DNA of 64,000 nucleotides from Candidatus Latescibacterota bacterium (GCA_965203175.1 OZ241867.1:3552001-3616000); one strand, 5' to 3'. Counted from the first letter of the stretch, positions 1-64,000 are shown. Notes: generated by a model not told the origin, from the sequence alone. A program made the numbers and translations.

Positions 1-123
1 ACCTGATGGGTTACCATGTGTGTCTGGACGTCATAATTTTCGGGTAGGACTGGTGGTGATGGCAAGGTGGATTCCTCGTTGAAGTTGTGGGAAAAGTAGA
101 GTTTCAATAGGAGGAAGATAAAA

Positions 124-1512
124 GTGAGTGTAAAAAAAAGTGATTTGCTGATCGGGGGCCAAATGTGTCCCCCTGCATCTGGACGCTACTATCCCCTGTA
201 TAGCCCTGTGGACGGCACATTAGTCGCCGAAGTCGCCGATGCCAGTCGGGCCGACGTGGATCGGGCCGCTGCTGCTGCGCGCGAAGCATTTTATAGAGAG
301 TGGAAGTTCTGCGGCATTGAGCACAAGCGCGCTTTATTCGCCAAACTGAAAGAGGTGCTCTATGCCATGGCCGACGAACTGGTGGCAGCCAAGGTCCAGC
401 CCCAGGGAGGGCCAGGCATCCCGCCGCTGGTAGAGCGCGTCATCGACTACTACGTGGGTAAACTAGACGATGGGGCGGGCGCGCTTATTGAGCACGGCGA
501 CCAAGGCACTAATTACGTATATAGGGAACCGCTGGGCGTCGTTGCGATTTTTGCCCCCTTCAATGGGCCGATGCTGGCTTCTCTTTTATCGGCCTTGCCG
601 GCACTGGTAGCCGGCAATACGGTCGTGCTTAAAGCACCCGACCAAGAAGCACCACAGGCGCTCAAGACTATGCAGGCATTCCACGAAGCCGGGTTTCCTG
701 CCGGCGTGGTCAACGCGCTCAGCGGCAAGGGGTCCGAGGTGGGTCAGGCGCTCGTCGCGCACCCAGGTACGCGTCTGATCAGTTTTACCGGCAGCACGGC
801 GACGGGTAAAAAGATCATGGCCGCGGCCGCCGCAGATCTCAAGCGAGTGCAGCTAAATCTGGGCAACAAAACAGCGCAGATCGTCTTGCCCGACGCCGAC
901 TTGGAAGCAGCGGCGGCGGCGACCGTGGGATCGGCCTTCCCCGGGCAGGCGTGCTCGGCAATAAGTCGGGTTTTGCTGCACGAATCGCTGCGCGACGAAT
1001 TTATCGCTCTATTAAAAGAAAAGGCGCAGGCCGCAGGGCCCAGCATGTTGATTGACCAGGCGGCGGTAGAGCGCGTGGAGCGCTACGTCGAGATGGGCAA
1101 AGCACAAGGGTCTCTGCTGTTTGGTGGCGCACGTCCGCCGGGAGATGATTACGCCAAGGGTTGCTATTTTGAGCCCACGGCTTTTGCCTTTGCAGATCAG
1201 TCCGGTCCGATTTGCCGCGACGAAATTTTCGGGCCGGTTGTATCCGTGCTGACGTTTGCTAGCGACGACGAGGCGCTAGCGTTGGCCAACGATACGGACT
1301 ACGGACTGCTCGTTTCGCTCTGGACCCGAGAGGCTGAGCGACAGCGGTACTTTGTGCGGCGATTGGAAGTGGGGATTGTGGCCATTAATAGTGCCAGTAT
1401 GCTGAGCCATCGCACACCTTGGGGCGGTTTTAAGCAGAGCGGCATTGGTCGGCGCTACGGCGAGATGGGTCTGGAGCCTTTTTTTGAATGCAAGACGGTG
1501 TGGATTTCTTGA
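124..1512 (+). CDS. Aldehyde dehydrogenase family protein (non-canonical general-base position)
   Basis: Motifs PFNGP, FTGSTATG, GQACSA (catalytic Cys), EIFGP, PWGGFKQSG; SD AGGAGG before GTG. Confidence 0.9.
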   Translation: MSVKKSDLLIGGQMCPPASGRYYPLYSPVDGTLVAEVADASRADVDRAAAAAREAFYREWKFCGIEHKRALFAKLKEVLYAMADELVAAKVQPQGGPGIPPLVERVIDYYVGKLDDGAGALIEHGDQGTNYVYREPLGVVAIFAPFNGPMLASLLSALPALVAGNTVVLKAPDQEAPQALKTMQAFHEAGFPAGVVNALSGKGSEVGQALVAHPGTRLISFTGSTATGKKIMAAAAADLKRVQLNLGNKTAQIVLPDADLEAAAAATVGSAFPGQACSAISRVLLHESLRDEFIALLKEKAQAAGPSMLIDQAAVERVERYVEMGKAQGSLLFGGARPPGDDYAKGCYFEPTAFAFADQSGPICRDEIFGPVVSVLTFASDDEALALANDTDYGLLVSLWTREAERQRYFVRRLEVGIVAINSASMLSHRTPWGGFKQSGIGRRYGEMGLEPFFECKTVWIS

Positions 1513-1591
1513 AAGAGGCGAGTTGAATCAGCAAACCTTGTGCAATTGCAGTCCCAGAGCGACGCCTTCCCGCGCCGCCTAAACTCAAATC

Positions 1592-2377
1592 ATGGGAATT
1601 CTAATGTCCCACCCTGATCTCAAAACCACCTTCAATACCGTTGCCTCGCTCTATGACGAAGTGAGGCCCGGATACCCTGATGAGCTTGTCGAGGATGTCT
1701 TGGATCTTTCCGGAATGGATAGAAGCGGAAAAATCCTAGAAGTCGGATGTGGAACCGGACAGGCTTCGAGATTATTTGCCACCCTCGGTTGCGAAATGAC
1801 CTGTTTGGATATTGGCCAAGAGTTGATCGAGGTTGCGAGGGCCCGACTCAACAACTACAAGAACGTCTGCTTCGTCCTGTGTCCTTTCGAAGATTGGGAC
1901 TCGGCTAGCAAGTTTGACCTTGTGATTTCTGCGCCTGCATTCCGCTGGGTGAGTCCAAGAGTCAGATTCATCAGAGCCCGTGACGCCCTGAAGGCTAGGG
2001 GATCATTGGCCATCTTCTCCAACCAACACGTAAGAAAAGACGAAGGTTTCTTTGCAGAAGTCCAAGAAGTTTATAGCAAGCATTATGTAGTTTCAGATTC
2101 CCCTCGGGATCCCAGTACTCCGACTGCATTAGAGTCTCCAGAACCCGGAACTGCCGCTTTTGCCGATCCTATCCACCGAGTGTACGCGTGGACAGCGAAC
2201 TATTCTGCGGAACAGTACATCAAACTCATTGGCACCTATTCCGACCACATCGCGCTGCCCGAATACAATCGCATGCACCTATTTGACGGTATCGCTGACC
2301 TAATAAACAAGAACTACGGAGGATCGATTGCCAAGCACTACGAAACTGCTTTAGCCTTTCGCAGGAAGAAAGCCTGA
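1592..2377 (+). CDS. Class I SAM-dependent methyltransferase
   Basis: YDEVRPGYP and ILEVGCGTG motifs; start may be ATG 1604. Confidence 0.85.
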   Translation: MGILMSHPDLKTTFNTVASLYDEVRPGYPDELVEDVLDLSGMDRSGKILEVGCGTGQASRLFATLGCEMTCLDIGQELIEVARARLNNYKNVCFVLCPFEDWDSASKFDLVISAPAFRWVSPRVRFIRARDALKARGSLAIFSNQHVRKDEGFFAEVQEVYSKHYVVSDSPRDPSTPTALESPEPGTAAFADPIHRVYAWTANYSAEQYIKLIGTYSDHIALPEYNRMHLFDGIADLINKNYGGSIAKHYETALAFRRKKA

Positions 2378-2414
2378 TTGAAGCCAGATGGGAGCATTTC
2401 GGGAGTTGATTTGA

Positions 2415-3395
2415 GTGGATAAGAGATCCCTGCAAACTCTAGCAAAAGACGAAAGAACAGCAGCATTGCACGAGCTTGCCGAAGCCAGTCTTGCTGACTT
2501 CGATTTGACAAGAGGCTCGCTCACGTTGCTGCAGGACTTGGTGAATAGCTCGTTCCGGGTTCAACATGACAGTCGACAGTGGTATCTTCGTATTTACAAT
2601 CCCGACCGGCATAATACATCAGCTATCGAGTCTGAACTCTTATTCTTGGAAGCACTCACCAAAGGTGGCTTTCCAGCGCCGCGGCCGTTGCGTAAGCGCA
2701 GTGATGGGATGCTTTGGGTGGCGTTACAGAGCCCGGTTGTAGACGCAATTCGAATATCAGTATGCTCTTGGCTCCCGGGTGAGATATTGCAGCATGACAG
2801 GACACCACGGCACTATGCCAACTTAGGAACCGTATTAGCAGGACTTCACGAGTTCTCCGCCAAATGGAATCTACCCGAAGGGTTCGTACGTCCCCGTTGC
2901 GATAGTGAAGGTGTATACGGCGAGCACGGTGCTTCAGGATCGCAAGTCATGCGAGGCTGGGACAACATTGACCGTCCTCTGCGCTCGGACCTCGAAGATG
3001 CGAAGAGAGCACTTGAACAGGCCGAGAGCGCTATTGGAACGGATTGCGGTCGCTACGGTTTGATCCACGGTGATCCTAGCTTCGGCAACGTCCTGTTTGA
3101 TGGCGAAATATTATACCTGATTGATTTCGATGATTTCGGGTACGGCTACTATGTCTTCGATCTCGCAGTTGGTCTTGCTGGCGCTTGGGGCAAGCCTGAT
3201 TTCGAAGAGAATCGCGCGGCTTTGTTCGAAGGATATGGGCAAATACGAGAACTGTCGCAGGCAGAAATGGGAGCAGTGCCCGCAGCCATGGCAGCGCGAG
3301 CGGCATCACTCATTTTCTGGGCTGCGGCTCAGTCATCGCAGCATCCATGGATTGAAGGGCAGTGGCAACGCCTCCAGGAATACATGGAATCGTGA
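2415..3395 (+). CDS. APH/choline-kinase-like phosphotransferase
   Basis: LIHGDPSFGN and LIDFDD kinase motifs. Confidence 0.85.
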   Translation: MDKRSLQTLAKDERTAALHELAEASLADFDLTRGSLTLLQDLVNSSFRVQHDSRQWYLRIYNPDRHNTSAIESELLFLEALTKGGFPAPRPLRKRSDGMLWVALQSPVVDAIRISVCSWLPGEILQHDRTPRHYANLGTVLAGLHEFSAKWNLPEGFVRPRCDSEGVYGEHGASGSQVMRGWDNIDRPLRSDLEDAKRALEQAESAIGTDCGRYGLIHGDPSFGNVLFDGEILYLIDFDDFGYGYYVFDLAVGLAGAWGKPDFEENRAALFEGYGQIRELSQAEMGAVPAAMAARAASLIFWAAAQSSQHPWIEGQWQRLQEYMES

Positions 3396-3776
3396 TCGAA
3401 GGAAGGCATTAAAAAGCCAGACGCATTGCAGGCTCAAAGGAGAATGCTATGACTAAGTCCCGTCTCGACGAGTGCGGATGGACCAGCTTTAGAGCCGAAC
3501 TCTTCTTAGTTGAAAAAGACGAGCCACCCGGCTGAATCTTATACCATAAGGAGGCCCAGAATGACGCAGCATGGTGAATTCGGTCTATCGACCATAGGGC
3601 AAATCTCTGTCACCGTGAAGGACCTCGACAGGGCAGTTACCTTCTACCGCGATCAACTGGGAATGCAGCTCCTGTTTCGGGTGCCGAACATGGCGTTCTT
3701 TGATTGCTCAGGCGTACGCCTTATGTTGAGTATTCCGGAGGAGCAGTCTGACGATATCCACTCTTCTATTCTGTAT

Positions 3777-4936
3777 GGCGTTGTTGCATGAATCATATCT
3801 GGGGCATCATTGTCGAATGTTGTTTTTTGTTCAGTTGATTTTTTCTACTCGATACGACTGGGGTTTGCCCACATGGATCATTCGATTGAGGAGGGCACAG
3901 CCGAGGCGACTTTCGACCTGTTGGTTGATCCAGCTACGCGCCTTCAGCTTGTCGCCGATGAGGTGCTTATAGCGATAGATTTGCGTTTCGGCCAACGAGC
4001 GTCGATGATAGCCACTGGCCTGTTTCCACTCCTTGCGTCCCTTTCGTCGTATGGCCCGCAGGATTTCATCGCGCGCCAACGGGGGGACCTTACAATTACC
4101 ATGCTGATGGATTGTAGCGTCTTTGCGCAGTGCGATGATCGGCCGAATCGAGGGATCACTCCGCGTGGCCAAGGCGTCGAACACCTTCTGTTTGTCATAG
4201 GCCCCATCGCCGCCTACCGCCTCCACCGCCTCGTCGACTTGGGTCAACAGAGGGGCCACCTGCGAGGCATCATCGATCCGATGGGACGTCAACGTCTGCG
4301 CGACCACCTCGCCGGTGGCCTCGTTGACCCCCACATGCAGTTTGCGCCACGTGCGCCGTTTGGTCCAGCCGTGTTGACGGACTTTCCTCTCGCCCTCGCC
4401 ATAGACTTTCAAACCCGTCGAATCCACTACCAAGTGCATCGGGCTAGCCGGGCTATCGGGCTGCTTTTTCGGCAACTCCACCGCCAAGGCCCCTTGGCGA
4501 CGCGACAAGGTCGAGTAGTCCGGCACGGCCAAGGCCAACCCCATCAAGTCCAACAGCGATTGGATAAACCCCTGCGTCTGGCGCAACGGCAACCCAAGCA
4601 ACACCCGCATCGTCAACATCCATTCAATCGCTGGATCCGAATAGACAAACTGAGCACCCCGTTGCGATGGCCCCTGAGCATACCATTGCTTCCACAGACC
4701 ATCGTCCAGCCACACCGTCAGGCTACCACGAGCCACCAACGCCCGATTATACGACGACCAATTCTTAACCCGATACACCGGTTGCGACTTGACCGAGGGC
4801 GAACTGCCAGATACTTTGCTCATCACAGGCTCTTTGGGAAGAAAGGAACGTGTTTCTTGCTGGAAACCACGAACCAATCTAACCGAAGAGCCTGACTCAT
4901 TTCAAGACCCGAACACAGCTTTCATGCAACAACGCC
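3777..4936 (-). mobile_element. IS5 family (IS903-group) insertion sequence, copy 1
   Basis: 16-bp terminal inverted repeats GGCGTTGTTGCATGAA; 9-bp target duplication ATTCTGTAT at 3768-3776 and 4937-4945. Confidence 0.95.
3831..4823 (-). CDS. IS5 family transposase
   Basis: NWSSYNRALVARGSL, VVDSTGLK, WRKLH, DGAYD, YHRRSLAET (IS903-type DDE motifs). Confidence 0.95.
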   Translation of the reverse strand: MSKVSGSSPSVKSQPVYRVKNWSSYNRALVARGSLTVWLDDGLWKQWYAQGPSQRGAQFVYSDPAIEWMLTMRVLLGLPLRQTQGFIQSLLDLMGLALAVPDYSTLSRRQGALAVELPKKQPDSPASPMHLVVDSTGLKVYGEGERKVRQHGWTKRRTWRKLHVGVNEATGEVVAQTLTSHRIDDASQVAPLLTQVDEAVEAVGGDGAYDKQKVFDALATRSDPSIRPIIALRKDATIHQHGNCKVPPLARDEILRAIRRKGRKEWKQASGYHRRSLAETQIYRYKHLIGDKLKARSWINQQVESRLGCALLNRMIHVGKPQSYRVEKIN

Positions 4937-5228
4937 ATTCTGTATTACAGAGTTGATGACATTCATGACGCCTACCGGGTTTTGAAGGATAGGAACGTGC
5001 CGTTCGATGGAGAGCCTCACAAGATTGCTGATCTTCAAGACCACGAGTTATGGATGGCGTTTTTTCGAGATAGCGAGATGAACATCCTTGCGCTCATGGC
5101 TGAGAGGCCCCACGACGAATAGCCTCAGGTTCGTTCCCACTGCGGATAACAACGGTTAGGAACGGAAACGACCATAAGGAAGGGGGCAAAGGGGTATTTA
5201 TAGATACATAGTTTCAATAATATCTATT

Positions 5229-6410
5229 TTGTGCTTCACCAGCGGCGTTATGTCCGATGCTCTCAAGATTGGCTTTTGGGAAAAGCAGCGTAAGGGAGCT
5301 AATCAGCAAAACGAGCGACATCGTCCTGAGTGGTACAGAGCGGCAGGTGAACTGGGACTGGATTATGTTCGGATTTTACCCGATGCATGGCCCGCCGATA
5401 ATAGAGACTTCCTAATCGGCAACGCCGATAATTTCGCAGCAATCAATGAGACCGATCTAGCCCTGTTGATAGAAGCACTCAATGAAGCTGAGAGCAATGG
5501 TATCAAAGTTGTCCTTGCGATGGCCAGCTTGCCTGGCGCACGCTGGAAGCAGTTGAATGAGAACCAAGATGATGGCCGACTCTGGCGCGACGAAAGCTAC
5601 CATGAGCAAGCCTTCAATTTCTGGCGTCAGTTAGCAATGCGTTTGAAAAAGCATCCTGCAATCGTAGCTTACAATCCTCTTAATGAACCACATCCAGAGA
5701 AGGTATTCGGTTTTGAAGAACCGGACGAGAATTTCAGCCAATGGTTTCAGGGCATCCAGAATACGCCAGCTGACCTCAACCGATTTAACCAGCGGATGGT
5801 CGAATCCATCCGTTCAGTAGACGCAGATACACCCATCATGCTCGATGGCTGGTTCTATGCCGCTCCTCAAGCGTTCGACTTCAATCGTCCTGTAGATGAT
5901 GACAAAGTATTGTACGCTTTTCACAACCCCGGGCCGTGGCAGATGGTGACTTATAGAGTCAATAAGGGCCGGTACGCCTATCCAGACCGAGTTCCGAAGT
6001 GGTGGAACGGTCCTGTAGAGTCGTGGACTATCGATCGTCTTGCGGAGGAGACCAACGCGGTGCAGCGGTTTGCTGAGCGATATGAGATACCTTCTCACCG
6101 AATCATAGCTTCAGAATTCTGGTACGACCGCCGGCTCGAAGGCGCTGCAGCCTACCTGAGCGACCTAATAGAAATCTATAACAGCCGAGGTTGGCATTGG
6201 GCGTTTTACGCCTTTCGCGGTGGTGGATCATGGACGGGGTTAGATTATGAGATTGCACCGGATCACAAGATGGATTGGCATTATTGGCAAGCTGTCGAAC
6301 AGGGCAAAGACCCCGAGCAATTCAAGCCACGAGGAATGAACCCCTTGTGGAAAATACTACAACGCCAGTTTCGCAAAAACAGTAAGAGTCATGACGTCAT
6401 TCCCCCGTGA
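5229..6410 (+). CDS. Glycoside hydrolase family 5 (cellulase-type) protein
   Basis: YNPLNEP acid/base, AFH, IASEF nucleophile, HWAFY; exact start uncertain. Confidence 0.8.
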   Translation: MCFTSGVMSDALKIGFWEKQRKGANQQNERHRPEWYRAAGELGLDYVRILPDAWPADNRDFLIGNADNFAAINETDLALLIEALNEAESNGIKVVLAMASLPGARWKQLNENQDDGRLWRDESYHEQAFNFWRQLAMRLKKHPAIVAYNPLNEPHPEKVFGFEEPDENFSQWFQGIQNTPADLNRFNQRMVESIRSVDADTPIMLDGWFYAAPQAFDFNRPVDDDKVLYAFHNPGPWQMVTYRVNKGRYAYPDRVPKWWNGPVESWTIDRLAEETNAVQRFAERYEIPSHRIIASEFWYDRRLEGAAAYLSDLIEIYNSRGWHWAFYAFRGGGSWTGLDYEIAPDHKMDWHYWQAVEQGKDPEQFKPRGMNPLWKILQRQFRKNSKSHDVIPP

Positions 6411-7404
6411 TCGAGAATCTACGTCACCGATGGTGACGACTGAGGAAGCTTCAGACATTCTCTGGAAGTACTGGGGTATCGCAGCCGTTCAAGTAGAAAC
6501 GCCTACTTCCAGAAACGTCCATTTTGTGCGCAGCGCGCAAGGAGATTCTGTTCTGCGGACCAATCCGGGGTGGGATGGTCCCTCGCCGCCAGAGTTGATC
6601 GTTCGATTTGTGGACCATCTTTCATCCTCGGGAGCACCAGTTCCCAAGATTGTGCCAACTCTTAACGGCGAATTCTCAGTTCCATATCGGGACTATACAG
6701 TCTCCTTGGAGAGCCTGCTTCTAGGCCAACCGCTAGATTCTCGCCATCTCGACTATCTGAAGAAGGCGGGCAAGGTTCTTGCGAGCATTCACAATGCTGC
6801 CGGCTTATTTCAGGAACAGCCAGTGCGCGAGCGATCGGTCCGTCGCTGGGCGCAAGATCGGCTTTCCAGCGCGCTCGATCGGCTTGATGCGGAAATCGCA
6901 CAGCCAGTGCACGAATTAGTGCAACTGCTGGAAAGCAGCCATGCAACGGCTCTTGACGCAAGCGTCCCTTGGATCTTTTGCCATCGGGATGTTCGTGCGG
7001 GTAATGTGATCGGGGCCGGCACTGGCAGTGTCGCGTTCACGGATTTCAGCGGCGGGGAGTTTTCTCCATCTTTGGTGGATCTTGTCATGACGCGTCATCA
7101 GTGGTTAATGGGGGATTTTATGGGTAAATCTAGACCGCTGAATGTTTCGGAGGCGAGAGAGATATTGCTTGGCTATCACGAGGGGAGGGCTCTATCTCCG
7201 TCGGAAATAAGAGCGTTTCCGGTGGTTTGGGCAGCCTACTATGCAGATAGACTCAGCTTTCTTTACCGCAAGTGGGGTTCTAAAGTCACAGGTCCTCCAT
7301 TCTCGAATTTTGATATCCACGGTGAGTTGATGCTCCTACCACATCGAGGAATCGAGATGGGAGACGAATTGCTGGAGAGTGCTGGGATCTCCCACAGCCT
7401 ATGA
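6391..7404 (+). CDS. Phosphotransferase enzyme family protein
   Basis: CHRDVRAGN and TDFS motifs. Confidence 0.75.
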   Translation: MTSFPRDRESTSPMVTTEEASDILWKYWGIAAVQVETPTSRNVHFVRSAQGDSVLRTNPGWDGPSPPELIVRFVDHLSSSGAPVPKIVPTLNGEFSVPYRDYTVSLESLLLGQPLDSRHLDYLKKAGKVLASIHNAAGLFQEQPVRERSVRRWAQDRLSSALDRLDAEIAQPVHELVQLLESSHATALDASVPWIFCHRDVRAGNVIGAGTGSVAFTDFSGGEFSPSLVDLVMTRHQWLMGDFMGKSRPLNVSEAREILLGYHEGRALSPSEIRAFPVVWAAYYADRLSFLYRKWGSKVTGPPFSNFDIHGELMLLPHRGIEMGDELLESAGISHSL

Positions 7405-7422
7405 CACCGTATGAGGTGCTGA

Positions 7423-8250
7423 TTGGATCGAATAGCGACCTATTACAACAGAAAGAACGAGACCCAGCGTCTCTTTAGTGGCCGGGGTGAGCTAGAATTC
7501 CTCCGCACTAAACAGATCATAGAGCAGTTCCTCCCCGATGAAACTGGTTTGTCGATAGCGGATGTTGGTGGAGGATCTGGACCGTACGCGTTCTGGCTTG
7601 CCGAGAAGGGGCACAAGGTCGCCTTGTTTGATTTGATGCCGAACCATGTTGAAGAGGCCGCGTCGATCAACGAGAAAGCGCCAAATCCGCTCACTCGAAT
7701 CGAGACTGCCGATGTGCGATCCCTTGAACTAGAGTCTCAGCAGTATGATGTAGTCCTACTTTTGGGACCCATGTACCATCTCACCGATGCAAACGAGCGC
7801 AGTCTAGTGCTGCGGAAAGTCGCCGATTGGCTTTCTCCCAACGGTGTCGGATATGTAGCATATATTTCGAGGTTTGCGTCGATGTTGGATGGTTTCATAA
7901 GTGGCTTATTTGAGGATCCGGAATATCTGGATATTGCGCGGCAAGACTTAGAAACAGGTGTCCACCGTCCCAACAAGGACAATACCAAATACTTTACTGA
8001 TGCCTATCTTCATCACCCGGATGAGATCGAACGGGAAGCTGAGGAGGCACATTTACAGATCGTGGACCACGTCGCCATTGAGGGTGTGGAGTGGTTATGG
8101 CAGAATTTTGATCAAATTTGGTCGGATCCGCGACAACGGACTATCATGCTCGAGATGATAGACCGAACCGATCGAGATCGCTCTATGTTGGGTGCGAGTG
8201 GCCATATTCTTCTTGTTGTGAAGAGAGGACCAATCATCGATGGAAACTGA
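7423..8250 (+). CDS. Class I SAM-dependent methyltransferase
   Basis: IADVGGGSG, LLLGPMYHL. Confidence 0.85.
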   Translation: MDRIATYYNRKNETQRLFSGRGELEFLRTKQIIEQFLPDETGLSIADVGGGSGPYAFWLAEKGHKVALFDLMPNHVEEAASINEKAPNPLTRIETADVRSLELESQQYDVVLLLGPMYHLTDANERSLVLRKVADWLSPNGVGYVAYISRFASMLDGFISGLFEDPEYLDIARQDLETGVHRPNKDNTKYFTDAYLHHPDEIEREAEEAHLQIVDHVAIEGVEWLWQNFDQIWSDPRQRTIMLEMIDRTDRDRSMLGASGHILLVVKRGPIIDGN

Positions 8251-8620
8251 ACTTACTGCCGAAGATCGGCAACTCCTGCAGCACCTAGAAGAAGAACTGT
8301 GGCGAGCGGAAACGCGTTTCGACTTATCGAGAATGGAGGAAGTCATCGCCGAGGACTTCTTCGAGTTTGGCAGGTCTGGGCGTATCTACCAGCGCGCCGA
8401 CACGCTTGCGGTACCTTCAACGCCCATAGAAGCGGTGATTCCACTTCCAGACTTTGAGGCGCGTCTTCTTTGTGAAGGTGTCGCACAGGTAACGTACAAT
8501 AGTGTTGTCACCTATGGCGAAAATATCGAGGAGGCACGAAGGAGCTCAATCTGGACGCGATCGTCTGGTGGTTGGAAGCTGAGGTTCCATCAAGGGACCC
8601 CATTTTCGAGTGACGATTGA
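8240..8620 (+). CDS. DUF4440 / NTF2-like protein
   Basis: DFFEFGRSG ... RRSSIW ... WKLRFHQGT. Confidence 0.85.
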   Translation: METELTAEDRQLLQHLEEELWRAETRFDLSRMEEVIAEDFFEFGRSGRIYQRADTLAVPSTPIEAVIPLPDFEARLLCEGVAQVTYNSVVTYGENIEEARRSSIWTRSSGGWKLRFHQGTPFSSDD

Positions 8621-8650
8621 GCGGGCTTCTCAATTGAAAGAGAATCGGGT

Positions 8651-8705
8651 GCAGAACCAATAGTTGATGTCAGTTCGCGGGTTCGTGGGGCCGAGAACGT
8701 TAAAT
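8651..8705 (+). other. Shortened/degenerate attC site
   Basis: GCAGAAC ... GCCGAGAAC-GTTAAAT (GTTRRRY at 8699); right half nearly identical to the attC at 12890-12983. Confidence 0.55.
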
Positions 8706-8734
8706 GAAATAGCATAGAACGAGTCTGAATGTTT

Positions 8735-9229
8735 ATGGAGCGCATCAATTTCGAACGAGTAGTTCCAACCGACCTGAACCGATTTCGTCCACTCGTTGAA
8801 GCGTACTGGCTGGAGATCATGCCACATGCAGATACGGTATGTACATCTGATGGTCGGGATTCGTATTCCGCAGATCGATTTCCCCTTTCCAACACGGAAC
8901 CAAGGGTATTTTGGGGGCTAAGCGGAGGATCCCCGGTGGGATTTATTTCATTCGCCATCTCTGGCACTAGCGCAAAGATAAACGACTTCTACGTCGTTCC
9001 TTCCAAGCGCAGGAGGGGCATTGGGACGTTCTTGGTAAAATCAGCCATAGAAATTACCGACAGCATGGGAGTTGACCGGATCGATTTAAATGTCCGGCGA
9101 GACAATCCAGCAGCTTTGAAATTCTGGGAAGCACAAGGATTTATGATTGGGCACTACGAACTGATTCAATACCGAGATCCGGAAAAGCGAATTGGATTTC
9201 GAGGAGCTCTTTCCTCTGATTTCGTGTAG
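8735..9229 (+). CDS. GNAT family N-acetyltransferase, copy 1
   Basis: FYVVPSKRRRGIG acetyl-CoA motif, NPAALKFWEAQGF. Confidence 0.9.
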   Translation: MERINFERVVPTDLNRFRPLVEAYWLEIMPHADTVCTSDGRDSYSADRFPLSNTEPRVFWGLSGGSPVGFISFAISGTSAKINDFYVVPSKRRRGIGTFLVKSAIEITDSMGVDRIDLNVRRDNPAALKFWEAQGFMIGHYELIQYRDPEKRIGFRGALSSDFV

Positions 9230-9273
9230 TTGTGACGTTTTTTTTACTGTAAAGCGTGGCGTCTCGTCGCTCT

Positions 9274-9543
9274 TTAAATCGTCGTCGCCAAAAATCCTCC
9301 GTCAACGCGGATATCCGTACCGGTGACGAAGCCGCTGGCCGCGTCCGACGCGAGGAACACCGCTGCGCCGACCAGGCCCTCGGGACGGCCAAAGCGGTCC
9401 ATAGGCGTGTGGGAGAGGATTTGTTGGCCGCGCTCGGTTGGGGTACCGTCGTCTTCAAAGGGCAAGCGGCGGTTTTGCTCGGCAGGGAAGAAGCCCGGGG
9501 TGATGGAGTTGACCCGCACGCCTTTGTCGGTCTACTCCCGCAC
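9274..9543 (-). pseudogene. 3' fragment of SDR oxidoreductase, copy 1
   Basis: GVRVNSITPGFF...TPMDRFG...FVTGTDIRVDGG; 5' two-thirds absent; in-frame TAG at 9532-9534. Confidence 0.9.
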
Positions 9544-9617
9544 TGAGATCGGACGGCCTTGTCCTCTCAGCCGCTCGTTGCGATTGCTACTATGCACCAA
9601 GAGACGTACCTTCGTTT

Positions 9618-9678
9618 CGCATAAATGGCATCTAGCGGCCGTTACCTGAACCAATTGTTCGGGTACAAGCAGTTATTG
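9618..9678 (+). other. attI-like cassette insertion site, copy 1
   Basis: CGCATAAATGGCATCTAGC, inverted repeat TACCTGAAC-N5-GTTCGGGTA, then GTT at 9672 where the HNH cassette begins. Confidence 0.6.
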
Positions 9679-9722
9679 GTAATTGGGATAAATCGGTGAT
9701 TCGATGTAGAAGGGATTTTTAT

Positions 9723-10328
9723 ATGAATGGAAGGCAGCTTAACAACCGATGGAAAGTTGGTGTAAAACATTCTCTTTATAGAGAGTCGGGAGACTGGTAT
9801 CATCAGTTAAAGAGGTTTCCTGGGGCTTTTTTTGATAAGAATGGTTATGTCATATTCAATACAGAGGAAGAGTATAGAAGTTGCCCATATCTACAGATTA
9901 AGCGGGATGTTCATGTGCCTAGTGGCATCTCAGATATGCCCAACTATGTGAGAGTTATAATAAATGGGGAAGAAGTGCTCCCTACACAATCGACCAATGT
10001 CGGCGAAAAAGAAACATATTACGAAGGCAAACTCAAAGAAGTAATTCTTACCAAATACGAGAGGGATCCGAAAGCAAGAGCTAAATGCTTGGAAACGTAT
10101 GGTACGAACTGCACTGTTTGCATGATGAATTTCAAGGATAAATATGGAGAAATTGCCCAAGATATTATTCACGTTCATCACTTAACACCTTTAGCCGTAC
10201 AGAACCAAGAACATATTATCGATCCTATAAAGGATTTACGCCCTGTTTGTCCTAATTGCCATTCTGTAATACATAAAAGGAATCCACCTTTTTCTATTCA
10301 GGAAGTTAGAGCTAAGCTACTCAACTAG
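9723..10328 (+). CDS. HNH endonuclease (McrA-like) cassette gene
   Basis: EG...YERDPKARAKC, CTVC, IHVHHL, DLRPVCPNCH; AT-rich. Confidence 0.9.
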   Translation: MNGRQLNNRWKVGVKHSLYRESGDWYHQLKRFPGAFFDKNGYVIFNTEEEYRSCPYLQIKRDVHVPSGISDMPNYVRVIINGEEVLPTQSTNVGEKETYYEGKLKEVILTKYERDPKARAKCLETYGTNCTVCMMNFKDKYGEIAQDIIHVHHLTPLAVQNQEHIIDPIKDLRPVCPNCHSVIHKRNPPFSIQEVRAKLLN

Positions 10329-10345
10329 TAATGAATATCCACTAC

Positions 10346-10438
10346 CAATAACATATCCATTCACGCTGCGCACCATTCGGCGCTTGGGAGTATACCCATC
10401 CCGCATACGTGGGGCCGTGAATTGTGAGGACGTTAAGT
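10346..10438 (+). other. attC site
   Basis: CAATAAC ... ATTCACG/CGTGAAT inner arms ... GTTAAGT. Confidence 0.8.
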
Positions 10439-10461
10439 GAAAAACCAAAAGGAGAGAAGCA

Positions 10462-10828
10462 TTGCAGCGGCGTAGACGACAAACCCACTCGACGGAAATC
10501 AAGGGTCAGCGGTACATCTGGTACACGGATCGGCTATGGAAGCTAGCTCAAGAAACTACCCGAATTTGAAGTCGAGGTGGAGAGTTTTCAGGAACTAGAC
10601 CAAGACTGCTGGTTTGGCACGGGTCGTACGCCGACCATCCGAGAGGTGGCCGCTCACTGCAAACGAATCAACGAGGCCAACACCGACTTTCCCGTTGTTA
10701 TAAACGAGAACGGCCGTCTGATGGACGGCGGTCACCGTCTGGCTCGAGCCTTGCTTGAAGGGACTGCAACGATCAAGGCTGTCCAATTTGCACAGATGCC
10801 TGAGCCAGACGCCATCGAAGATATTTGA
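10462..10828 (+). pseudogene. Frameshifted ParB/Srx-like nuclease-domain cassette gene
   Basis: SD AAGGAG + TTG; YIWYTDRLWKLAQE then a +1 shift to LPEFEVEVESF...LMDGGHRLARA. Confidence 0.7.
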
Positions 10829-10845
10829 TAGTGACCATCGCTTAA

Positions 10846-12038
10846 GCGTAGTATCAACTAATTATTGTGAGAATTTGTCATCTACTGTTGTGAGAATCGG
10901 GGATGTATGCAATCCGAATGTGTCGATTCTTTCGTCGGTTCCGTCCTCGCAGATGGGCACTAATGCGGTGCTGTGTGGTCTTGGCATCCGCATCGTCGCT
11001 GTTGTCCAGCATCATCTGCTGGATATCGCTGAAGAGGGTTTCGACCGGATTATCATCCGGACTGCCTTTGGGTAAGCTGATCCAATGCAACTTCAACGTG
11101 CGCATGACTCGACGCGTCTCTTTCGATTTGCGCGGATGCGCTGGATCTTGATCCAAGATGATCCACACTGGTATGTCCGGATACCACGGCCGAATCCGCC
11201 GCATAAAACGGCCCACATAGGAGGAATCTTTGCCCTCATAAAAGGCCCAATGGACGCGACCACTCCCTACCTCATACAGCAAAAACAAATAGAATCGGCC
11301 GCGCGTCTTTTGCCGACGCTCCAGCACCAAGCGTTGCGCCGAGGTATAGCGTCGTCCCCCATACGCTTTGACGACCACCGGCTTGACATCGAAAAAGACC
11401 AAGACGCCCTCGTCGGGCACATGCCGCCAGCGCCAACGAATGCGGGCGAGAATGGCTGGACGCTGGGGATCGCTACTGATTAGCTTACGCTGGACATGCC
11501 GTAAACGGAACCCCCTTTTTTCAAAATGCGTCGAATATATTCACAACTTATTTTGGAGACTATGTGTTGCCGAATCAGATACGTGCGCAGCTTGGAAAGC
11601 GACCAACGTCCATAGGGCAAGCCTACCTCACAGGGAGGCTGCTCGGCCAGGCGACAGATGGCGGCCTTTTGCTCGGTGGTCAGACGAACAGGCCGACCGC
11701 GTTGGGTGGACTGCTCTATACTAGCCAGCCCCCGCTGATTAAAGGCATGCAAATCGGCGTAGATCGTATTGGGGTGGACTTCCAAGGTCTGGGCAATCTC
11801 CGTAGCGTTCATACCTTCGTTATACAGCAAAATAGCCTGTGCGCGACGCTGTTGAGCGGTTTCCAGTGGCTCCTCCACCCAGAGCAGAAGGCGTCCAATT
11901 TCAGCCGCGCAGGGTTTGCGTAATTTCAAAGGACGAGCCATAGTTGACCTCCGATTCTAAAAGAGGAGAGGAAAGGATGCCAATCTATTTTAACATATTT
12001 AGTTGACAAATTCTTACCTCATTTTGTTGATACTACGC
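10846..12038 (-). mobile_element. IS630 family insertion sequence
   Basis: Imperfect terminal IRs GCGTAGTATCAAC..AGAATTTGTCA; TTAA (central TA) on both sides at 10842-10845 and 12039-12042. Confidence 0.9.
10878..11941 (-). CDS. IS630 transposase split into HTH ORF (11480-11941) and DDE ORF (10878-~11520), probably joined by ribosomal frameshift
   Basis: HTH/GRP motifs, FFD, ILDQ, NPVE; slippery A6G5 at 11511-11521 on the minus strand. Confidence 0.85.
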
Positions 12039-12123
12039 TTAACAGCGGGTTAATGCTGCGTAGCCTTCGCCGCTTGGCCCTAATAGGCAACTTCGGAATT
12101 CATCAATCCGCACAACTTTATAG
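12037..12123 (+). other. attC site with IS630 at its R'' box and mutated R' box
   Basis: GCTTAAC-AGCGGGTTAATG ... CATCAATCCGC-ACAAC-TTTATAG (GTT changed to TTT). Confidence 0.7.
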
Positions 12124-12181
12124 GCCCTGACCACCGCTTTCTGCGCTCTGTTTCGATCTTCGTATGGTATTTTCCCTATGC

Positions 12182-12209
12182 TTGACAAGTGTACCATAAT
12201 TGGTACATT
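12182..12209 (+). promoter_or_regulatory. Sigma70 promoter with overlapping palindromic operator of the TA cassette
   Basis: TTGACA-N16-TACATT; perfect inverted repeat TGTACCA-TAAT-TGGTACA at 12190-12207. Confidence 0.8.
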
Positions 12210-12214
12210 GGAGG

Positions 12215-12568
12215 ATGATGAACAGAGACAAGCCGCTGCCAGTTCGCTTCTTCCGTACGACGACAGGGCGTGAGCCGGTGAGAGCATGGCTGCGCAGCCT
12301 GGATCGAGAGGCGAAGAGGATCATTGGTGCGGACATCAAGACCGTTCAGTTTGGGTGGCCCCTTGGAATGCCGCTGGTACGCAAGCTTGAGAGCGATCTT
12401 TGGGAGGTCCGTAGCACCCTGCCCAATTCGATAGCCCGAGTAGTCTTTACGGTCTACGAAGGGACGATCCTCCTGCTGCACGGTTTCATCAAGAAAAGTG
12501 AGAAGATCCTCGCCAACGATCTCACTTTGGCACGATCCAGATTAGCGATGCTCCGGGAGGCACGATGA
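12215..12568 (+). CDS. Type II TA toxin, RelE/ParE (Gp49-like) family
   Basis: GREPVRAWL, GWPLGMPLVRKL..LWEVR, LLHGFIKK. Confidence 0.9.
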   Translation: MMNRDKPLPVRFFRTTTGREPVRAWLRSLDREAKRIIGADIKTVQFGWPLGMPLVRKLESDLWEVRSTLPNSIARVVFTVYEGTILLLHGFIKKSEKILANDLTLARSRLAMLREAR

Positions 12569-12843
12569 AAAGACATGTCGGCAGCAGTTTTGATGAATTC
12601 CTCGCAGAAGAGGGCCTGCTCAGTGAAGCAGAGGCAACGGCCGTCAAACGCGTTATTGCCTATCAGTTGAGTCAGTTCATGGAGGAAAACAAGCTGTCCA
12701 AATCGGCGATGGCCAAGCGCATGCAAACTAGTCGGTCGGCGCTGGATCGTCTGCTTGACGCGTCCAATCCGTCCGTAACGCTACAGACCATGGATCGCGC
12801 AGCGCGGGCTCTGGGCAAAAAGCTCCGCATCGAGCTGATCTGA
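12565..12843 (+). CDS. XRE-family HTH antitoxin
   Basis: HVGSSFDEFLAEEG, MQTSRSALDRLLD; 4-bp overlap with toxin. Confidence 0.9.
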   Translation: MKRHVGSSFDEFLAEEGLLSEAEATAVKRVIAYQLSQFMEENKLSKSAMAKRMQTSRSALDRLLDASNPSVTLQTMDRAARALGKKLRIELI

Positions 12844-12889
12844 TTTCGCCTAAGGATTCGTCTTGTAGGCTATCGAATTTTTTCACGGC

Positions 12890-12983
12890 ATATAACACAT
12901 CGGTGTTGTGCTTTGTCGCCTTTCAGGCACCTTGGCCTCCGGCAACCCGCTTCGCAGGTTCGTAGGTGCCGAGAACGTTAAAT
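12890..12983 (+). other. attC site
   Basis: CATATAAC-ACA-TCGG ... CCGA-GAAC-GTTAAATG imperfect palindrome downstream of the antitoxin. Confidence 0.8.
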
Positions 12984-13012
12984 GAAATAGCATAGAACGA
13001 GTCCGAATATTT

Positions 13013-13507
13013 ATGGAACGCATCAATTTCGAACGAGTAGTTCCAACCGACCTGAACCGATTTCGTCCACTCGTTGAAGCGTACTGGCTGGAGATCATGC
13101 CACATGCAGATACGGTATGTACATCTGATGGTCGGGATTCGTATTTCGCAGAGCGATTTCCTCTTTCCAACACGGAACCAAGGGTATTTTGGGGGCTAAG
13201 CGGAGGATCCCCGGTGGGATTTATTTCATTCGCCATCTCTGGCACTAGCGCAAAGATAAACGACTTCTACGTCGTTCCTTCCAAGCGCAGGAGGGGCATT
13301 GGGACGTTCTTGGTAAAATCAGCCATAGAAATTACCGATGGCATGGGAGTTGACCGGATCGATTTAAATGTCCGGCGGGACAATCCAGCAGCTTTGAAAT
13401 TCTGGGAAGCACAAGGATTTATGATTGGGCACTACGAACTGATTCAATACCGAGATCCGGAAAAGCGAGTTGGATTTCGAGGAGCTCTTTCCTCTGATTT
13501 CGTGTAG
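13013..13507 (+). CDS. GNAT family N-acetyltransferase, copy 2
   Basis: About 8 substitutions relative to copy 1 by manual comparison. Confidence 0.9.
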   Translation: MERINFERVVPTDLNRFRPLVEAYWLEIMPHADTVCTSDGRDSYFAERFPLSNTEPRVFWGLSGGSPVGFISFAISGTSAKINDFYVVPSKRRRGIGTFLVKSAIEITDGMGVDRIDLNVRRDNPAALKFWEAQGFMIGHYELIQYRDPEKRVGFRGALSSDFV

Positions 13508-13551
13508 CTGTGACGTTTTTTTCACTGTAAAGCGTGGCGTCTCGCCGCTCT

Positions 13552-13824
13552 TTAGATCGTCGTCGCCAAGAACCCCCCGTCAACGCGGATGTCCGTGCCG
13601 GTGACGAAGCCGCTGGCCGCGTCCGATGCGAGAAACACCGCCGCGCCGACTAACTCCTCGGGGCGGCCAAAGCGGTCCATGGGGGTGTGGGAGAGGATTT
13701 GTTGGCCGCGTTCGGTTGGGGTGCCGTCGTCTTCAAAGAGCAAGCGGCGGTTTTGCTCGGCGGGGAAAAAGCCCGGGGTGATGGAGTTGACCCGCACGCC
13801 TTTGTCGGCCCACTCCCGTGCGAA
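13552..13824 (-). pseudogene. 3' fragment of SDR oxidoreductase, copy 2
   Basis: AREWADKGVRVNSITPGFF...DGGFLATTI; no Rossmann or YxxxK part. Confidence 0.9.
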
Positions 13825-13896
13825 GACCGGAGGGCTTTGTCCGCTCAGCCGCTTGTTGCGATTGCGACTATGAGCCAAGAGAAAGTACCTTCGTTT

Positions 13897-13955
13897 CGCA
13901 TAAATAGCATCTAGCGACTTGTACCCGAACTAATTGTTCAGGTACAAGCTTAAGC
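13897..13955 (+). other. attI-like site, copy 2
   Basis: CGCATAAATAGCATCTAGCGA, hairpin CTTGTACCCGAAC-TAATT-GTTCAGGTACAAG, then TTAAGC (TTRRRY, the G missing). Confidence 0.55.
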
Positions 13956-14022
13956 GTAAGTGGGCCGACAGAGAGACAACGGGTCACACACTTCTGACAA
14001 TGGAGGGGCGCTGGAGGAATTC

Positions 14023-14376
14023 ATGTCGCGCTGTGGATTGTGTCTACAGGATCGTGTCCTGAGGAAAAGCCATTTGATGCCTAAGTCCCTGTACAAGGTA
14101 CTTAGGAACGCATTTCCAGAGTCTGGAAAGGACCTTGTGTTCTCCTCCATGGAAGAGAGAAGCAGTGTCTATACTGATAACCAAGTCGTGACACCCTTCT
14201 TGTGTGACGCTTGTGAAGGAATTTTGAGTAGGAAGGGTGAACAGACCGTGTGTAGAGAGTGCCATCGCGGCCATGGCAAGTTCATACTGCGAGATGAAGT
14301 CAAGAAGGCCTCGGCCATACTCACCGAGGGTGGTGAGAGGTGGATCAACCCGATCAAGGAAACTACAGATCTGAAC
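14023..14376 (+). pseudogene. HNH-like Zn-binding protein truncated by IS5
   Basis: CGLC...SHLMPKSLY...FLCDACE; SD GGAGG; frame runs into the IS end. Confidence 0.65.
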
Positions 14377-15536
14377 GGCGTTGTTGCATGAATCATATCT
14401 GGGGCATCATTGTCGAATGTTGTTTTTTGTTCAGTTGATTTTTTCTACTCGATACGACTGGGGTTTGCCCACATGGATCATTCGATTGAGGAGGGCACAG
14501 CCGAGGCGACTTTCGACCTGTTGGTTGATCCAGCTACGCGCCTTCAGCTTGTCGCCGATGAGGTGCTTATAGCGATAGATTTGCGTTTCGGCCAACGAGC
14601 GTCGATGATAGCCACTGGCCTGTTTCCACTCCTTGCGTCCCTTTCGTCGTATGGCCCGCAGGATTTCATCGCGCGCCAACGGGGGGACCTTACAATTACC
14701 ATGCTGATGGATTGTAGCGTCTTTGCGCAGTGCGATGATCGGCCGAATCGAGGGATCACTCCGCGTGGCCAAGGCGTCGAACACCTTCTGTTTGTCATAG
14801 GCCCCATCGCCGCCTACCGCCTCCACCGCCTCGTCGACTTGGGTCAACAGAGGGGCCACCTGCGAGGCATCATCGATCCGATGGGACGTCAACGTCTGCG
14901 CGACCACCTCGCCGGTGGCCTCGTTGACCCCCACATGCAGTTTGCGCCACGTGCGCCGTTTGGTCCAGCCGTGTTGACGGACTTTCCTCTCGCCCTCGCC
15001 ATAGACTTTCAAACCCGTCGAATCCACTACCAAGTGCATCGGGCTAGCCGGGCTATCGGGCTGCTTTTTCGGCAACTCCACCGCCAAGGCCCCTTGGCGA
15101 CGCGACAAGGTCGAGTAGTCCGGCACGGCCAAGGCCAACCCCATCAAGTCCAACAGCGATTGGATAAACCCCTGCGTCTGGCGCAACGGCAACCCAAGCA
15201 ACACCCGCATCGTCAACATCCATTCAATCGCTGGATCCGAATAGACAAACTGAGCACCCCGTTGCGATGGCCCCTGAGCATACCATTGCTTCCACAGACC
15301 ATCGTCCAGCCACACCGTCAGGCTACCACGAGCCACCAACGCCCGATTATACGACGACCAATTCTTAACCCGATACACCGGTTGCGACTTGACCGAGGGC
15401 GAACTGCCAGATACTTTGCTCATCACAGGCTCTTTGGGAAGAAAGGAACGTGTTTCTTGCTGGAAACCACGAACCAATCTAACCGAAGAGCCTGACTCAT
15501 TTCAAGACCCGAACACAGCTTTCATGCAACAACGCC
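14377..15536 (-). mobile_element. IS5 family element, copy 2 (transposase 14431-15423)
   Basis: Apparently identical to copy 1 at an offset of exactly 10600; flanks GATCTGAAC / TTTAATAGG do not match, so there is no target duplication. Confidence 0.95.
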
Positions 15537-15537
15537 T

Positions 15538-18408
15538 TTAATAGGTGAAAGTAAAAATGACACAGACCGCTGGCGCTTACTTGGGATCGAACCAATTAGC
15601 TATCCGCAATCAAGCGAGGACGATCATAACATACTCTACGTGGGCGTCCGTGGTTTAGCCGACCTTGTCCAGCGCAGTGTCCTCGACTGGCAAGGCAAAA
15701 TTACTGAGATCGCGCAAAAACCACCTCCCCTTGAGGAGGAAATAGCCGACCTCATTGAGGATGCGCTTGAGGACGCCACGAGAACCCGGTTCTTCACCGA
15801 AGCGGCTTCAGATCCCAAATGGATTGATTGGCTCGACAGACGCGGACATCTAAATGCACTATTCGGCGACGAGACGCTCAGCAAGCGGGATAAAATCTTC
15901 TCTAAGTGGTTAGCCCAACAATTTGCATACAACCATGCTGATGCGCTGCTCCTGCTGATTGGCAAGCACAATATGCGCCTGCCTCCGCAACTCTGGTTCG
16001 ATTTGGGGAGAAAAATCTGGGAGGATGAAGATTTTTCGCTGGCTAGAGACGCTTTGTCTCGTTGGATTTCGCTCTTGCTTACTACCATTCCGGTGAATAG
16101 AAGTTCATATGCGTTTCTATTGAAAATAGGCGAGCATTGTATTAAGCGAGGCATGTTGGACAGTCTCTCGCAGATATTCAATGCAATGGCGGGAAGCCGC
16201 TTGCTTCTCAAGAAGGGTTTCGTTTGGCCCGATGCGAATGCGGGCGATGTGAACGCACCGGTTGATGTAGAATTGCCGCTGCTCGGCAATCACCACGCAC
16301 TAAATGAACTGTGGGAGAAAGGTCTGAAACCAAATTTATCTCAAATAGCCGAACCTGTATTTGAGCGGGTTATAAGACATATAGAAGAACAGTACCTCAC
16401 ACAAAATGCTTGGCAGAAGGCGAGTCGTGAGTGGGAAAGAGTAAGCTATAGGCGCTCTGCTATTGAGCCTCACGAGTTGGATAGTCACTCTCAAGCGGTT
16501 GACGTGTTGATCGATGCAGCACGAGACTGTCTTGAATGGTTGATCCTGAATCAAGCAGGTGCAGCGGCGCAGTGGTGTATCCGTCTTGCAAACTCGGATG
16601 CGCCACTGCTACGCCGCCTAGCGGTGCATGGGATATCCGAACGAAAAGACCTGACAGCAGATGATAAAACCGATTGGCTGCTAAAACATATAAATATACA
16701 CGAATTGCCTGTTCACCACGAAGTATTTCGGGCAGTACGGCTAGCTTACCCCAAGGCTAGCCCGGAACTCCGAGAGAACCTCATTGAAACCGTGTGGACC
16801 TATCGTTGGCCGAACGAGGAAGACCCCGACAGGGAAAGTCATACCGCATATCAGTATTTCAACTGGTTTTATTGGCTCCATAAATCAGATCTCAATTGTA
16901 CCATAGCTAAGCAAGCCTTGGATGAGATACAGGAGGAGTACCCAGACTTCAAACCAAGAGAGCATCCAGACCTGACTCATTGGAGTGGTCCAGTCCAGGA
17001 TGTCGTTATGCAAGGCCCTTGGACTGTTGAAGAGCTACTGGCAAAATCGGCTGCGGATTGGCTTGGCGACTTGTTGTCTTTCCAAAGCACTGAATTAAAT
17101 GGGCGCGATTTTTTGGGACTCAGGCGTGATGTCGCAGAAGCTGCAAGACAAAATTTTGATTGGGGTCTTGAGTTGGCCGACGCATTGGCTAAGGATGGAG
17201 AGTGGGACGTTCACTTCTGGGCCGACTTGATACACGCTTGGTCAGAGATGGAGTTGGATGAAGACGAGTATCGTAAAGTGCTTCACTGGCTAGGCAAGGC
17301 CGAGTTGTATCCAAAACACAATCGTGAGATCGCCAGTATGCTTCATGCGCTGGTGAAGGATGGAGGTACTTCCTATGCCTTGAATATACTTTCGCAGGCT
17401 AACAAGACCGCTGTGGCTTTGTGGCATCACTTTGATCGGACTGAGCAGATCGAGAGAACGGACAACTGGCTAGACATAGCCATTAACCATCCTACGGGAA
17501 TCCTTACCGAATTCTGGCTGAAGGGGCTCTCCCTATGGCGAAAGCAACAAGACCCTGAACTCATGAGTATCAGTGACGAGTACCGCATGGCACTATCAAA
17601 CATAGTGCAGGACCAGGAGCTACAGGGCAAACTGGGGCGGACTATTCTCGCGAGTCAATTTGGATTTCTCTTGGCCGTTGATGAGGCATGGACTCGGGAG
17701 AACCTGCTGCCGCTTTTTGATCCTGATAGCGATGACTTCCAAGCTGCTTGGAACGGCTTTCTGATTTGGGGAACCCTCAATCTTGCCGTGGCCGACGCTA
17801 TGGCCTACCTATTCCTCAAGGCTGTTGAGAGGATCGATGACAACCTCTCTAGTAAGCGCGACCGATTTATCAAATATTATATCTCTATGCTTGCGTACTT
17901 CGCTGAAGATCCTATTGGGCAATGGATTCCCGCGTTTTTCCAATGTCGTGGTCAAGAGGCTAAGAACCATTTTGCAGAAGAAGTGGGATATTGTCTGGGG
18001 GATCTAGATGAAGCAGAGCAACGAGAATGGTGGCGGCGTTGGCTTAAGCAATATTGGGAGCATCGCTTACAAGGTGTGCCGGCTGGTACCGTCCTTGAGG
18101 CTGGTGAGATCAAATACATGCTTGGCTGGTTGCCACGCTTGACCTCAGTATTTCCCGAGGCCGTTGATTTAGCAGTTCAGATGCCACCAACCCCATTGCA
18201 GGACTACTGGGTGATACATAAACTAGAAGAAGGCGATCTATGGCGGAGTCATCCCGAAGAGGTAGCGAAATTGTTGGTTCATTGGGGGAAGTGTGATTTA
18301 CAGGAAGAAGCATGGTTTTCAGGGGTGAAACTAATCAATAAGCTCCTTCAGTTGGACATTTCATCGGAACTCAAACAGCAACTGAAGGAACTGAAAGTTC
18401 AACTGTAG
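15538..18408 (+). pseudogene. 5'-truncated SIR2-associated DUF4020-type large helical protein (putative defence sirtuin)
   Basis: Frame open right up to the IS end (LIGESKNDTDRWRLLGIEPISYP...DH); Trp-rich ~950 aa body with RSAIEPH and AINHPTG motifs recalled from SIR2-DUF4020 proteins. Confidence 0.65.
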
Positions 18409-18577
18409 CTATGTGCAGATTGCTGAATCTCCACCGGCCCTAAACTCCTCACATAGATAAAGAAATCCGGTACTATAGCTTACAGGGCCCAAAACTCGGG
18501 TGCCCGCCGGCGTTTCTGCAAGAATAAGGGGAGTAATTGATACGAGACGATTCGTAGATAACCCCAGGAGAAGCGAC

Positions 18578-18838
18578 ATGAGCCGAGTAGATTTTCAGTT
18601 GCCCGATACAGTCTTTGAACGGCTACAAAAACTGGCTGCCCGCACGGGACGCAGCGAAACCGAATATATGATTGAGGCTATCCGAGAGTATCTGGATGAC
18701 CTCGAAGATTTGCATCTTGCCGAACAACGACTGAAAGACATTCACGAGGGGAAATCTCAGACCGTGCCTCTTGAGAAGGTCATGAAAGAGCATAGGCTTG
18801 GCAGATTGAGCTTGCCAAGGACGCCGAGCGCGAATTGA
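18578..18838 (+). CDS. Ribbon-helix-helix (CopG/RelB-like) antitoxin with altered C-terminus
   Basis: RLQKLAARTGRS...EAIREYLDDLEDLHLAEQRL; SD AGGAG. Confidence 0.8.
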   Translation: MSRVDFQLPDTVFERLQKLAARTGRSETEYMIEAIREYLDDLEDLHLAEQRLKDIHEGKSQTVPLEKVMKEHRLGRLSLPRTPSAN

Positions 18839-18866
18839 GAAGAATAGATCGACAAGCGGCAATGAA
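18796..18866 (+). pseudogene. N-terminal remnant of RelE-type toxin
   Basis: Overlapping frame reads AWQIELAKDAERELRRIDRQAA with no start codon and no continuation. Confidence 0.55.
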
Positions 18867-18880
18867 AAGGAGATGGACTC

Positions 18881-19123
18881 GTGATCAAGTCAACTCTAAC
18901 CGATAAATGGCAAACCACCATCCCGGTCGAAGTCCGCAAGGCGCTCCACCTCAAGCCTCGGCAGCAGCTCATCTACGAGTTGACTGACGGTGCCGTTTTG
19001 GTGAAGCCCCAGCCCGAAACGCTCAAGGATCTATATGGCTGTCTTGTAGATGGCAAACCCTCTGCTTCCAAATCCGAGGAACGAGAGACAGCACGCAAAG
19101 CAAGAGCGGTCAGATACGAATGA
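18881..19123 (+). CDS. AbrB/MazE/SpoVT family DNA-binding antitoxin (orphan)
   Basis: STLTDKWQTTIPVEVRKALHLKP. Confidence 0.8.
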   Translation: MIKSTLTDKWQTTIPVEVRKALHLKPRQQLIYELTDGAVLVKPQPETLKDLYGCLVDGKPSASKSEERETARKARAVRYE

Positions 19124-19192
19124 TCAAGTATCTCAAACGGCGCTCGCCATGAACGCTCATCAAGGTACTCGCCGCCATTTGCCCGCCTCAAA

Positions 19193-20110
19193 ATGAACTC
19201 TTTCCGCAACAACCGCCTACGCGACCATGAAACACCTCTGAGCACGGTGTGGCTGCTCAACGACATCGCCGAGTCAAAGGGCAAACAGGAGCTATTCACA
19301 CGCCATTCGCCACAAGCCCTCAAAGCACTTCGCGACATGGCTGTCATTCAGAGCGCTGAATCCTCCAACCGCATTGAGGGCGTGACGGTCGCCCAAGCTC
19401 GCCTTTATCCGCTGGTGCTCGGCCAAGCGAAACCCCGTGACCGCTCCGAGCAGGAGGTGCAGGACTATCGCCGTGCCTTGAACGAAATTCACTCCGACTA
19501 CGCCGCGCTTTCTATCACGCCGGACACCCTGCAACGCCTACATGCCCTTTGCCAATCCGCCAGCGGCGATGCGGGTCAATTCAAACAAGTCGATAACGAC
19601 ATTGTGGAATTCCTGCCCGGACAGGCCCCGGTCGTTCGGTTCCGCTGTGTGAAGGCTGCGGAGACTCCGGCGGCTGTAGAAGAACTCTGCCAGCATTATC
19701 AGCACGCCCTCGACCAAGAGAATATCCCGCCGCTCATCGCCATCGCCGCCCTCGTCTTGGATTTTCTTTGCATCCATCCTTTCCGGGACGGCAACGGCCG
19801 CGTGTCTCGACTGCTTACTCTGTTGGCGCTCTATCAGCACGGCTACGAGGTTGGTATTTACATCAGCTTGGAACGCCTCATTGAGGAATCTCAGGAGGAC
19901 TACTACGAATGCCTCCGGCTCAGTTCCCACCGCTGGCACGATGGCAAACAGGAACTGACGCCTTGGTCCAACTTCATCTTCGCGATCATCCGCCGTGCTT
20001 ACATCGAATTGGAAAAACGCGCCGGTCAGATCAAGGCCCACGGGGTGCCAAGTCCAAGCGGATACTCGCCACCATTCGCGCCCAACCGGGCGAATTCCGT
20101 TATTCAATAA
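19193..20110 (+). CDS. Fic family protein, C-terminus frameshifted/truncated
   Basis: SSNRIEG inhibitory motif, HPFRDGNGR; native tail GPRGAKSKRILATI lies in another frame. Confidence 0.85.
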   Translation: MNSFRNNRLRDHETPLSTVWLLNDIAESKGKQELFTRHSPQALKALRDMAVIQSAESSNRIEGVTVAQARLYPLVLGQAKPRDRSEQEVQDYRRALNEIHSDYAALSITPDTLQRLHALCQSASGDAGQFKQVDNDIVEFLPGQAPVVRFRCVKAAETPAAVEELCQHYQHALDQENIPPLIAIAALVLDFLCIHPFRDGNGRVSRLLTLLALYQHGYEVGIYISLERLIEESQEDYYECLRLSSHRWHDGKQELTPWSNFIFAIIRRAYIELEKRAGQIKAHGVPSPSGYSPPFAPNRANSVIQ

Positions 20111-20144
20111 CGGATCACATCCCAATTCCTAACCAAGAGTATCC

Positions 20145-21155
20145 ATGACCACCCTGTTCGTCACCGGCGGTGCCGGTTTCATCGGCTCCAATTTCATTCG
20201 CTACTGGCTATCGACCTATCCCGACGACCGCATTGTCAACTACGACCTGCTCACCTACGCCGGCAATTTGGCCAGCCTGCAGGATGTGGAAGAAAACTAC
20301 GGCGACCGCTACACCTTTGTCCGCGGCGACATCCAGAATGCCGATCTGACCCGCCACCTCTTTGAGGTCCACCGCCCAGACTACGTGGTCAACTTTGCCG
20401 CAGAATCGCACAACAGCTTGGCCATTGTCAATCCTTCGGCCTTTTTCCAGACCAATGTCGTGGGGACGCAAAAGCTGTTGCAGGCCGCGGCTGATGCCCA
20501 AGTGCCGCGCTTCCACCACATTTCTACCTGCGAAGTGTACGGCGATCTGGCCCTCGACTCGGACGAGTCCTTCAGTGAGGAATCACCCTACCGGCCGCGC
20601 ACTCCGTACAACGCGGCCAAGGCCGCCGCAGACCTAGCCGTGCGCGCTTATGGCCACACCTTTGGCCTACCCGTGACGCTGTCGAACTGCTCCAACAACT
20701 TCGGTCCCTATCAATTCCCGGAGAAAGTCATCCCCTTCTTCTTCGTCCGCCTGCTCACCGGCCAGAAGATGCCGCTGTACAAATCCAGCCAGAACCGCCG
20801 CGAGTGGCTCCACGTCGATGACCACTGCCGGGCCATCGACTTAGTGTTAAAAAAGGGCGAGATCGGCGAGACGTACAATGTTGGCAGCGGCATTGAAAAA
20901 GACGTCGAAACCATTGCCGACCTGATCCTCGACGCCTTGGGAATGGACGCTGCGCACAAAACCTACGTCGATGACCGGCCCGGCCACGACCGGCGCTACC
21001 TACTCGATTCGAGCAAAATCCGCACCCAACTAGGCTGGGAACCGCAAGTCGATTTTGCCCAGAGCTTCCGCGATACAGTCCACTGGTACCGCGACAACGA
21101 AGCGTGGTGGCGTCCCCTGCTGAAGAAAATCCAAGTCCGCGAAGAGGGCTGGTAA
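20145..21155 (+). CDS. rfbB: dTDP-glucose 4,6-dehydratase
   Basis: GGAGFIGSNF, DLLTYAGN, NFAAESH, YNAAK, DRPGHDRRY. Confidence 0.92.
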   Translation: MTTLFVTGGAGFIGSNFIRYWLSTYPDDRIVNYDLLTYAGNLASLQDVEENYGDRYTFVRGDIQNADLTRHLFEVHRPDYVVNFAAESHNSLAIVNPSAFFQTNVVGTQKLLQAAADAQVPRFHHISTCEVYGDLALDSDESFSEESPYRPRTPYNAAKAAADLAVRAYGHTFGLPVTLSNCSNNFGPYQFPEKVIPFFFVRLLTGQKMPLYKSSQNRREWLHVDDHCRAIDLVLKKGEIGETYNVGSGIEKDVETIADLILDALGMDAAHKTYVDDRPGHDRRYLLDSSKIRTQLGWEPQVDFAQSFRDTVHWYRDNEAWWRPLLKKIQVREEGW

Positions 21156-21203
21156 GGGCCTCTTTCTGAACTACTGACGCTGCGCACGATCACCTAGGTA
21201 TGG

Positions 21204-21229
21204 GATGCTTCGCTCCGCTCAGCATGACA
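21204..21229. repeat. Single REP-like palindromic element
   Basis: GATGCTTCGCTCCGCTCAGCATGACA resembles the widespread GTCATGCTGAGCG-N-CGAAGCATC intergenic repeats; one copy only in this window. Confidence 0.5.
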
Positions 21230-21297
21230 GGAGAGGCTGGCATACGGACAGGATGATGCGTAACATCAGTGAATTAGTGAACCATAAACGAGGTAGT

Positions 21298-23280
21298 ATG
21301 AGTACTGATTCCTTTGCAGAAATCGTCGGCCAGACCGATGATGAAATCTATCAAATCCGCACACGCGCTCCTGGCCCCAGCGGCAAGCTGCCGCTGACCA
21401 TAGAGCAAGTAGTAGAAGCGCCGAGCGGCCACATCTTTGGCTACAGCCAGAACGCGGGGATGGGCTGGAACCCCGACGAATTGGGCCGGGGAGAATTCCT
21501 CATCGTCAGCACGCAGGGCGGCATCCGCGCCCCTGATGGCCGGCCGATCGCGCTGGGCTACCACACCGGCCACTGGGAAATCGGCCTGCTGATGGAAGCA
21601 GCGGCCGAGGAAATACACCGCCGGGGCGGCATTCCCTTTGCCGCCTATTGTTCGGACCCGTGCGATGGCCGCACGCAGGGTACGACGGGCATGTTCGATA
21701 GCTTGCCGTACCGCAACGACGCGGCCATGATCCTGCGTCGCTTGATCCGCTCGTTACCGACGCGGCGCGGCGTGATGGGCGTGGGCACCTGCGACAAGGG
21801 ATTGCCGGCGGTCCTCATTGCCCTAGCGGGTACGCCAGACCTGCCGGTCATTGTCGTGCCTGGCGGGGTGACCCTGCCGCCGGAAGAAGGTGAGGACGCG
21901 GGCAAAATCCAATCGGCGGGTTCGCGGCTGGCGCAGGGCGAAATGGATATCGACGACTTTCAGGTGCTCGGCTGCCGCGCCTGTGCCACGCCGGGGGGCG
22001 GTTGCCAGTTTTTGGGGACTGCGGCCACGACCCAAGTTGTGGGTGAGGCGATGGGGCTGTCGCTGCCGCATTCGGCGCTGGCTCCTTCGGGAGAAGCGGT
22101 CTGGCGCGATATGGCCGTGCGCTCGGCGCGGGCGCTGATGGCGCTGGAGGCTGCGGGCATTCGCTCGCAGGAGTTGGTCACCGATCAGGCGCTACACAAC
22201 GCCATGGTAGTCCACGCGGCCTTTGGTGGTTCGACGAACTTGATCCTGCACGTGCCAGCTATTGCCCATGCGGCTGGGCGGAAGCGGCCAGAGGTTGAGG
22301 ATTGGGACCGGATCAACCGCGAGGTGCCGCGCTTGGTGGATGTGCTGCCCAACGGCCCTGAGTTCCACGTTACCGTGCGCGCCTTTTTGGCCGGTGGGGT
22401 GCCCGAGGTCATGTTGCACCTGCGCCGCTTGGGGCTGTTGGAAGAGGGGGTGATGACGGTTACGGGCCGCACGCTGGGCGAAAATCTCGACTGGTGGGAG
22501 GATGCACCGCGCCGCCGCCGCTTCCGCGAGGAACTGCGAAAGCTAGACGGGGTGGACCCGGACGACGTGATTATGGACGCCGATCGCGCCCGCTCTAAGG
22601 GTTTGACTAGCACCATTTGTTTCCCGGTCGGCAATATTTCGCCCGAGGGTGCGGTCGTCAAAAGCACGGCCATCGACGCTTCACTGCTGGACGCGCAAGG
22701 GATCTATCGGCACAGGGGGCCGGCGAAGGTTTTTACCACTGAACGCGACACCATCGCCGCGATCAAGGACGGCAAGATCGAGCCGGGCGACGTGCTGGTG
22801 ATGATTAGCTGCGGGCCGATGGGTACGGGGATGGAGGAAGTGGCGCAGGTTACGATTGCGCTCAAATACACGGATATTGGCAAGCGCGTGGCATTGCTTA
22901 CGGACGCGCGGTTTTCGGGGTTTTCCTCCGGCCCTTGTATCGGGCACATCGGCCCGGAGGCCTTGGCTGGCGGGCCGATCGGCAAGCTACGGGACGGCGA
23001 TTTGATCGCCATTGAAATCGACTGCCACAACCTGCGCGGACGCATCGACTTAGTCGGCTGCGAAGGCGAAGAGTTTGGCGCAGAGGAAGGCCAGCGGGTG
23101 CTGGCCGAACGCACCTTGCGCCCCGACCTTGCACCCGAAGCGGAGTTGCCCGACGACACTAAGCTGTGGGCGGCACTGCAAAACGTCGGTGGTGGCACTT
23201 GGGGTGGTTGCGTCTATGACGTGGACGCGATTGTCGCCACGCTTGAGGCGGGTCGCGCGGCACTAAAGGAGACGTCGTGA
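21298..23280 (+). CDS. YjhG/YagF family D-xylonate dehydratase (IlvD/Edd)
   Basis: [44 protein letters not shown]. Confidence 0.92.
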
Positions 23281-23897
23281 ACGGCAAGCAGGTCGTCGTC
23301 GGCATTACTGGAGCTAGTGGTGCGCTCTACGCGGGCCGCCTGCTGCGCGCCCTGCTGATCGGTGGGCACCAAGTGCATCTGGTTTTGTCCAAATACGGGC
23401 GCTACCTGCTCGTCGAAGAGTTGGGTTTCCGTCCCAACAAGGAGAACTTGCGCGCGTTTATAACGAGGTGCTACGGGGAGGAGACCCAAGCTGGTGAACT
23501 GCACGAGTACAATGCCAGCGACCTAGCGGCTCCCATCGCCAGTGGTTCGGTGGCCATCGACGGTATGGTGGTGGTGCCTTGTTCGGTCAAGACGCTGTCG
23601 GGCATTGCTCGCGGGGCGTCTGCGAGCCTGATTGAGCGAGCGGCCGATGTCAGCCTCAAGGAGCGGCGACCGCTAGTGCTGGTGGTGCGCGAGACTCCGC
23701 TCAACTTGATTCAGTTGCGCAATATGACGGCAGCGGCTGAAGCTGGAGCTGTCATTTTGCCGGCCATGCCGGCCTTCTACCAAAAGCCGCAGACCTTTGA
23801 CGATTTGGGTGATTTTATCGCTGGCCGCGTCTGCAACGTGCTGCGGATCGAACATCAACTCTTTCCGCCTTGGCAGGGGCCGGAAGGGAAAAAATAA
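23277..23897 (+). CDS. ubiX: Flavin prenyltransferase
   Basis: [35 protein letters not shown]. Confidence 0.92.
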
Positions 23898-23899
23898 CC

Positions 23900-25363
23900 C
23901 TATATCAGCGACGTTAGCTGGGCGCGGAACAACGCGCGCGGCAGCATGCCTTCGATCAGACGGCCTTCCTCTTTGGCGATGGCGCGACAGACGGTCCACG
24001 GCCCAAAACGGCAGAAGATTTCGCCTTTGAGGCTCGTAGGCGGCTCGCAGTAGAGTGGACGCCCCTCGAACAGGTCTTGTAGTTGAGTCCAGTTCAACTC
24101 GATGCTGGGTCCCTGCATGAGATGTCCCCACAGAGCGACGGTTTGTTGGCTCAGGTAGTGGTAGCCTTTGTGGAGGCGAGCCACCTTCATGCCACCGCGG
24201 ACGAAGTAGGGCAGATGCTCTTGGAGCGCTGGGCCGAGGGCAGGTTGTCGGCACAGGTGGCGGTTGCTGAGGGTGAATATCTGGTCCGAGGGGCAGGGCA
24301 GGGTACCGCTCCACCGGCCTTCGATGGCGCGCCGGGACTCGGCAGCGGCGGGATCAGTCGTTGAGGTAGCCCAATCAGGGGCGTCTCCGAGGCTTGGCGT
24401 CGGTGCGCGTTTGGAGAGGCAAGCGACGAAAGCGCCTTCGGTGTCGTGGTGGTGGGGCCAGATGCGGACGCAGCGGGCGAACTCGGCTGGGAATTGGGCG
24501 GCCAGCGCATCCGGCAACGGTGGTCCTTCAAACTCTGCGATGGGGAGGATCGCGACGTCTTCCTTATAGCGGCGCAACAGCCCGAGGAGCACTTCTTCGT
24601 TTTCCTCCAGCGACAGCGAGCACGTCGAGTACACCAAGGTGCCGCCGGGGCGCAGCATCTGGTAGGCGGCGCGCAAAAGGCCCTTTTGTTGCTGCGCGAG
24701 ATGCTGGGCGTCTTGCGGCGACCAGTAGGTGAGCATGTTCTGGTCTTTGCGCACGATGCCGTCGCCCGAGCACGGCGCATCGACGAGGATGCGGTCGAAA
24801 AAGTTGGGAAAGTAGCGCGTCAGCATGGTCCCTGGGGCTTGGGTCAAGACGTGATTGGCCACTCCGCAGCGCTCCAAATTGCCCACGAGGGCGGGCATGC
24901 GTTTGCGCTGGGGTTCATTAGCCACCAGCAGACCGCTGTTTTGCATGCGAGCGGCAATCTGGGTGGCCTTGCCGCCTGGGGCGGCGCACAGGTCGAGGAC
25001 GCGTTCGCCGGGCTGAGGGGCCAAGACCTCGACGGCTAGCATGGGGGCCTTGGCTTGGACGTAATACGCGCCCATGGCGTGTTCAATGGTTTGGCCGAGA
25101 CTGGCGTCGCCCTCCGGTAAGGCGAAGCCCTCGCTGCACCAGGGCACGCTTTGGCCGCGCTGGTCCAAGTGGAGTCGCACGTGTTGCGCTTGGGCTTGGA
25201 GTGCGTTCAAGCGAAGCGAAGCTGGAGGAGGCGTGCGCGAGCACTGATAAAAGGCCGCACGCTCTTCGTCGTTGGGCAGCAGGCGGCCGATGTACTGGAG
25301 CAGGGCCTGTAATTTATCCGGGTCGTACGCTTTGCGCGTAGATGACGTTGTCTGTTTATTCAT
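23900..25363 (-). CDS. RsmB/NOP2/RsmF family RNA m5C methyltransferase
   Basis: LDLCAAPGGK, DAPCSG, YSTCS. Confidence 0.9.
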   Translation of the reverse strand: MNKQTTSSTRKAYDPDKLQALLQYIGRLLPNDEERAAFYQCSRTPPPASLRLNALQAQAQHVRLHLDQRGQSVPWCSEGFALPEGDASLGQTIEHAMGAYYVQAKAPMLAVEVLAPQPGERVLDLCAAPGGKATQIAARMQNSGLLVANEPQRKRMPALVGNLERCGVANHVLTQAPGTMLTRYFPNFFDRILVDAPCSGDGIVRKDQNMLTYWSPQDAQHLAQQQKGLLRAAYQMLRPGGTLVYSTCSLSLEENEEVLLGLLRRYKEDVAILPIAEFEGPPLPDALAAQFPAEFARCVRIWPHHHDTEGAFVACLSKRAPTPSLGDAPDWATSTTDPAAAESRRAIEGRWSGTLPCPSDQIFTLSNRHLCRQPALGPALQEHLPYFVRGGMKVARLHKGYHYLSQQTVALWGHLMQGPSIELNWTQLQDLFEGRPLYCEPPTSLKGEIFCRFGPWTVCRAIAKEEGRLIEGMLPRALFRAQLTSLI

Positions 25364-25404
25364 CGGGCGGTTAGTCAATAAATATAACGCATACAGCAAG
25401 AGGC

Positions 25405-26079
25405 ATGGGCGTCGCACGCTGCTTCGTCGTCAGCGATCTGCATCTCGGATCGGCTTACTTTTATCATCGCCACTTTTTGTCTTGGCTGGATACCTTGCCT
25501 AAAGGGGTGCCGCTCATACTCAACGGCGACGTCATAGATCGGCCGGGCCAAGCCCTGCCCGACGCCCATCGGGTCGTGTTGGAGCGCCTCGTGTGCGAGT
25601 CGCAATCCCGGCCCGTAATTTGGGTATACGGCAATCGCGATGCCGAGTTCAAGTTGGCTGATTCGGGGCAAATTCGCTTCGTCGATAGCTGGCGGCTCGA
25701 CCAACGGCTGCTCGTAATTCACGGCCACCGGCTCGACCGGCTGATGCCTCGGCACTCAGCGTTTAAGTGGGTTTTCCGCCGCTTGCACCGTTGCCGCATC
25801 TGGCTCGGCGGGCGCGATGCCCACGTGGCCGAGTACGCCAAGAAATGGCCTTTGCTCTACCGGGTACTCAACGAGCACGTAGCGCGCAACGCTCTGCGCG
25901 TGGCGCAGCAGGAGGGGGTTGAAGCCGTGGTCTGCGGGCACACGCACTCGGCTATGGCGATTGAGCGGCAGGGTCGGCGCTATTTCAACACCGGTGCTTG
26001 GACCGAAAAACCCCTCCACTTTCTCGAAGTGGCCCCGGATCGCATAGCCCTGCATACATACGAGGACGACTGTGATTAA
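25405..26079 (+). CDS. LpxH-like metallophosphoesterase
   Basis: SDLHLG, GDVID, GNRD, HG, GHTH. Confidence 0.8.
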   Translation: MGVARCFVVSDLHLGSAYFYHRHFLSWLDTLPKGVPLILNGDVIDRPGQALPDAHRVVLERLVCESQSRPVIWVYGNRDAEFKLADSGQIRFVDSWRLDQRLLVIHGHRLDRLMPRHSAFKWVFRRLHRCRIWLGGRDAHVAEYAKKWPLLYRVLNEHVARNALRVAQQEGVEAVVCGHTHSAMAIERQGRRYFNTGAWTEKPLHFLEVAPDRIALHTYEDDCD

Positions 26080-28264
26080 ATGGACACTTTTATTGGCGGT
26101 GGCTTTGTGGCTGCCGGCCAACGCAGAAGAAGGAGGCCTCATCTGGCCACTGGGCCTTGCACCGGCCCTGACTTCCACCTTCGGCGAATCGCGTTCCCGC
26201 GCCTTCCACGCCGGCATAGATCTCAAGACTTGGGGCGAGACCGGCCACCCCGTCCAGGCCCTAGCCGACGGCTATATATGGCGCGTGAAGACCTCGCCTT
26301 GGGGCTATGGCCGGGTTCTATACCAGAAATTGGCCGATGGCCGCACAGTGGTCTATGCCCATCTGGAGGGCTTTGCCGAGCCCATGGCCGAACTCGTGCA
26401 GCAAGCACAGCAGCAGCGCGGACGCTACAGCGTGGATTTGTATTTTAAGGAAGGGGAAATTCCAGTGCTCGGCGGTTCGGTCATCGCTTGGAGCGGCGAG
26501 AGCGGGGCCGGCCCTCCTCATTTGCACCTAGAACTGCGCGACGCAAATAACGTGGCGGTTAATCTCCTCTTGCACGGGTTCGCCATCGCCGATACGATCG
26601 CGCCGACCTTGCAGCGCGTGGCCATCACGCCGCATGGTCGCAATGCCCAAGTCGAGGGAGGGCACGACCCCTATGTGCTGAATTTGCGCTGGCAGCCGAG
26701 CCGGGGGGAATTCATTGGGGTGCGGACCGTGCAGGTGCTCGGCCCGGTGAGTATCAGCGCGTTGATGTACGATCTCGCCGATGCGGCCCCCAACAAACTA
26801 GCCCCCTATCGCGCGGAATTGCACATCGATGGCGAGCCGGTTTTTGCCGCGCGCTACGAGCGGGTCGGATACGGCGACATGCATCAGATGTATTTGGACC
26901 GGCCGCTGGCTGCCTTTAAGGGCGGGGTGGGCCGCTTTTACAACTTGTGTCGCCTGCCGGGCAATCGCCTCGAATTCTACGAGGGGCCTAGCGATGGCAT
27001 CCTAAACTTGGCCAAGGGGCGGCACGAGGCCGTCGTCGTCGTCGCGGATGTCAATGGCAACGAGAGCCGGGCGCGCTTTGGCTTGGTGGTTGATGAACCG
27101 CCAGCCATTGCCGGGGCGCGGATCGTGGCAAAAGCGGGCGGGACCTTTATCGAGGCGCAGGTGAGCGATGAGGATAACCGGCTCGTGGAAGTAGAATTGG
27201 CTAGTTCCCGCGATGGCAAAAACTGGCGACGCGTAGATCGGCGGCAGAGCCGCTCCGACCCGCTCAAGTGGCAGATCCATCGCAACGCTTCCTATTGGCG
27301 GATCCGGGCGCGGGATCCGGCGGGTGCCGCAGCCTTTGCCGTTTGTCGCCTGCCCGACGACGGGGCCGCTGCGCCGCCCTTTGCCCTAGAACGCCGCCCC
27401 CACCCGGATTTCGTGGAACTCGTGATGCGCTATGAACAAGTGCCTAGCGCTACGCCCTTAGTTCGCGTTGATACCGTTAATATTAGCCCCCGCCAGACCG
27501 GCTTGCGCGAGTTCCGAGTCGCCGTGCCGCTCGATCCGAACGATCCGGCAGCGGGGACGGTTTTGCTGCGGACGCCAAAGGCCGCCGTGCAAAAGGTCGT
27601 CCTCGACCGGCAACTCGTGAAGCCGGGTGCCGCAGCCAAGCTGACCTATGCCAACGGCGAAGTCGAATTGGGTTTTGCCGCGGCGAGCGCGTACGCGCCT
27701 TTCTTTCCGCAGGTCGTGGCCTTTGAGCCGCGCGTATCCACTGCGCTAGTGCCGGCTGGTCCGGCTTTTGCCTTGGGGCCTGACGTCAGTTTTGACCGCA
27801 AGGTCGCACTGCGCTTGCGCTACGACTGGGAAACGCTGCCGCCGGAGAAGCTGGGTATCTACCGAGAGATCGCCGCTGAAAAGTGGTCGCTGGTGAGCAA
27901 TGAATGGGACGCTGAGGCTCGGCAGGTCGTGGCCTTGGTGCGCCGCTTGGGCCGCTATGCGCTGTTGGCCGACCTTGAAGGCCCTGAGATTAGCAGTTTG
28001 CAGCCCGCTGAGGGAGCAGTCGTTGGCCCGCGTCCAGAAATTCGCGGCGCAGTACGCGACCAAGGCGCGGGCATTGGGCGGGAAGCAGACATCGAGTTTG
28101 AGCTCGATGGACGCCCGCTGATCGCTGAATACGATCCAGAAGCCGGGCGCGTGTACGGGCATTTGCTGGAAGATTTGTCGCCGGGTGCACACCGCCTAGT
28201 ACTGAGAGTGCGGGATATGAGCGGCAACCAAGCCGAGGTCCATACGGAATTTACCGTGCGCTAG
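26072..28264 (+). CDS. Secreted M23 family metallopeptidase
   Basis: Signal peptide; HAGID, YAHL, PHLHLE. Confidence 0.85.
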   Translation: MIKWTLLLAVALWLPANAEEGGLIWPLGLAPALTSTFGESRSRAFHAGIDLKTWGETGHPVQALADGYIWRVKTSPWGYGRVLYQKLADGRTVVYAHLEGFAEPMAELVQQAQQQRGRYSVDLYFKEGEIPVLGGSVIAWSGESGAGPPHLHLELRDANNVAVNLLLHGFAIADTIAPTLQRVAITPHGRNAQVEGGHDPYVLNLRWQPSRGEFIGVRTVQVLGPVSISALMYDLADAAPNKLAPYRAELHIDGEPVFAARYERVGYGDMHQMYLDRPLAAFKGGVGRFYNLCRLPGNRLEFYEGPSDGILNLAKGRHEAVVVVADVNGNESRARFGLVVDEPPAIAGARIVAKAGGTFIEAQVSDEDNRLVEVELASSRDGKNWRRVDRRQSRSDPLKWQIHRNASYWRIRARDPAGAAAFAVCRLPDDGAAAPPFALERRPHPDFVELVMRYEQVPSATPLVRVDTVNISPRQTGLREFRVAVPLDPNDPAAGTVLLRTPKAAVQKVVLDRQLVKPGAAAKLTYANGEVELGFAAASAYAPFFPQVVAFEPRVSTALVPAGPAFALGPDVSFDRKVALRLRYDWETLPPEKLGIYREIAAEKWSLVSNEWDAEARQVVALVRRLGRYALLADLEGPEISSLQPAEGAVVGPRPEIRGAVRDQGAGIGREADIEFELDGRPLIAEYDPEAGRVYGHLLEDLSPGAHRLVLRVRDMSGNQAEVHTEFTVR

Positions 28265-29271
28265 CGCAGCGGTACGGGGGCACCAGCTTGGCGTAGCGAT
28301 GCCTGCGCGGCCTCCAAGACCCGCACGACGCGCAGCCCGTCGCGGCCATCGCTGCGGGGTGCTTGGCCAGTGCGCACGCACTCGACGAAATGCTGGCACT
28401 CTAGCTTGAGCGGCTCGGCCATCTGCAGCCGCGGAATGACGACATCGCCAAAGCGCAGCGCGATGGAGTCGCCATAAGAGTCGTATTGCGGTCGCTCGGC
28501 CGATTTGTCGTAGATGCGCACCTTTTCCGTGCTTTCCACATCGTCAAATACCGCCATCTTGCGACTGCCGACCACGGTCAGACGGCGGATGCGGTGCGGG
28601 TCGAGCCAAGAAAGCTGCATCTGCGCCATCTTGCCATCGGCAAAGTGCAAATTGGCAAAGACTACGTCTTCGATGTCGGGTTGTAGATAGCACTCGCCGC
28701 GGGCGCTGACCGCGTCCGGCTCTTGGCCGAGCAGGTACAGGATGACCGAGATGTCGTGTGGTGCCAAGCTCCACAGGGCGTTTTCGTCGCGGCGGACAAT
28801 GCCCAAGTTGACGCGCTGGGAGTACAAATAATACAAGTCGCCCAGCGCGCCTTCCCGCACTAAATCATGCAGCATGTGCACGGCTGGGTGGTACTTCAGC
28901 AGGTGTCCGACCATCAGCACCCGACTCCGCTCTGCGGCTAATTCGACCAAATGGGCCGACGTGGCGGCGTCGAGGGTCATGGGCTTTTCGACGTACACGT
29001 GCTTGCCTCGCTTTAGGGCGCGGTGGGCCAATTCGTAATGTTGAGTGGCTGGGACGGCTAATACCACGGCGTCGAGCGCGTCGTCGCCGAGTATCTCGTC
29101 GTAGTTGGCGGTGATAGGAACTTCTGGGTACTGGCTCTGAATGGCGCTGCGGATTTCCGGGCTGGCGTCGCAGACTTGGCGCAGATGGACGTCGGGCAGG
29201 TCGTGGAAGACGCGCACTAGGTTTTTGCCCCAATACCCAGCGCCGACGCAGGCGATTTGGACGCGGCTCAT
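28261..29271 (-). CDS. Gfo/Idh/MocA family oxidoreductase
   Basis: GAGYWGKN, VEKP, SLAPHD. Confidence 0.9.
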   Translation of the reverse strand: MSRVQIACVGAGYWGKNLVRVFHDLPDVHLRQVCDASPEIRSAIQSQYPEVPITANYDEILGDDALDAVVLAVPATQHYELAHRALKRGKHVYVEKPMTLDAATSAHLVELAAERSRVLMVGHLLKYHPAVHMLHDLVREGALGDLYYLYSQRVNLGIVRRDENALWSLAPHDISVILYLLGQEPDAVSARGECYLQPDIEDVVFANLHFADGKMAQMQLSWLDPHRIRRLTVVGSRKMAVFDDVESTEKVRIYDKSAERPQYDSYGDSIALRFGDVVIPRLQMAEPLKLECQHFVECVRTGQAPRSDGRDGLRVVRVLEAAQASLRQAGAPVPLR

Positions 29272-30059
29272 GTGCGCTGGAAATAATTGCCGATGTCGGC
29301 GGCTAGGCTGGCCAAGGCTTGACTGCCCTCGGTTTGGGGATGCGTCTTTACGATCGGCTCGCCTGCGTCGGCTTGGCTGCGGACGAGCGGGTCGAGTGGA
29401 ATTTCACCTAGATAGGGAATGTCCAAGCGGTTGGCTGTGGCACGGCCTCCTCCGGCTCCGAAGATGGGGTCGGCATGGCCACAGTTGTCGCAGTGGAAAT
29501 AGCTCATGTTCTCGACTAAGCCGACGATGGGCACCTCGGTCTGGCGGAACATCTCGACGCCGCGACGCACGTCTTCGAGAGCAATGGCCGAGGGCGTGGT
29601 GACGATCAAGGCCGCAGTCAAGGGTGCCACTTGGGTTAGCGTGATTTGTACGTCTCCGGTACCAGGGGGTAAGTCGATGAGTAGCAAATCGAGCTCGCCC
29701 CAAGTGACGTTGAAGAGGAATTGGTGCATCATCTTGGCCAGCATGGGGCCGCGCCACACGACCGGGGTACCCGCGTCGATTAGTAACCCCATAGAAATGG
29801 CTTTGAGGCCGTGCACGGACAAGGGCTGGATGCGGCCGTCCTCCGCGGTTGGCTTGCCTTCTAAGCCGATTAGGCCCGGGATGTTGGGCCCGTAGATGTC
29901 GGCGTCGAGCAAGCCGACTTGTAGCCCTTGGTGGGCCAAGCTCACGGCCAAGTTGGCGCAGAGCGTGGACTTGCCGACGCCGCCCTTGCCGCTAGCTATG
30001 GCTAGTGTATCTTTAATACCGGTAATGGGTTGGCGGTTGTGGGTTTGTGGGGAGTTCAC
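29268..30059 (-). CDS. mrp: Mrp/NBP35 (ApbC) Fe-S carrier ATPase
   Basis: SGKGGVGKST, DADIYGP, WRGP, DLPPGTGD, ENMS..CDNC. Confidence 0.92.
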   Translation of the reverse strand: MNSPQTHNRQPITGIKDTLAIASGKGGVGKSTLCANLAVSLAHQGLQVGLLDADIYGPNIPGLIGLEGKPTAEDGRIQPLSVHGLKAISMGLLIDAGTPVVWRGPMLAKMMHQFLFNVTWGELDLLLIDLPPGTGDVQITLTQVAPLTAALIVTTPSAIALEDVRRGVEMFRQTEVPIVGLVENMSYFHCDNCGHADPIFGAGGGRATANRLDIPYLGEIPLDPLVRSQADAGEPIVKTHPQTEGSQALASLAADIGNYFQRT

Positions 30060-30142
30060 TGGAGTTCCTGCTGCGTAGTGGAAAATTTGAAGTATAGAGG
30101 AAAGACCTCCTCGCGGCAAGGGGATAGACAAAGGAGCTAGCC

Positions 30143-30991
30143 ATGTATAAGATCGCGCTTGTAGTGATCGTTTTGGCCCCCTTGGGTTGCACGAATGTCA
30201 ACCAGATGTACAAGCTCTATCAGGAAGGCGACCACTCGCAGTTAGATCGGATCATGGAGATTGTCTCCCGCCAAGACTATCCCTATGCCACGCGGCGCAA
30301 GGCCGCACGCATTCTCGGCGAGATCGGCGACTCGCGCGCCGTGCCAGTGCTGAAAATGGCACTCCAAGACTACGACCAGCGCACGACGCTCAAGCAGGAC
30401 GCGCTCCGCTCACTGGGCACTATCGGCGACCAGAGTGCGGTCCCGGATATAGGAAGGCTACTCGATCGCTCGCTCAATACGGCCGACGCTGAGTTGCGGA
30501 TGGCCGCCGTTGAAGCGCTCGGGAAAATGGGGGGGACCAAGGCGGCTGAAATTCTGGTCAATGCCCTTGGCTACTACGACATACTCACCTTGCGCGCTGA
30601 GCAGCGAACCCGCCGAGGGGTGTTCACCGGTGAGGAGCGGCCCTTTCCCTACGGGCCCTATGGACAGCAATACGCCGACTCCACGGGTGGTCCACGGCGC
30701 TATCCAAATGTGGGACTGGATCCCTTTGGGGAGGGAGGTCAGCCTCGAGTGAGCATGTTCGGCACACCCATTGAGCCTACGCAGATGGAATACGATCCCA
30801 CCCCCGAGGAGCGCGCTCTAACCCATCAGGCGATTACAGCCGTGGGGACGGACGCCATTCCGGTGATTGAAAACTACCTAGATAGCCTGCGCGTAAGCCC
30901 GACCTTGCGCAAGGAACTGCTGACCATAATAAGCGAAATCACCGGTACTCCGCCGCCGGTAAAAGTCGATTCTACAGCCTCTCGCATGTAA
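30143..30991 (+). CDS. HEAT-repeat lipoprotein
   Basis: Lipobox PLGC; PBS-lyase-type repeats (AARILGEIGD, ALRSLGTIGD, AVEALGKMG). Confidence 0.8.
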   Translation: MYKIALVVIVLAPLGCTNVNQMYKLYQEGDHSQLDRIMEIVSRQDYPYATRRKAARILGEIGDSRAVPVLKMALQDYDQRTTLKQDALRSLGTIGDQSAVPDIGRLLDRSLNTADAELRMAAVEALGKMGGTKAAEILVNALGYYDILTLRAEQRTRRGVFTGEERPFPYGPYGQQYADSTGGPRRYPNVGLDPFGEGGQPRVSMFGTPIEPTQMEYDPTPEERALTHQAITAVGTDAIPVIENYLDSLRVSPTLRKELLTIISEITGTPPPVKVDSTASRM

Positions 30992-30992
30992 G

Positions 30993-31021
30993 TTGACAAG
31001 GGTACGCCCAGCGTATATTAT
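30993..31021 (+). promoter_or_regulatory. Sigma70 promoter
   Basis: TTGACA-N17-TATTAT. Confidence 0.7.
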
Positions 31022-31152
31022 AAAACGATTCCAGCCAAAAAATCACCGAAACACGCGATAGGCTTACCCCATTGGAGGCGGGAACGGGGACGCTTGGTTT
31101 GCCTACTACCCCCGGCCTAAAGGCCAAAAATAGTTCGAGGTTTTCACTTATT

Positions 31153-31923
31153 ATGGAAAGTGATATCGGCCCGATCCTCGGCGAGTGGAAATACGCTCCA
31201 GGCGAGTTGAGCGTGCGCAAGATACGAGGCGATAATGGCAGCGCAAAGCTCCAAATCCGCATGGATCTGGGCTTGATGCAGCTGGAGTGGCGGGGTCGTC
31301 CCGACGCGCTTCGTCCGCACGGCTATGTATCGCTGTTGGATTACTACTGTCACAAGCGACGCGAATGGGAAAAAGTGCACGGCCCAGATACCTTTAGCCT
31401 CTCGCACGAGGATTGTTCCGAATTGGCCCAAGAGGCCATGAAATACTACTGGCGGCGGATCGGTTTTTTTGAACTGAAGGAATACGAACGAGCCGAAGAA
31501 GACGCCACGCACAACCTCGCCATCCTCGATTTGTGCTACGAATACGCCGAAGAGGAAGAAGATCGTCAGCTAGGCGAGCAATATCGCGTCTTTGTCACGG
31601 CACATCGGGTGCAGGCGCGGGCGCTGGCTTGTCTAGAGGCTGAGAACCACGCCGAGGCCCTAGCGGAGATCCGCCGGGGTATTGCCGAGATCGAGGAATT
31701 CCTCGCCAGGATTGGTCAATTAGACCAACTCGACGAGTGCCCTGAACTGCTCTTTTTGCGCGAGTGGGAAGGCGAAGTGGAGAGCTCTCGGCCGCGCACG
31801 CTGCGCGAGCGGCTAATGGCCGATTTACAGGCCGCGGTTGAAGCAGATCGATTCGAGTTGGCCGCTTCGCTCAGGGATCGCTTGCGTTCGCTCGAGACCG
31901 AGCAAGCTAGCAGGTCGCCTTGA
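31153..31923 (+). CDS. Conserved protein with C-terminal UvrB/UvrC motif
   Basis: KLQIRMDLGLMQLE..GRPD; LQAAVEADRFELAASLRD. Confidence 0.8.
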   Translation: MESDIGPILGEWKYAPGELSVRKIRGDNGSAKLQIRMDLGLMQLEWRGRPDALRPHGYVSLLDYYCHKRREWEKVHGPDTFSLSHEDCSELAQEAMKYYWRRIGFFELKEYERAEEDATHNLAILDLCYEYAEEEEDRQLGEQYRVFVTAHRVQARALACLEAENHAEALAEIRRGIAEIEEFLARIGQLDQLDECPELLFLREWEGEVESSRPRTLRERLMADLQAAVEADRFELAASLRDRLRSLETEQASRSP

Positions 31924-33686
31924 AAGGGCACTTGCTGCCGCGGAGTGGGCCGAGGGGAGCTGTCTCCCGGCCCTTTTACTTTGCCTTGTTCGCCCTATTA
32001 AGTGCCTGCGGGCAAATGGCCCCTAAGACGACGCCTGCGGTGCCGACGGTCCAGATCATCCAAGAACAGCTACCCGTAGTCGGCGACAACTTGCTCGCTC
32101 TGCAGTTGTTTCGGCCAGGCACTGGTTCGCACTTGCTGATAGCTCTGATGGAGTGGGAAACCCCTTCGGGTGCGCAGCGCAAGGTGGAGCACCAATTACA
32201 GGTGCCACAAGGGCGTCTCGTACGCTATTCACTACCGTATCGGTTGGAAGAGGCCGGCATGCACCGCGCGTCCCTGCGGCTGTACGATCCGGAGCGCGGC
32301 ACGTCCATCCATGAGGTCGAAGAGTTGCGCCTGTTTACCCGACCCGCTTGGGAGCTTTCGGGTGATCGCTCGTATTACACCGTAGAAGATGAGATCCGCT
32401 TCCGGCTACGGCGCAATCGCCGCAGTGAGATGGCCGTCCGCGTGGCGGTCGAGTTGCGGCGCGGAGTCGAAGTCTTAGATCGCGTGGATGTAAATGTAGT
32501 TGGGCAGGATGTCTCAGGGGCCTTTGCTGCATACGATTTGCCTGAGGGACGTTATTGGCTGACGGCGCGGTGGCAAGATCCAGTCGGCGGGGCCGATTCG
32601 CTGACCGTGGCCTGCGAGAAGTTCGCACCAGCCGCGCGAGAGGTGAAAATCGACCTGTTTAGCCAGTCTCTACTCGTCGATGGCGAGCCTTTCTTTCCCA
32701 TTGGGCTGTACTGGCTGCGGGTCGAAGATCTCGGTCCGATGCGGCGTTTGCACTTCAATTCCGGGGATTACTACTACAAGCTGCGCGGGGAAGAGGTCGC
32801 CGCACTAATGGACGCGGCAGCCGCGGAGGGAATGCAGATACTCCTAGAGCTGACCGAGTACGCCCGGGGGAAGCCCGAGCCGAATTATCGGGCCATTGCC
32901 GCCTTAGTCAAACGCTATCGCCAGCATCCGGCGCTCTTGGCGTGGTATCTGGTTGACGAGCCGGACGAGACCAAAATGGCCCCTGCGGCTGCCTTGGCGA
33001 TATACGAGCTAATTCGGGAACTCGATCCATATCATCCAGTCTATTTAGTCAACAACCGGCCGCACACGTACGCCGCATACTCGGACGCCAGCGATATTCT
33101 GGCCATAGATGTCTATCCGATTCCGAATTATCCCATCACTCAGGTGGGCGACTACATGCAGCGGGCGCGCTGGACCTCGCTGGAGCGCAAGCCAGTCTGG
33201 TTTATCGCCCAGGCCTTTGGCGGCGTAGAGCACTGGGCGCGCTCGCCGACGGCGGCCGAGTTGCGGAACATGGTCTATCAAGGGCTGGTCGAAGGGGCCA
33301 AGGGGGTGTTGTTTTACCGCTATTGCCAAGAAAACGAACGCCACATCCAGCCCTTGGCCTTGTGGCGAGAAGTACAGCGCCTCGCGGCCGAGCTTGCCGA
33401 ATTAGGTCCAGTGCTTTTGCAGGAGGAGCACAGTTTGGCGGCACAACCGACCCATGCCGAGATTAAAGTGGCGGTTAAAGAATACAAACGCGATTTTTAC
33501 GTGTTTGCCGTCAATGTCGCTGAAGATCCGCGGCGGCTCGATTTGCGCCTAGAAGGCTTGCCGCCCATGGGGCGGGCCGAAGCGCTCCACGGGCAGGCGG
33601 TACCAACGCTGGTCAACGGGCGGCTGGCCGCGGAGTTAGATCCGTTGGCCGCGGCGGTTTTCCGCTTGCAGGCAGCGGGCATTTGA
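31920..33686 (+). CDS. Putative glycoside-hydrolase-like lipoprotein
   Basis: Lipobox LSAC; VDGEPFFPIGLY, LLAWYLVDEP, DVYP. Confidence 0.6.
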   Translation: MKGHLLPRSGPRGAVSRPFYFALFALLSACGQMAPKTTPAVPTVQIIQEQLPVVGDNLLALQLFRPGTGSHLLIALMEWETPSGAQRKVEHQLQVPQGRLVRYSLPYRLEEAGMHRASLRLYDPERGTSIHEVEELRLFTRPAWELSGDRSYYTVEDEIRFRLRRNRRSEMAVRVAVELRRGVEVLDRVDVNVVGQDVSGAFAAYDLPEGRYWLTARWQDPVGGADSLTVACEKFAPAAREVKIDLFSQSLLVDGEPFFPIGLYWLRVEDLGPMRRLHFNSGDYYYKLRGEEVAALMDAAAAEGMQILLELTEYARGKPEPNYRAIAALVKRYRQHPALLAWYLVDEPDETKMAPAAALAIYELIRELDPYHPVYLVNNRPHTYAAYSDASDILAIDVYPIPNYPITQVGDYMQRARWTSLERKPVWFIAQAFGGVEHWARSPTAAELRNMVYQGLVEGAKGVLFYRYCQENERHIQPLALWREVQRLAAELAELGPVLLQEEHSLAAQPTHAEIKVAVKEYKRDFYVFAVNVAEDPRRLDLRLEGLPPMGRAEALHGQAVPTLVNGRLAAELDPLAAAVFRLQAAGI

Positions 33687-33730
33687 GCGGGTAATCCACT
33701 GGCTTTGAGCCAGTTAAAGGGGAGAAAACT

Positions 33731-34219
33731 ATGGCCAAAAAGGTGGCCCTCAACAAGCGAGATCGAGAAAGAATAAAGAAGAGGCTCTTGGTGCGCCGCG
33801 CTGAATTGCTCAGCGATCTGGACGGCACCGAGCACGAAATCGACGAGCTGCAAGACCCCAAGGCCGACGATCTCGACCGAGCGGTCGAGGCCGGGGCCAT
33901 GGAGCTTTTGGTGGCGCTGGGTGATACTGAGCGCCGCGAGTTGGAAGAGGTCATTCTGGCGCTCGAGAAGTTAGAAGGTACGACGTATGGCAAGTGCGAA
34001 GCCTGCCTTGAAAAGCCTTTAAACCTGTGCGCGACCTGTCCGTTTATTCCCAAGCCGCGCTTGGACGCCCTGCCCACGGCGCGGCTGTGCGTGTCCTGTC
34101 AGGAGGCCGAGGAGCAGAACCAGATTCCGTCCTATACCCGGCTGCGCCCACGGCGGATGTTTGGCGAGGACATGGAGGAATTTTCGCATCCCCTGATGGA
34201 TTCAGAAGACGACAAATAA
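33731..34219 (+). CDS. TraR/DksA C4 zinc-finger protein
   Basis: DDLDRA tip motif, YGKCEAC ... RLDALPTARLCVSC. Confidence 0.85.
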   Translation: MAKKVALNKRDRERIKKRLLVRRAELLSDLDGTEHEIDELQDPKADDLDRAVEAGAMELLVALGDTERRELEEVILALEKLEGTTYGKCEACLEKPLNLCATCPFIPKPRLDALPTARLCVSCQEAEEQNQIPSYTRLRPRRMFGEDMEEFSHPLMDSEDDK

Positions 34220-34251
34220 GCGCTTAATCCGCGCGTTATTCGAGCCGCGCT

Positions 34252-34294
34252 AAAGGGCGGCCCAAGCTGGTGTTGAGCAACTTGGGCCGCCTTT
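34252..34294. terminator. Bidirectional intrinsic terminator
   Basis: GGCGGCCCAAG / CTTGGGCCGCC stem between convergent genes. Confidence 0.7.
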
Positions 34295-34317
34295 GTGTTG
34301 AGATTGGGATTGGGAGG

Positions 34318-35757
34318 CTAAGGAGCCAGTTCTTTGAGCTCAGCCATGGTGGCGAGCCGCACGTTTTTGAGCTGGCGTTGGTAGCCTATGACCGCGGCTA
34401 AAGCATTGATCCGGGCCTGCGTCAAATTGCCTTGGGCCTGGAGCAATTGCTGGCTGTCGGCCAAGCCGAGTTCAAAGCGGCTCTGCTCGACATCGTAAGT
34501 GCGCTGGGCAAATTCGAGGGCGGCTTGGCGCAGGTCGATCTGGCGCTCGGCCTCGTGGACGCGGCGCGTGGCGTCGCGAACTTGCTGGATGATTTGGCGT
34601 CGCTGCTGCTCGCGTCCGAGGCGACTTTGCTTCAAGGCGATGCGCGCTTGGCTGACGCTGGCTTTCCGTCGGCCGTTGTCGATCAGCGGCAGGGTTATCC
34701 GTAGGTCAACTCCCCACTGATTGCGCTCGAAATTATCGCTGACGTCGCCGATTTCGCTGCCGTGCCCCCGCATGCTGACATTGGCGCCGAAAGTCGCGTT
34801 GATGCCGTTGCGGCGGCGGGTGTCTTCTAGCTCCAACGCACGAATTTCCTCGAAAATCTCAGCTTGTTTCATGTCGGTGCGGCGCGCCAAGCCGATTTCG
34901 AGGGCGCGTTGGGCGTCAATGGGGTAAATCTCGTACTGGACCTCGGTGTCGATTTCGAGTGGTGCCGACATAGCGAGCCCGAGAGTTTCGCGGAGCAGGT
35001 CGCGGCGCGATTCGATGTTGGTTTGGGCTTGATCGTATGTGGCTTCGGCTTGTAGCATCTCCACCTGTAGGCGCAGGGCTTCTACTTCGGCGATGAGGCC
35101 GACCTCAAATTTTCGCTGGGCCAGTTCCAAATTGGCGCGCGACTGGGCTAAGCGCTGGTCCTCTATTTCGAGTTCGCGGACGCTTTGCACTAAACCGTAG
35201 TAATCGTCGATGACTTGGCCCTCTAGCTGGAGCCGCTGGCGGTCGAAGTTGAGGCGGGCACTTTGCAGGCTGTACTCAGCACCCTTGAGTTGGATTTCCT
35301 CGCTGGGCTGGCCGAGTAAATCTCGCTCGAAAAAAAGGCGCGTCGAACCCGAATAATCGAGGAAGTCGGCGCGGCGATTGGATGAGAAGTCGCGGCGCAG
35401 GGCTGTGGTGTTCAGCGTGAATTGGCCGAGGTGGCGCAGGCGCTGGGTCATGCTCAGGCTGCCCCTGTAAAAGACATCAGAACTCTCTTCACGGACTCGG
35501 GTTTCGAGGGCGATGTTTTCTTGGGTATCGCTCAGCCCAGTGAAGCTAGGGGAGGTGACGTCGGCGTTCATGCGAAAGGCAAAGGGTGCCCGTGCTATCG
35601 CTAGTTGAGCTTGGTTGTTGGCTAGGGTTTGTTGGTCCCTTTGATGTTGCAAGTTGTTTTGCATGGCCAAGTCGATGCACTCTTGCAGCGAGAGTACCGC
35701 GGCTGTGGAGCCGGTGGAGGCGATTAACAAACCGACTAGTGCCCATTGGTATTTCAT
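34318..35757 (-). CDS. TolC family outer membrane protein
   Basis: Signal peptide, LSLQECIDLAMQNN, two OEP repeats (KFEVG, RFELG). Confidence 0.88.
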   Translation of the reverse strand: MKYQWALVGLLIASTGSTAAVLSLQECIDLAMQNNLQHQRDQQTLANNQAQLAIARAPFAFRMNADVTSPSFTGLSDTQENIALETRVREESSDVFYRGSLSMTQRLRHLGQFTLNTTALRRDFSSNRRADFLDYSGSTRLFFERDLLGQPSEEIQLKGAEYSLQSARLNFDRQRLQLEGQVIDDYYGLVQSVRELEIEDQRLAQSRANLELAQRKFEVGLIAEVEALRLQVEMLQAEATYDQAQTNIESRRDLLRETLGLAMSAPLEIDTEVQYEIYPIDAQRALEIGLARRTDMKQAEIFEEIRALELEDTRRRNGINATFGANVSMRGHGSEIGDVSDNFERNQWGVDLRITLPLIDNGRRKASVSQARIALKQSRLGREQQRRQIIQQVRDATRRVHEAERQIDLRQAALEFAQRTYDVEQSRFELGLADSQQLLQAQGNLTQARINALAAVIGYQRQLKNVRLATMAELKELAP

Positions 35758-35932
35758 CACAGAGTCCCTTCTTATTGGATGGCGAGCGAGATGCAGCAGT
35801 TGCTTGTAATTATACGATACGCGTTTTACTATCGCCAACCGCACCGCGCCGCGGTTGTGGCAATTTTTCGCGGCGGGTTTTATGTTTAATTGCTTGAACT
35901 TACGCCTATCACAAATCTAAGGGAGTGATACC

Positions 35933-36685
35933 ATGACCGCCCTCACTGCACCGCAAGTACTAGCGTACGAAAAAACCGCCGCCGACCTCGCGGTCAAAAT
36001 CTTCGCCGATGGAGCCGACCGCGAGAGCATGCTGACGAGTTATGCCAACCCGCTAGTTTCCGGATTTACGACCAATCCCACCTTGATGCGCCAAGCGGGC
36101 GTCACCAACTACCGGGCCTTTGCCCACGACATTGTCGCGGCCATTCCCGACCGCCACATTTCTTTTGAGGTCTTTTCAGACGAGTTCGACGATATGGAGC
36201 GCCAAGCCCGCGAGATCGCCACTTGGGGTGAAAACGTGTACGCCAAAATCCCCGTTAGCAACACCAAAGGCGAGGTCAGCTACGACTTGGTCCATCGGCT
36301 GTCTCACGCCGGGGTCAAGGTCAACGTCACGGCGATCTTTTTGCTCGACCAAGTGCGAGAAGTGGCGGCCGCGGTCGAGGGCGGGGCACCGTGCTGCGTG
36401 TCGGTCTTTGCCGGCCGCATCGCCGACGCCGGGCTAGACTACATGCCGGTCATGGCCGAGTCGGTCGAGCTGCTCGCGTCCAATCCCCAAGCCGAACTCA
36501 TCTGGGCCAGCCCCCGCGAAGTGTACAATGTCGTCCAAGCCGACAGCATCGGCTGCCACATCATCACCTGCACCAGCGACATCATCAAGAAGCTGCCGAC
36601 CTTGGGCAAGGAAATGGGGCAGTTCTCGCTGGAGACCGTCCAGATCTTTTACGCGGATGCCACTGCCGCCGGCTACAGCCTGTAA
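35933..36685 (+). CDS. tal: Transaldolase (short type)
   Basis: GFTTNPTL, SFEV, YAKIP, NVTAIF, SVFAGRIAD, WASPR. Confidence 0.88.
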   Translation: MTALTAPQVLAYEKTAADLAVKIFADGADRESMLTSYANPLVSGFTTNPTLMRQAGVTNYRAFAHDIVAAIPDRHISFEVFSDEFDDMERQAREIATWGENVYAKIPVSNTKGEVSYDLVHRLSHAGVKVNVTAIFLLDQVREVAAAVEGGAPCCVSVFAGRIADAGLDYMPVMAESVELLASNPQAELIWASPREVYNVVQADSIGCHIITCTSDIIKKLPTLGKEMGQFSLETVQIFYADATAAGYSL

Positions 36686-36694
36686 GCGCGGCGG

Positions 36695-37279
36695 ATGAGT
36701 TATACCCAACAGTACTTGGCCGCGGCGGCTCAAGTCATCGAGCAGCTAGATCGCAATGCGATTGAAGCGATAGTCCAGCTCGTCGTCGAGACCCGTCGGC
36801 GTGACGGGCGGCTCTTTGTCCTTGGCGTGGGAGGCAGCGCGGGCAATGCGAGCCACGCGGTCAACGACTTTCGCAAGATCGCTGGTATTGAGTCCTACGC
36901 ACCTACGGACAACGTCTCGGAACTGACGGCGCGCATCAACGACGAGGGCTGGGATACGGCCTTTGCCAAGTGGCTGGAGGGTAGCCGTTTAAACGAAAAG
37001 GATCTGATCTTGATCTTGTCCGTCGGCGGTGGCAATCGCCCGCTGAATACAAGTGTCAACTTGGTTGTAGCACTGGAGTACGCCAAAGAGGTCGGAGCCA
37101 AAATCTGCGGCATCGTGGGGCGGGATGGCGGCTTTACAGCCCAAGTCGCCGATGCCTGCGCGATTGTGCCGACGGTCGCGCCGAATGCAGTCACGCCACT
37201 GACGGAATCCTTCCAAGCCGTTATATGGCACTTAATTGTCTCGCACCCCGAAGTACAAGTAGAGCGCACTAGGTGGTAA
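36695..37279 (+). CDS. SIS-domain phosphoheptose isomerase (GmhA-like)
   Basis: GVGGSAGNASH, TARIND, GRDGG, ESFQ..WH. Confidence 0.85.
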   Translation: MSYTQQYLAAAAQVIEQLDRNAIEAIVQLVVETRRRDGRLFVLGVGGSAGNASHAVNDFRKIAGIESYAPTDNVSELTARINDEGWDTAFAKWLEGSRLNEKDLILILSVGGGNRPLNTSVNLVVALEYAKEVGAKICGIVGRDGGFTAQVADACAIVPTVAPNAVTPLTESFQAVIWHLIVSHPEVQVERTRW

Positions 37280-37313
37280 ATCCGCTCGCGCCATTCACAA
37301 CGAAAGGTTGAAC

Positions 37314-38366
37314 ATGTCTGCGGTCCCCCGAGACCTGCGCCAGTTTTTGCACCGCTACATTCCAGACCTAGAAGAGGAGATGTTTTCGTTCCTCGTGATG
37401 CGCGAACCCGAGGACTTTCTATATCGGCTGATGCGCGACTACCCGGAGCGCGGCGGCAAGCGATTCCGTCCGGTGTTGGTGCTCTTGGCATGCCAAGCTT
37501 GCGGCGGCGACGTGAAAAAAGCCATGCGGACTGCGGTGGCCTTTGAGATGTTCCAGTCGTTTGCCGTGGTCCACGACGATATTGAAGACGATTCAGAGAT
37601 GCGGCGCGGCAAGCCCTGCTTGCACAAGCTGCACGGAGTCCCATTGACCATTAACGTCGGCGATGCCCTGTACGCCAAGGTCTTTGAGATCCTCAACGCG
37701 AACCGCGAGGTGTTGGGGGCGGATGTCGCGCTCGATTTGATCGACGAGATGATCCGCGGCTCGTGCGAGACGTTTGAGGGGCAGGCATACGACGTGGGCT
37801 GGATTCGCCAGCGCTATATTCCCAGCGAGGTCGAGTTTATGACCATGTTGCGCAAAAAGACTGGGTGGTACACGGGCCGGGGACCGTGTACGGCCGGGGC
37901 GATTATCGCGGGGGCCGATATGGAGTTGCGAACTTGTATCGGCGACTTCGGCGAGTCCATGGCCATTGCGTTCCAGCTTCGCGACGACCTACTGAACTTG
38001 AGCTCTTCCGAACAAGACGCTGGCTCTGCGCCCGGGGTTACTTCCGGGGCCTACGGCAAGGAGCGGGGTGGGGATATTGCGGAAGGGAAGCGAACCTTAA
38101 TTATCATCGACCTATTGGGCAAATGCACGGCTGAGGAACACGAGGAAGTGCTGGCGATCTTGCACCAGGAGCGGTGCCGCAACACGGCCGCTGAGATCGA
38201 GCGAGTCATCGCCTTGGTGGAACACTACGAATGCGACCGCTACGTCGAGCGCGTGTGCCAGCAGAAGGTCGAAGAGAGCTTGACGCACCTAGAAAAACTC
38301 CCGGCCAATCCTTCGCGCGATATGCTGGGAGAAATGCTGGACTTTCTGGTCCAGCGCGCCTTTTAG
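37314..38366 (+). CDS. Polyprenyl diphosphate synthase (GGPP-synthase-like)
   Basis: GGKRFRP, HDDIED..RRG, GQ..D, KKT, FQLRDD, DIAEGK. Confidence 0.9.
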   Translation: MSAVPRDLRQFLHRYIPDLEEEMFSFLVMREPEDFLYRLMRDYPERGGKRFRPVLVLLACQACGGDVKKAMRTAVAFEMFQSFAVVHDDIEDDSEMRRGKPCLHKLHGVPLTINVGDALYAKVFEILNANREVLGADVALDLIDEMIRGSCETFEGQAYDVGWIRQRYIPSEVEFMTMLRKKTGWYTGRGPCTAGAIIAGADMELRTCIGDFGESMAIAFQLRDDLLNLSSSEQDAGSAPGVTSGAYGKERGGDIAEGKRTLIIIDLLGKCTAEEHEEVLAILHQERCRNTAAEIERVIALVEHYECDRYVERVCQQKVEESLTHLEKLPANPSRDMLGEMLDFLVQRAF

Positions 38367-39418
38367 TCCACTACTGGATTTTCCAAATAAGCCAAAAGCA
38401 ACCGCGCTGTGTTGACGATGCCGTCCCACGCGCAGATTTCGTACCCGTGCGTGTTGTCGCCTGGGTAGCCAATCAGCGCCGCGCGCGCAATAGCGCCGGA
38501 CGTTTTGGCAATTGACGAGTCGCTGGAATACGAAGTGAGAACGGCCGTTTGGATGCCGAACCCGCAGGCGGAGGATAGGGCGTCAAAGCGCTCGATGATG
38601 CGCGCGTCGTACAGGCCGCGACTGTCCCGGACGCCGATGATGGGATAGCCGCTGTTGGCCGTGCCGTATTCGGCTGCCACGGGCGCGATGTCAACGGCAA
38701 CGGCTGTGTCAACCGGCAGCCGCCCGAGCGCGTAGATCGCGCCGTGACCACCGATTTCCTCGCTGGAACTGGCCACGAGATATACGTCTTGGGCCGGTCG
38801 ATTCTCCCGCAAGTGCAGGCCCACTTCGAGCATGGCCGCCAAGCCGGCGCGACAATCGAGATTGTAGCCACAGACGCAATCGCCCAAACGCCAGAGCGTC
38901 TTGTGTTTGCTGGCGATGACAACTCGAGTACCGGCGCGGATCCCGCGCTGGGCTAGCTCTTCGGCTGCGAGCCTCGTTTCAATCCACATCTGTTCCCACT
39001 TGAGGGGTTGGCCGTCTTTGAGCCGCCCCGCCGGGCTCTCTGTGGAGACGTGTTTGGCGCCGGTGGAAAGCACGCCTGGACAGAGGCCGTCCCGCGTCAT
39101 GATTTCCACTGGACTTTCACCTAGTGCCCAGGGGTGCAAACCGCCCAAGGGCTGTACCCTGATTTTGCCGTCGGATTCAACGCGCTTGACGACGAGGGCG
39201 ATCTCGTCCTTGTGGGCGACGGCTGCTACGGGCTGATCTTGGCTTTGGCCCTTGATGTGTATGATGATGTTGTCGGCCGCATCTTGCCAGACGGCGTCGC
39301 CGATAGGGGCAGCGAGCTCGTTGACGAGGGCGTCCATAGCGGATTCCGCGCCCGAGGGTGCGTGCGCGGCGAGCAGTTGCTCGACAAGGCCGTAGAGGCG
39401 TTGGGCATCAATAGTCAT
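38363..39418 (-). CDS. M42 family metallopeptidase
   Basis: PSGAE, AHKDEI, NLD, SEEIG, AVD, HGYE. Confidence 0.85.
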   Translation of the reverse strand: MTIDAQRLYGLVEQLLAAHAPSGAESAMDALVNELAAPIGDAVWQDAADNIIIHIKGQSQDQPVAAVAHKDEIALVVKRVESDGKIRVQPLGGLHPWALGESPVEIMTRDGLCPGVLSTGAKHVSTESPAGRLKDGQPLKWEQMWIETRLAAEELAQRGIRAGTRVVIASKHKTLWRLGDCVCGYNLDCRAGLAAMLEVGLHLRENRPAQDVYLVASSSEEIGGHGAIYALGRLPVDTAVAVDIAPVAAEYGTANSGYPIIGVRDSRGLYDARIIERFDALSSACGFGIQTAVLTSYSSDSSIAKTSGAIARAALIGYPGDNTHGYEICAWDGIVNTARLLLAYLENPVVD

Positions 39419-39464
39419 GGCGTGCTCCTAATTGCAGGTGAGCGAAAATAATTAGGAGCACGCC
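39419..39464 (-). promoter_or_regulatory. Perfect 15-bp stem-loop covering the SD of the M42 gene
   Basis: GGCGTGCTCCTAATT (39419-39433) / AATTAGGAGCACGCC (39450-39464) directly abutting the ATG. Confidence 0.7.
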
Positions 39465-39506
39465 GCTGGGCAATGACAACGCCTCTACGGGAAGCTGGCA
39501 AAGGGG

Positions 39507-40115
39507 TTAGGCTGGCGTGGCGAGCGATCCAATCACTTCTTCAGCTAGCCCACGCAAGGTCTTTTGCAGCCGGAGGCGGCCCCGGTTGACGCGCGATTTG
39601 ACCGTGCCGACGGGACAGTTGATGATCTTGGCGATTTCCTCGTACGAGAGCCCGTTCATATCGCGGAGGAGCACGGCGGCGCGAAATTCTGTGGGCAGAT
39701 CCTCAATGGCATGGACGACGAGGGACTTGACGCGGTTGCCGTCGGCCTGTTCGCCGGGGAGGGGATCCTTGGCGGCTGGCTCGTAAAAGACGGTGGTCTG
39801 TTCGTCGTCACTGGGGCTGATGGGAATCCAATGCCAGCGCTTGCGGCGGCGCAATTCGGTCTTGGCCAGGTTGCCGGCAATGGTGTAGAGCCAAGTGGAA
39901 ACCTGTTCGATGGCTGGGTACTGGTGGCTGTGGCGCAGGCAGCGGAGAAAGGTCTCTTGGACTATATCCTCGGCCGTTTCCCTGTCGCCGACAAAGCGAT
40001 AGACAAAGTTGTACAAGGGGGTGCGGTAGCGTTTGACCAGCACACTGAGATGGCCTTGGTCTTCAGCGGCCCGCAGCAAAATTTCCCTATCCGTGAGTTC
40101 ATTTGTCGCTACCAT
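39507..40115 (-). CDS. ECF sigma-70 factor
   Basis: AEDIVQETF, STWLYTIAGN, LSYEEIA...GTVKSRVNRGR. Confidence 0.92.
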   Translation of the reverse strand: MVATNELTDREILLRAAEDQGHLSVLVKRYRTPLYNFVYRFVGDRETAEDIVQETFLRCLRHSHQYPAIEQVSTWLYTIAGNLAKTELRRRKRWHWIPISPSDDEQTTVFYEPAAKDPLPGEQADGNRVKSLVVHAIEDLPTEFRAAVLLRDMNGLSYEEIAKIINCPVGTVKSRVNRGRLRLQKTLRGLAEEVIGSLATPA

Positions 40116-40403
40116 GGTTACCGCTCCTTTCTCGTGCTGTGAGTCGCTCGCTGAGGGCAAGGCGACGCAATTTAAGCGATTATCGTTGTGGCTAGTAATA
40201 GCAAAAATCGTGCCATCCTTCACTAAGGGAAAAAAGCGCGCCTTATCGCCCGTTTTTAGGGATAATTGGCGACAAAAAGCCGAATGTAGCACTCAGATAT
40301 TTGAGTATCCTCAGATTTCTGAGGTGCATCTTTTGACAGGTATAGGGGCAAACGGTAGATTTCGCACCGGTAAATTCGCCCGCGTAATTGCTGAAAATGG
40401 AGT

Positions 40404-41027
40404 GTGCTCGTGCAGGAGTTGGCCACGCGCTTGGAGGCATTGTGCCAAGCCAAGGGAGTAGAGAAATTCTCGGCTGAAGAGATAGTCGAGCTGTTATCAG
40501 ACGGTGAAGAGGTAGATTGGATCGTCGATCAAGTGCTGCCGACGGCGGATGAGGTCGATCGCAGCGAAATGGGCCAAGTACTGGCCGAAATCGCCGCTGC
40601 GGTGGCTCCTGGTCCCGACGCGGATACAGACGACGAAGAACCTGCCTCGGTGGAGGAGTTGGACTTGGCCCAACTCCAGCAAGCCCTACCGCCCGGAGTT
40701 GACGTGCAGCAAGTCGAGGAAATGCTGCGCTCGCCCCAGGGAGCCTTGCTGGCCGATTTTAGCGCTTTTTGCCAAGAGCGCGGGTTTGATGGCGAGTTGG
40801 GTGAAGCGGAGATGAGCGAGGCCATGCGGGAATTGCACGAGGAGTGGTTGCAGACGCCACGTCCCGCGCTAGAAGGCGAAAAACCGGCCGCGGTGCTGGA
40901 CGGAGGTAGGCTCTTTCCCGGTAAGGTAGAGACCTTTCGCCGCGAAACCCCCAAGGTCGGCCGCAACGACCCGTGTCCTTGCGGCAGCGGCAAGAAGTTC
41001 AAAAGATGCTGCGGCAAGGCCGCTTAA
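40404..41027 (+). CDS. SEC-C motif protein
   Basis: C-terminal [20 protein letters not shown]. Confidence 0.85.
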
Positions 41028-41028
41028 G

Positions 41029-41571
41029 ATGGCCCAGATCTGCCCCTCTACGGCCATTGAAGGAGTCTACATTACCGAGCTACAGTCGCACGGCGACGAG
41101 CGGGGCCGCTTTACCGAGGTGTATCGCAAGGAGTGGTTTCCCCAGCGCGGCTGGGATGCTTTGCAGTGGAGCCGCTCGGAGTCGCAACAGGGGGTGCTGC
41201 GCGGCTTGCACTATCACCACCGCCAAGTTGACTACTGGCACTGCGGGATGGGTGCGCTGCGCGTCGGCCTGTTCGACCTGCGCTGCAGTTCGCCGACGCG
41301 CGGTCAGGGGCAGGTCATCGAATTAGACCAAGAGGTATTGCGGGGCGTCTTTATTCCGGCGGGGGTTGCGCATGGCTTTTACGCAGTCACCGACGCGATG
41401 CTTTTCTACTTGGTCGATTTCTATTACGACGGCACGGACGAATGGGGCGTGGCTTGGGACGATCCCGATGTGGGGTTGGACTGGGGGATTGAGGGGGGGC
41501 CGATTCTCTCGCCGCGCGACCAAAATAATCCGCGACTGCGGGATATTTCCGCCGAGGATTTGCCCAATTAG
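41029..41571 (+). CDS. rfbC: dTDP-4-dehydrorhamnose 3,5-epimerase
   Basis: DERGRF, GVLRGLH, DLRCSSPT, AHGF, WDDP. Confidence 0.9.
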   Translation: MAQICPSTAIEGVYITELQSHGDERGRFTEVYRKEWFPQRGWDALQWSRSESQQGVLRGLHYHHRQVDYWHCGMGALRVGLFDLRCSSPTRGQGQVIELDQEVLRGVFIPAGVAHGFYAVTDAMLFYLVDFYYDGTDEWGVAWDDPDVGLDWGIEGGPILSPRDQNNPRLRDISAEDLPN

Positions 41572-41597
41572 AACTTATCTCAAAACTAAATTATGCT

Positions 41598-42113
41598 ATG
41601 ACCCGACTTGAACTTGCTCACCGCATCTATCAGACCGCTCACCTGCGCGGCCAATTTACTTTGCGCTCAGGCGCGACAGCCACAGAGTATTTCGACAAAT
41701 ATCAGTTTGAGACCCATCCCGAACTCCTCCGCGTACTCGCCACCCACCTCCAGCCCTTAATTCCCGACGACACAGACATTCTCGCAGGTCTCGAACTCGG
41801 TGGGGTGCCCATCGCCACCATGCTTGCTCAGCTTTCGGGATTGCCCACCTGCTTCGTGCGCAAACAGGCCAAAGAATATGGCACCTGCAAACTCGCCGAA
41901 GGCCCCGACATTGCTGGCAAAAATCTGCTGATTGTTGAAGATGTCGTCACGTCCGGTGGACAAATTGCTCTTTCCGCCCAAGATCTGCGCAACCTTGGCG
42001 CAGAGGTTTCACAGGCCATCTGCGTGATCGACCGCGAATCCGGTGGCACCGAGAGCCTAGCCCGAGAAGGCATTGAACTCCACGCTCTGTTTCGGATGAG
42101 CGAACTGAAATAA
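41598..42113 (+). CDS. pyrE: Orotate phosphoribosyltransferase
   Basis: FTLRSG, RKQAKEYG, VEDVVTSG. Confidence 0.92.
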   Translation: MTRLELAHRIYQTAHLRGQFTLRSGATATEYFDKYQFETHPELLRVLATHLQPLIPDDTDILAGLELGGVPIATMLAQLSGLPTCFVRKQAKEYGTCKLAEGPDIAGKNLLIVEDVVTSGGQIALSAQDLRNLGAEVSQAICVIDRESGGTESLAREGIELHALFRMSELK

Positions 42114-42126
42114 CACCGTTCATGGC

Positions 42127-42164
42127 ACAAAAAAGGGGGCCTCGGCCGAGGCCCCCTTTTTTGT
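42127..42164. terminator. Bidirectional intrinsic terminator (perfect 38-bp palindrome)
   Basis: ACAAAAAAGGGGGCCTCGG|CCGAGGCCCCCTTTTTTGT between convergent pyrE and smc. Confidence 0.9.
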
Positions 42165-42183
42165 CGGTACGCTTCCGCTCTGA

Positions 42184-45100
42184 CTATCCCGCTGCTGCGG
42201 CTTCTAATTCATCGCCCTCGACTCGCACCGAAACGAGTTGAGAAACTCCTTCTTCGGGCATGGTGACGCCGTGCAAGGCGTCGGCTTCCGCCATGGTGAT
42301 CTTGTTGTGCGTCACGACGACGAATTGCGTCTCGCGGGCAAATTCCTTGAGCACGCGCACGAAGCGGCTGATGTTGGCGTCGTCGAGCGGGGCATCGACT
42401 TCATCGAGGATGCAGAACGGGCTGGGCTTGACTTGGTAGATGGCAAAGAGCAGGGCGATGGCCGTCAGCGCCCGCTCGCCGCCCGACAGCAGGGCAATGT
42501 TTTGCAGGCGCTTGCCGCGGGGGCGGGCGATGATGTCGATTTGGGCCTCTAGGGCATCGACGTTTTCTTCGAGGCGGAGATCGGCTTCGCCGCCGGGGAA
42601 GAAGCGGACAAAGGTCTCTTTGAACTTCTCGCGGATCTGCTCGAAAGACTGGAGGAATATCCGCCGCGCCGTGCGGTCGATCAGGCTGAGGGTTTTCTTC
42701 AGATCCTCGGCGGCGATTACTAGATCGTCGCGCTGTTGGCGGAGAAAGTCGTAGCGCTCCTTTTGCTCTTGGTGTTCTTCCAATACGCCTAGGTGGCCTG
42801 AACCCAAGCGGTGTAGGGACTGACGCAACTGGTCGATGCGCTGTTGCGTGGCTTCCTCGTCGATGGCTTCGTCGAGCGGCCCCATAGCCGCAACATCGCA
42901 GTGATACTCCTCCTGCAGGCGTTCGCGAATGTGCTGGGTCTGGAACTTTAGCTCGGAGATGCGCACTTCGAGGTTCGTGCGGCGCTCGCGCTGCTCGTTG
43001 AGCTGCCGCTGCAAGTGGCTGATGTGTTCCTGTAACTCGCGGTTTTGGGTATTGGCCGCGGCCCAGTGCTGACGGCGCTGGTCTTGCTCGGTGACCAAGG
43101 TCTCGCGGCCTTGGTGTAGTCCTTTGAGTTCGTCTGTTAAGGCGGCGCTGCGCTCACTGCACTCGGTCTGTTGGCGCTCGGCCTCGGTCGCCTCAGCCGC
43201 TAGGCGCGTGATGTTATTGTGCAGATTGGCGTCGATGTTTTTTAGGCGCTCGGCGTCTCGCTCTAGCCCTTGAACGAGTTCGGCGGTGCGGGCGTGTTCC
43301 ACTTGGAGGGTGCCTAGTGCTTCGCGCCGCTCGCGTCGACGGGTTTCGCTCTGTTTGAGGTCTTCTTCCAAGGCGCTGCTTTCCTCGCTGAGACGAGTGC
43401 TCTCGGCCTCGTTGTGGCGCAGGTGCTCGGCTTGTTCGGCAATGCTTTGGTCGAGGGCTTGGCGGCGCTTGGCCAAGCTGGTGCTTTCGCCGTGGAGTTG
43501 CTCCAGGCGCGCGGCGAGCCGCTCGGCGTCGGTGTGGGCGCGCTGGTGCTGGTGAACCTGCTCGCGTTCCTTGGTGCGCCAAGTTTCGTTCTCGGCGGCT
43601 AGATCTTCTAGACGTTGTGCGAGCGCAGCGAGCTGGTCTGCGAGTGCAGCGAGCCGAGGACCGATGGCTGCGTAGCGAGCTTTTTGGTGGGCGACGAGCG
43701 AGCGCAGGGTGCGGATTTCTCGCCCGCGGCCGAGGACGCCCGAGTCTTCGGCTTGGCTCTGGCCGCCCGATGCGAGGCCAAAGAGATCGACGGCGTCGCC
43801 ATCGGCCGTGACGCAGCGCACGTAGGCATCCGGGTAGCGGCGCGTCAGGTCCAACGCGGTTTGTAGGTCGTCTACTAGAAAGGTGTTGTGCAAGAGGCTA
43901 GCAACTAGGGAGGCGATGGAGGCTTCGGGTTGCACGTAGTCCAAGAGCGGACCGCGTAATCCGGGCATGGGATCTGGGGTCAAAGCCGGGCCGAGGGTGC
44001 GAGGAGGGGCCTCTAGCGAGAGGATGCCGACGCGCCCGGAACGCTCTCGGAGATGGGCAATGCCTTTGAGCAAGCCGCTGTCCGAATCGGCGATCAATGC
44101 TTGGAGCGACTCGCCGAGGGCGACCTCGACCGCGCGGGCGTGTTCTGCTTCGACTTCGACTAGGTCGCCGAGGACGCCGCGGAAGAGGGCGGCGTGGGGC
44201 GATTCGAGCATCAAGGTGCGGACCCCGCTCTGATAGCCTTGGTAGCCGGCGCGGACTTTTTCGAGGACTTGCAGCCGCGCTTGGTTGGCTTCAGCGGCGC
44301 GCCGGGCCGCATCGCGTTGTTCGCCGAGTTCGCGGAGGTCCTTCTCGGTTTGGTCGCGAGCGGCGAGAACCGTGGCGCGCTGTTGTTGGCAGGTGGATAG
44401 CTGCTGCCGAGTTTCGGCGAGGGCGGCTTCGGCGGCTCCGGCCGCTTGTAGGGCTTGGTCGCGTTCGGCTGTGGCCGCGTCCTCTTCGCCGCGCATGGCA
44501 ACCGCGCGTTCGTCGAGCGCGTCGCGCTCGGCCTGTTGGCGCTCGAGCGCGCGGCTTATTTCGCCCCCTTGGCGCAGATGCTCCATGCGCCCGCGCTGGC
44601 GTTGGTCCAGCTCAGCTCGGTAGCTGTCGTATTCTTCTTCGGCCTGAGTGGCGCGCTGCTGGTGAGCTTGTAATTCTCGCTCTATTTGCACGAAGGCCGC
44701 CCGCGCTTCGTCGAGATGCGTGGTATTGTCGCGTCGCTGCTGTTGTACGGCTTCGAGTTGGCTAGTGTAATCAGCGCGCTCGCGGGCCGTGCGTTCGCGG
44801 ATTTGTTCGGCTGCCTCGCGCCGCTCGCGCACGGCCACGAGGAGCTGTTCGCGCTCGTGGATGGCTTCGATGCGGCGATTGAGTTCAAGACCCGCTTCCT
44901 GCATGGCCTTTTCGGCCTCGGTCAGCGCGAGGCGCGCCTTTTCGAGTTCAGTCTCGCGGCTGGTGAAGCGGGTATTGCCTTCTTCGGCCGCCTTGCTAAG
45001 TGCGGCGAATTCGTCTTGCAACGGGGAGATTTGGACACTTAGGGCGAAGAAGCGCTGGCACCCCAAGCGCACATCGAGTTGGTCCAGTTCCCTTTTGAGT

Positions 45101-45750
45101 GCTCGGTAGCGGTGCGCCCGGCCCACTTGACGACTGAGACTGTCAACTTGGCGTTTGACCTCGGTGATGATGTCTTCGATCCGCTGTAGATCGGCTTGGG
45201 TGGCCTCTAGGCGGTTCCGCGTGGAGCGCCGCCGAACCTTGTACTTGGTGATACCGGCGGCCTCTTCGAGGATGCGGCGGCGGTTCTCGGTCTTATCGCT
45301 GATGATTTCATCGACCATGCCCTGCTCCATTACCGCATAAGCGCCTTGGCCGAGGCCGGTGTCCATGAGCAGGTTGGTGATGTCCAAGAGGCGGCAGGGA
45401 ATTTTGTTGAGGAGATAATCGCTTTCGCCGGAGCGGAAAAGACGCCGGGTCAGCACGACCTCGGCAAATTCGACGGGCAGCGCGTTATCGCGGTTTTCAA
45501 TCGCCAGCGCGACTTCGGCCATGCCGAGGGCCTTGCGCTGGCGGGTGCCGGCAAAGATCACGTCCTCCATGCGCTGGCTGCGGAAAGAACCGGCGCGCTG
45601 TTCGCCCAAGACCCAGCGAATGGCCTCTACCACGTTGGACTTGCCGCAGCCGTTGGGGCCGACGATGGCCGTAATGCCCGGCTCGAAGGGAATGACGATC
45701 TTTTGGGCGAAGGACTTAAAGCCAAAAATCTCGAGTTGATTGAGGCGCAC
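42184..45750 (-). CDS. smc: Chromosome segregation protein SMC
   Basis: GFKSF, GPNGCGKSN, coiled coils + hinge, LSGGE, LDEVDAPLD. Confidence 0.97.
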   Translation of the reverse strand: MRLNQLEIFGFKSFAQKIVIPFEPGITAIVGPNGCGKSNVVEAIRWVLGEQRAGSFRSQRMEDVIFAGTRQRKALGMAEVALAIENRDNALPVEFAEVVLTRRLFRSGESDYLLNKIPCRLLDITNLLMDTGLGQGAYAVMEQGMVDEIISDKTENRRRILEEAAGITKYKVRRRSTRNRLEATQADLQRIEDIITEVKRQVDSLSRQVGRAHRYRALKRELDQLDVRLGCQRFFALSVQISPLQDEFAALSKAAEEGNTRFTSRETELEKARLALTEAEKAMQEAGLELNRRIEAIHEREQLLVAVRERREAAEQIRERTARERADYTSQLEAVQQQRRDNTTHLDEARAAFVQIERELQAHQQRATQAEEEYDSYRAELDQRQRGRMEHLRQGGEISRALERQQAERDALDERAVAMRGEEDAATAERDQALQAAGAAEAALAETRQQLSTCQQQRATVLAARDQTEKDLRELGEQRDAARRAAEANQARLQVLEKVRAGYQGYQSGVRTLMLESPHAALFRGVLGDLVEVEAEHARAVEVALGESLQALIADSDSGLLKGIAHLRERSGRVGILSLEAPPRTLGPALTPDPMPGLRGPLLDYVQPEASIASLVASLLHNTFLVDDLQTALDLTRRYPDAYVRCVTADGDAVDLFGLASGGQSQAEDSGVLGRGREIRTLRSLVAHQKARYAAIGPRLAALADQLAALAQRLEDLAAENETWRTKEREQVHQHQRAHTDAERLAARLEQLHGESTSLAKRRQALDQSIAEQAEHLRHNEAESTRLSEESSALEEDLKQSETRRRERREALGTLQVEHARTAELVQGLERDAERLKNIDANLHNNITRLAAEATEAERQQTECSERSAALTDELKGLHQGRETLVTEQDQRRQHWAAANTQNRELQEHISHLQRQLNEQRERRTNLEVRISELKFQTQHIRERLQEEYHCDVAAMGPLDEAIDEEATQQRIDQLRQSLHRLGSGHLGVLEEHQEQKERYDFLRQQRDDLVIAAEDLKKTLSLIDRTARRIFLQSFEQIREKFKETFVRFFPGGEADLRLEENVDALEAQIDIIARPRGKRLQNIALLSGGERALTAIALLFAIYQVKPSPFCILDEVDAPLDDANISRFVRVLKEFARETQFVVVTHNKITMAEADALHGVTMPEEGVSQLVSVRVEGDELEAAAAG

Positions 45751-45901
45751 GGTCTAGCTCCTGCCGGGCGCTGGGGAGGGGGCGCTCCGCTGGGGGAGAA
45801 GGTAAGAGACGGGCGATGCTAGAGGAGTAAGAAACGGCCTGGGGAAAGGCCGTGTTTTAAGTACTCAAAAACGAGAAACGCTGTCAAGGCATGTGCTGCT
45901 G

Positions 45902-46390
45902 TTAGAAATCCAGCGCCGAGTCATCGACTGTGGCTGGATCGTCTTCCTTACCCATGGCGATGATGTGTTCGGCGGTGATTTCCTGGCGGCCGGCGTATCC
46001 GGCGTTCAGTTCGTGCCAATAGGCGACTCGGGGTTCGCCGCGCTGCCAGCACAACAGGACCCAGCGGCCTTGATAGGTTGTGGGGAAGTCTAAGAGACCG
46101 CGTTCGAGGCCGCCGACGGGGAAGCGAATGCCCTCGGCGATGATTTCCTCGGCGACGATGCGCTTGATGTCGATGATTAGATCGTTGATGCGCTGGCGGT
46201 GCTGGTCGAAGGCGTCGCGGTCGGGATTGGTGCTGCGGGCGACTGCTTGGCCCCAGAGCGCATCGAGAATTTGCAACTGTTGGTTGTGATGGCGGACAGC
46301 CCCCTTTTTGACCTCTATGCGTTGGAGGACGTCCTCTAGCTGAGGCAGCTTGGCGTTGGCCTCTTCAATGGTAAATGCCTTGCGCGTCAT
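45902..46390 (-). CDS. DUF2203 family protein
   Basis: FTIEEANAKLP, GLLDFP, LCWQRGE, WHELNAGYAGR. Confidence 0.85.
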   Translation of the reverse strand: MTRKAFTIEEANAKLPQLEDVLQRIEVKKGAVRHHNQQLQILDALWGQAVARSTNPDRDAFDQHRQRINDLIIDIKRIVAEEIIAEGIRFPVGGLERGLLDFPTTYQGRWVLLCWQRGEPRVAYWHELNAGYAGRQEITAEHIIAMGKEDDPATVDDSALDF

Positions 46391-46568
46391 GAGATTTGCG
46401 AGCTGAGAGTTTTGGCTCGTGTTGTGGCAAAGTATAGGCATTGGGCTACTGCGCTACAAGCCCTTGCGCTACCCTTGGCGATGCGTGATATTTAACACTG
46501 TTTTACGACGTGAAAGGGGTCGGCGTAGCCAGCCCCGTCTTTTTTTGGTCTAAGTTCGAAATTTACCT

Positions 46569-46856
46569 ATGGCGGTTACTATAGAAGAGGTCCACGGGGT
46601 CGCCGAGTTGGCGCGGTTGCGCTTTTCTCCTGCAGAGGAGGAAAGGCTAGCTGGGGAACTCAACCGCATCTTGCGCTACATGGATAAGCTCAACGAGCTA
46701 GACACCACCGGCGTAGAGCCAACGTCTCACGTGCTGCCGCTGGCCAATGCGTTTCGCCGCGACGAGGCAACGCCCTTTCCCGCGACGGATGAGATCGCTG
46801 CGGCGGCCCCGCAGCGACAAGAGGATTATTTCAAGGTTCCGAGAATCATCGATTGA
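46569..46856 (+). CDS. gatC: Asp/Glu-tRNA amidotransferase subunit C
   Basis: VAELARL, LNELDTTGVEPT, YFKVPRII. Confidence 0.92.
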   Translation: MAVTIEEVHGVAELARLRFSPAEEERLAGELNRILRYMDKLNELDTTGVEPTSHVLPLANAFRRDEATPFPATDEIAAAAPQRQEDYFKVPRIID

Positions 46857-46858
46857 CT

Positions 46859-46898
46859 AAAGAAGCGGGGGCAGGCCACTGTCGCCGCTTCTTTGTTT
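46859..46898 (+). terminator. Intrinsic terminator-like hairpin between gatC and pyrG
   Basis: AAAGAAGCGG / CCGCTTCTTT stem followed by GTTT. Confidence 0.6.
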
Positions 46899-46904
46899 GG
46901 GTAG

Positions 46905-50544
<3,640 letters not shown>

Positions 50545-50545
50545 G

Positions 50546-51277
50546 GTGGCATTGAAAACGCGCGCATTGAGCAAGCGCTACGGGGGCCGGGCCGTCGTCG
50601 ACGAGGTCAGCATCCGCGTCGAGCCAGGGGAGGTCGTCGGCCTGTTGGGGCCCAATGGCGCGGGCAAGACCACGACCTTTCACAGCATCGTTGGCTTTGC
50701 CGCGCCGGACGGGGGCCGCATTTTGCTCGACGGTGCGGACATCACCGGGCTGCCGATGTATCGCCGCGCGCAAATGGGCATTGGTTACCTGCCGCAGGAG
50801 ACCTCTATTTTTCGCAAGCTGAGCGTGGCTGACAACATCCGCGCAGTCTTGGAGGCACGAGGAGTCAACAAAGCGCACATTGCCGCGCGCCAACGGCAGC
50901 TACTCACTGAACTAGACTTGTTAGAGCGCGCCGACCAGCGTGCCGACACGCTTTCGGGCGGTGAGACGCGCCGGGTCGAGATCGCGCGGGCCTTGGCCTG
51001 CGAGCCTAGCTACATGCTCCTCGACGAGCCTTTTGCCGGCATCGATCCGCGCACGATAGAAGACATCCAGAACATCATTGCCGAACTAAGAAGCCGAGGC
51101 TTGGGCGTGCTGATTACCGATCACAACGTGCGCGAGACTTTGGAAATCGCCGCGCGCGCCTATATCCTAGTGGATGGCAAGATTTTAACGGCGGGCACGG
51201 CCGAGGAGCTAATTGCCAATGAGCAGGTGCGGCGGATCTATCTCGGCGAGCGTTTTAGCTGGCGGGTTGATCAGTAG
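50546..51277 (+). CDS. lptB: LPS export ABC transporter ATPase
   Basis: GPNGAGKTT, YLPQETSIFRKL, LSGGE, DEPFAGIDP, TDHNVRETL. Confidence 0.95.
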   Translation: MALKTRALSKRYGGRAVVDEVSIRVEPGEVVGLLGPNGAGKTTTFHSIVGFAAPDGGRILLDGADITGLPMYRRAQMGIGYLPQETSIFRKLSVADNIRAVLEARGVNKAHIAARQRQLLTELDLLERADQRADTLSGGETRRVEIARALACEPSYMLLDEPFAGIDPRTIEDIQNIIAELRSRGLGVLITDHNVRETLEIAARAYILVDGKILTAGTAEELIANEQVRRIYLGERFSWRVDQ

Positions 51278-51387
51278 GTGCGCCTGTGCTTACACCTTGA
51301 CTTTTCCCGCTGCACGGGCTTGTTTTTACAGTTGCTATTAGAATGGACAATTATTTTATAAGTAATTAATTTACAATAATTTATTAA

Positions 51388-52857
51388 ATGCTTCGTCCCG
51401 AACAAAATACTAGTTTGCGCCTCCAGCAAAAGATGGCACCGCAGCTCATCCAATCGCTGCGACTGTTGCAGATGTCCACCTTGGATTTGACGCTAGAGGT
51501 CAAGCAGCAGCTCGAGCTCAATCCCTTGCTCGAAGAGGCCGTCGAACTGCGCGAAGAAGAGGAAGCGGAACTGCGCGAGCGGGAGGAGGAGGGGATCAAG
51601 GAAGAGGAGGAACTGCCTGCGGACATGGAGGAGGTCGATTGGGATGCGCTGTTGGGCGACCAGTTCGACGCGGGTGCGTACAATAGCGAGCGCACGGAAT
51701 ACGATTCCAATTGGGAGACTGATCGCGAGCCGCAGGAAAACCGCATCACTGCCATGCCGCCCCTGTTAGAGCACCTGTACCATCAGCTAGGCGAGATTGG
51801 CGATTTAGGGCCGGAAGAGCGCGCCATTGCCGAGTACATCATCGGCAATATCGACGAGCGCGGTTACGTCGGCTGTTCGCTCGCCGAGATCGCCGAGGAT
51901 CTACAAGTGGAAGTGGCCACGGTCGAAAAGGTGCTGCGCGTCATTCAGACGTTCGACCCACCTGGGGTCGGCGCGCGCGACTTGCGCGAGTGTTTGATGA
52001 TCCAGTTGAGCCAGCGCGCCGACCCGCTTAGCAAGCTGGCCTTGCAGGTGGTGCGCGACCACCTGGAGGACTTGACGCGGCGGCGTCTGCGCGATATAAC
52101 CCGCGCTTTGGACATCTCCAACGAGAAGCTCAAAGAGGTTTTGCAGGTGATCGAGCGCTTACAGCCGCATCCGGGCCTGTTGGCGAGCAGCGACTACGAC
52201 AAGCTCTTGACGCTGGATACAGAGGTCGCGTACATCACGCCGGACCTAGTTGTCGAAAAGATTGGCGAGGAGTGGGTCGCGGCGCTGGCCGATGGGTCCA
52301 TGCCGTCCTTGAGGATCAATTCTGAGTACCAGCACCTGCTCAACAATTCCCGTGGCGGCAAGGACGCGGTCAAGGACTACGTGTCCAAGAATCTCAACGA
52401 CGCCCGCTGGCTCATCAACGCCATCCACCAGCGCCGCACGACCATGCTCAAGGTGGCCAATTACCTGTTGCAGGCGCAGTTGCCCTTTTTCGAGGAGGGG
52501 CCGACGCGGCTGCGGCCCATGGTCTTGCAGGATGTGGCCGACGCGGTGGGGATGCACGTATCGACGATTAGCCGGGTCAGCAACGGCAAGTACGTGCAGA
52601 CGCCGCACGGGGTCTTTGAACTGAAGTACTTCTTCGACAACAAGCTCAGTACGGACGAAGGCGAAGACGTGTCCGTGCGCTCGGTGAAGGAAAAGATTTC
52701 GCAACTCGTCGCTGATGAGGACAAGGTCCGGCCGCTTTCGGATCAACAGATTGTCGAGGAGCTGAGCAAGGGCGGCTTGAAAATTGCGCGGCGGACGGTG
52801 GCCAAATACCGCGATCAGCTAAAAATTCCTTCGCAGCGGTATCGCAGGGAGCTGTAG
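51388..52857 (+). CDS. rpoN: RNA polymerase sigma-54 factor
   Basis: PQLIQSLRLLQ, NPLLE, HVSTISR, RpoN box ARRTVAKYR. Confidence 0.97.
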   Translation: MLRPEQNTSLRLQQKMAPQLIQSLRLLQMSTLDLTLEVKQQLELNPLLEEAVELREEEEAELREREEEGIKEEEELPADMEEVDWDALLGDQFDAGAYNSERTEYDSNWETDREPQENRITAMPPLLEHLYHQLGEIGDLGPEERAIAEYIIGNIDERGYVGCSLAEIAEDLQVEVATVEKVLRVIQTFDPPGVGARDLRECLMIQLSQRADPLSKLALQVVRDHLEDLTRRRLRDITRALDISNEKLKEVLQVIERLQPHPGLLASSDYDKLLTLDTEVAYITPDLVVEKIGEEWVAALADGSMPSLRINSEYQHLLNNSRGGKDAVKDYVSKNLNDARWLINAIHQRRTTMLKVANYLLQAQLPFFEEGPTRLRPMVLQDVADAVGMHVSTISRVSNGKYVQTPHGVFELKYFFDNKLSTDEGEDVSVRSVKEKISQLVADEDKVRPLSDQQIVEELSKGGLKIARRTVAKYRDQLKIPSQRYRREL

Positions 52858-52867
52858 GCGCGTCTTT

Positions 52868-53050
52868 CTACGCACTCCCTTTCTTCCGCCCGACGATCAA
52901 CAAATGCGCGGGCATTTTCTCCAGCCACTGTTCGTCCCCGATTTGCTCTCCGTATTCGACGACTTCGACGATGCAGCAGCCGCCATTGATGGCGGCCTGC
53001 ACGTGGTCGGCAACCGTCCAGTGGTATTCAAATGTCGTTGCCCTCTCGAC
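52868..53050 (-). pseudogene. C-terminal remnant of a class I methyltransferase-like gene
   Basis: FEYHWTVADHVQAAINGG..IVEVVEY...MPAHLLIVGRK without an N-terminal SAM motif. Confidence 0.45.
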
Positions 53051-53184
53051 GGCTGCTGGCTGCCGGTCGCCGTTATCGCGGAGGGATTGGCGACAAAAAT
53101 CCACTGCACAGTAACACCCCGCACCACTGGCGGTGTTTAAGTAATACATCGCCAGATGGTATTACTGTGAGAAGGAGACCTCCC

Positions 53185-53637
53185 TTGGCAAGACTTCTGC
53201 TAGCTCTTTTTTTAGCCACTGGCTGCTACCATGGACCCTACAGAGGCATCTTAGGCGGCGGCATTGACACCATCGCCATCCCCTTTGTGGGCAACCAGAC
53301 GGCCGAATACGCCGCTGCCGATAGCCTGCTACAAGCCACGGTCGTGGCATTCCGCGAGGACGGGCAGTTGCGCTTGGCCGACGAGGGAGGGGCCGACGCC
53401 ATCCTCTTGCTGGACATCCTCTCCGTTGATGATCGCATCCACTGGGATAGGTTACTGGGTCAATACCGGTTTTCTATGGTGGTCTCCGTCGAAATAAAAT
53501 CCTTTGAGGGGGCGGGGCTGCTGAGGCAATACGAGTCGGTAGGGCGGGGAACGTATGAAGCCGACGACGAGCGAGACAAAGCTATAGGCAAGGCCGCGAG
53601 AATGGTGGCCGCAGACATTGTAGGCCGCGCGCAATGA
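53185..53637 (+). CDS. lptE: LptE-like LPS assembly lipoprotein
   Basis: SD AAGGAG, lipobox ATGC-Y, IDTIAIPFVGNQTAEY. Confidence 0.7.
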   Translation: MARLLLALFLATGCYHGPYRGILGGGIDTIAIPFVGNQTAEYAAADSLLQATVVAFREDGQLRLADEGGADAILLLDILSVDDRIHWDRLLGQYRFSMVVSVEIKSFEGAGLLRQYESVGRGTYEADDERDKAIGKAARMVAADIVGRAQ

Positions 53638-53673
53638 ATACAAAGCCCAAAAGGCCCGATTGGCTTGGTGTCG

Positions 53674-56466
53674 TTACCGCAGCAGGATGAGCTTGCGCGT
53701 CAAAACGCCTTCGGCTGATACCAGCCGATACAGATAGACGCCGCTGGCCAACAGGCGGCCCTCGCTGTCGCGGCCATCCCAAGCTAGCCGGTGGCGACCT
53801 GCTTGCCGCAGTTCTGTATTCAAGACCGCGATTCGTTGCCCTGACAGCGTGAAGACCTCTAAGCGCATCGGACCGGGGGTGAGCAGAAAGTAGGAGAACA
53901 CGGTCTGGCTGTTGAAGGGATTGGGCGCGTTCTGATACAATTGCGCGCCTTTCGGTAGGCCGATTAGTTCCTGTGCCAGCGCGAAGAGTTGATTCCGCTC
54001 CGACTCGTCAGCCGCCTCAGCGAAGAGGAAGAAGTCGGCGAAATCCACCGTGCCGTTGGCGTCGAGATCAAAGCGGAGGTCGCTGCTGCCGAAGGCATCG
54101 GCGAACAGGGAAAAGTCGGTGAGTGTATCGTTGATGAGCGTGGCGATAGGCGGCCTTCCTAACGCATTAAAGATTTCTGCAACAAGTCCAGTGGCAGATA
54201 CCCGAACTATGTTGGTTCCCGGGTCTGGACCGAGTGTGAGCGCACTCTGTGCTCGGCCGTTGGCATCGGTGGTTGTATTGTCAACCGTTAGCGTTCCATC
54301 GCCTCGGGTAACAGTAAAGGCGACTTGAACACCTTGTAGGGGGGCACCGTGTTGATCTCTGACTTCGACGACCAATGGATTGGCTAATGGCTCGTTAGTA
54401 GCCCCTTGCTGATGATCGCCTGAGATTTTCACGATCGTCTGCGGACGGGGCTGTGTCCGCTTGGATAGATCCCACAACTTGACTGTGCCGTCGAATGAAG
54501 CCGAAGCGAGCAGTGATCCATCAGGAGCAAAAGACATCGAAGAAACCCAATCCGTATGCCCAACCAGCGTCTCGACCTTTCCGCCGGTGGCGACGTCCAA
54601 TACGCGAACTGTGCCGTCGAATGAAGTCGAAGCGATCCGCGACCCATCGGGGGCAAAAACCATTGAAGAACTCCATTCTGTAAACCTACCCCGCGTTTCG
54701 ACCATTTCGCCGGTGGCGACATCCCATACGCGAACCGTGCCTTCAAGCGGGTCGAAAGTCAGTAGGGTACCGTCGGGAGCAAAGGCCACCGCGTGGACCC
54801 ACCAGCCCGGATGCTCAACTAGCGTCGAAACCATTTCGCCAGTGGCGACGTTCCATACCTTGACTGTGCCGTCGGATGAGGCCGAAGCGATCAGCGACCC
54901 ATCGGGAGCAAAAGCCACCGATTCGACCCAATCCGTATGCCCAATCAGCGTCTCTACATTTTCGCCGGTTTCGATGTCCCAGACGAAGACTCGACCGTCC
55001 CCTGCCCCAGCAGCGAGCAGGGTGCCGTCCGGGGAAAAGGCCACCGCACGGGCTCTATCTCTGTGTATAGCTAACGTCTCTACATTTTCGTCGGTTTCGA
55101 CGTCCCACACGAAGACTCGACCGTCGGATGAACCCGAAGCGAGCAGGGTGCCGTCCGGGGAAAAGGCCACCGCGAGAACTCCCGTATGCCCAACCAGCGT
55201 TGCGACCATTTCGCCAGTAGCGACATCCCACACGAAGGTTAGGCCGTTCACTGTCCCGGAAGCAATCAGCGACCCGTCGGGAGAAAAGGCTACCGCAGCA
55301 ACTCCATACATATGCTCAAGCGTGGCGATATCGCTGCTCACCGTCGCGACATCCCATAGCGTAAAAAACCTCCAAGTAGAATTTCCGTTAGTATCAACCA
55401 CATATACAGAAATCGGATGTACAATAGGCTCGGAAAGACTCGTGCTTACGGCAGAAGGAATGACGCCGTCATAATCGAAGGTAACGACGGCTTCTTTTTC
55501 ACCCGCGAATCCACGCCACTCCTTTACTTCATAATGTCCGGCAGCGAAATGTGGTGGTACTGTTTGAGCGAACAGGATCGCCTGATGAAGCCCCTCTGAA
55601 TCACTGACTTTGAGTTGAACTTGGACGCTCTTTGCATCTGTCGGATAGGTCTGCGGCGAACTGAGCTCGATGGTTGGCCGCCGTATCCATGCTGTATTGA
55701 CATTGGGATTGAAGTAAGGATGCACGGCCAAAAATTCGGCATGGCACATAGATAGAGCGTCCGGTTGACGGCCGTACGACATGATGTACGCATCGTCGCG
55801 GAAGTCGTGCTGCAATCCGAAGGCATGGCCAAGCTCATGTGCAGTCACGACCCAACCACGTTCGCTCGGAACTAAGGCGGTTTCGCTCGGAAATAAGACG
55901 AATCCGCCATTCCACCGATTTGTTCCCACGCCACCCGCCCTCCTGCCCCTCGTACCTATACCTGCTATCCAACTAATGTCAGCAACGATCAAGTAAATGT
56001 TCTCCTCGATATCAAACGACTGTTCAACCTCGTCTAGCACAGTCCCGACTGTGTCGTCAAAATAGTGGGTTTGCGGGTATTGACCATCCACGCGGTGAAC
56101 GAGCGGTTCGCCCTCGGCGTCGGTTTCAAAGCGGAAGGTTGTGTTTCCAAGGCCATGCGCCTGCATCTGCTCGGCATAAAAGGTCTGAACTTGGCGAATC
56201 GTCGCTTTCATCGAATCGATCACGGACGCGCGAAATGGGCGGTCGTTAGGCAAGAAGTAAATCATCCGCACGGTGCGAGGTTCGCCAACGTCCAGACCAG
56301 TCGGCTTGCCAGCAGCGTAGGTAGTGCCGCGCTCGCGCTCGTAATCGAAGGGCAAACAGAAATGCACCTCATCCGACGACGAGGGAGAAGCATAGCTGAC
56401 GGTCGCCGACGATAAGAACAGACCGAGCGACGCGAAAAAGGCGAGCGGAAAAATGGGATTTTTCAT
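53674..56466 (-). CDS. Secreted multidomain protein: zincin metalloprotease, WD40 propeller, Ig-like, EF-hand/dockerin-like, FlgD-Ig C-terminus
   Basis: Signal peptide; HELGHAFGLQH with Met-turn; ~7 WD40 repeats; DLDANGTVDFADF; QNAPNPFN...SGVYLYRL. Confidence 0.85.
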   Translation of the reverse strand: MKNPIFPLAFFASLGLFLSSATVSYASPSSSDEVHFCLPFDYERERGTTYAAGKPTGLDVGEPRTVRMIYFLPNDRPFRASVIDSMKATIRQVQTFYAEQMQAHGLGNTTFRFETDAEGEPLVHRVDGQYPQTHYFDDTVGTVLDEVEQSFDIEENIYLIVADISWIAGIGTRGRRAGGVGTNRWNGGFVLFPSETALVPSERGWVVTAHELGHAFGLQHDFRDDAYIMSYGRQPDALSMCHAEFLAVHPYFNPNVNTAWIRRPTIELSSPQTYPTDAKSVQVQLKVSDSEGLHQAILFAQTVPPHFAAGHYEVKEWRGFAGEKEAVVTFDYDGVIPSAVSTSLSEPIVHPISVYVVDTNGNSTWRFFTLWDVATVSSDIATLEHMYGVAAVAFSPDGSLIASGTVNGLTFVWDVATGEMVATLVGHTGVLAVAFSPDGTLLASGSSDGRVFVWDVETDENVETLAIHRDRARAVAFSPDGTLLAAGAGDGRVFVWDIETGENVETLIGHTDWVESVAFAPDGSLIASASSDGTVKVWNVATGEMVSTLVEHPGWWVHAVAFAPDGTLLTFDPLEGTVRVWDVATGEMVETRGRFTEWSSSMVFAPDGSRIASTSFDGTVRVLDVATGGKVETLVGHTDWVSSMSFAPDGSLLASASFDGTVKLWDLSKRTQPRPQTIVKISGDHQQGATNEPLANPLVVEVRDQHGAPLQGVQVAFTVTRGDGTLTVDNTTTDANGRAQSALTLGPDPGTNIVRVSATGLVAEIFNALGRPPIATLINDTLTDFSLFADAFGSSDLRFDLDANGTVDFADFFLFAEAADESERNQLFALAQELIGLPKGAQLYQNAPNPFNSQTVFSYFLLTPGPMRLEVFTLSGQRIAVLNTELRQAGRHRLAWDGRDSEGRLLASGVYLYRLVSAEGVLTRKLILLR
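54466..55325 (-). repeat. Intragenic ~126-bp WD40 tandem repeats
   Basis: Recurring GHT.WV..VAF.PDG.L.AS...DG.V.VWDV.TG visible at DNA level. Confidence 0.9.
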
Positions 56467-56654
56467 TGGTTGAAGCCCGTTTGTTACGAGTGATGATCGT
56501 GCAGGGATGGCCTCCACCGGATCGCCTGCGACTCCCAAGGGGCGAGTCGGTGGTGGACTTTGGCCCTTGTGCAGACTCTCTCAAAGGGGAGTGGTTCCTG
56601 TGGCTCCCTACGGGACTGCTGGCTATGTCCGGGATTGCTTATAACCGCTGAAAA

Positions 56655-57902
56655 TCAGCGATACAGTTGGCCGTGGTCGTCAAACGCCATCTCGGCCAGC
56701 GCGCCGGTTTGCTCTAGGTCGGGATGGTCGCCGAACTCTCGCAGCAGGCTGGCGGATAGGTGGATGTGGCCGATGTCGAGGGTGTTTTTGATACGGACGA
56801 CGCGCGCCTGTTCAGGGCGGGCGAGGTTTTGCACCGAGAGCGCGGCCTCAATGGCCGCGCTCTCGGTTTCCATGACGACGGGGATGTACGCGCGATTGAG
56901 GAAGGTGGAGGTGAACACATTGGCGTACGTGGACTTGAAGTCGATGCGCTCGTACAGGCGGCGGGTGATGATGTCGGCGAGGCCGACGCCGTTGGCGTTG
57001 CCGTGGGTTTCGTCGGTTAGGTCGAGCACCACGATCCGGGCCACGCCCGGGGACTCCGGCTCTTTGACGCCGGGCAGGAGCATGCGGCCGACGACGTTGG
57101 TGTCCATGCCCGTGCCCGAAATATTCTTGCCGATTTGTTCGATGATCAGCAGGTCAATGCCTTGGACGAAGAGGCGGGGCATGGAGCGCCGCGCTTCCTC
57201 CAAAAGCTGCGGCTCGCGGCTTTGGAACTGACCGGGTTGCAGGGCCTCGACGCGGAGGGTCTCTTCATAGGCATTTTCGACGAGGGCCACACCCATGAGG
57301 ATCGGCGCTTTGTCGAGGATGCAGCGGCCCCAAGCCGGGATCAGGCGGGCGAGGCTTTCGGCACCTCCGGCGTGGGCGATGGTCGCGCCTTTGTGGCTGC
57401 CTAGGCCAATGGTCATCATCTTCATCAGACCGCTTTCAAAGGGGCCGCGAAAGGAAGTGTGCGGCTTGATGCGGTTGATGAGTACCACGCCATCGGCTTC
57501 GGTGGCGAGCCGGTTGAGCAGCACGGGGGTGCCGTCGTCGAGTTGGGCGACCTCGATGACGTCCATGGTCGCCTCGACCGGGCAGCCCATGCTCTCGGCG
57601 TCGAGACCGTAACCGGCTAGCACCTGCTTTTGGCCTTCGGCGGTAGCGCCGCCGTGACTGCCCATAGCCGGCAGCAGGAAGGGCTTGCCGCCGGCCTCTT
57701 TGACGCAGTCGATGACCGTGCGGGTGATGAGCGGGATATTGGCGATGCCGCGGCTGCCGCCCGTAACGGCGATCCGCGCGCCGGGAGCGATGGCATCGGC
57801 TAGGCCGGCACTCGCTAGCTGACGGCGGACTTCGCCGGCCACGTCGGCGAGCGAGTCGCTGGCAAAGTGCTGCTTGACGGGGGCCATTTGCGGTAGTTGC
57901 AC
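56655..57902 (-). CDS. LarA-like (lactate racemase domain / DUF2088-DUF362) protein
   Basis: GSRGIANI, PAMGSHGGATAEGQ, NRIKPHT, GKNISGTGMD. Confidence 0.85.
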   Translation of the reverse strand: MQLPQMAPVKQHFASDSLADVAGEVRRQLASAGLADAIAPGARIAVTGGSRGIANIPLITRTVIDCVKEAGGKPFLLPAMGSHGGATAEGQKQVLAGYGLDAESMGCPVEATMDVIEVAQLDDGTPVLLNRLATEADGVVLINRIKPHTSFRGPFESGLMKMMTIGLGSHKGATIAHAGGAESLARLIPAWGRCILDKAPILMGVALVENAYEETLRVEALQPGQFQSREPQLLEEARRSMPRLFVQGIDLLIIEQIGKNISGTGMDTNVVGRMLLPGVKEPESPGVARIVVLDLTDETHGNANGVGLADIITRRLYERIDFKSTYANVFTSTFLNRAYIPVVMETESAAIEAALSVQNLARPEQARVVRIKNTLDIGHIHLSASLLREFGDHPDLEQTGALAEMAFDDHGQLYR

Positions 57903-57913
57903 AGTAGGTACCT

Positions 57914-58483
57914 CTAGGCTTGGCCGACTAGGGCGGTGCGCAGGCGCTGGGCGCGCTCGAGAATCGGCAGGGCCGGTTTGGGCACCGGCTCGGTAGCCGG
58001 GGCGATTTTCCAGATAAAGACGACCGGGCCTTCTTCCGCAAAGTGCTGGTCGAGCTTGGCGTCGAAATCGTCGTCGGTGTCGATGGTATAGACGCGCTGA
58101 AGGCCGGCCCCACGGCAGATTTGCTCGTAGTCGATAAAGGCGGCACCGGGCACGGGCTGACTGCCGGTGACTTCGTACGTGCCGTTTTCCGTGATGATGA
58201 AGGTTAGATTGGGGGCCGGACGCTGGGCCAAGGTGACGAGGACGCCCAGCGACATCAGGGTGCTGCCGTCGCCGTTAATGCACAAGACCCGGCGCTCGGG
58301 CTGGGCAATGGCCAAGCCCAGCGCAAAGTCGGCGGCGTGGCCCATGGCGCTTTCGACGTGGGCAAAGTCTAGCGGGCCGTCGGAGTGCGCGGCCCAAGGC
58401 ATGGCCACGCTCATGGTGGTGACCACGACTTCGTCCGTGCGCTTGGCGGCTAGTTTTTCGAGGCAGGTGTATTTGTCGAGCAT
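57914..58483 (-). CDS. ThDP enzyme beta subunit (ComE / sulfopyruvate decarboxylase-like)
   Basis: SAMG, GDGSTLMSLG ... ENGTYEVTGSQP. Confidence 0.8.
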   Translation of the reverse strand: MLDKYTCLEKLAAKRTDEVVVTTMSVAMPWAAHSDGPLDFAHVESAMGHAADFALGLAIAQPERRVLCINGDGSTLMSLGVLVTLAQRPAPNLTFIITENGTYEVTGSQPVPGAAFIDYEQICRGAGLQRVYTIDTDDDFDAKLDQHFAEEGPVVFIWKIAPATEPVPKPALPILERAQRLRTALVGQA

Positions 58484-58484
58484 C

Positions 58485-58979
58485 TTATGCAGTCTCCGCG
58501 ACCAGCAGCACAGCGGTTGGCAGCGAGGTCTCTTGGGCCTTGGCGAACGCGGCGTCAAGCTGGCCGCAGTCGTCGTCGGTGTGCATGGCGGTGTAGGGGA
58601 TGTTCCAAGCCTTGAGCGTTGGCTCGAAGAAGGTGGCGGCCGTATCGACGCGGGGGGCACCTGGGGTCATGGTTGCGTAGCCGCGGTAGCCGACGAGCAT
58701 GACGAGGGGAATGCCCATGTTGTAGGCCGTGCCGCGCAAGGCGTCGCCGGCCTCCAAAAAGCCCGTATTCTGGATCAGCACCAGCGGATGGGCACCGCCC
58801 AAATACAGGCCGGAGGCCAAGCCGTACGCCTCGCCTTCGCGGCTGGTGAGGATTACTTCGATGGTGTCGTGGTCCCACAGGCGCTCGTACAGGACGCACG
58901 AGCCATTGTCCGGGACTCCTAATACGTGCGTAATGCCGTGTCGTTCGAGGGCGGCGATGATCTTGGCGGCGCTGATCAC
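58485..58979 (-). CDS. ThDP enzyme alpha subunit (ComD-like)
   Basis: GVPD, SREGEAYGLASG, IQNTG, VGYRG. Confidence 0.8.
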   Translation of the reverse strand: MISAAKIIAALERHGITHVLGVPDNGSCVLYERLWDHDTIEVILTSREGEAYGLASGLYLGGAHPLVLIQNTGFLEAGDALRGTAYNMGIPLVMLVGYRGYATMTPGAPRVDTAATFFEPTLKAWNIPYTAMHTDDDCGQLDAAFAKAQETSLPTAVLLVAETA

Positions 58980-58983
58980 GGGA

Positions 58984-60180
58984 CTACTCGGCGAAGATCG
59001 CACGGGTGGCGATGCCGCTCTGATGGCCTTCCTGTTGGATGCCGCCGATAAACTGAGCGGTGCGGCCAGCCGGGGCAGTGCCGGCGTAGTACGCGCTGAA
59101 GGACTCGTTGAAGGCGACCAATCCAGCGCGATTTTGCGCGGAGTCGGGACCGGCGACGATGTACGCGTTGTTGAAGACGCCGTCCTCTTTGAGACCTGCG
59201 CCTCCGGCTTCCTTGATCCGGGCATCGAGCGTGCCGAGCTGTTGGCCGGCGTCGCTGCCGCCGACGGCTGAGACGTGGACTTCGCGCACGCCGTGATGGC
59301 GCAAGCCCGCCCAAGTCGAGAAACCGTCTTCGGTCTGCTCCGAGCGCACGATTTCGACTTCGCCGGAGACCACGCGCGGCTGCGGCTCGACGATGCCGTC
59401 GAGGTTGGGGATCCGCGACACCGGGTAAATCAGGCCGGCGGGCCGGTCGTCGCCGTAGTAGTCCGCAAAGACTTGGCGAGTGGTCTCGATGCGCTCCCAA
59501 GTTTTGTCTGGCGCGTCGTCCACGGCCACGAGGATCTCCATAAATACGGTCTGCTTTTTGAAGTCAACGCCTTGCTCGGCAAAGGGCTTGGCGTATTGCT
59601 CTTCGAGGACGAAGCACATTTCTTCGGCTAGGTCGTCGCCGAGCGTGGTGATCATTTCGCCGTCCCGCTGGTGCATGACCGAGGCACCCGAAGGCTGGTG
59701 ATCGACCCAAGTGCCGTAGTCGATTGTGCCACCGCTGATGGAGATGGTCTCGCCAGCACAGGCTTTGATCTGGATCTCGAAGAGGGCCGCTGGGTCTGGG
59801 AAGCCTTCCGGGTGAGTAAAGCGGGCCATGCGGTTGGAACGCATGGGGCCGCCGGTGACGGCTGCGATCATGGCTCCGTAGCAGGCGTTGAAGTCGTTTT
59901 TGCGCTGGTCGCACTCGTCGCGGTCCGCAGAAGGGGTGGTCCACAGGACGTCGGTCTTGTACACGTCGGACCAATGGACGCCGCAAATTTCGAGGCCCTT
60001 GTTGAGGTTTTCAATGGTGCCGAACCACTCCGAGCCAACGTCGTTGGCGTATTGGGTGCCGACGTTGCCCGAAGGCTCGACTAGGCGCACGACGTGGCCA
60101 TTGTCGTCGGTGATGATCACTTCGGTGGGGTTGGAAAAAATGGCGATGGGGTTGTGGCGAACGATATTGACTTGGGCCAT
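58984..60180 (-). CDS. Protein with three tandem Rid/YjgF-like domains
   Basis: Three repeats of L...G.....V....V.....FN..Y.....P.R....EI pattern in 398 aa; SD GAGGAG. Confidence 0.6.
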   Translation of the reverse strand: MAQVNIVRHNPIAIFSNPTEVIITDDNGHVVRLVEPSGNVGTQYANDVGSEWFGTIENLNKGLEICGVHWSDVYKTDVLWTTPSADRDECDQRKNDFNACYGAMIAAVTGGPMRSNRMARFTHPEGFPDPAALFEIQIKACAGETISISGGTIDYGTWVDHQPSGASVMHQRDGEMITTLGDDLAEEMCFVLEEQYAKPFAEQGVDFKKQTVFMEILVAVDDAPDKTWERIETTRQVFADYYGDDRPAGLIYPVSRIPNLDGIVEPQPRVVSGEVEIVRSEQTEDGFSTWAGLRHHGVREVHVSAVGGSDAGQQLGTLDARIKEAGGAGLKEDGVFNNAYIVAGPDSAQNRAGLVAFNESFSAYYAGTAPAGRTAQFIGGIQQEGHQSGIATRAIFAE

Positions 60181-60271
60181 GAGCTCCTCGGTCGATTTTG
60201 TGAAAGGTTGCCGCGAATTATATTGCAAAAAAATAGGCGGTCTGCCGACAATAGACAATAGGGAGGGGCAG

Positions 60272-60952
60272 ATGTCCACCTGCGCCGTGCTCTTTGCCAA
60301 AAAACCAGCCCCTGGAGCGGTCAAAACCCGACTCCAGAGCCATTTGAGTGCCCATGACGCCGCGCGTCTGTACGAGGCCCTGCTGCTGGATTGCGCCACT
60401 GTGCTGCACGCGACAACGGCCGCCGTCAAAGTTGTGGCCTTTGCCCCGGCTGATGCCGAAGAAGCCCTGCGCACCTTGTTGACTCCGATCGGCGTCTTCG
60501 AGTACGTGCCGCAGTTAGGAGCCGATTTAGGACAGCGGATGGAGGGCCTGATGCAGTGGGCCTTTGCGCGGGGGGCCGAGCGGGTGGTTCTCGTCGGCTC
60601 GGACAGCCCTTCTCTGCCGGTCGCGTACATCGACGAAGGGCTGGCGCTCTTGCGCGAGAAGGAAGTGGTCTTGGGTCCGAGCATGGACGGCGGCTATTAC
60701 TTGGTGGGCCGACGCAAAGGGGAGAGCCGGATATTCCAAGATGTGGCTTGGAGCACTGGGATGGTGCTCGAGCAAACCCTAGCGCGCTTGGGGACGCAAA
60801 CGCTCGGCCTGCTGCCGCCTTGGTACGATGTGGATACGCCGGCGGAGGCCGGGTTCCTAAAGGTGCATCTCGAAGCCTTGGCGCGGGCGGGCAGTACCCA
60901 AGGGCAGCATAGCTTGGCCGTGCTGCGCGACCTCGCGCTGCCGCTGCCCTAG
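60272..60952 (+). CDS. TIGR04282/DUF2064 glycosyltransferase-like (CofC-related) protein
   Basis: FAKKPAPGAVKTRL, DLGQRM, GSDSP, GPSMDGGYYL, DVDT. Confidence 0.88.
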   Translation: MSTCAVLFAKKPAPGAVKTRLQSHLSAHDAARLYEALLLDCATVLHATTAAVKVVAFAPADAEEALRTLLTPIGVFEYVPQLGADLGQRMEGLMQWAFARGAERVVLVGSDSPSLPVAYIDEGLALLREKEVVLGPSMDGGYYLVGRRKGESRIFQDVAWSTGMVLEQTLARLGTQTLGLLPPWYDVDTPAEAGFLKVHLEALARAGSTQGQHSLAVLRDLALPLP

Positions 60953-61587
60953 CGGTCGGCTTTCTTGCGGAACAAGGCTTCCCAGTGATCTAGTTCGCTG
61001 GGGTTGAGTGGTGGGTGAGATTCGGTGCCGTCGCGGTCAGTCGCAGTCGGCTCCTCGTCGGCTTTCTTGCGGAATAAGGTTTCCCAGTGATCTAGTTCGC
61101 CCGGATCTAAGGACGGATCGGCTTCGGTACCGTCGCGGTCGGGCGCAGGCGCGGGCGCGCTCGATGCCTGTACAGGTTCTGTAAGTTCCTCGATAAAATC
61201 CTCAGAACAGGTCGAGCGGATCTTGTGGCGCGCTGCGCTGCGCTGGACTGCGCGGTCCGAGCTGATGACCCGCAGCCACTTGGCACCGTGTTTTTTTTTG
61301 ACCGCCTGGGCGATTAGGTCATCGGCCTGCTGAGGGTAGCGCGAGAATTCTATGGTGACGTGTGGGCTGCTTGCACTCGCTGCGTTCGGCGATTCGCCAG
61401 TGCCGTCGTAGTACAGGGTAATGTGCTTGTCAGCGCGGCGGCTGTAGGCAGCGAGTGCCTGCTGCAAGCGGCCGCGCGCTCGTTCCAGCGTGTCGCCCCG
61501 GCCTTGGAAAAGCTGGCTCGCTTTGATGAGGTTGTAGCCGTCTATGAGCAGGTGTTCTTTCTTTGCCGACACCGCTGCCGTCCTCAC
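60949..61587 (-). CDS. NYN-domain (YacP-like) ribonuclease
   Basis: LLIDGYNL, YYDG, ADDLI, VISSD. Confidence 0.85.
   Translation of the reverse strand: MRTAAVSAKKEHLLIDGYNLIKASQLFQGRGDTLERARGRLQQALAAYSRRADKHITLYYDGTGESPNAASASSPHVTIEFSRYPQQADDLIAQAVKKKHGAKWLRVISSDRAVQRSAARHKIRSTCSEDFIEELTEPVQASSAPAPAPDRDGTEADPSLDPGELDHWETLFRKKADEEPTATDRDGTESHPPLNPSELDHWEALFRKKADR
60956..61140 (-). repeat. Two-copy 102-bp in-frame tandem repeat
   Basis: DRDGTE..P.L.P.ELDHWE.LFRKKAD twice. Confidence 0.9.
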
Positions 61588-63428
61588 GCGAGATGGATGC
61601 CTTGGGCATTGAGCTGATAGGAGACCACGCTGCTTTTGGCAAAGGCCGCGTGTTGGCGCAGCTTGTCGAGTCTGGCGCGCAACTCGTCTGCTTGCCCCTC
61701 GGCAGCGATGAGGAGGGCAAAGCCGCCGCCGCCGGCCCCGGTGAGGAGCCCGCCCTCGGTTAGGTCGGTAATCTGCTGATTCTCAAAAAGGTGTTGTAAG
61801 GCGTCGTTGGTGGCTTGGGGGTCGAGGATGCAGCGCAATTGCCAGTAGCGATTGGCCAGCCGCCCGAGATCGGCGTATGCGCCCGCGCGCAGTGCGGTCA
61901 CCATTTCGTCGTGAATGGCCAGCGACTCGTGGATGGCTCCATAGCGCTGGCCATCCCGCGACAGATAGGCGTCGAGGACGACGTTGAGGCCGCGGGTTGC
62001 CGAGCGCGATATCCCCGTGTCGAAGAGAACGACTCGCTCGGTGAACAAGTGCTCGTCCACCTCGGTGAGGAATGTGCGCTCGGGCGCGGGTAGGCCGTCG
62101 GTCGGCGGCGCGTAGAAATTCTTGATGGCCGAGGGGCCGCCGCTGGCACCGCGCGCATCCTGCCAACCGCTGTTGAGGCCGAGGCTCTGTTCGAGCATGA
62201 GGCTTTGGTCGTAGAGGGCGGGGTACTCGCACGCGGGCGCGGCGTAGGGGTGGCCGGAGAGGTGATAGAGCATTTTGAGAATGGCGGCGGACAAGACGCC
62301 GCTGGTTCCTAGGCCGGACCCTTGTAGAACCTTACTGCTGGTGGTGATTTCCAAGCCACCGCCACCGGTAAAGGCGGCGATGTCTTGGATGACGTCTGTG
62401 GAATTCGGCCGGACGATGCCCGCGTGTACTAGCCCTTGCTTGACCAACCGCAGGGCTTCGTCGCCGCTGCGGCGGTAGGCAAAGAACAGTTCGCTGACGG
62501 TCGCGGCCGAGCTATGTTTGTTCACCTCAAAGTCGGCCTTGAAGCCCCGGGAGCGGGAGCGGAGGATGAGTTGGGGTTCGGGCAGCCTTCGTGCAGTGAC
62601 CTGTAGCGGCGGTTGGGTGCCCTCTTCCTGTCCCTGTTGTAGATTGACGGCAATGTTGAGGGTCTTGCCGCCCTGTTCCTTACTGCGCAGGTGATTGTCC
62701 GAGGCATTGGCGCTGGAGATTCCTAGGCGCAGGGGCGATTGGATGCAAAAGGCTTGCTCGTAAGCCGCTTCGGTCATGCGCGGCGCGGCGGCGCGGCCAC
62801 TGTCGAGGGCGGCCAAGCTGCGCTGGAGGTCGATGCTCTGTAATTGGTTGATCCGCGCCTCGTAGGCTGCGGCCAGTTTGTCGATGTGCTTGGCTTCTTT
62901 GAGTTGGACAATGTCTTGGCCGTCGATGCAGCAGGGCGGCAGCGCTCGCCGCCAGGCCCGCGACTCGGCGGCGAGTGTCCGGTAGATGTCAGCCATGATG
63001 CGGGCGACGCGCATGCCGCGCAGGCTGCGGACCGAAACATCGCATTCTTCTAGGTAAGCATTGAGGCGTTTGAGCACCTGCAAGAGCGCCTTGGGGGATT
63101 CGGGAGGCAAGAGACGCAGCAATTGGCGGTGGTCGAGATCTACCAAGCCATCGACTAAATCGACGGTTAGCTGCGGCAGCTCTCTGGCGACCTCATCGCC
63201 GAAGAGATCCTCCCACTCGCGGGGCGTAGTTGACGCGAGGAGCGCGTCGATGGCCGCAGGGGTCTCTAGGCGGGACAAAAGCGCCCGATTGAAGAGTAGA
63301 TCGCGAAGGAAGCGGCGCTTTTCCTCGGGTTTGCCGCCGGACTGCGCCGCGTCGAGGATGTGGTCAACGAGCGATTGGACTTCGCGCAAATCAGCGGCTT
63401 GTTCAAGGCGTTCGAGGAATGCTTTCAT
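61584..63428 (-). CDS. GHMP-family sugar kinase (fucokinase/HddA-like) with extra N-terminal helical domain
   Basis: GSGLGTSG, LEQ....SGWQD, LTGAGGGGF. Confidence 0.75.
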   Translation of the reverse strand: MKAFLERLEQAADLREVQSLVDHILDAAQSGGKPEEKRRFLRDLLFNRALLSRLETPAAIDALLASTTPREWEDLFGDEVARELPQLTVDLVDGLVDLDHRQLLRLLPPESPKALLQVLKRLNAYLEECDVSVRSLRGMRVARIMADIYRTLAAESRAWRRALPPCCIDGQDIVQLKEAKHIDKLAAAYEARINQLQSIDLQRSLAALDSGRAAAPRMTEAAYEQAFCIQSPLRLGISSANASDNHLRSKEQGGKTLNIAVNLQQGQEEGTQPPLQVTARRLPEPQLILRSRSRGFKADFEVNKHSSAATVSELFFAYRRSGDEALRLVKQGLVHAGIVRPNSTDVIQDIAAFTGGGGLEITTSSKVLQGSGLGTSGVLSAAILKMLYHLSGHPYAAPACEYPALYDQSLMLEQSLGLNSGWQDARGASGGPSAIKNFYAPPTDGLPAPERTFLTEVDEHLFTERVVLFDTGISRSATRGLNVVLDAYLSRDGQRYGAIHESLAIHDEMVTALRAGAYADLGRLANRYWQLRCILDPQATNDALQHLFENQQITDLTEGGLLTGAGGGGFALLIAAEGQADELRARLDKLRQHAAFAKSSVVSYQLNAQGIHLA

Positions 63429-63497
63429 GCGCGTCAGAAGGGGGCGAGAGTGCGCTGCGATTGGCAAAAATTATACGCAAAAAACGCGCACCACGCA

Positions 63498-64000
63498 TCA
63501 GGGAGGGGCGGCATCGCCCATGAGTTCGCCAGCCTCGATTGCGAACTCGAGGTAGTTTTGTCGCGGAGGCAGCGGGCAAATATAAATGGGATTGTACGCG
63601 CAGTATGGGTTATAAGCGTTATTGAAGTCAATGACATACATGCCATCGTCCTCCCGCGTCAGGCGCGCGTAGCGCCCGCCTCCATACGTGGTATGGCCGT
63701 TGGTCAGATCCTTGAAGAAAATTTCCGTTTCACCGGTTTGCGGGCTGCGGTACACCTCCAGCCAAAAGTCTTTTTCGCCAAAGGCCGAAACAAAGCGTCC
63801 AAATCGCTCAAGTTCGGTAGTGGTGCCGTCGGTATTGGGGATTTCGACGATGCGTTGGCGACCGTAGATGTGCAGTTCGCCCCTCAGGCGATAGCGCAGG
63901 TCAATGGGATAGTACGCAAGTTGCTCGAAGCGGGCGCGCTGTTCTGGCAGCAGTGGCGAATCTTCGCTTTTGAGCAGGCTATCTTTGGCGGCGCGGAGCG
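63498..64000 (-). CDS. DUF1684 family protein (5' end outside window)
   Basis: FKDLTNG.TTYGGGRY, DFNNAYNPYCAY..CPLPP..N; frame open to window edge. Confidence 0.9.
   Translation of the reverse strand, partial: LRAAKDSLLKSEDSPLLPEQRARFEQLAYYPIDLRYRLRGELHIYGRQRIVEIPNTDGTTTELERFGRFVSAFGEKDFWLEVYRSPQTGETEIFFKDLTNGHTTYGGGRYARLTREDDGMYVIDFNNAYNPYCAYNPIYICPLPPRQNYLEFAIEAGELMGDAAPP

Follow-up and report, generated by a model that had tools for sequence, protein, structure and literature searches.

Does the cassette array in this stretch of DNA descend from an integron platform that lost its integrase, or did it grow by the stacking of modules that share a piece of neighbouring chromosome? The question is raised by a direct repeat of about 1 kb (8674-9670 versus 12951-13949, about 96% identity; 4278-4279 nt from start to start) in the window, i.e., the whole stretch of 64,000 nucleotides that was analysed. 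Repeat search and MAFFT alignment bear out the initial annotation, which had described a direct repeat ending in a common hairpin and then in different cassette starts. Each copy holds an intact GNAT ORF, the C-terminal third of an SDR gene on the minus strand and a non-coding tail, and unlike cassettes begin right after the shared hairpin element. The initial annotation preferred to read the two tails as attI-like heads, and gave as an alternative the stacking of modules through the GNAT-SDR arm; we find that the alternative fits the data better. The features are collected in Table 1, in which, as in the text, a slash within a motif marks a crossover point or boundary.

Table 1. Features of the array around the two repeat copies (positions counted from the first letter of the window)
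Feature	Position	Strand	Details	Basis
3' half of family attC (site a), 5' half missing	8673-8699	+	ends at crossover base G8699	
Repeat copy 1	8700-9672	+	between two G/TT points: GNAT cassette body, 44-nt SDR 3' flank, SDR relic, spacer, putative attC-type site	alignment, identity matrix
GNAT acetyltransferase gene, intact	8735-9229	+	164 aa	Pfam PF00583, E about 2e-16 to 2.8e-16
SDR relic, 3' third of gene	9274-9540	-	aa 181-268 + stop; internal stop codon	tblastn with intact L001 SDR, 92% identity
Spacer between SDR relic and site, copy 1	9559-9629	+	about 70 nt; conserved in L002:690-735 and L003:7735-7796	BLASTN, alignment
Putative attC-type site, copy 1	9630-9678	+	ATCTAGC(9630-9636)-GGCCG-TTACCTGAAC-CAATT-GTTCGGGTAC-AAGCA-G/TTATTG; crossover 9672/9673	hairpin predicted, layout parsed by eye
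HNH-endonuclease cassette	9673-10432	+	ORF 9696-10328, attC 10345-10438	Pfam HNH, E 1.3e-5; bottom-strand attC fold
DGGHR-motif protein cassette, frameshifted	10433-12117	+	IS630-like insertion 10845-12039, TA duplication, within attC box GCT/TA/AC	
Toxin-antitoxin (TA) cassette	12118-12977	+	Gp49/HigB-like 12200-12568, HTH 12565-12843, attC 12889-12983 (site c)	Pfam
Repeat copy 2	12978-13949	+	GNAT 13013-13507, SDR relic 13552-13821 (minus), spacer 13836-13908, site 13909-13955	
Putative attC-type site, copy 2	13909-13955	+	ATCTAGC-GACTT-GTACCCGAAC-TAATT-GTTCAGGTAC-AAGC/TTAAGC; crossover G absent	
Next cassette start, Cys-rich ORF	13950-14376	+	cut by second IS5-like copy (14377-15536)	

The array and its cassettes

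In a genome of Latescibacterota type, a cassette array of low GC content occupies about 1.5-20 kb of the window (GC about 0.47-0.55, versus about 0.55-0.66 beyond), and it is made up of small cassette-type genes in one orientation. It contains two attCs (10345-10438 and 12889-12983), the half site a and two 49-nt sites, without an integrase in the 64 kb. None of the 60 window ORFs scanned matched the integrase family PF00589, which upholds the absence of an integrase from the array, and there was no match in the 162 ORFs scanned out of 198 of at least 180 aa from the loci L001-L012 and L014 of related genomes, a search that fragments below the ORF cut-offs would escape. Clusters of attC sites lacking an integron-integrase are described as CALINs (Cury et al. 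2016, 10.1101/030866), and the array is thus integrase-less and CALIN-like. It should be noted that attC sites were called by hand, with a home-made profile and by box complementarity, and not by IntegronFinder. The same attC family recurs in the window, in L002 and in L005-L010.

The first box of the attC was compared with the start of its own cassette in three cases: the match is 8 of 8 for the HNH cassette, 6 of 7 for the DGGHR cassette (8 of 8 against the L001 copy) and 6 of 7 for the toxin-antitoxin cassette (box ATATAAC, start TTATAG). Because the first bases of the HNH attC, CCAATAAC (10345-10352), are exactly the reverse complement of GTTATTGG (9672-9679), the point 9672/9673 is a genuine cassette boundary. 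The nhmmer matches of the HNH attC (E 7e-4) and of site c (E 2e-6) were obtained with a profile that had both sites in its training set. The orthologue of the DGGHR protein (L001:7472-7881, 93% identity) starts exactly at GAC/GTTAAGC; the IS630-like element that interrupts the window copy has inverted repeats and matches Pfam DDE_3 and HTH. No Pfam match was found for the Cys-rich ORF, and no target-site duplication at the second IS5-like copy.

The left end of the repeat lies within the 3' half of an attC, a point absent from the initial annotation, with the canonical crossover G/TTAAATG at 8699/8700 in copy 1 and at 12977/12978 in copy 2. An nhmmer profile of attC 3' halves matches 8673-8704 (E 0.03, profile positions 10-42 only), and the sequence GGCCGAGAACG/TTAAATGAAA at site a is common to 12967-12987. 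An attC-like fold was not predicted for 8621-8705 (z -0.01).

The hairpin element that ends the repeat

The non-coding tail of both copies ends in GTACCYGAAC-NAATT-GTTCRGGTAC-AAGC (9643-9670 and 13921-13949), and the 64 kb hold no third match to the pattern GAACNAATTGTTC, with 0.31 matches expected. Read by eye, the element consists of a 7-nt box, a 5-nt spacer, a 10-bp stem, a loop, the returning stem, a 5-nt spacer and G/TT; this order is found in copy 1, L002:735-785 and L003:1411-1465, and in copy 2 the second spacer is 4 nt long, without the G. The homology of the two repeat copies stops at AAGC, after which copy 1 continues with AG/TTATTGG and copy 2 with TTAAGCG. Altogether, one crossover point in three genomes is followed by four unlike cassettes: TTATTGG (HNH), TTAAGCG (Cys-rich ORF), TTAGCTG (L002 ORF 817-1476) and TTATGTG (L003 NUDIX). 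The next cassette thus follows directly after G/TTATTG in copy 1, G/TTAGCT in L002 and G/TTATGT in L003, and after C/TTAAGC, with the G missing, in copy 2. Since unrelated cassettes follow it at the canonical G/TT, the element appears to be an ordinary cassette recombination site; in this respect the initial annotation, which took it for a recombination site with a different first cassette per copy, was right. The anatomy, as parsed by eye, suggests an attC-type rather than an attI site.

Several properties of the element sit less well with an attC. The RRRY part of GTTRRRY deviates in all copies, the RRRY bases being derived from the neighbouring cassette, and the 5' box (ATCTAGC in copies 1 and 2, ATATAGC in L002, CGCTAGC in L003) always has AGC versus the AAC of RYYYAAC. 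The element is 49 nt long, versus 53-95 nt for the attCs of the family, with no evident extrahelical (bulged) bases. A stem of 9-13 bp is predicted on the bottom strand, with z-scores of -4.68 in copy 2, -2.71 in L002, -1.15 in L003 and -0.13 in copy 1, so that the hairpin is significant in copy 2 (0 of 200 shuffles fold as well) and L002 and not in copy 1 or L003. The four element copies differ by single wobble or mismatch changes, with no compensatory double changes among them. An nhmmer profile of 13 family attC 3' halves found none of the four among 31 hits at E <= 10, and covariance model R1, made from 4 near-identical attCs, found none among 14 hits; both models are narrow and family-specific, and the element was judged without a generic attC model (IntegronFinder). 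A search of positions 1-24000 against Rfam, which has no attC family, returned 0 hits.

The initial annotation proposed instead that an integron platform once stood here, that its intI was lost or replaced, and that its two attI-like heads were loaded independently. A constant left flank with variable cassettes to the right is attI-like, the sequence of the element is not closely related to the attC family of the array, and in L002 its single copy stands at the array head, as the first recombination site, just past a FAD-oxidoreductase gene. However, attI is expected once, at the head of an array and between a divergent intI and the first cassette, whereas the window has two full copies of the unit, and in L003 its left half (7735-7796) and right half (1411-1465) lie at separate places. 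Sites of the attC type, which are active in folded single-stranded form, are laid out as a hairpin with two boxes; a further attC marks where the unit starts; and neither an integrase nor a fragment of one was seen in the 60 window ORFs or in the 162 of 198 locus ORFs scanned, with no intI adjoining the element or its homologues there. The minus-strand neighbour, in which the initial annotation saw a truncated SDR gene in the place of intI, is what remains of a gene that lies beside the core genes and is intact in three loci, and intI need never have been there. We therefore regard the loss of a platform integrase as improbable.

The SDR relic, the GNAT cassette and the duplication

In L001-L003, from three sister genomes, the GH5-APH-MTase-DUF4440-GNAT block that the window also carries abuts an intact convergent SDR gene of full length (268-270 aa), which is followed by the core genes DUF445, Ddl and creatininase; such an intact SDR gene borders the array tail in 3 of the 21 fetched loci. 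The window is collinear with L002 and L003 over 5158-9541 and with L001 over 8240-9540, at 91-97% identity, and the DNA homology of copy 1 to these loci runs out at 9540-9541. Because the intact gene stands at the array tail in these relatives, the 5'-truncated SDR is a relic of it. The intact orthologue (L001:10525-11331) aligns by tblastn at aa 181-268 in copy 1, which has the internal stop and corresponds to Pfam adh_short_C2 positions 166-235 of 236, and at aa 180-268 in copy 2. The common break at aa 180/181 lies a few bases from a GTTAGGT core-type motif, which is present there in all three intact genes (L001:10805-10811), and beyond it the sequence does not significantly resemble the remainder of the SDR gene. 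By chance alone, GTTRRRY would be expected as close as about 8 nt to a break in roughly 2-3% of cases, so the motif is suggestive and no proof. The bases after the break (TTTGTCC or TTGTCC) are not complementary to the first box of the 49-nt site; therefore, the spacer and site do not form a clean self-contained cassette.

The GNAT protein is 86-95% identical to proteins in L001-L009. In L010, the same gene forms a whole cassette that has an attC of its own, and the first box of this attC, CATTTAAC, is exactly complementary to the first bases of the cassette, GTTAAATG; in L003 a CATTTAAC relic persists between GNAT and SDR. The terminal element is consequently not the attC native to the GNAT cassette; that attC has been lost from both repeat copies in the window.

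Identity between the copies is 95.7% over 8735-9541; it is 98.4% for GNAT and only 91.3% for the SDR relic, so the distance between the copies is as large as that to L002 and L003, and by these values the duplication is judged to be old and real. Homology also reaches about 26 nt upstream of the left G/TT, at about 90%, similar to the neutral SDR relic, and stops in the apical loop of attC site c, at what looks like a deletion end point. Homology past the left G/TT would indicate that the duplication was segmental rather than site-specific.

Considering these observations together, we put at about 50% the probability that the repeat copies are seams at which stacked modules of an integrase-less array meet tail to head, a reading close to the alternative of the initial annotation. 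The tail would be the GNAT cassette without its own attC, 44 nt and the 3' third of SDR, and the head the spacer of about 70 nt and the 49-nt attC-type site, which may be served by an integron integrase encoded elsewhere. Tail and head would have been joined at, or a few bases from, the GTTAGGT motif, presumably through recombination of the integrase type at a secondary, attG-like site. There is a precedent in that genomic sites other than att receive cassettes from integrases, and that "other nearby genomic sites" can serve in excision (10.1101/2022.09.11.507474). The whole tail-head block would then have been duplicated by unequal exchange over the GNAT-SDR homology, rather than by clean cassette excision and re-insertion, and afterwards modified by cassette turnover and deletions. 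The three modules have no common cassette except GNAT, so heavy turnover must be assumed.

Another possibility, which we consider unlikely, is a composite cassette of 973 nt, from 8700 (G/TTAAATG) to 9672, with the element as its attC, which was excised and re-inserted behind the TA attC, so that a single cassette would occur twice. The bounds of a single cassette are indeed present at 8699/8700 and 9672/9673, both repeat ends coincide with G/TT points of attC-type sites, and two SDR relics in L003 start exactly at the stop-codon motif (G/TTAGAC at 1135; TCAGAT at about 7677), as a cassette would. Compared with the complement of GTTAAAT, the module start, the first box of the element (ATCTAGC) agrees in 5 of 7 bases, and in copy 2 it agrees in 6 of 7 with the complement of TTAGAT, in the SDR stop region; however, as every crossover box in the array has much the same form (GTTA-R-N-T), such scores are weak. 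The 26 nt of upstream similarity could be family resemblance, as an unrelated attC (L010, 3979-4066) is about 87% identical there, whereas homology that passes the left bound with a divergence like that of neutral parts fits a segmental copy better. The attC that belongs to GNAT in L010, and of which L003 retains a relic, is a different one, and making copy 1 would still require the SDR junction event.

We give hardly any weight to an assembly artefact, in which two strains or paralogous regions were joined and the tandem arrangement exists in no cell. The closest relatives are all MAGs, so the window probably comes from an assembly of an uncultured organism, and the divergence of the copies (4-9%) is about what separates sister genomes. 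A chimeric join in the repeat, however, gives one copy, not two with 3.3 kb of unique cassettes between them, and L003, a complete chromosome record, has the same kind of multiple SDR relics in one array.

A broader reading of the stacked modules is doubtful. In integrase-less arrays, a fragment captured from a conserved chromosomal gene might serve as a portable arm of homology: the SDR fragment would have been taken up at a core-like motif within that gene, through off-site recombination by an integrase, and linked to an attC-type site; modules could stack, excise as circles or re-seat next to SDR by homologous recombination, and the linked site could still accept cassettes from an integrase in trans. 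If true, CALINs would have a second mode of growth, based on RecA, and the array would provide an example from nature of how chromosomal DNA comes into cassette-like units.

Comparison with known systems

The array resembles CALINs (10.1101/030866) in having several attCs, co-oriented small cassettes (GNAT, TA pair, HNH, methyltransferases, phosphotransferase-family), no integrase nearby, IS elements within it and cassettes that lack homologues in databases. It differs in its several half-deleted attCs and repeated relics of a flanking chromosomal gene, and its attCs are not IntegronFinder calls. The element shares with attC (59-base element) the two outer 7-nt boxes, 5-nt spacers, a predicted inner imperfect palindrome and G/TT crossover, and the position at the 3' end of a unit, immediately ahead of the next cassette. 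Unlike attC, it is 49 nt long, its first box has AGC instead of AAC, bulged bases are not evident, and the local attC-family profile and covariance model missed it.

Similarly to the attG insertion and off-site excision events of 10.1101/2022.09.11.507474, a chromosomal gene is broken at a GTT-containing motif and joined to cassette-array DNA, and flanking genome sequence travels with a cassette-type site. Those events are experimental (E. coli, IntI1), whereas the event in the window would be deduced from a natural junction whose partner lacks the expected box complementarity. The unusual delta-attI-type cassettes of mobile integrons (PMC12901181) carry recognisable attI1 or attI2 fragments in clinical class 1 and class 2 integrons, whereas nothing in the window is tied to attI; they resemble the units studied here in that non-canonical or partial att-bounded units can sit in arrays and still recombine.

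The direct repeat and the gene that borders the array

Repeat search and pairwise alignment confirmed the direct repeat described in the initial annotation: positions 8674-9670 (copy 1) are homologous to 12951-13949 (copy 2), with a start-to-start spacing of 4278-4279 nt. The part from the GNAT gene to the SDR fragment is 95.7 % identical between the copies, and each copy closes with a non-coding tail and a terminal hairpin (see the table). The claim that different cassette starts follow the end of homology was borne out, with AG|TTATTGG after copy 1 and TTAAGCG after copy 2. The GNAT parts are 98.4 % identical, whereas the neutral SDR relics are only 91.3 % identical; therefore, the duplication is old and the repeat does not stem from a single locus that was collapsed or duplicated in assembly. 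The SDR relics of the two copies are no closer to each other than either is to L002 or L003.

Features of the repeat copies and of the adjoining cassettes (window positions)
Feature	Position	Strand	Details
GNAT acetyltransferase gene, copy 1	8735-9229		intact
GNAT acetyltransferase gene, copy 2	13013-13507		intact
SDR C-terminal third, copy 1		minus	aa 181-268 of the 268 aa of the intact orthologue; internal stop
SDR C-terminal third, copy 2		minus	aa 180-268 of the 268 aa of the intact orthologue
Non-coding tail, both copies			terminal hairpin GTACCYGAAC-NAATT-GTTCRGGTAC-AAGC
49-nt element, copy 1	9630-9678		ATCTAGC-GGCCG-TTACCTGAAC-CAATT-GTTCGGGTAC-AAGCA-G|TTATTG
HNH cassette	9673-10432		CCAATAAC at 10345-10352 complements GTTATTGG at 9672-9679, 8/8
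DGGHR-motif cassette	10433-12117		GCTTAAC complementary 6/7; 8/8 against the start of the L001 orthologue
Toxin-antitoxin cassette	12118-12977		first attC box against own start, 6/7

Searching genomes with the GNAT protein, we obtained 21 loci, 12 of them close (71-95 % identity); all 12 come from MAGs, and the label is Latescibacterota for every one but L002 (Gemmatimonadetes). In the three sister loci L001-L003, the GH5-APH-MTase-DUF4440-GNAT block of the window is collinear at 91-97 % DNA identity and abuts a convergent SDR gene of full length, beyond which lie genes for DUF445, D-Ala-D-Ala ligase and creatininase. Therefore, the SDR gene is a chromosomal gene bordering the tail of the array, and the fragments in the window are its relics. 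The expected intact SDR-DUF445-Ddl block is absent from the 64-kb window, where genes for aldehyde dehydrogenase (left) and GDP-mannose dehydratase (right) flank the array. The remaining nine close loci have the GNAT gene alone in common with the window, always within long co-oriented arrays.

These relationships do not bear out the earlier interpretation of the SDR fragment as occupying the place of intI. The reading of an array without an integrase, in which each repeat copy precedes a different first cassette, is supported, as no tyrosine recombinase was matched among 60 scanned ORFs of the window. No integrase was detected among 162 of the 198 ORFs of at least 180 aa in L001-L014 (the remaining 36 comprise, for the most part, L005-L009 orthologues of ORFs in the scan, together with ten ORFs from L012 and all seven from L013). 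With the SDR gene bordering the array and no integrase in these ORFs, the proposed integron platform with a lost intI and two attI-like heads is not supported. The accessible part of the literature on Latescibacter integrons yielded no paper on integrons of this phylum.

An attC-type site fused to the SDR gene

The GNAT gene of L010 forms a complete cassette, with the same start as in the window (G|TTAAATG) and an attC of its own, the first box of which, CATTTAAC, is the exact complement of that start and which ends in GAC|GTTAAGCG. A relic of CATTTAAC is kept between GNAT and SDR in L003; thus, the hairpin element is not the native attC of the GNAT cassette. Its layout is that of the array's own attC sites, such as L006:13114-13166, with a 6-bp outer helix, an internal loop, a 14-bp stem and a loop (z -6.75). 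The order of parts is the same in copy 1, copy 2, L002:735-785 and L003:1411-1465, and four unrelated units follow the crossover nucleotide: the HNH cassette, a Cys-rich ORF, L002 ORF 817-1476 and the L003 NUDIX unit. Such variety after one nucleotide marks a used recombination site.

Several results speak against an ordinary attC. The first box of the element is TAGC and never TAAC, the element is only 49 nt long and free of bulged bases, and of its four copies only copy 2 and that of L002 have a statistically strong hairpin. An nhmmer profile of 13 family attC 3' halves returned none of the four copies among 31 matches at E <= 10, while it did recover untrained sites (e.g., L005:1055-1093), and no copy was detected by R1, a narrow covariance model built from four near-identical attC sites (14 matches). 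RNAalifold found no consensus structure in a 13-site MAFFT alignment; because MAFFT mis-registers the boxes, no general covariance model of the family was obtained. The attC assignment of the element therefore rests on its anatomy and position. Exact searches for GAACNAATTGTTC and GCATCTAGCG gave no matches in the 21 loci, and homologues of the element in the relatives were recovered by BLASTN only.

Rfam gave no match in window positions 1-24000, and the element was empty in a scan for promoters and terminators (8500-14500 as a whole has five promoter-like sites versus 5.3 expected). For the hairpin, three other identities (dif/Xer-like site, transposon end, intrinsic terminator) were considered and rejected on inspection by eye, there being no second arm, boundary transposase or T-run.

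DNA and protein homology to the intact SDR gene stops at 9540-9541 in copy 1 and at 13821-13826 in copy 2. All three intact orthologues carry a perfect core-type motif, GTTAGGT, 6-14 nt beyond this break (L001:10805-10811), and if a small indel is allowed, SDR similarity is readable right up to its G|TT. Beyond the break (9559-9629 and 13836-13908), no SDR similarity was found in two shuffle-controlled tests (z about 0), and the explanation of these ~70-90 nt as diverged SDR sequence was rejected. The same SDR-spacer-element junction, with an internal 220-nt deletion, is found at L002:660-785 and L003:7679-7796; therefore, all junction copies descend from one event. Because the chance of a core motif so near a break is a few per cent, it is a reasonable, if unproven, inference that an integrase-type event at a secondary site made the break. 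There is laboratory precedent: the accessible text of one study (10.1101/2022.09.11.507474) describes insertion into the genome outside att sites, and excision that involved 'other nearby genomic sites'.

Origin of the two copies

Each copy would represent a seam, in which the tail of one module of the array (GNAT, 44 nt and the 3' part of SDR) is joined to the following module's head (spacer, 49-nt site and cassettes). Stacking of modules through the GNAT-SDR arm, raised as an alternative in the initial annotation, is the best current reading; we put its probability at roughly one half. In L002, a decayed seam directly follows the FAD-oxidoreductase gene at the array head. L003 (a record titled chromosome) shows the same phenomenon as the window: in addition to the intact gene, it has SDR relics at 1135-1160, 7679-7729 and 8442-8733. 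A DUF4258-DUF2283 pair, a putative toxin-antitoxin cassette, lies between two of these relics (L003:7820-8346).

Homology between the copies extends past the left G|TT by ~26 nt, reaching upstream into the preceding attC (its 3' half) at about the same divergence. Its end lies within the complete attC 12889-12983, in the apical loop; copy 1 lacks the 5' half of this attC. Because the homology crosses the left G|TT and stops in an apical loop, a segmental duplication followed by a deletion fits better than a clean, integrase-mediated re-insertion. Re-insertion is less probable but still plausible, because the 3' halves of this family's attC sites resemble one another anyway (~87 % identity over these bases for an unrelated site in L010). 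Duplication as a composite transposon was rejected, as neither the IS630-like nor the IS5-like elements lie at the repeat boundaries.

Two attC sites (window 8674 and L003 about 8441) are cut exactly at the apical loop, with unrelated sequence beyond the cut, as would be seen if deletions tended to end at hairpin tips.

Composition of the array and its significance

The region at about 1513-20100 has a GC content of 47-55 %, versus 55-66 % in the rest of the window, and its genes are small and co-oriented (methyltransferases, phosphotransferase-family, glyoxalase, GH5, DUF4440, GNAT, HNH, a Gp49/HigB-HTH pair, a Dsr1-like protein and Fic). The HNH, DGGHR-motif and toxin-antitoxin units are bona fide cassettes, because the first attC box complements the first bases of each unit; in the L001 orthologue of the DGGHR cassette, homology starts exactly at GAC|GTTAAGC. 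A strict consensus scan of the window (RYYYAAC ... GTTRRRY, boxes 45-160 nt apart and at least 6/7 complementary) returned only three loci (6 rows counting both strands), the HNH attC among them, and is too strict for this attC family.

The DGGHR cassette (window 10463-10828; L001:7504-7872) encodes in L001 a 122-aa protein without a Pfam match; the window copy has a 1-nt insertion that leaves an 83-aa C-terminal ORF as the sole open remainder. Cassette starts share GTTA-N-N-T-GAAA(T), longer than the classical 7-nt box (window 8699, 10432 and 12977; L001:6763 and 7475; L002:779, 1539 and 2794; L003:2987 and 8737), suggesting that the recognition sequence of this integron lineage is extended or that its 5' leader is conserved. 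GTTGAAT at 1522-1528, which fits GTTRRRY, lies ten bases past the aldehyde dehydrogenase stop and is followed by a methyltransferase, the first cassette-like gene; it may be the point where the array head meets core DNA.

Two IS5-family copies (DDE_Tnp_1_5), 99 % identical, lie at 3777-4936 and 14377-15536. Because the second, which truncates the Cys-rich ORF, has no target duplication (left GATCTGAAC, right TTTAATAGG) and the first, which splits the glyoxalase gene, has one of 9 bp (ATTCTGTAT), a rearrangement or deletion mediated by the IS is suggested for the array's right end. An IS630-like element at 10845-12039, with imperfect inverted repeats of 56 nt, a TA duplication and ORFs for DDE_3 and HTH in two frames, is inserted precisely into GCT|TA|AC, the first attC box of a cassette. 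Defence-type genes occupy the island's right part (15640-18408, 18500-19123 and 19193-20110). One encodes a DUF4020 protein of 922 aa that matches PADLOC Dsr1 over the C-terminal two thirds of the latter (E 4.5e-24), and its first ~180-240 residues do not match the N-terminal part of Dsr1; the others are antitoxin ORFs of the RHH and PrlF/MazE-like kinds and a gene for a Fic protein, which matches SoFic (E 9.5e-37). Two further repeats are unrelated to the array: 126-nt-period tandem repeats at 54425-55319, inside the gene of a 954-aa WD40 protein, and a 95-nt direct repeat (80 % identity) at 60955-61151 in a NYN/YacP-like gene.

The origin of attC clusters without an integrase (CALINs) and the making of new cassettes are open questions in integron biology; several untested routes are listed in the accessible text of Cury et al. 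(10.1101/030866). The locus and its three sister loci form a natural series, in which an array tail, a bordering chromosomal gene and an attC-type site were fused at a core-like motif and then propagated. If an integrase made the fusion, this is field evidence for off-site events that, as far as the accessible text of 10.1101/2022.09.11.507474 goes, were hitherto confined to the laboratory; if not, the locus is an ordinary decaying array with a segmental duplication. Its main value is that it may document, in nature, the entry of chromosomal DNA into a cassette-type unit. The system as a whole is a variant on known kinds, namely CALINs and secondary-site events.
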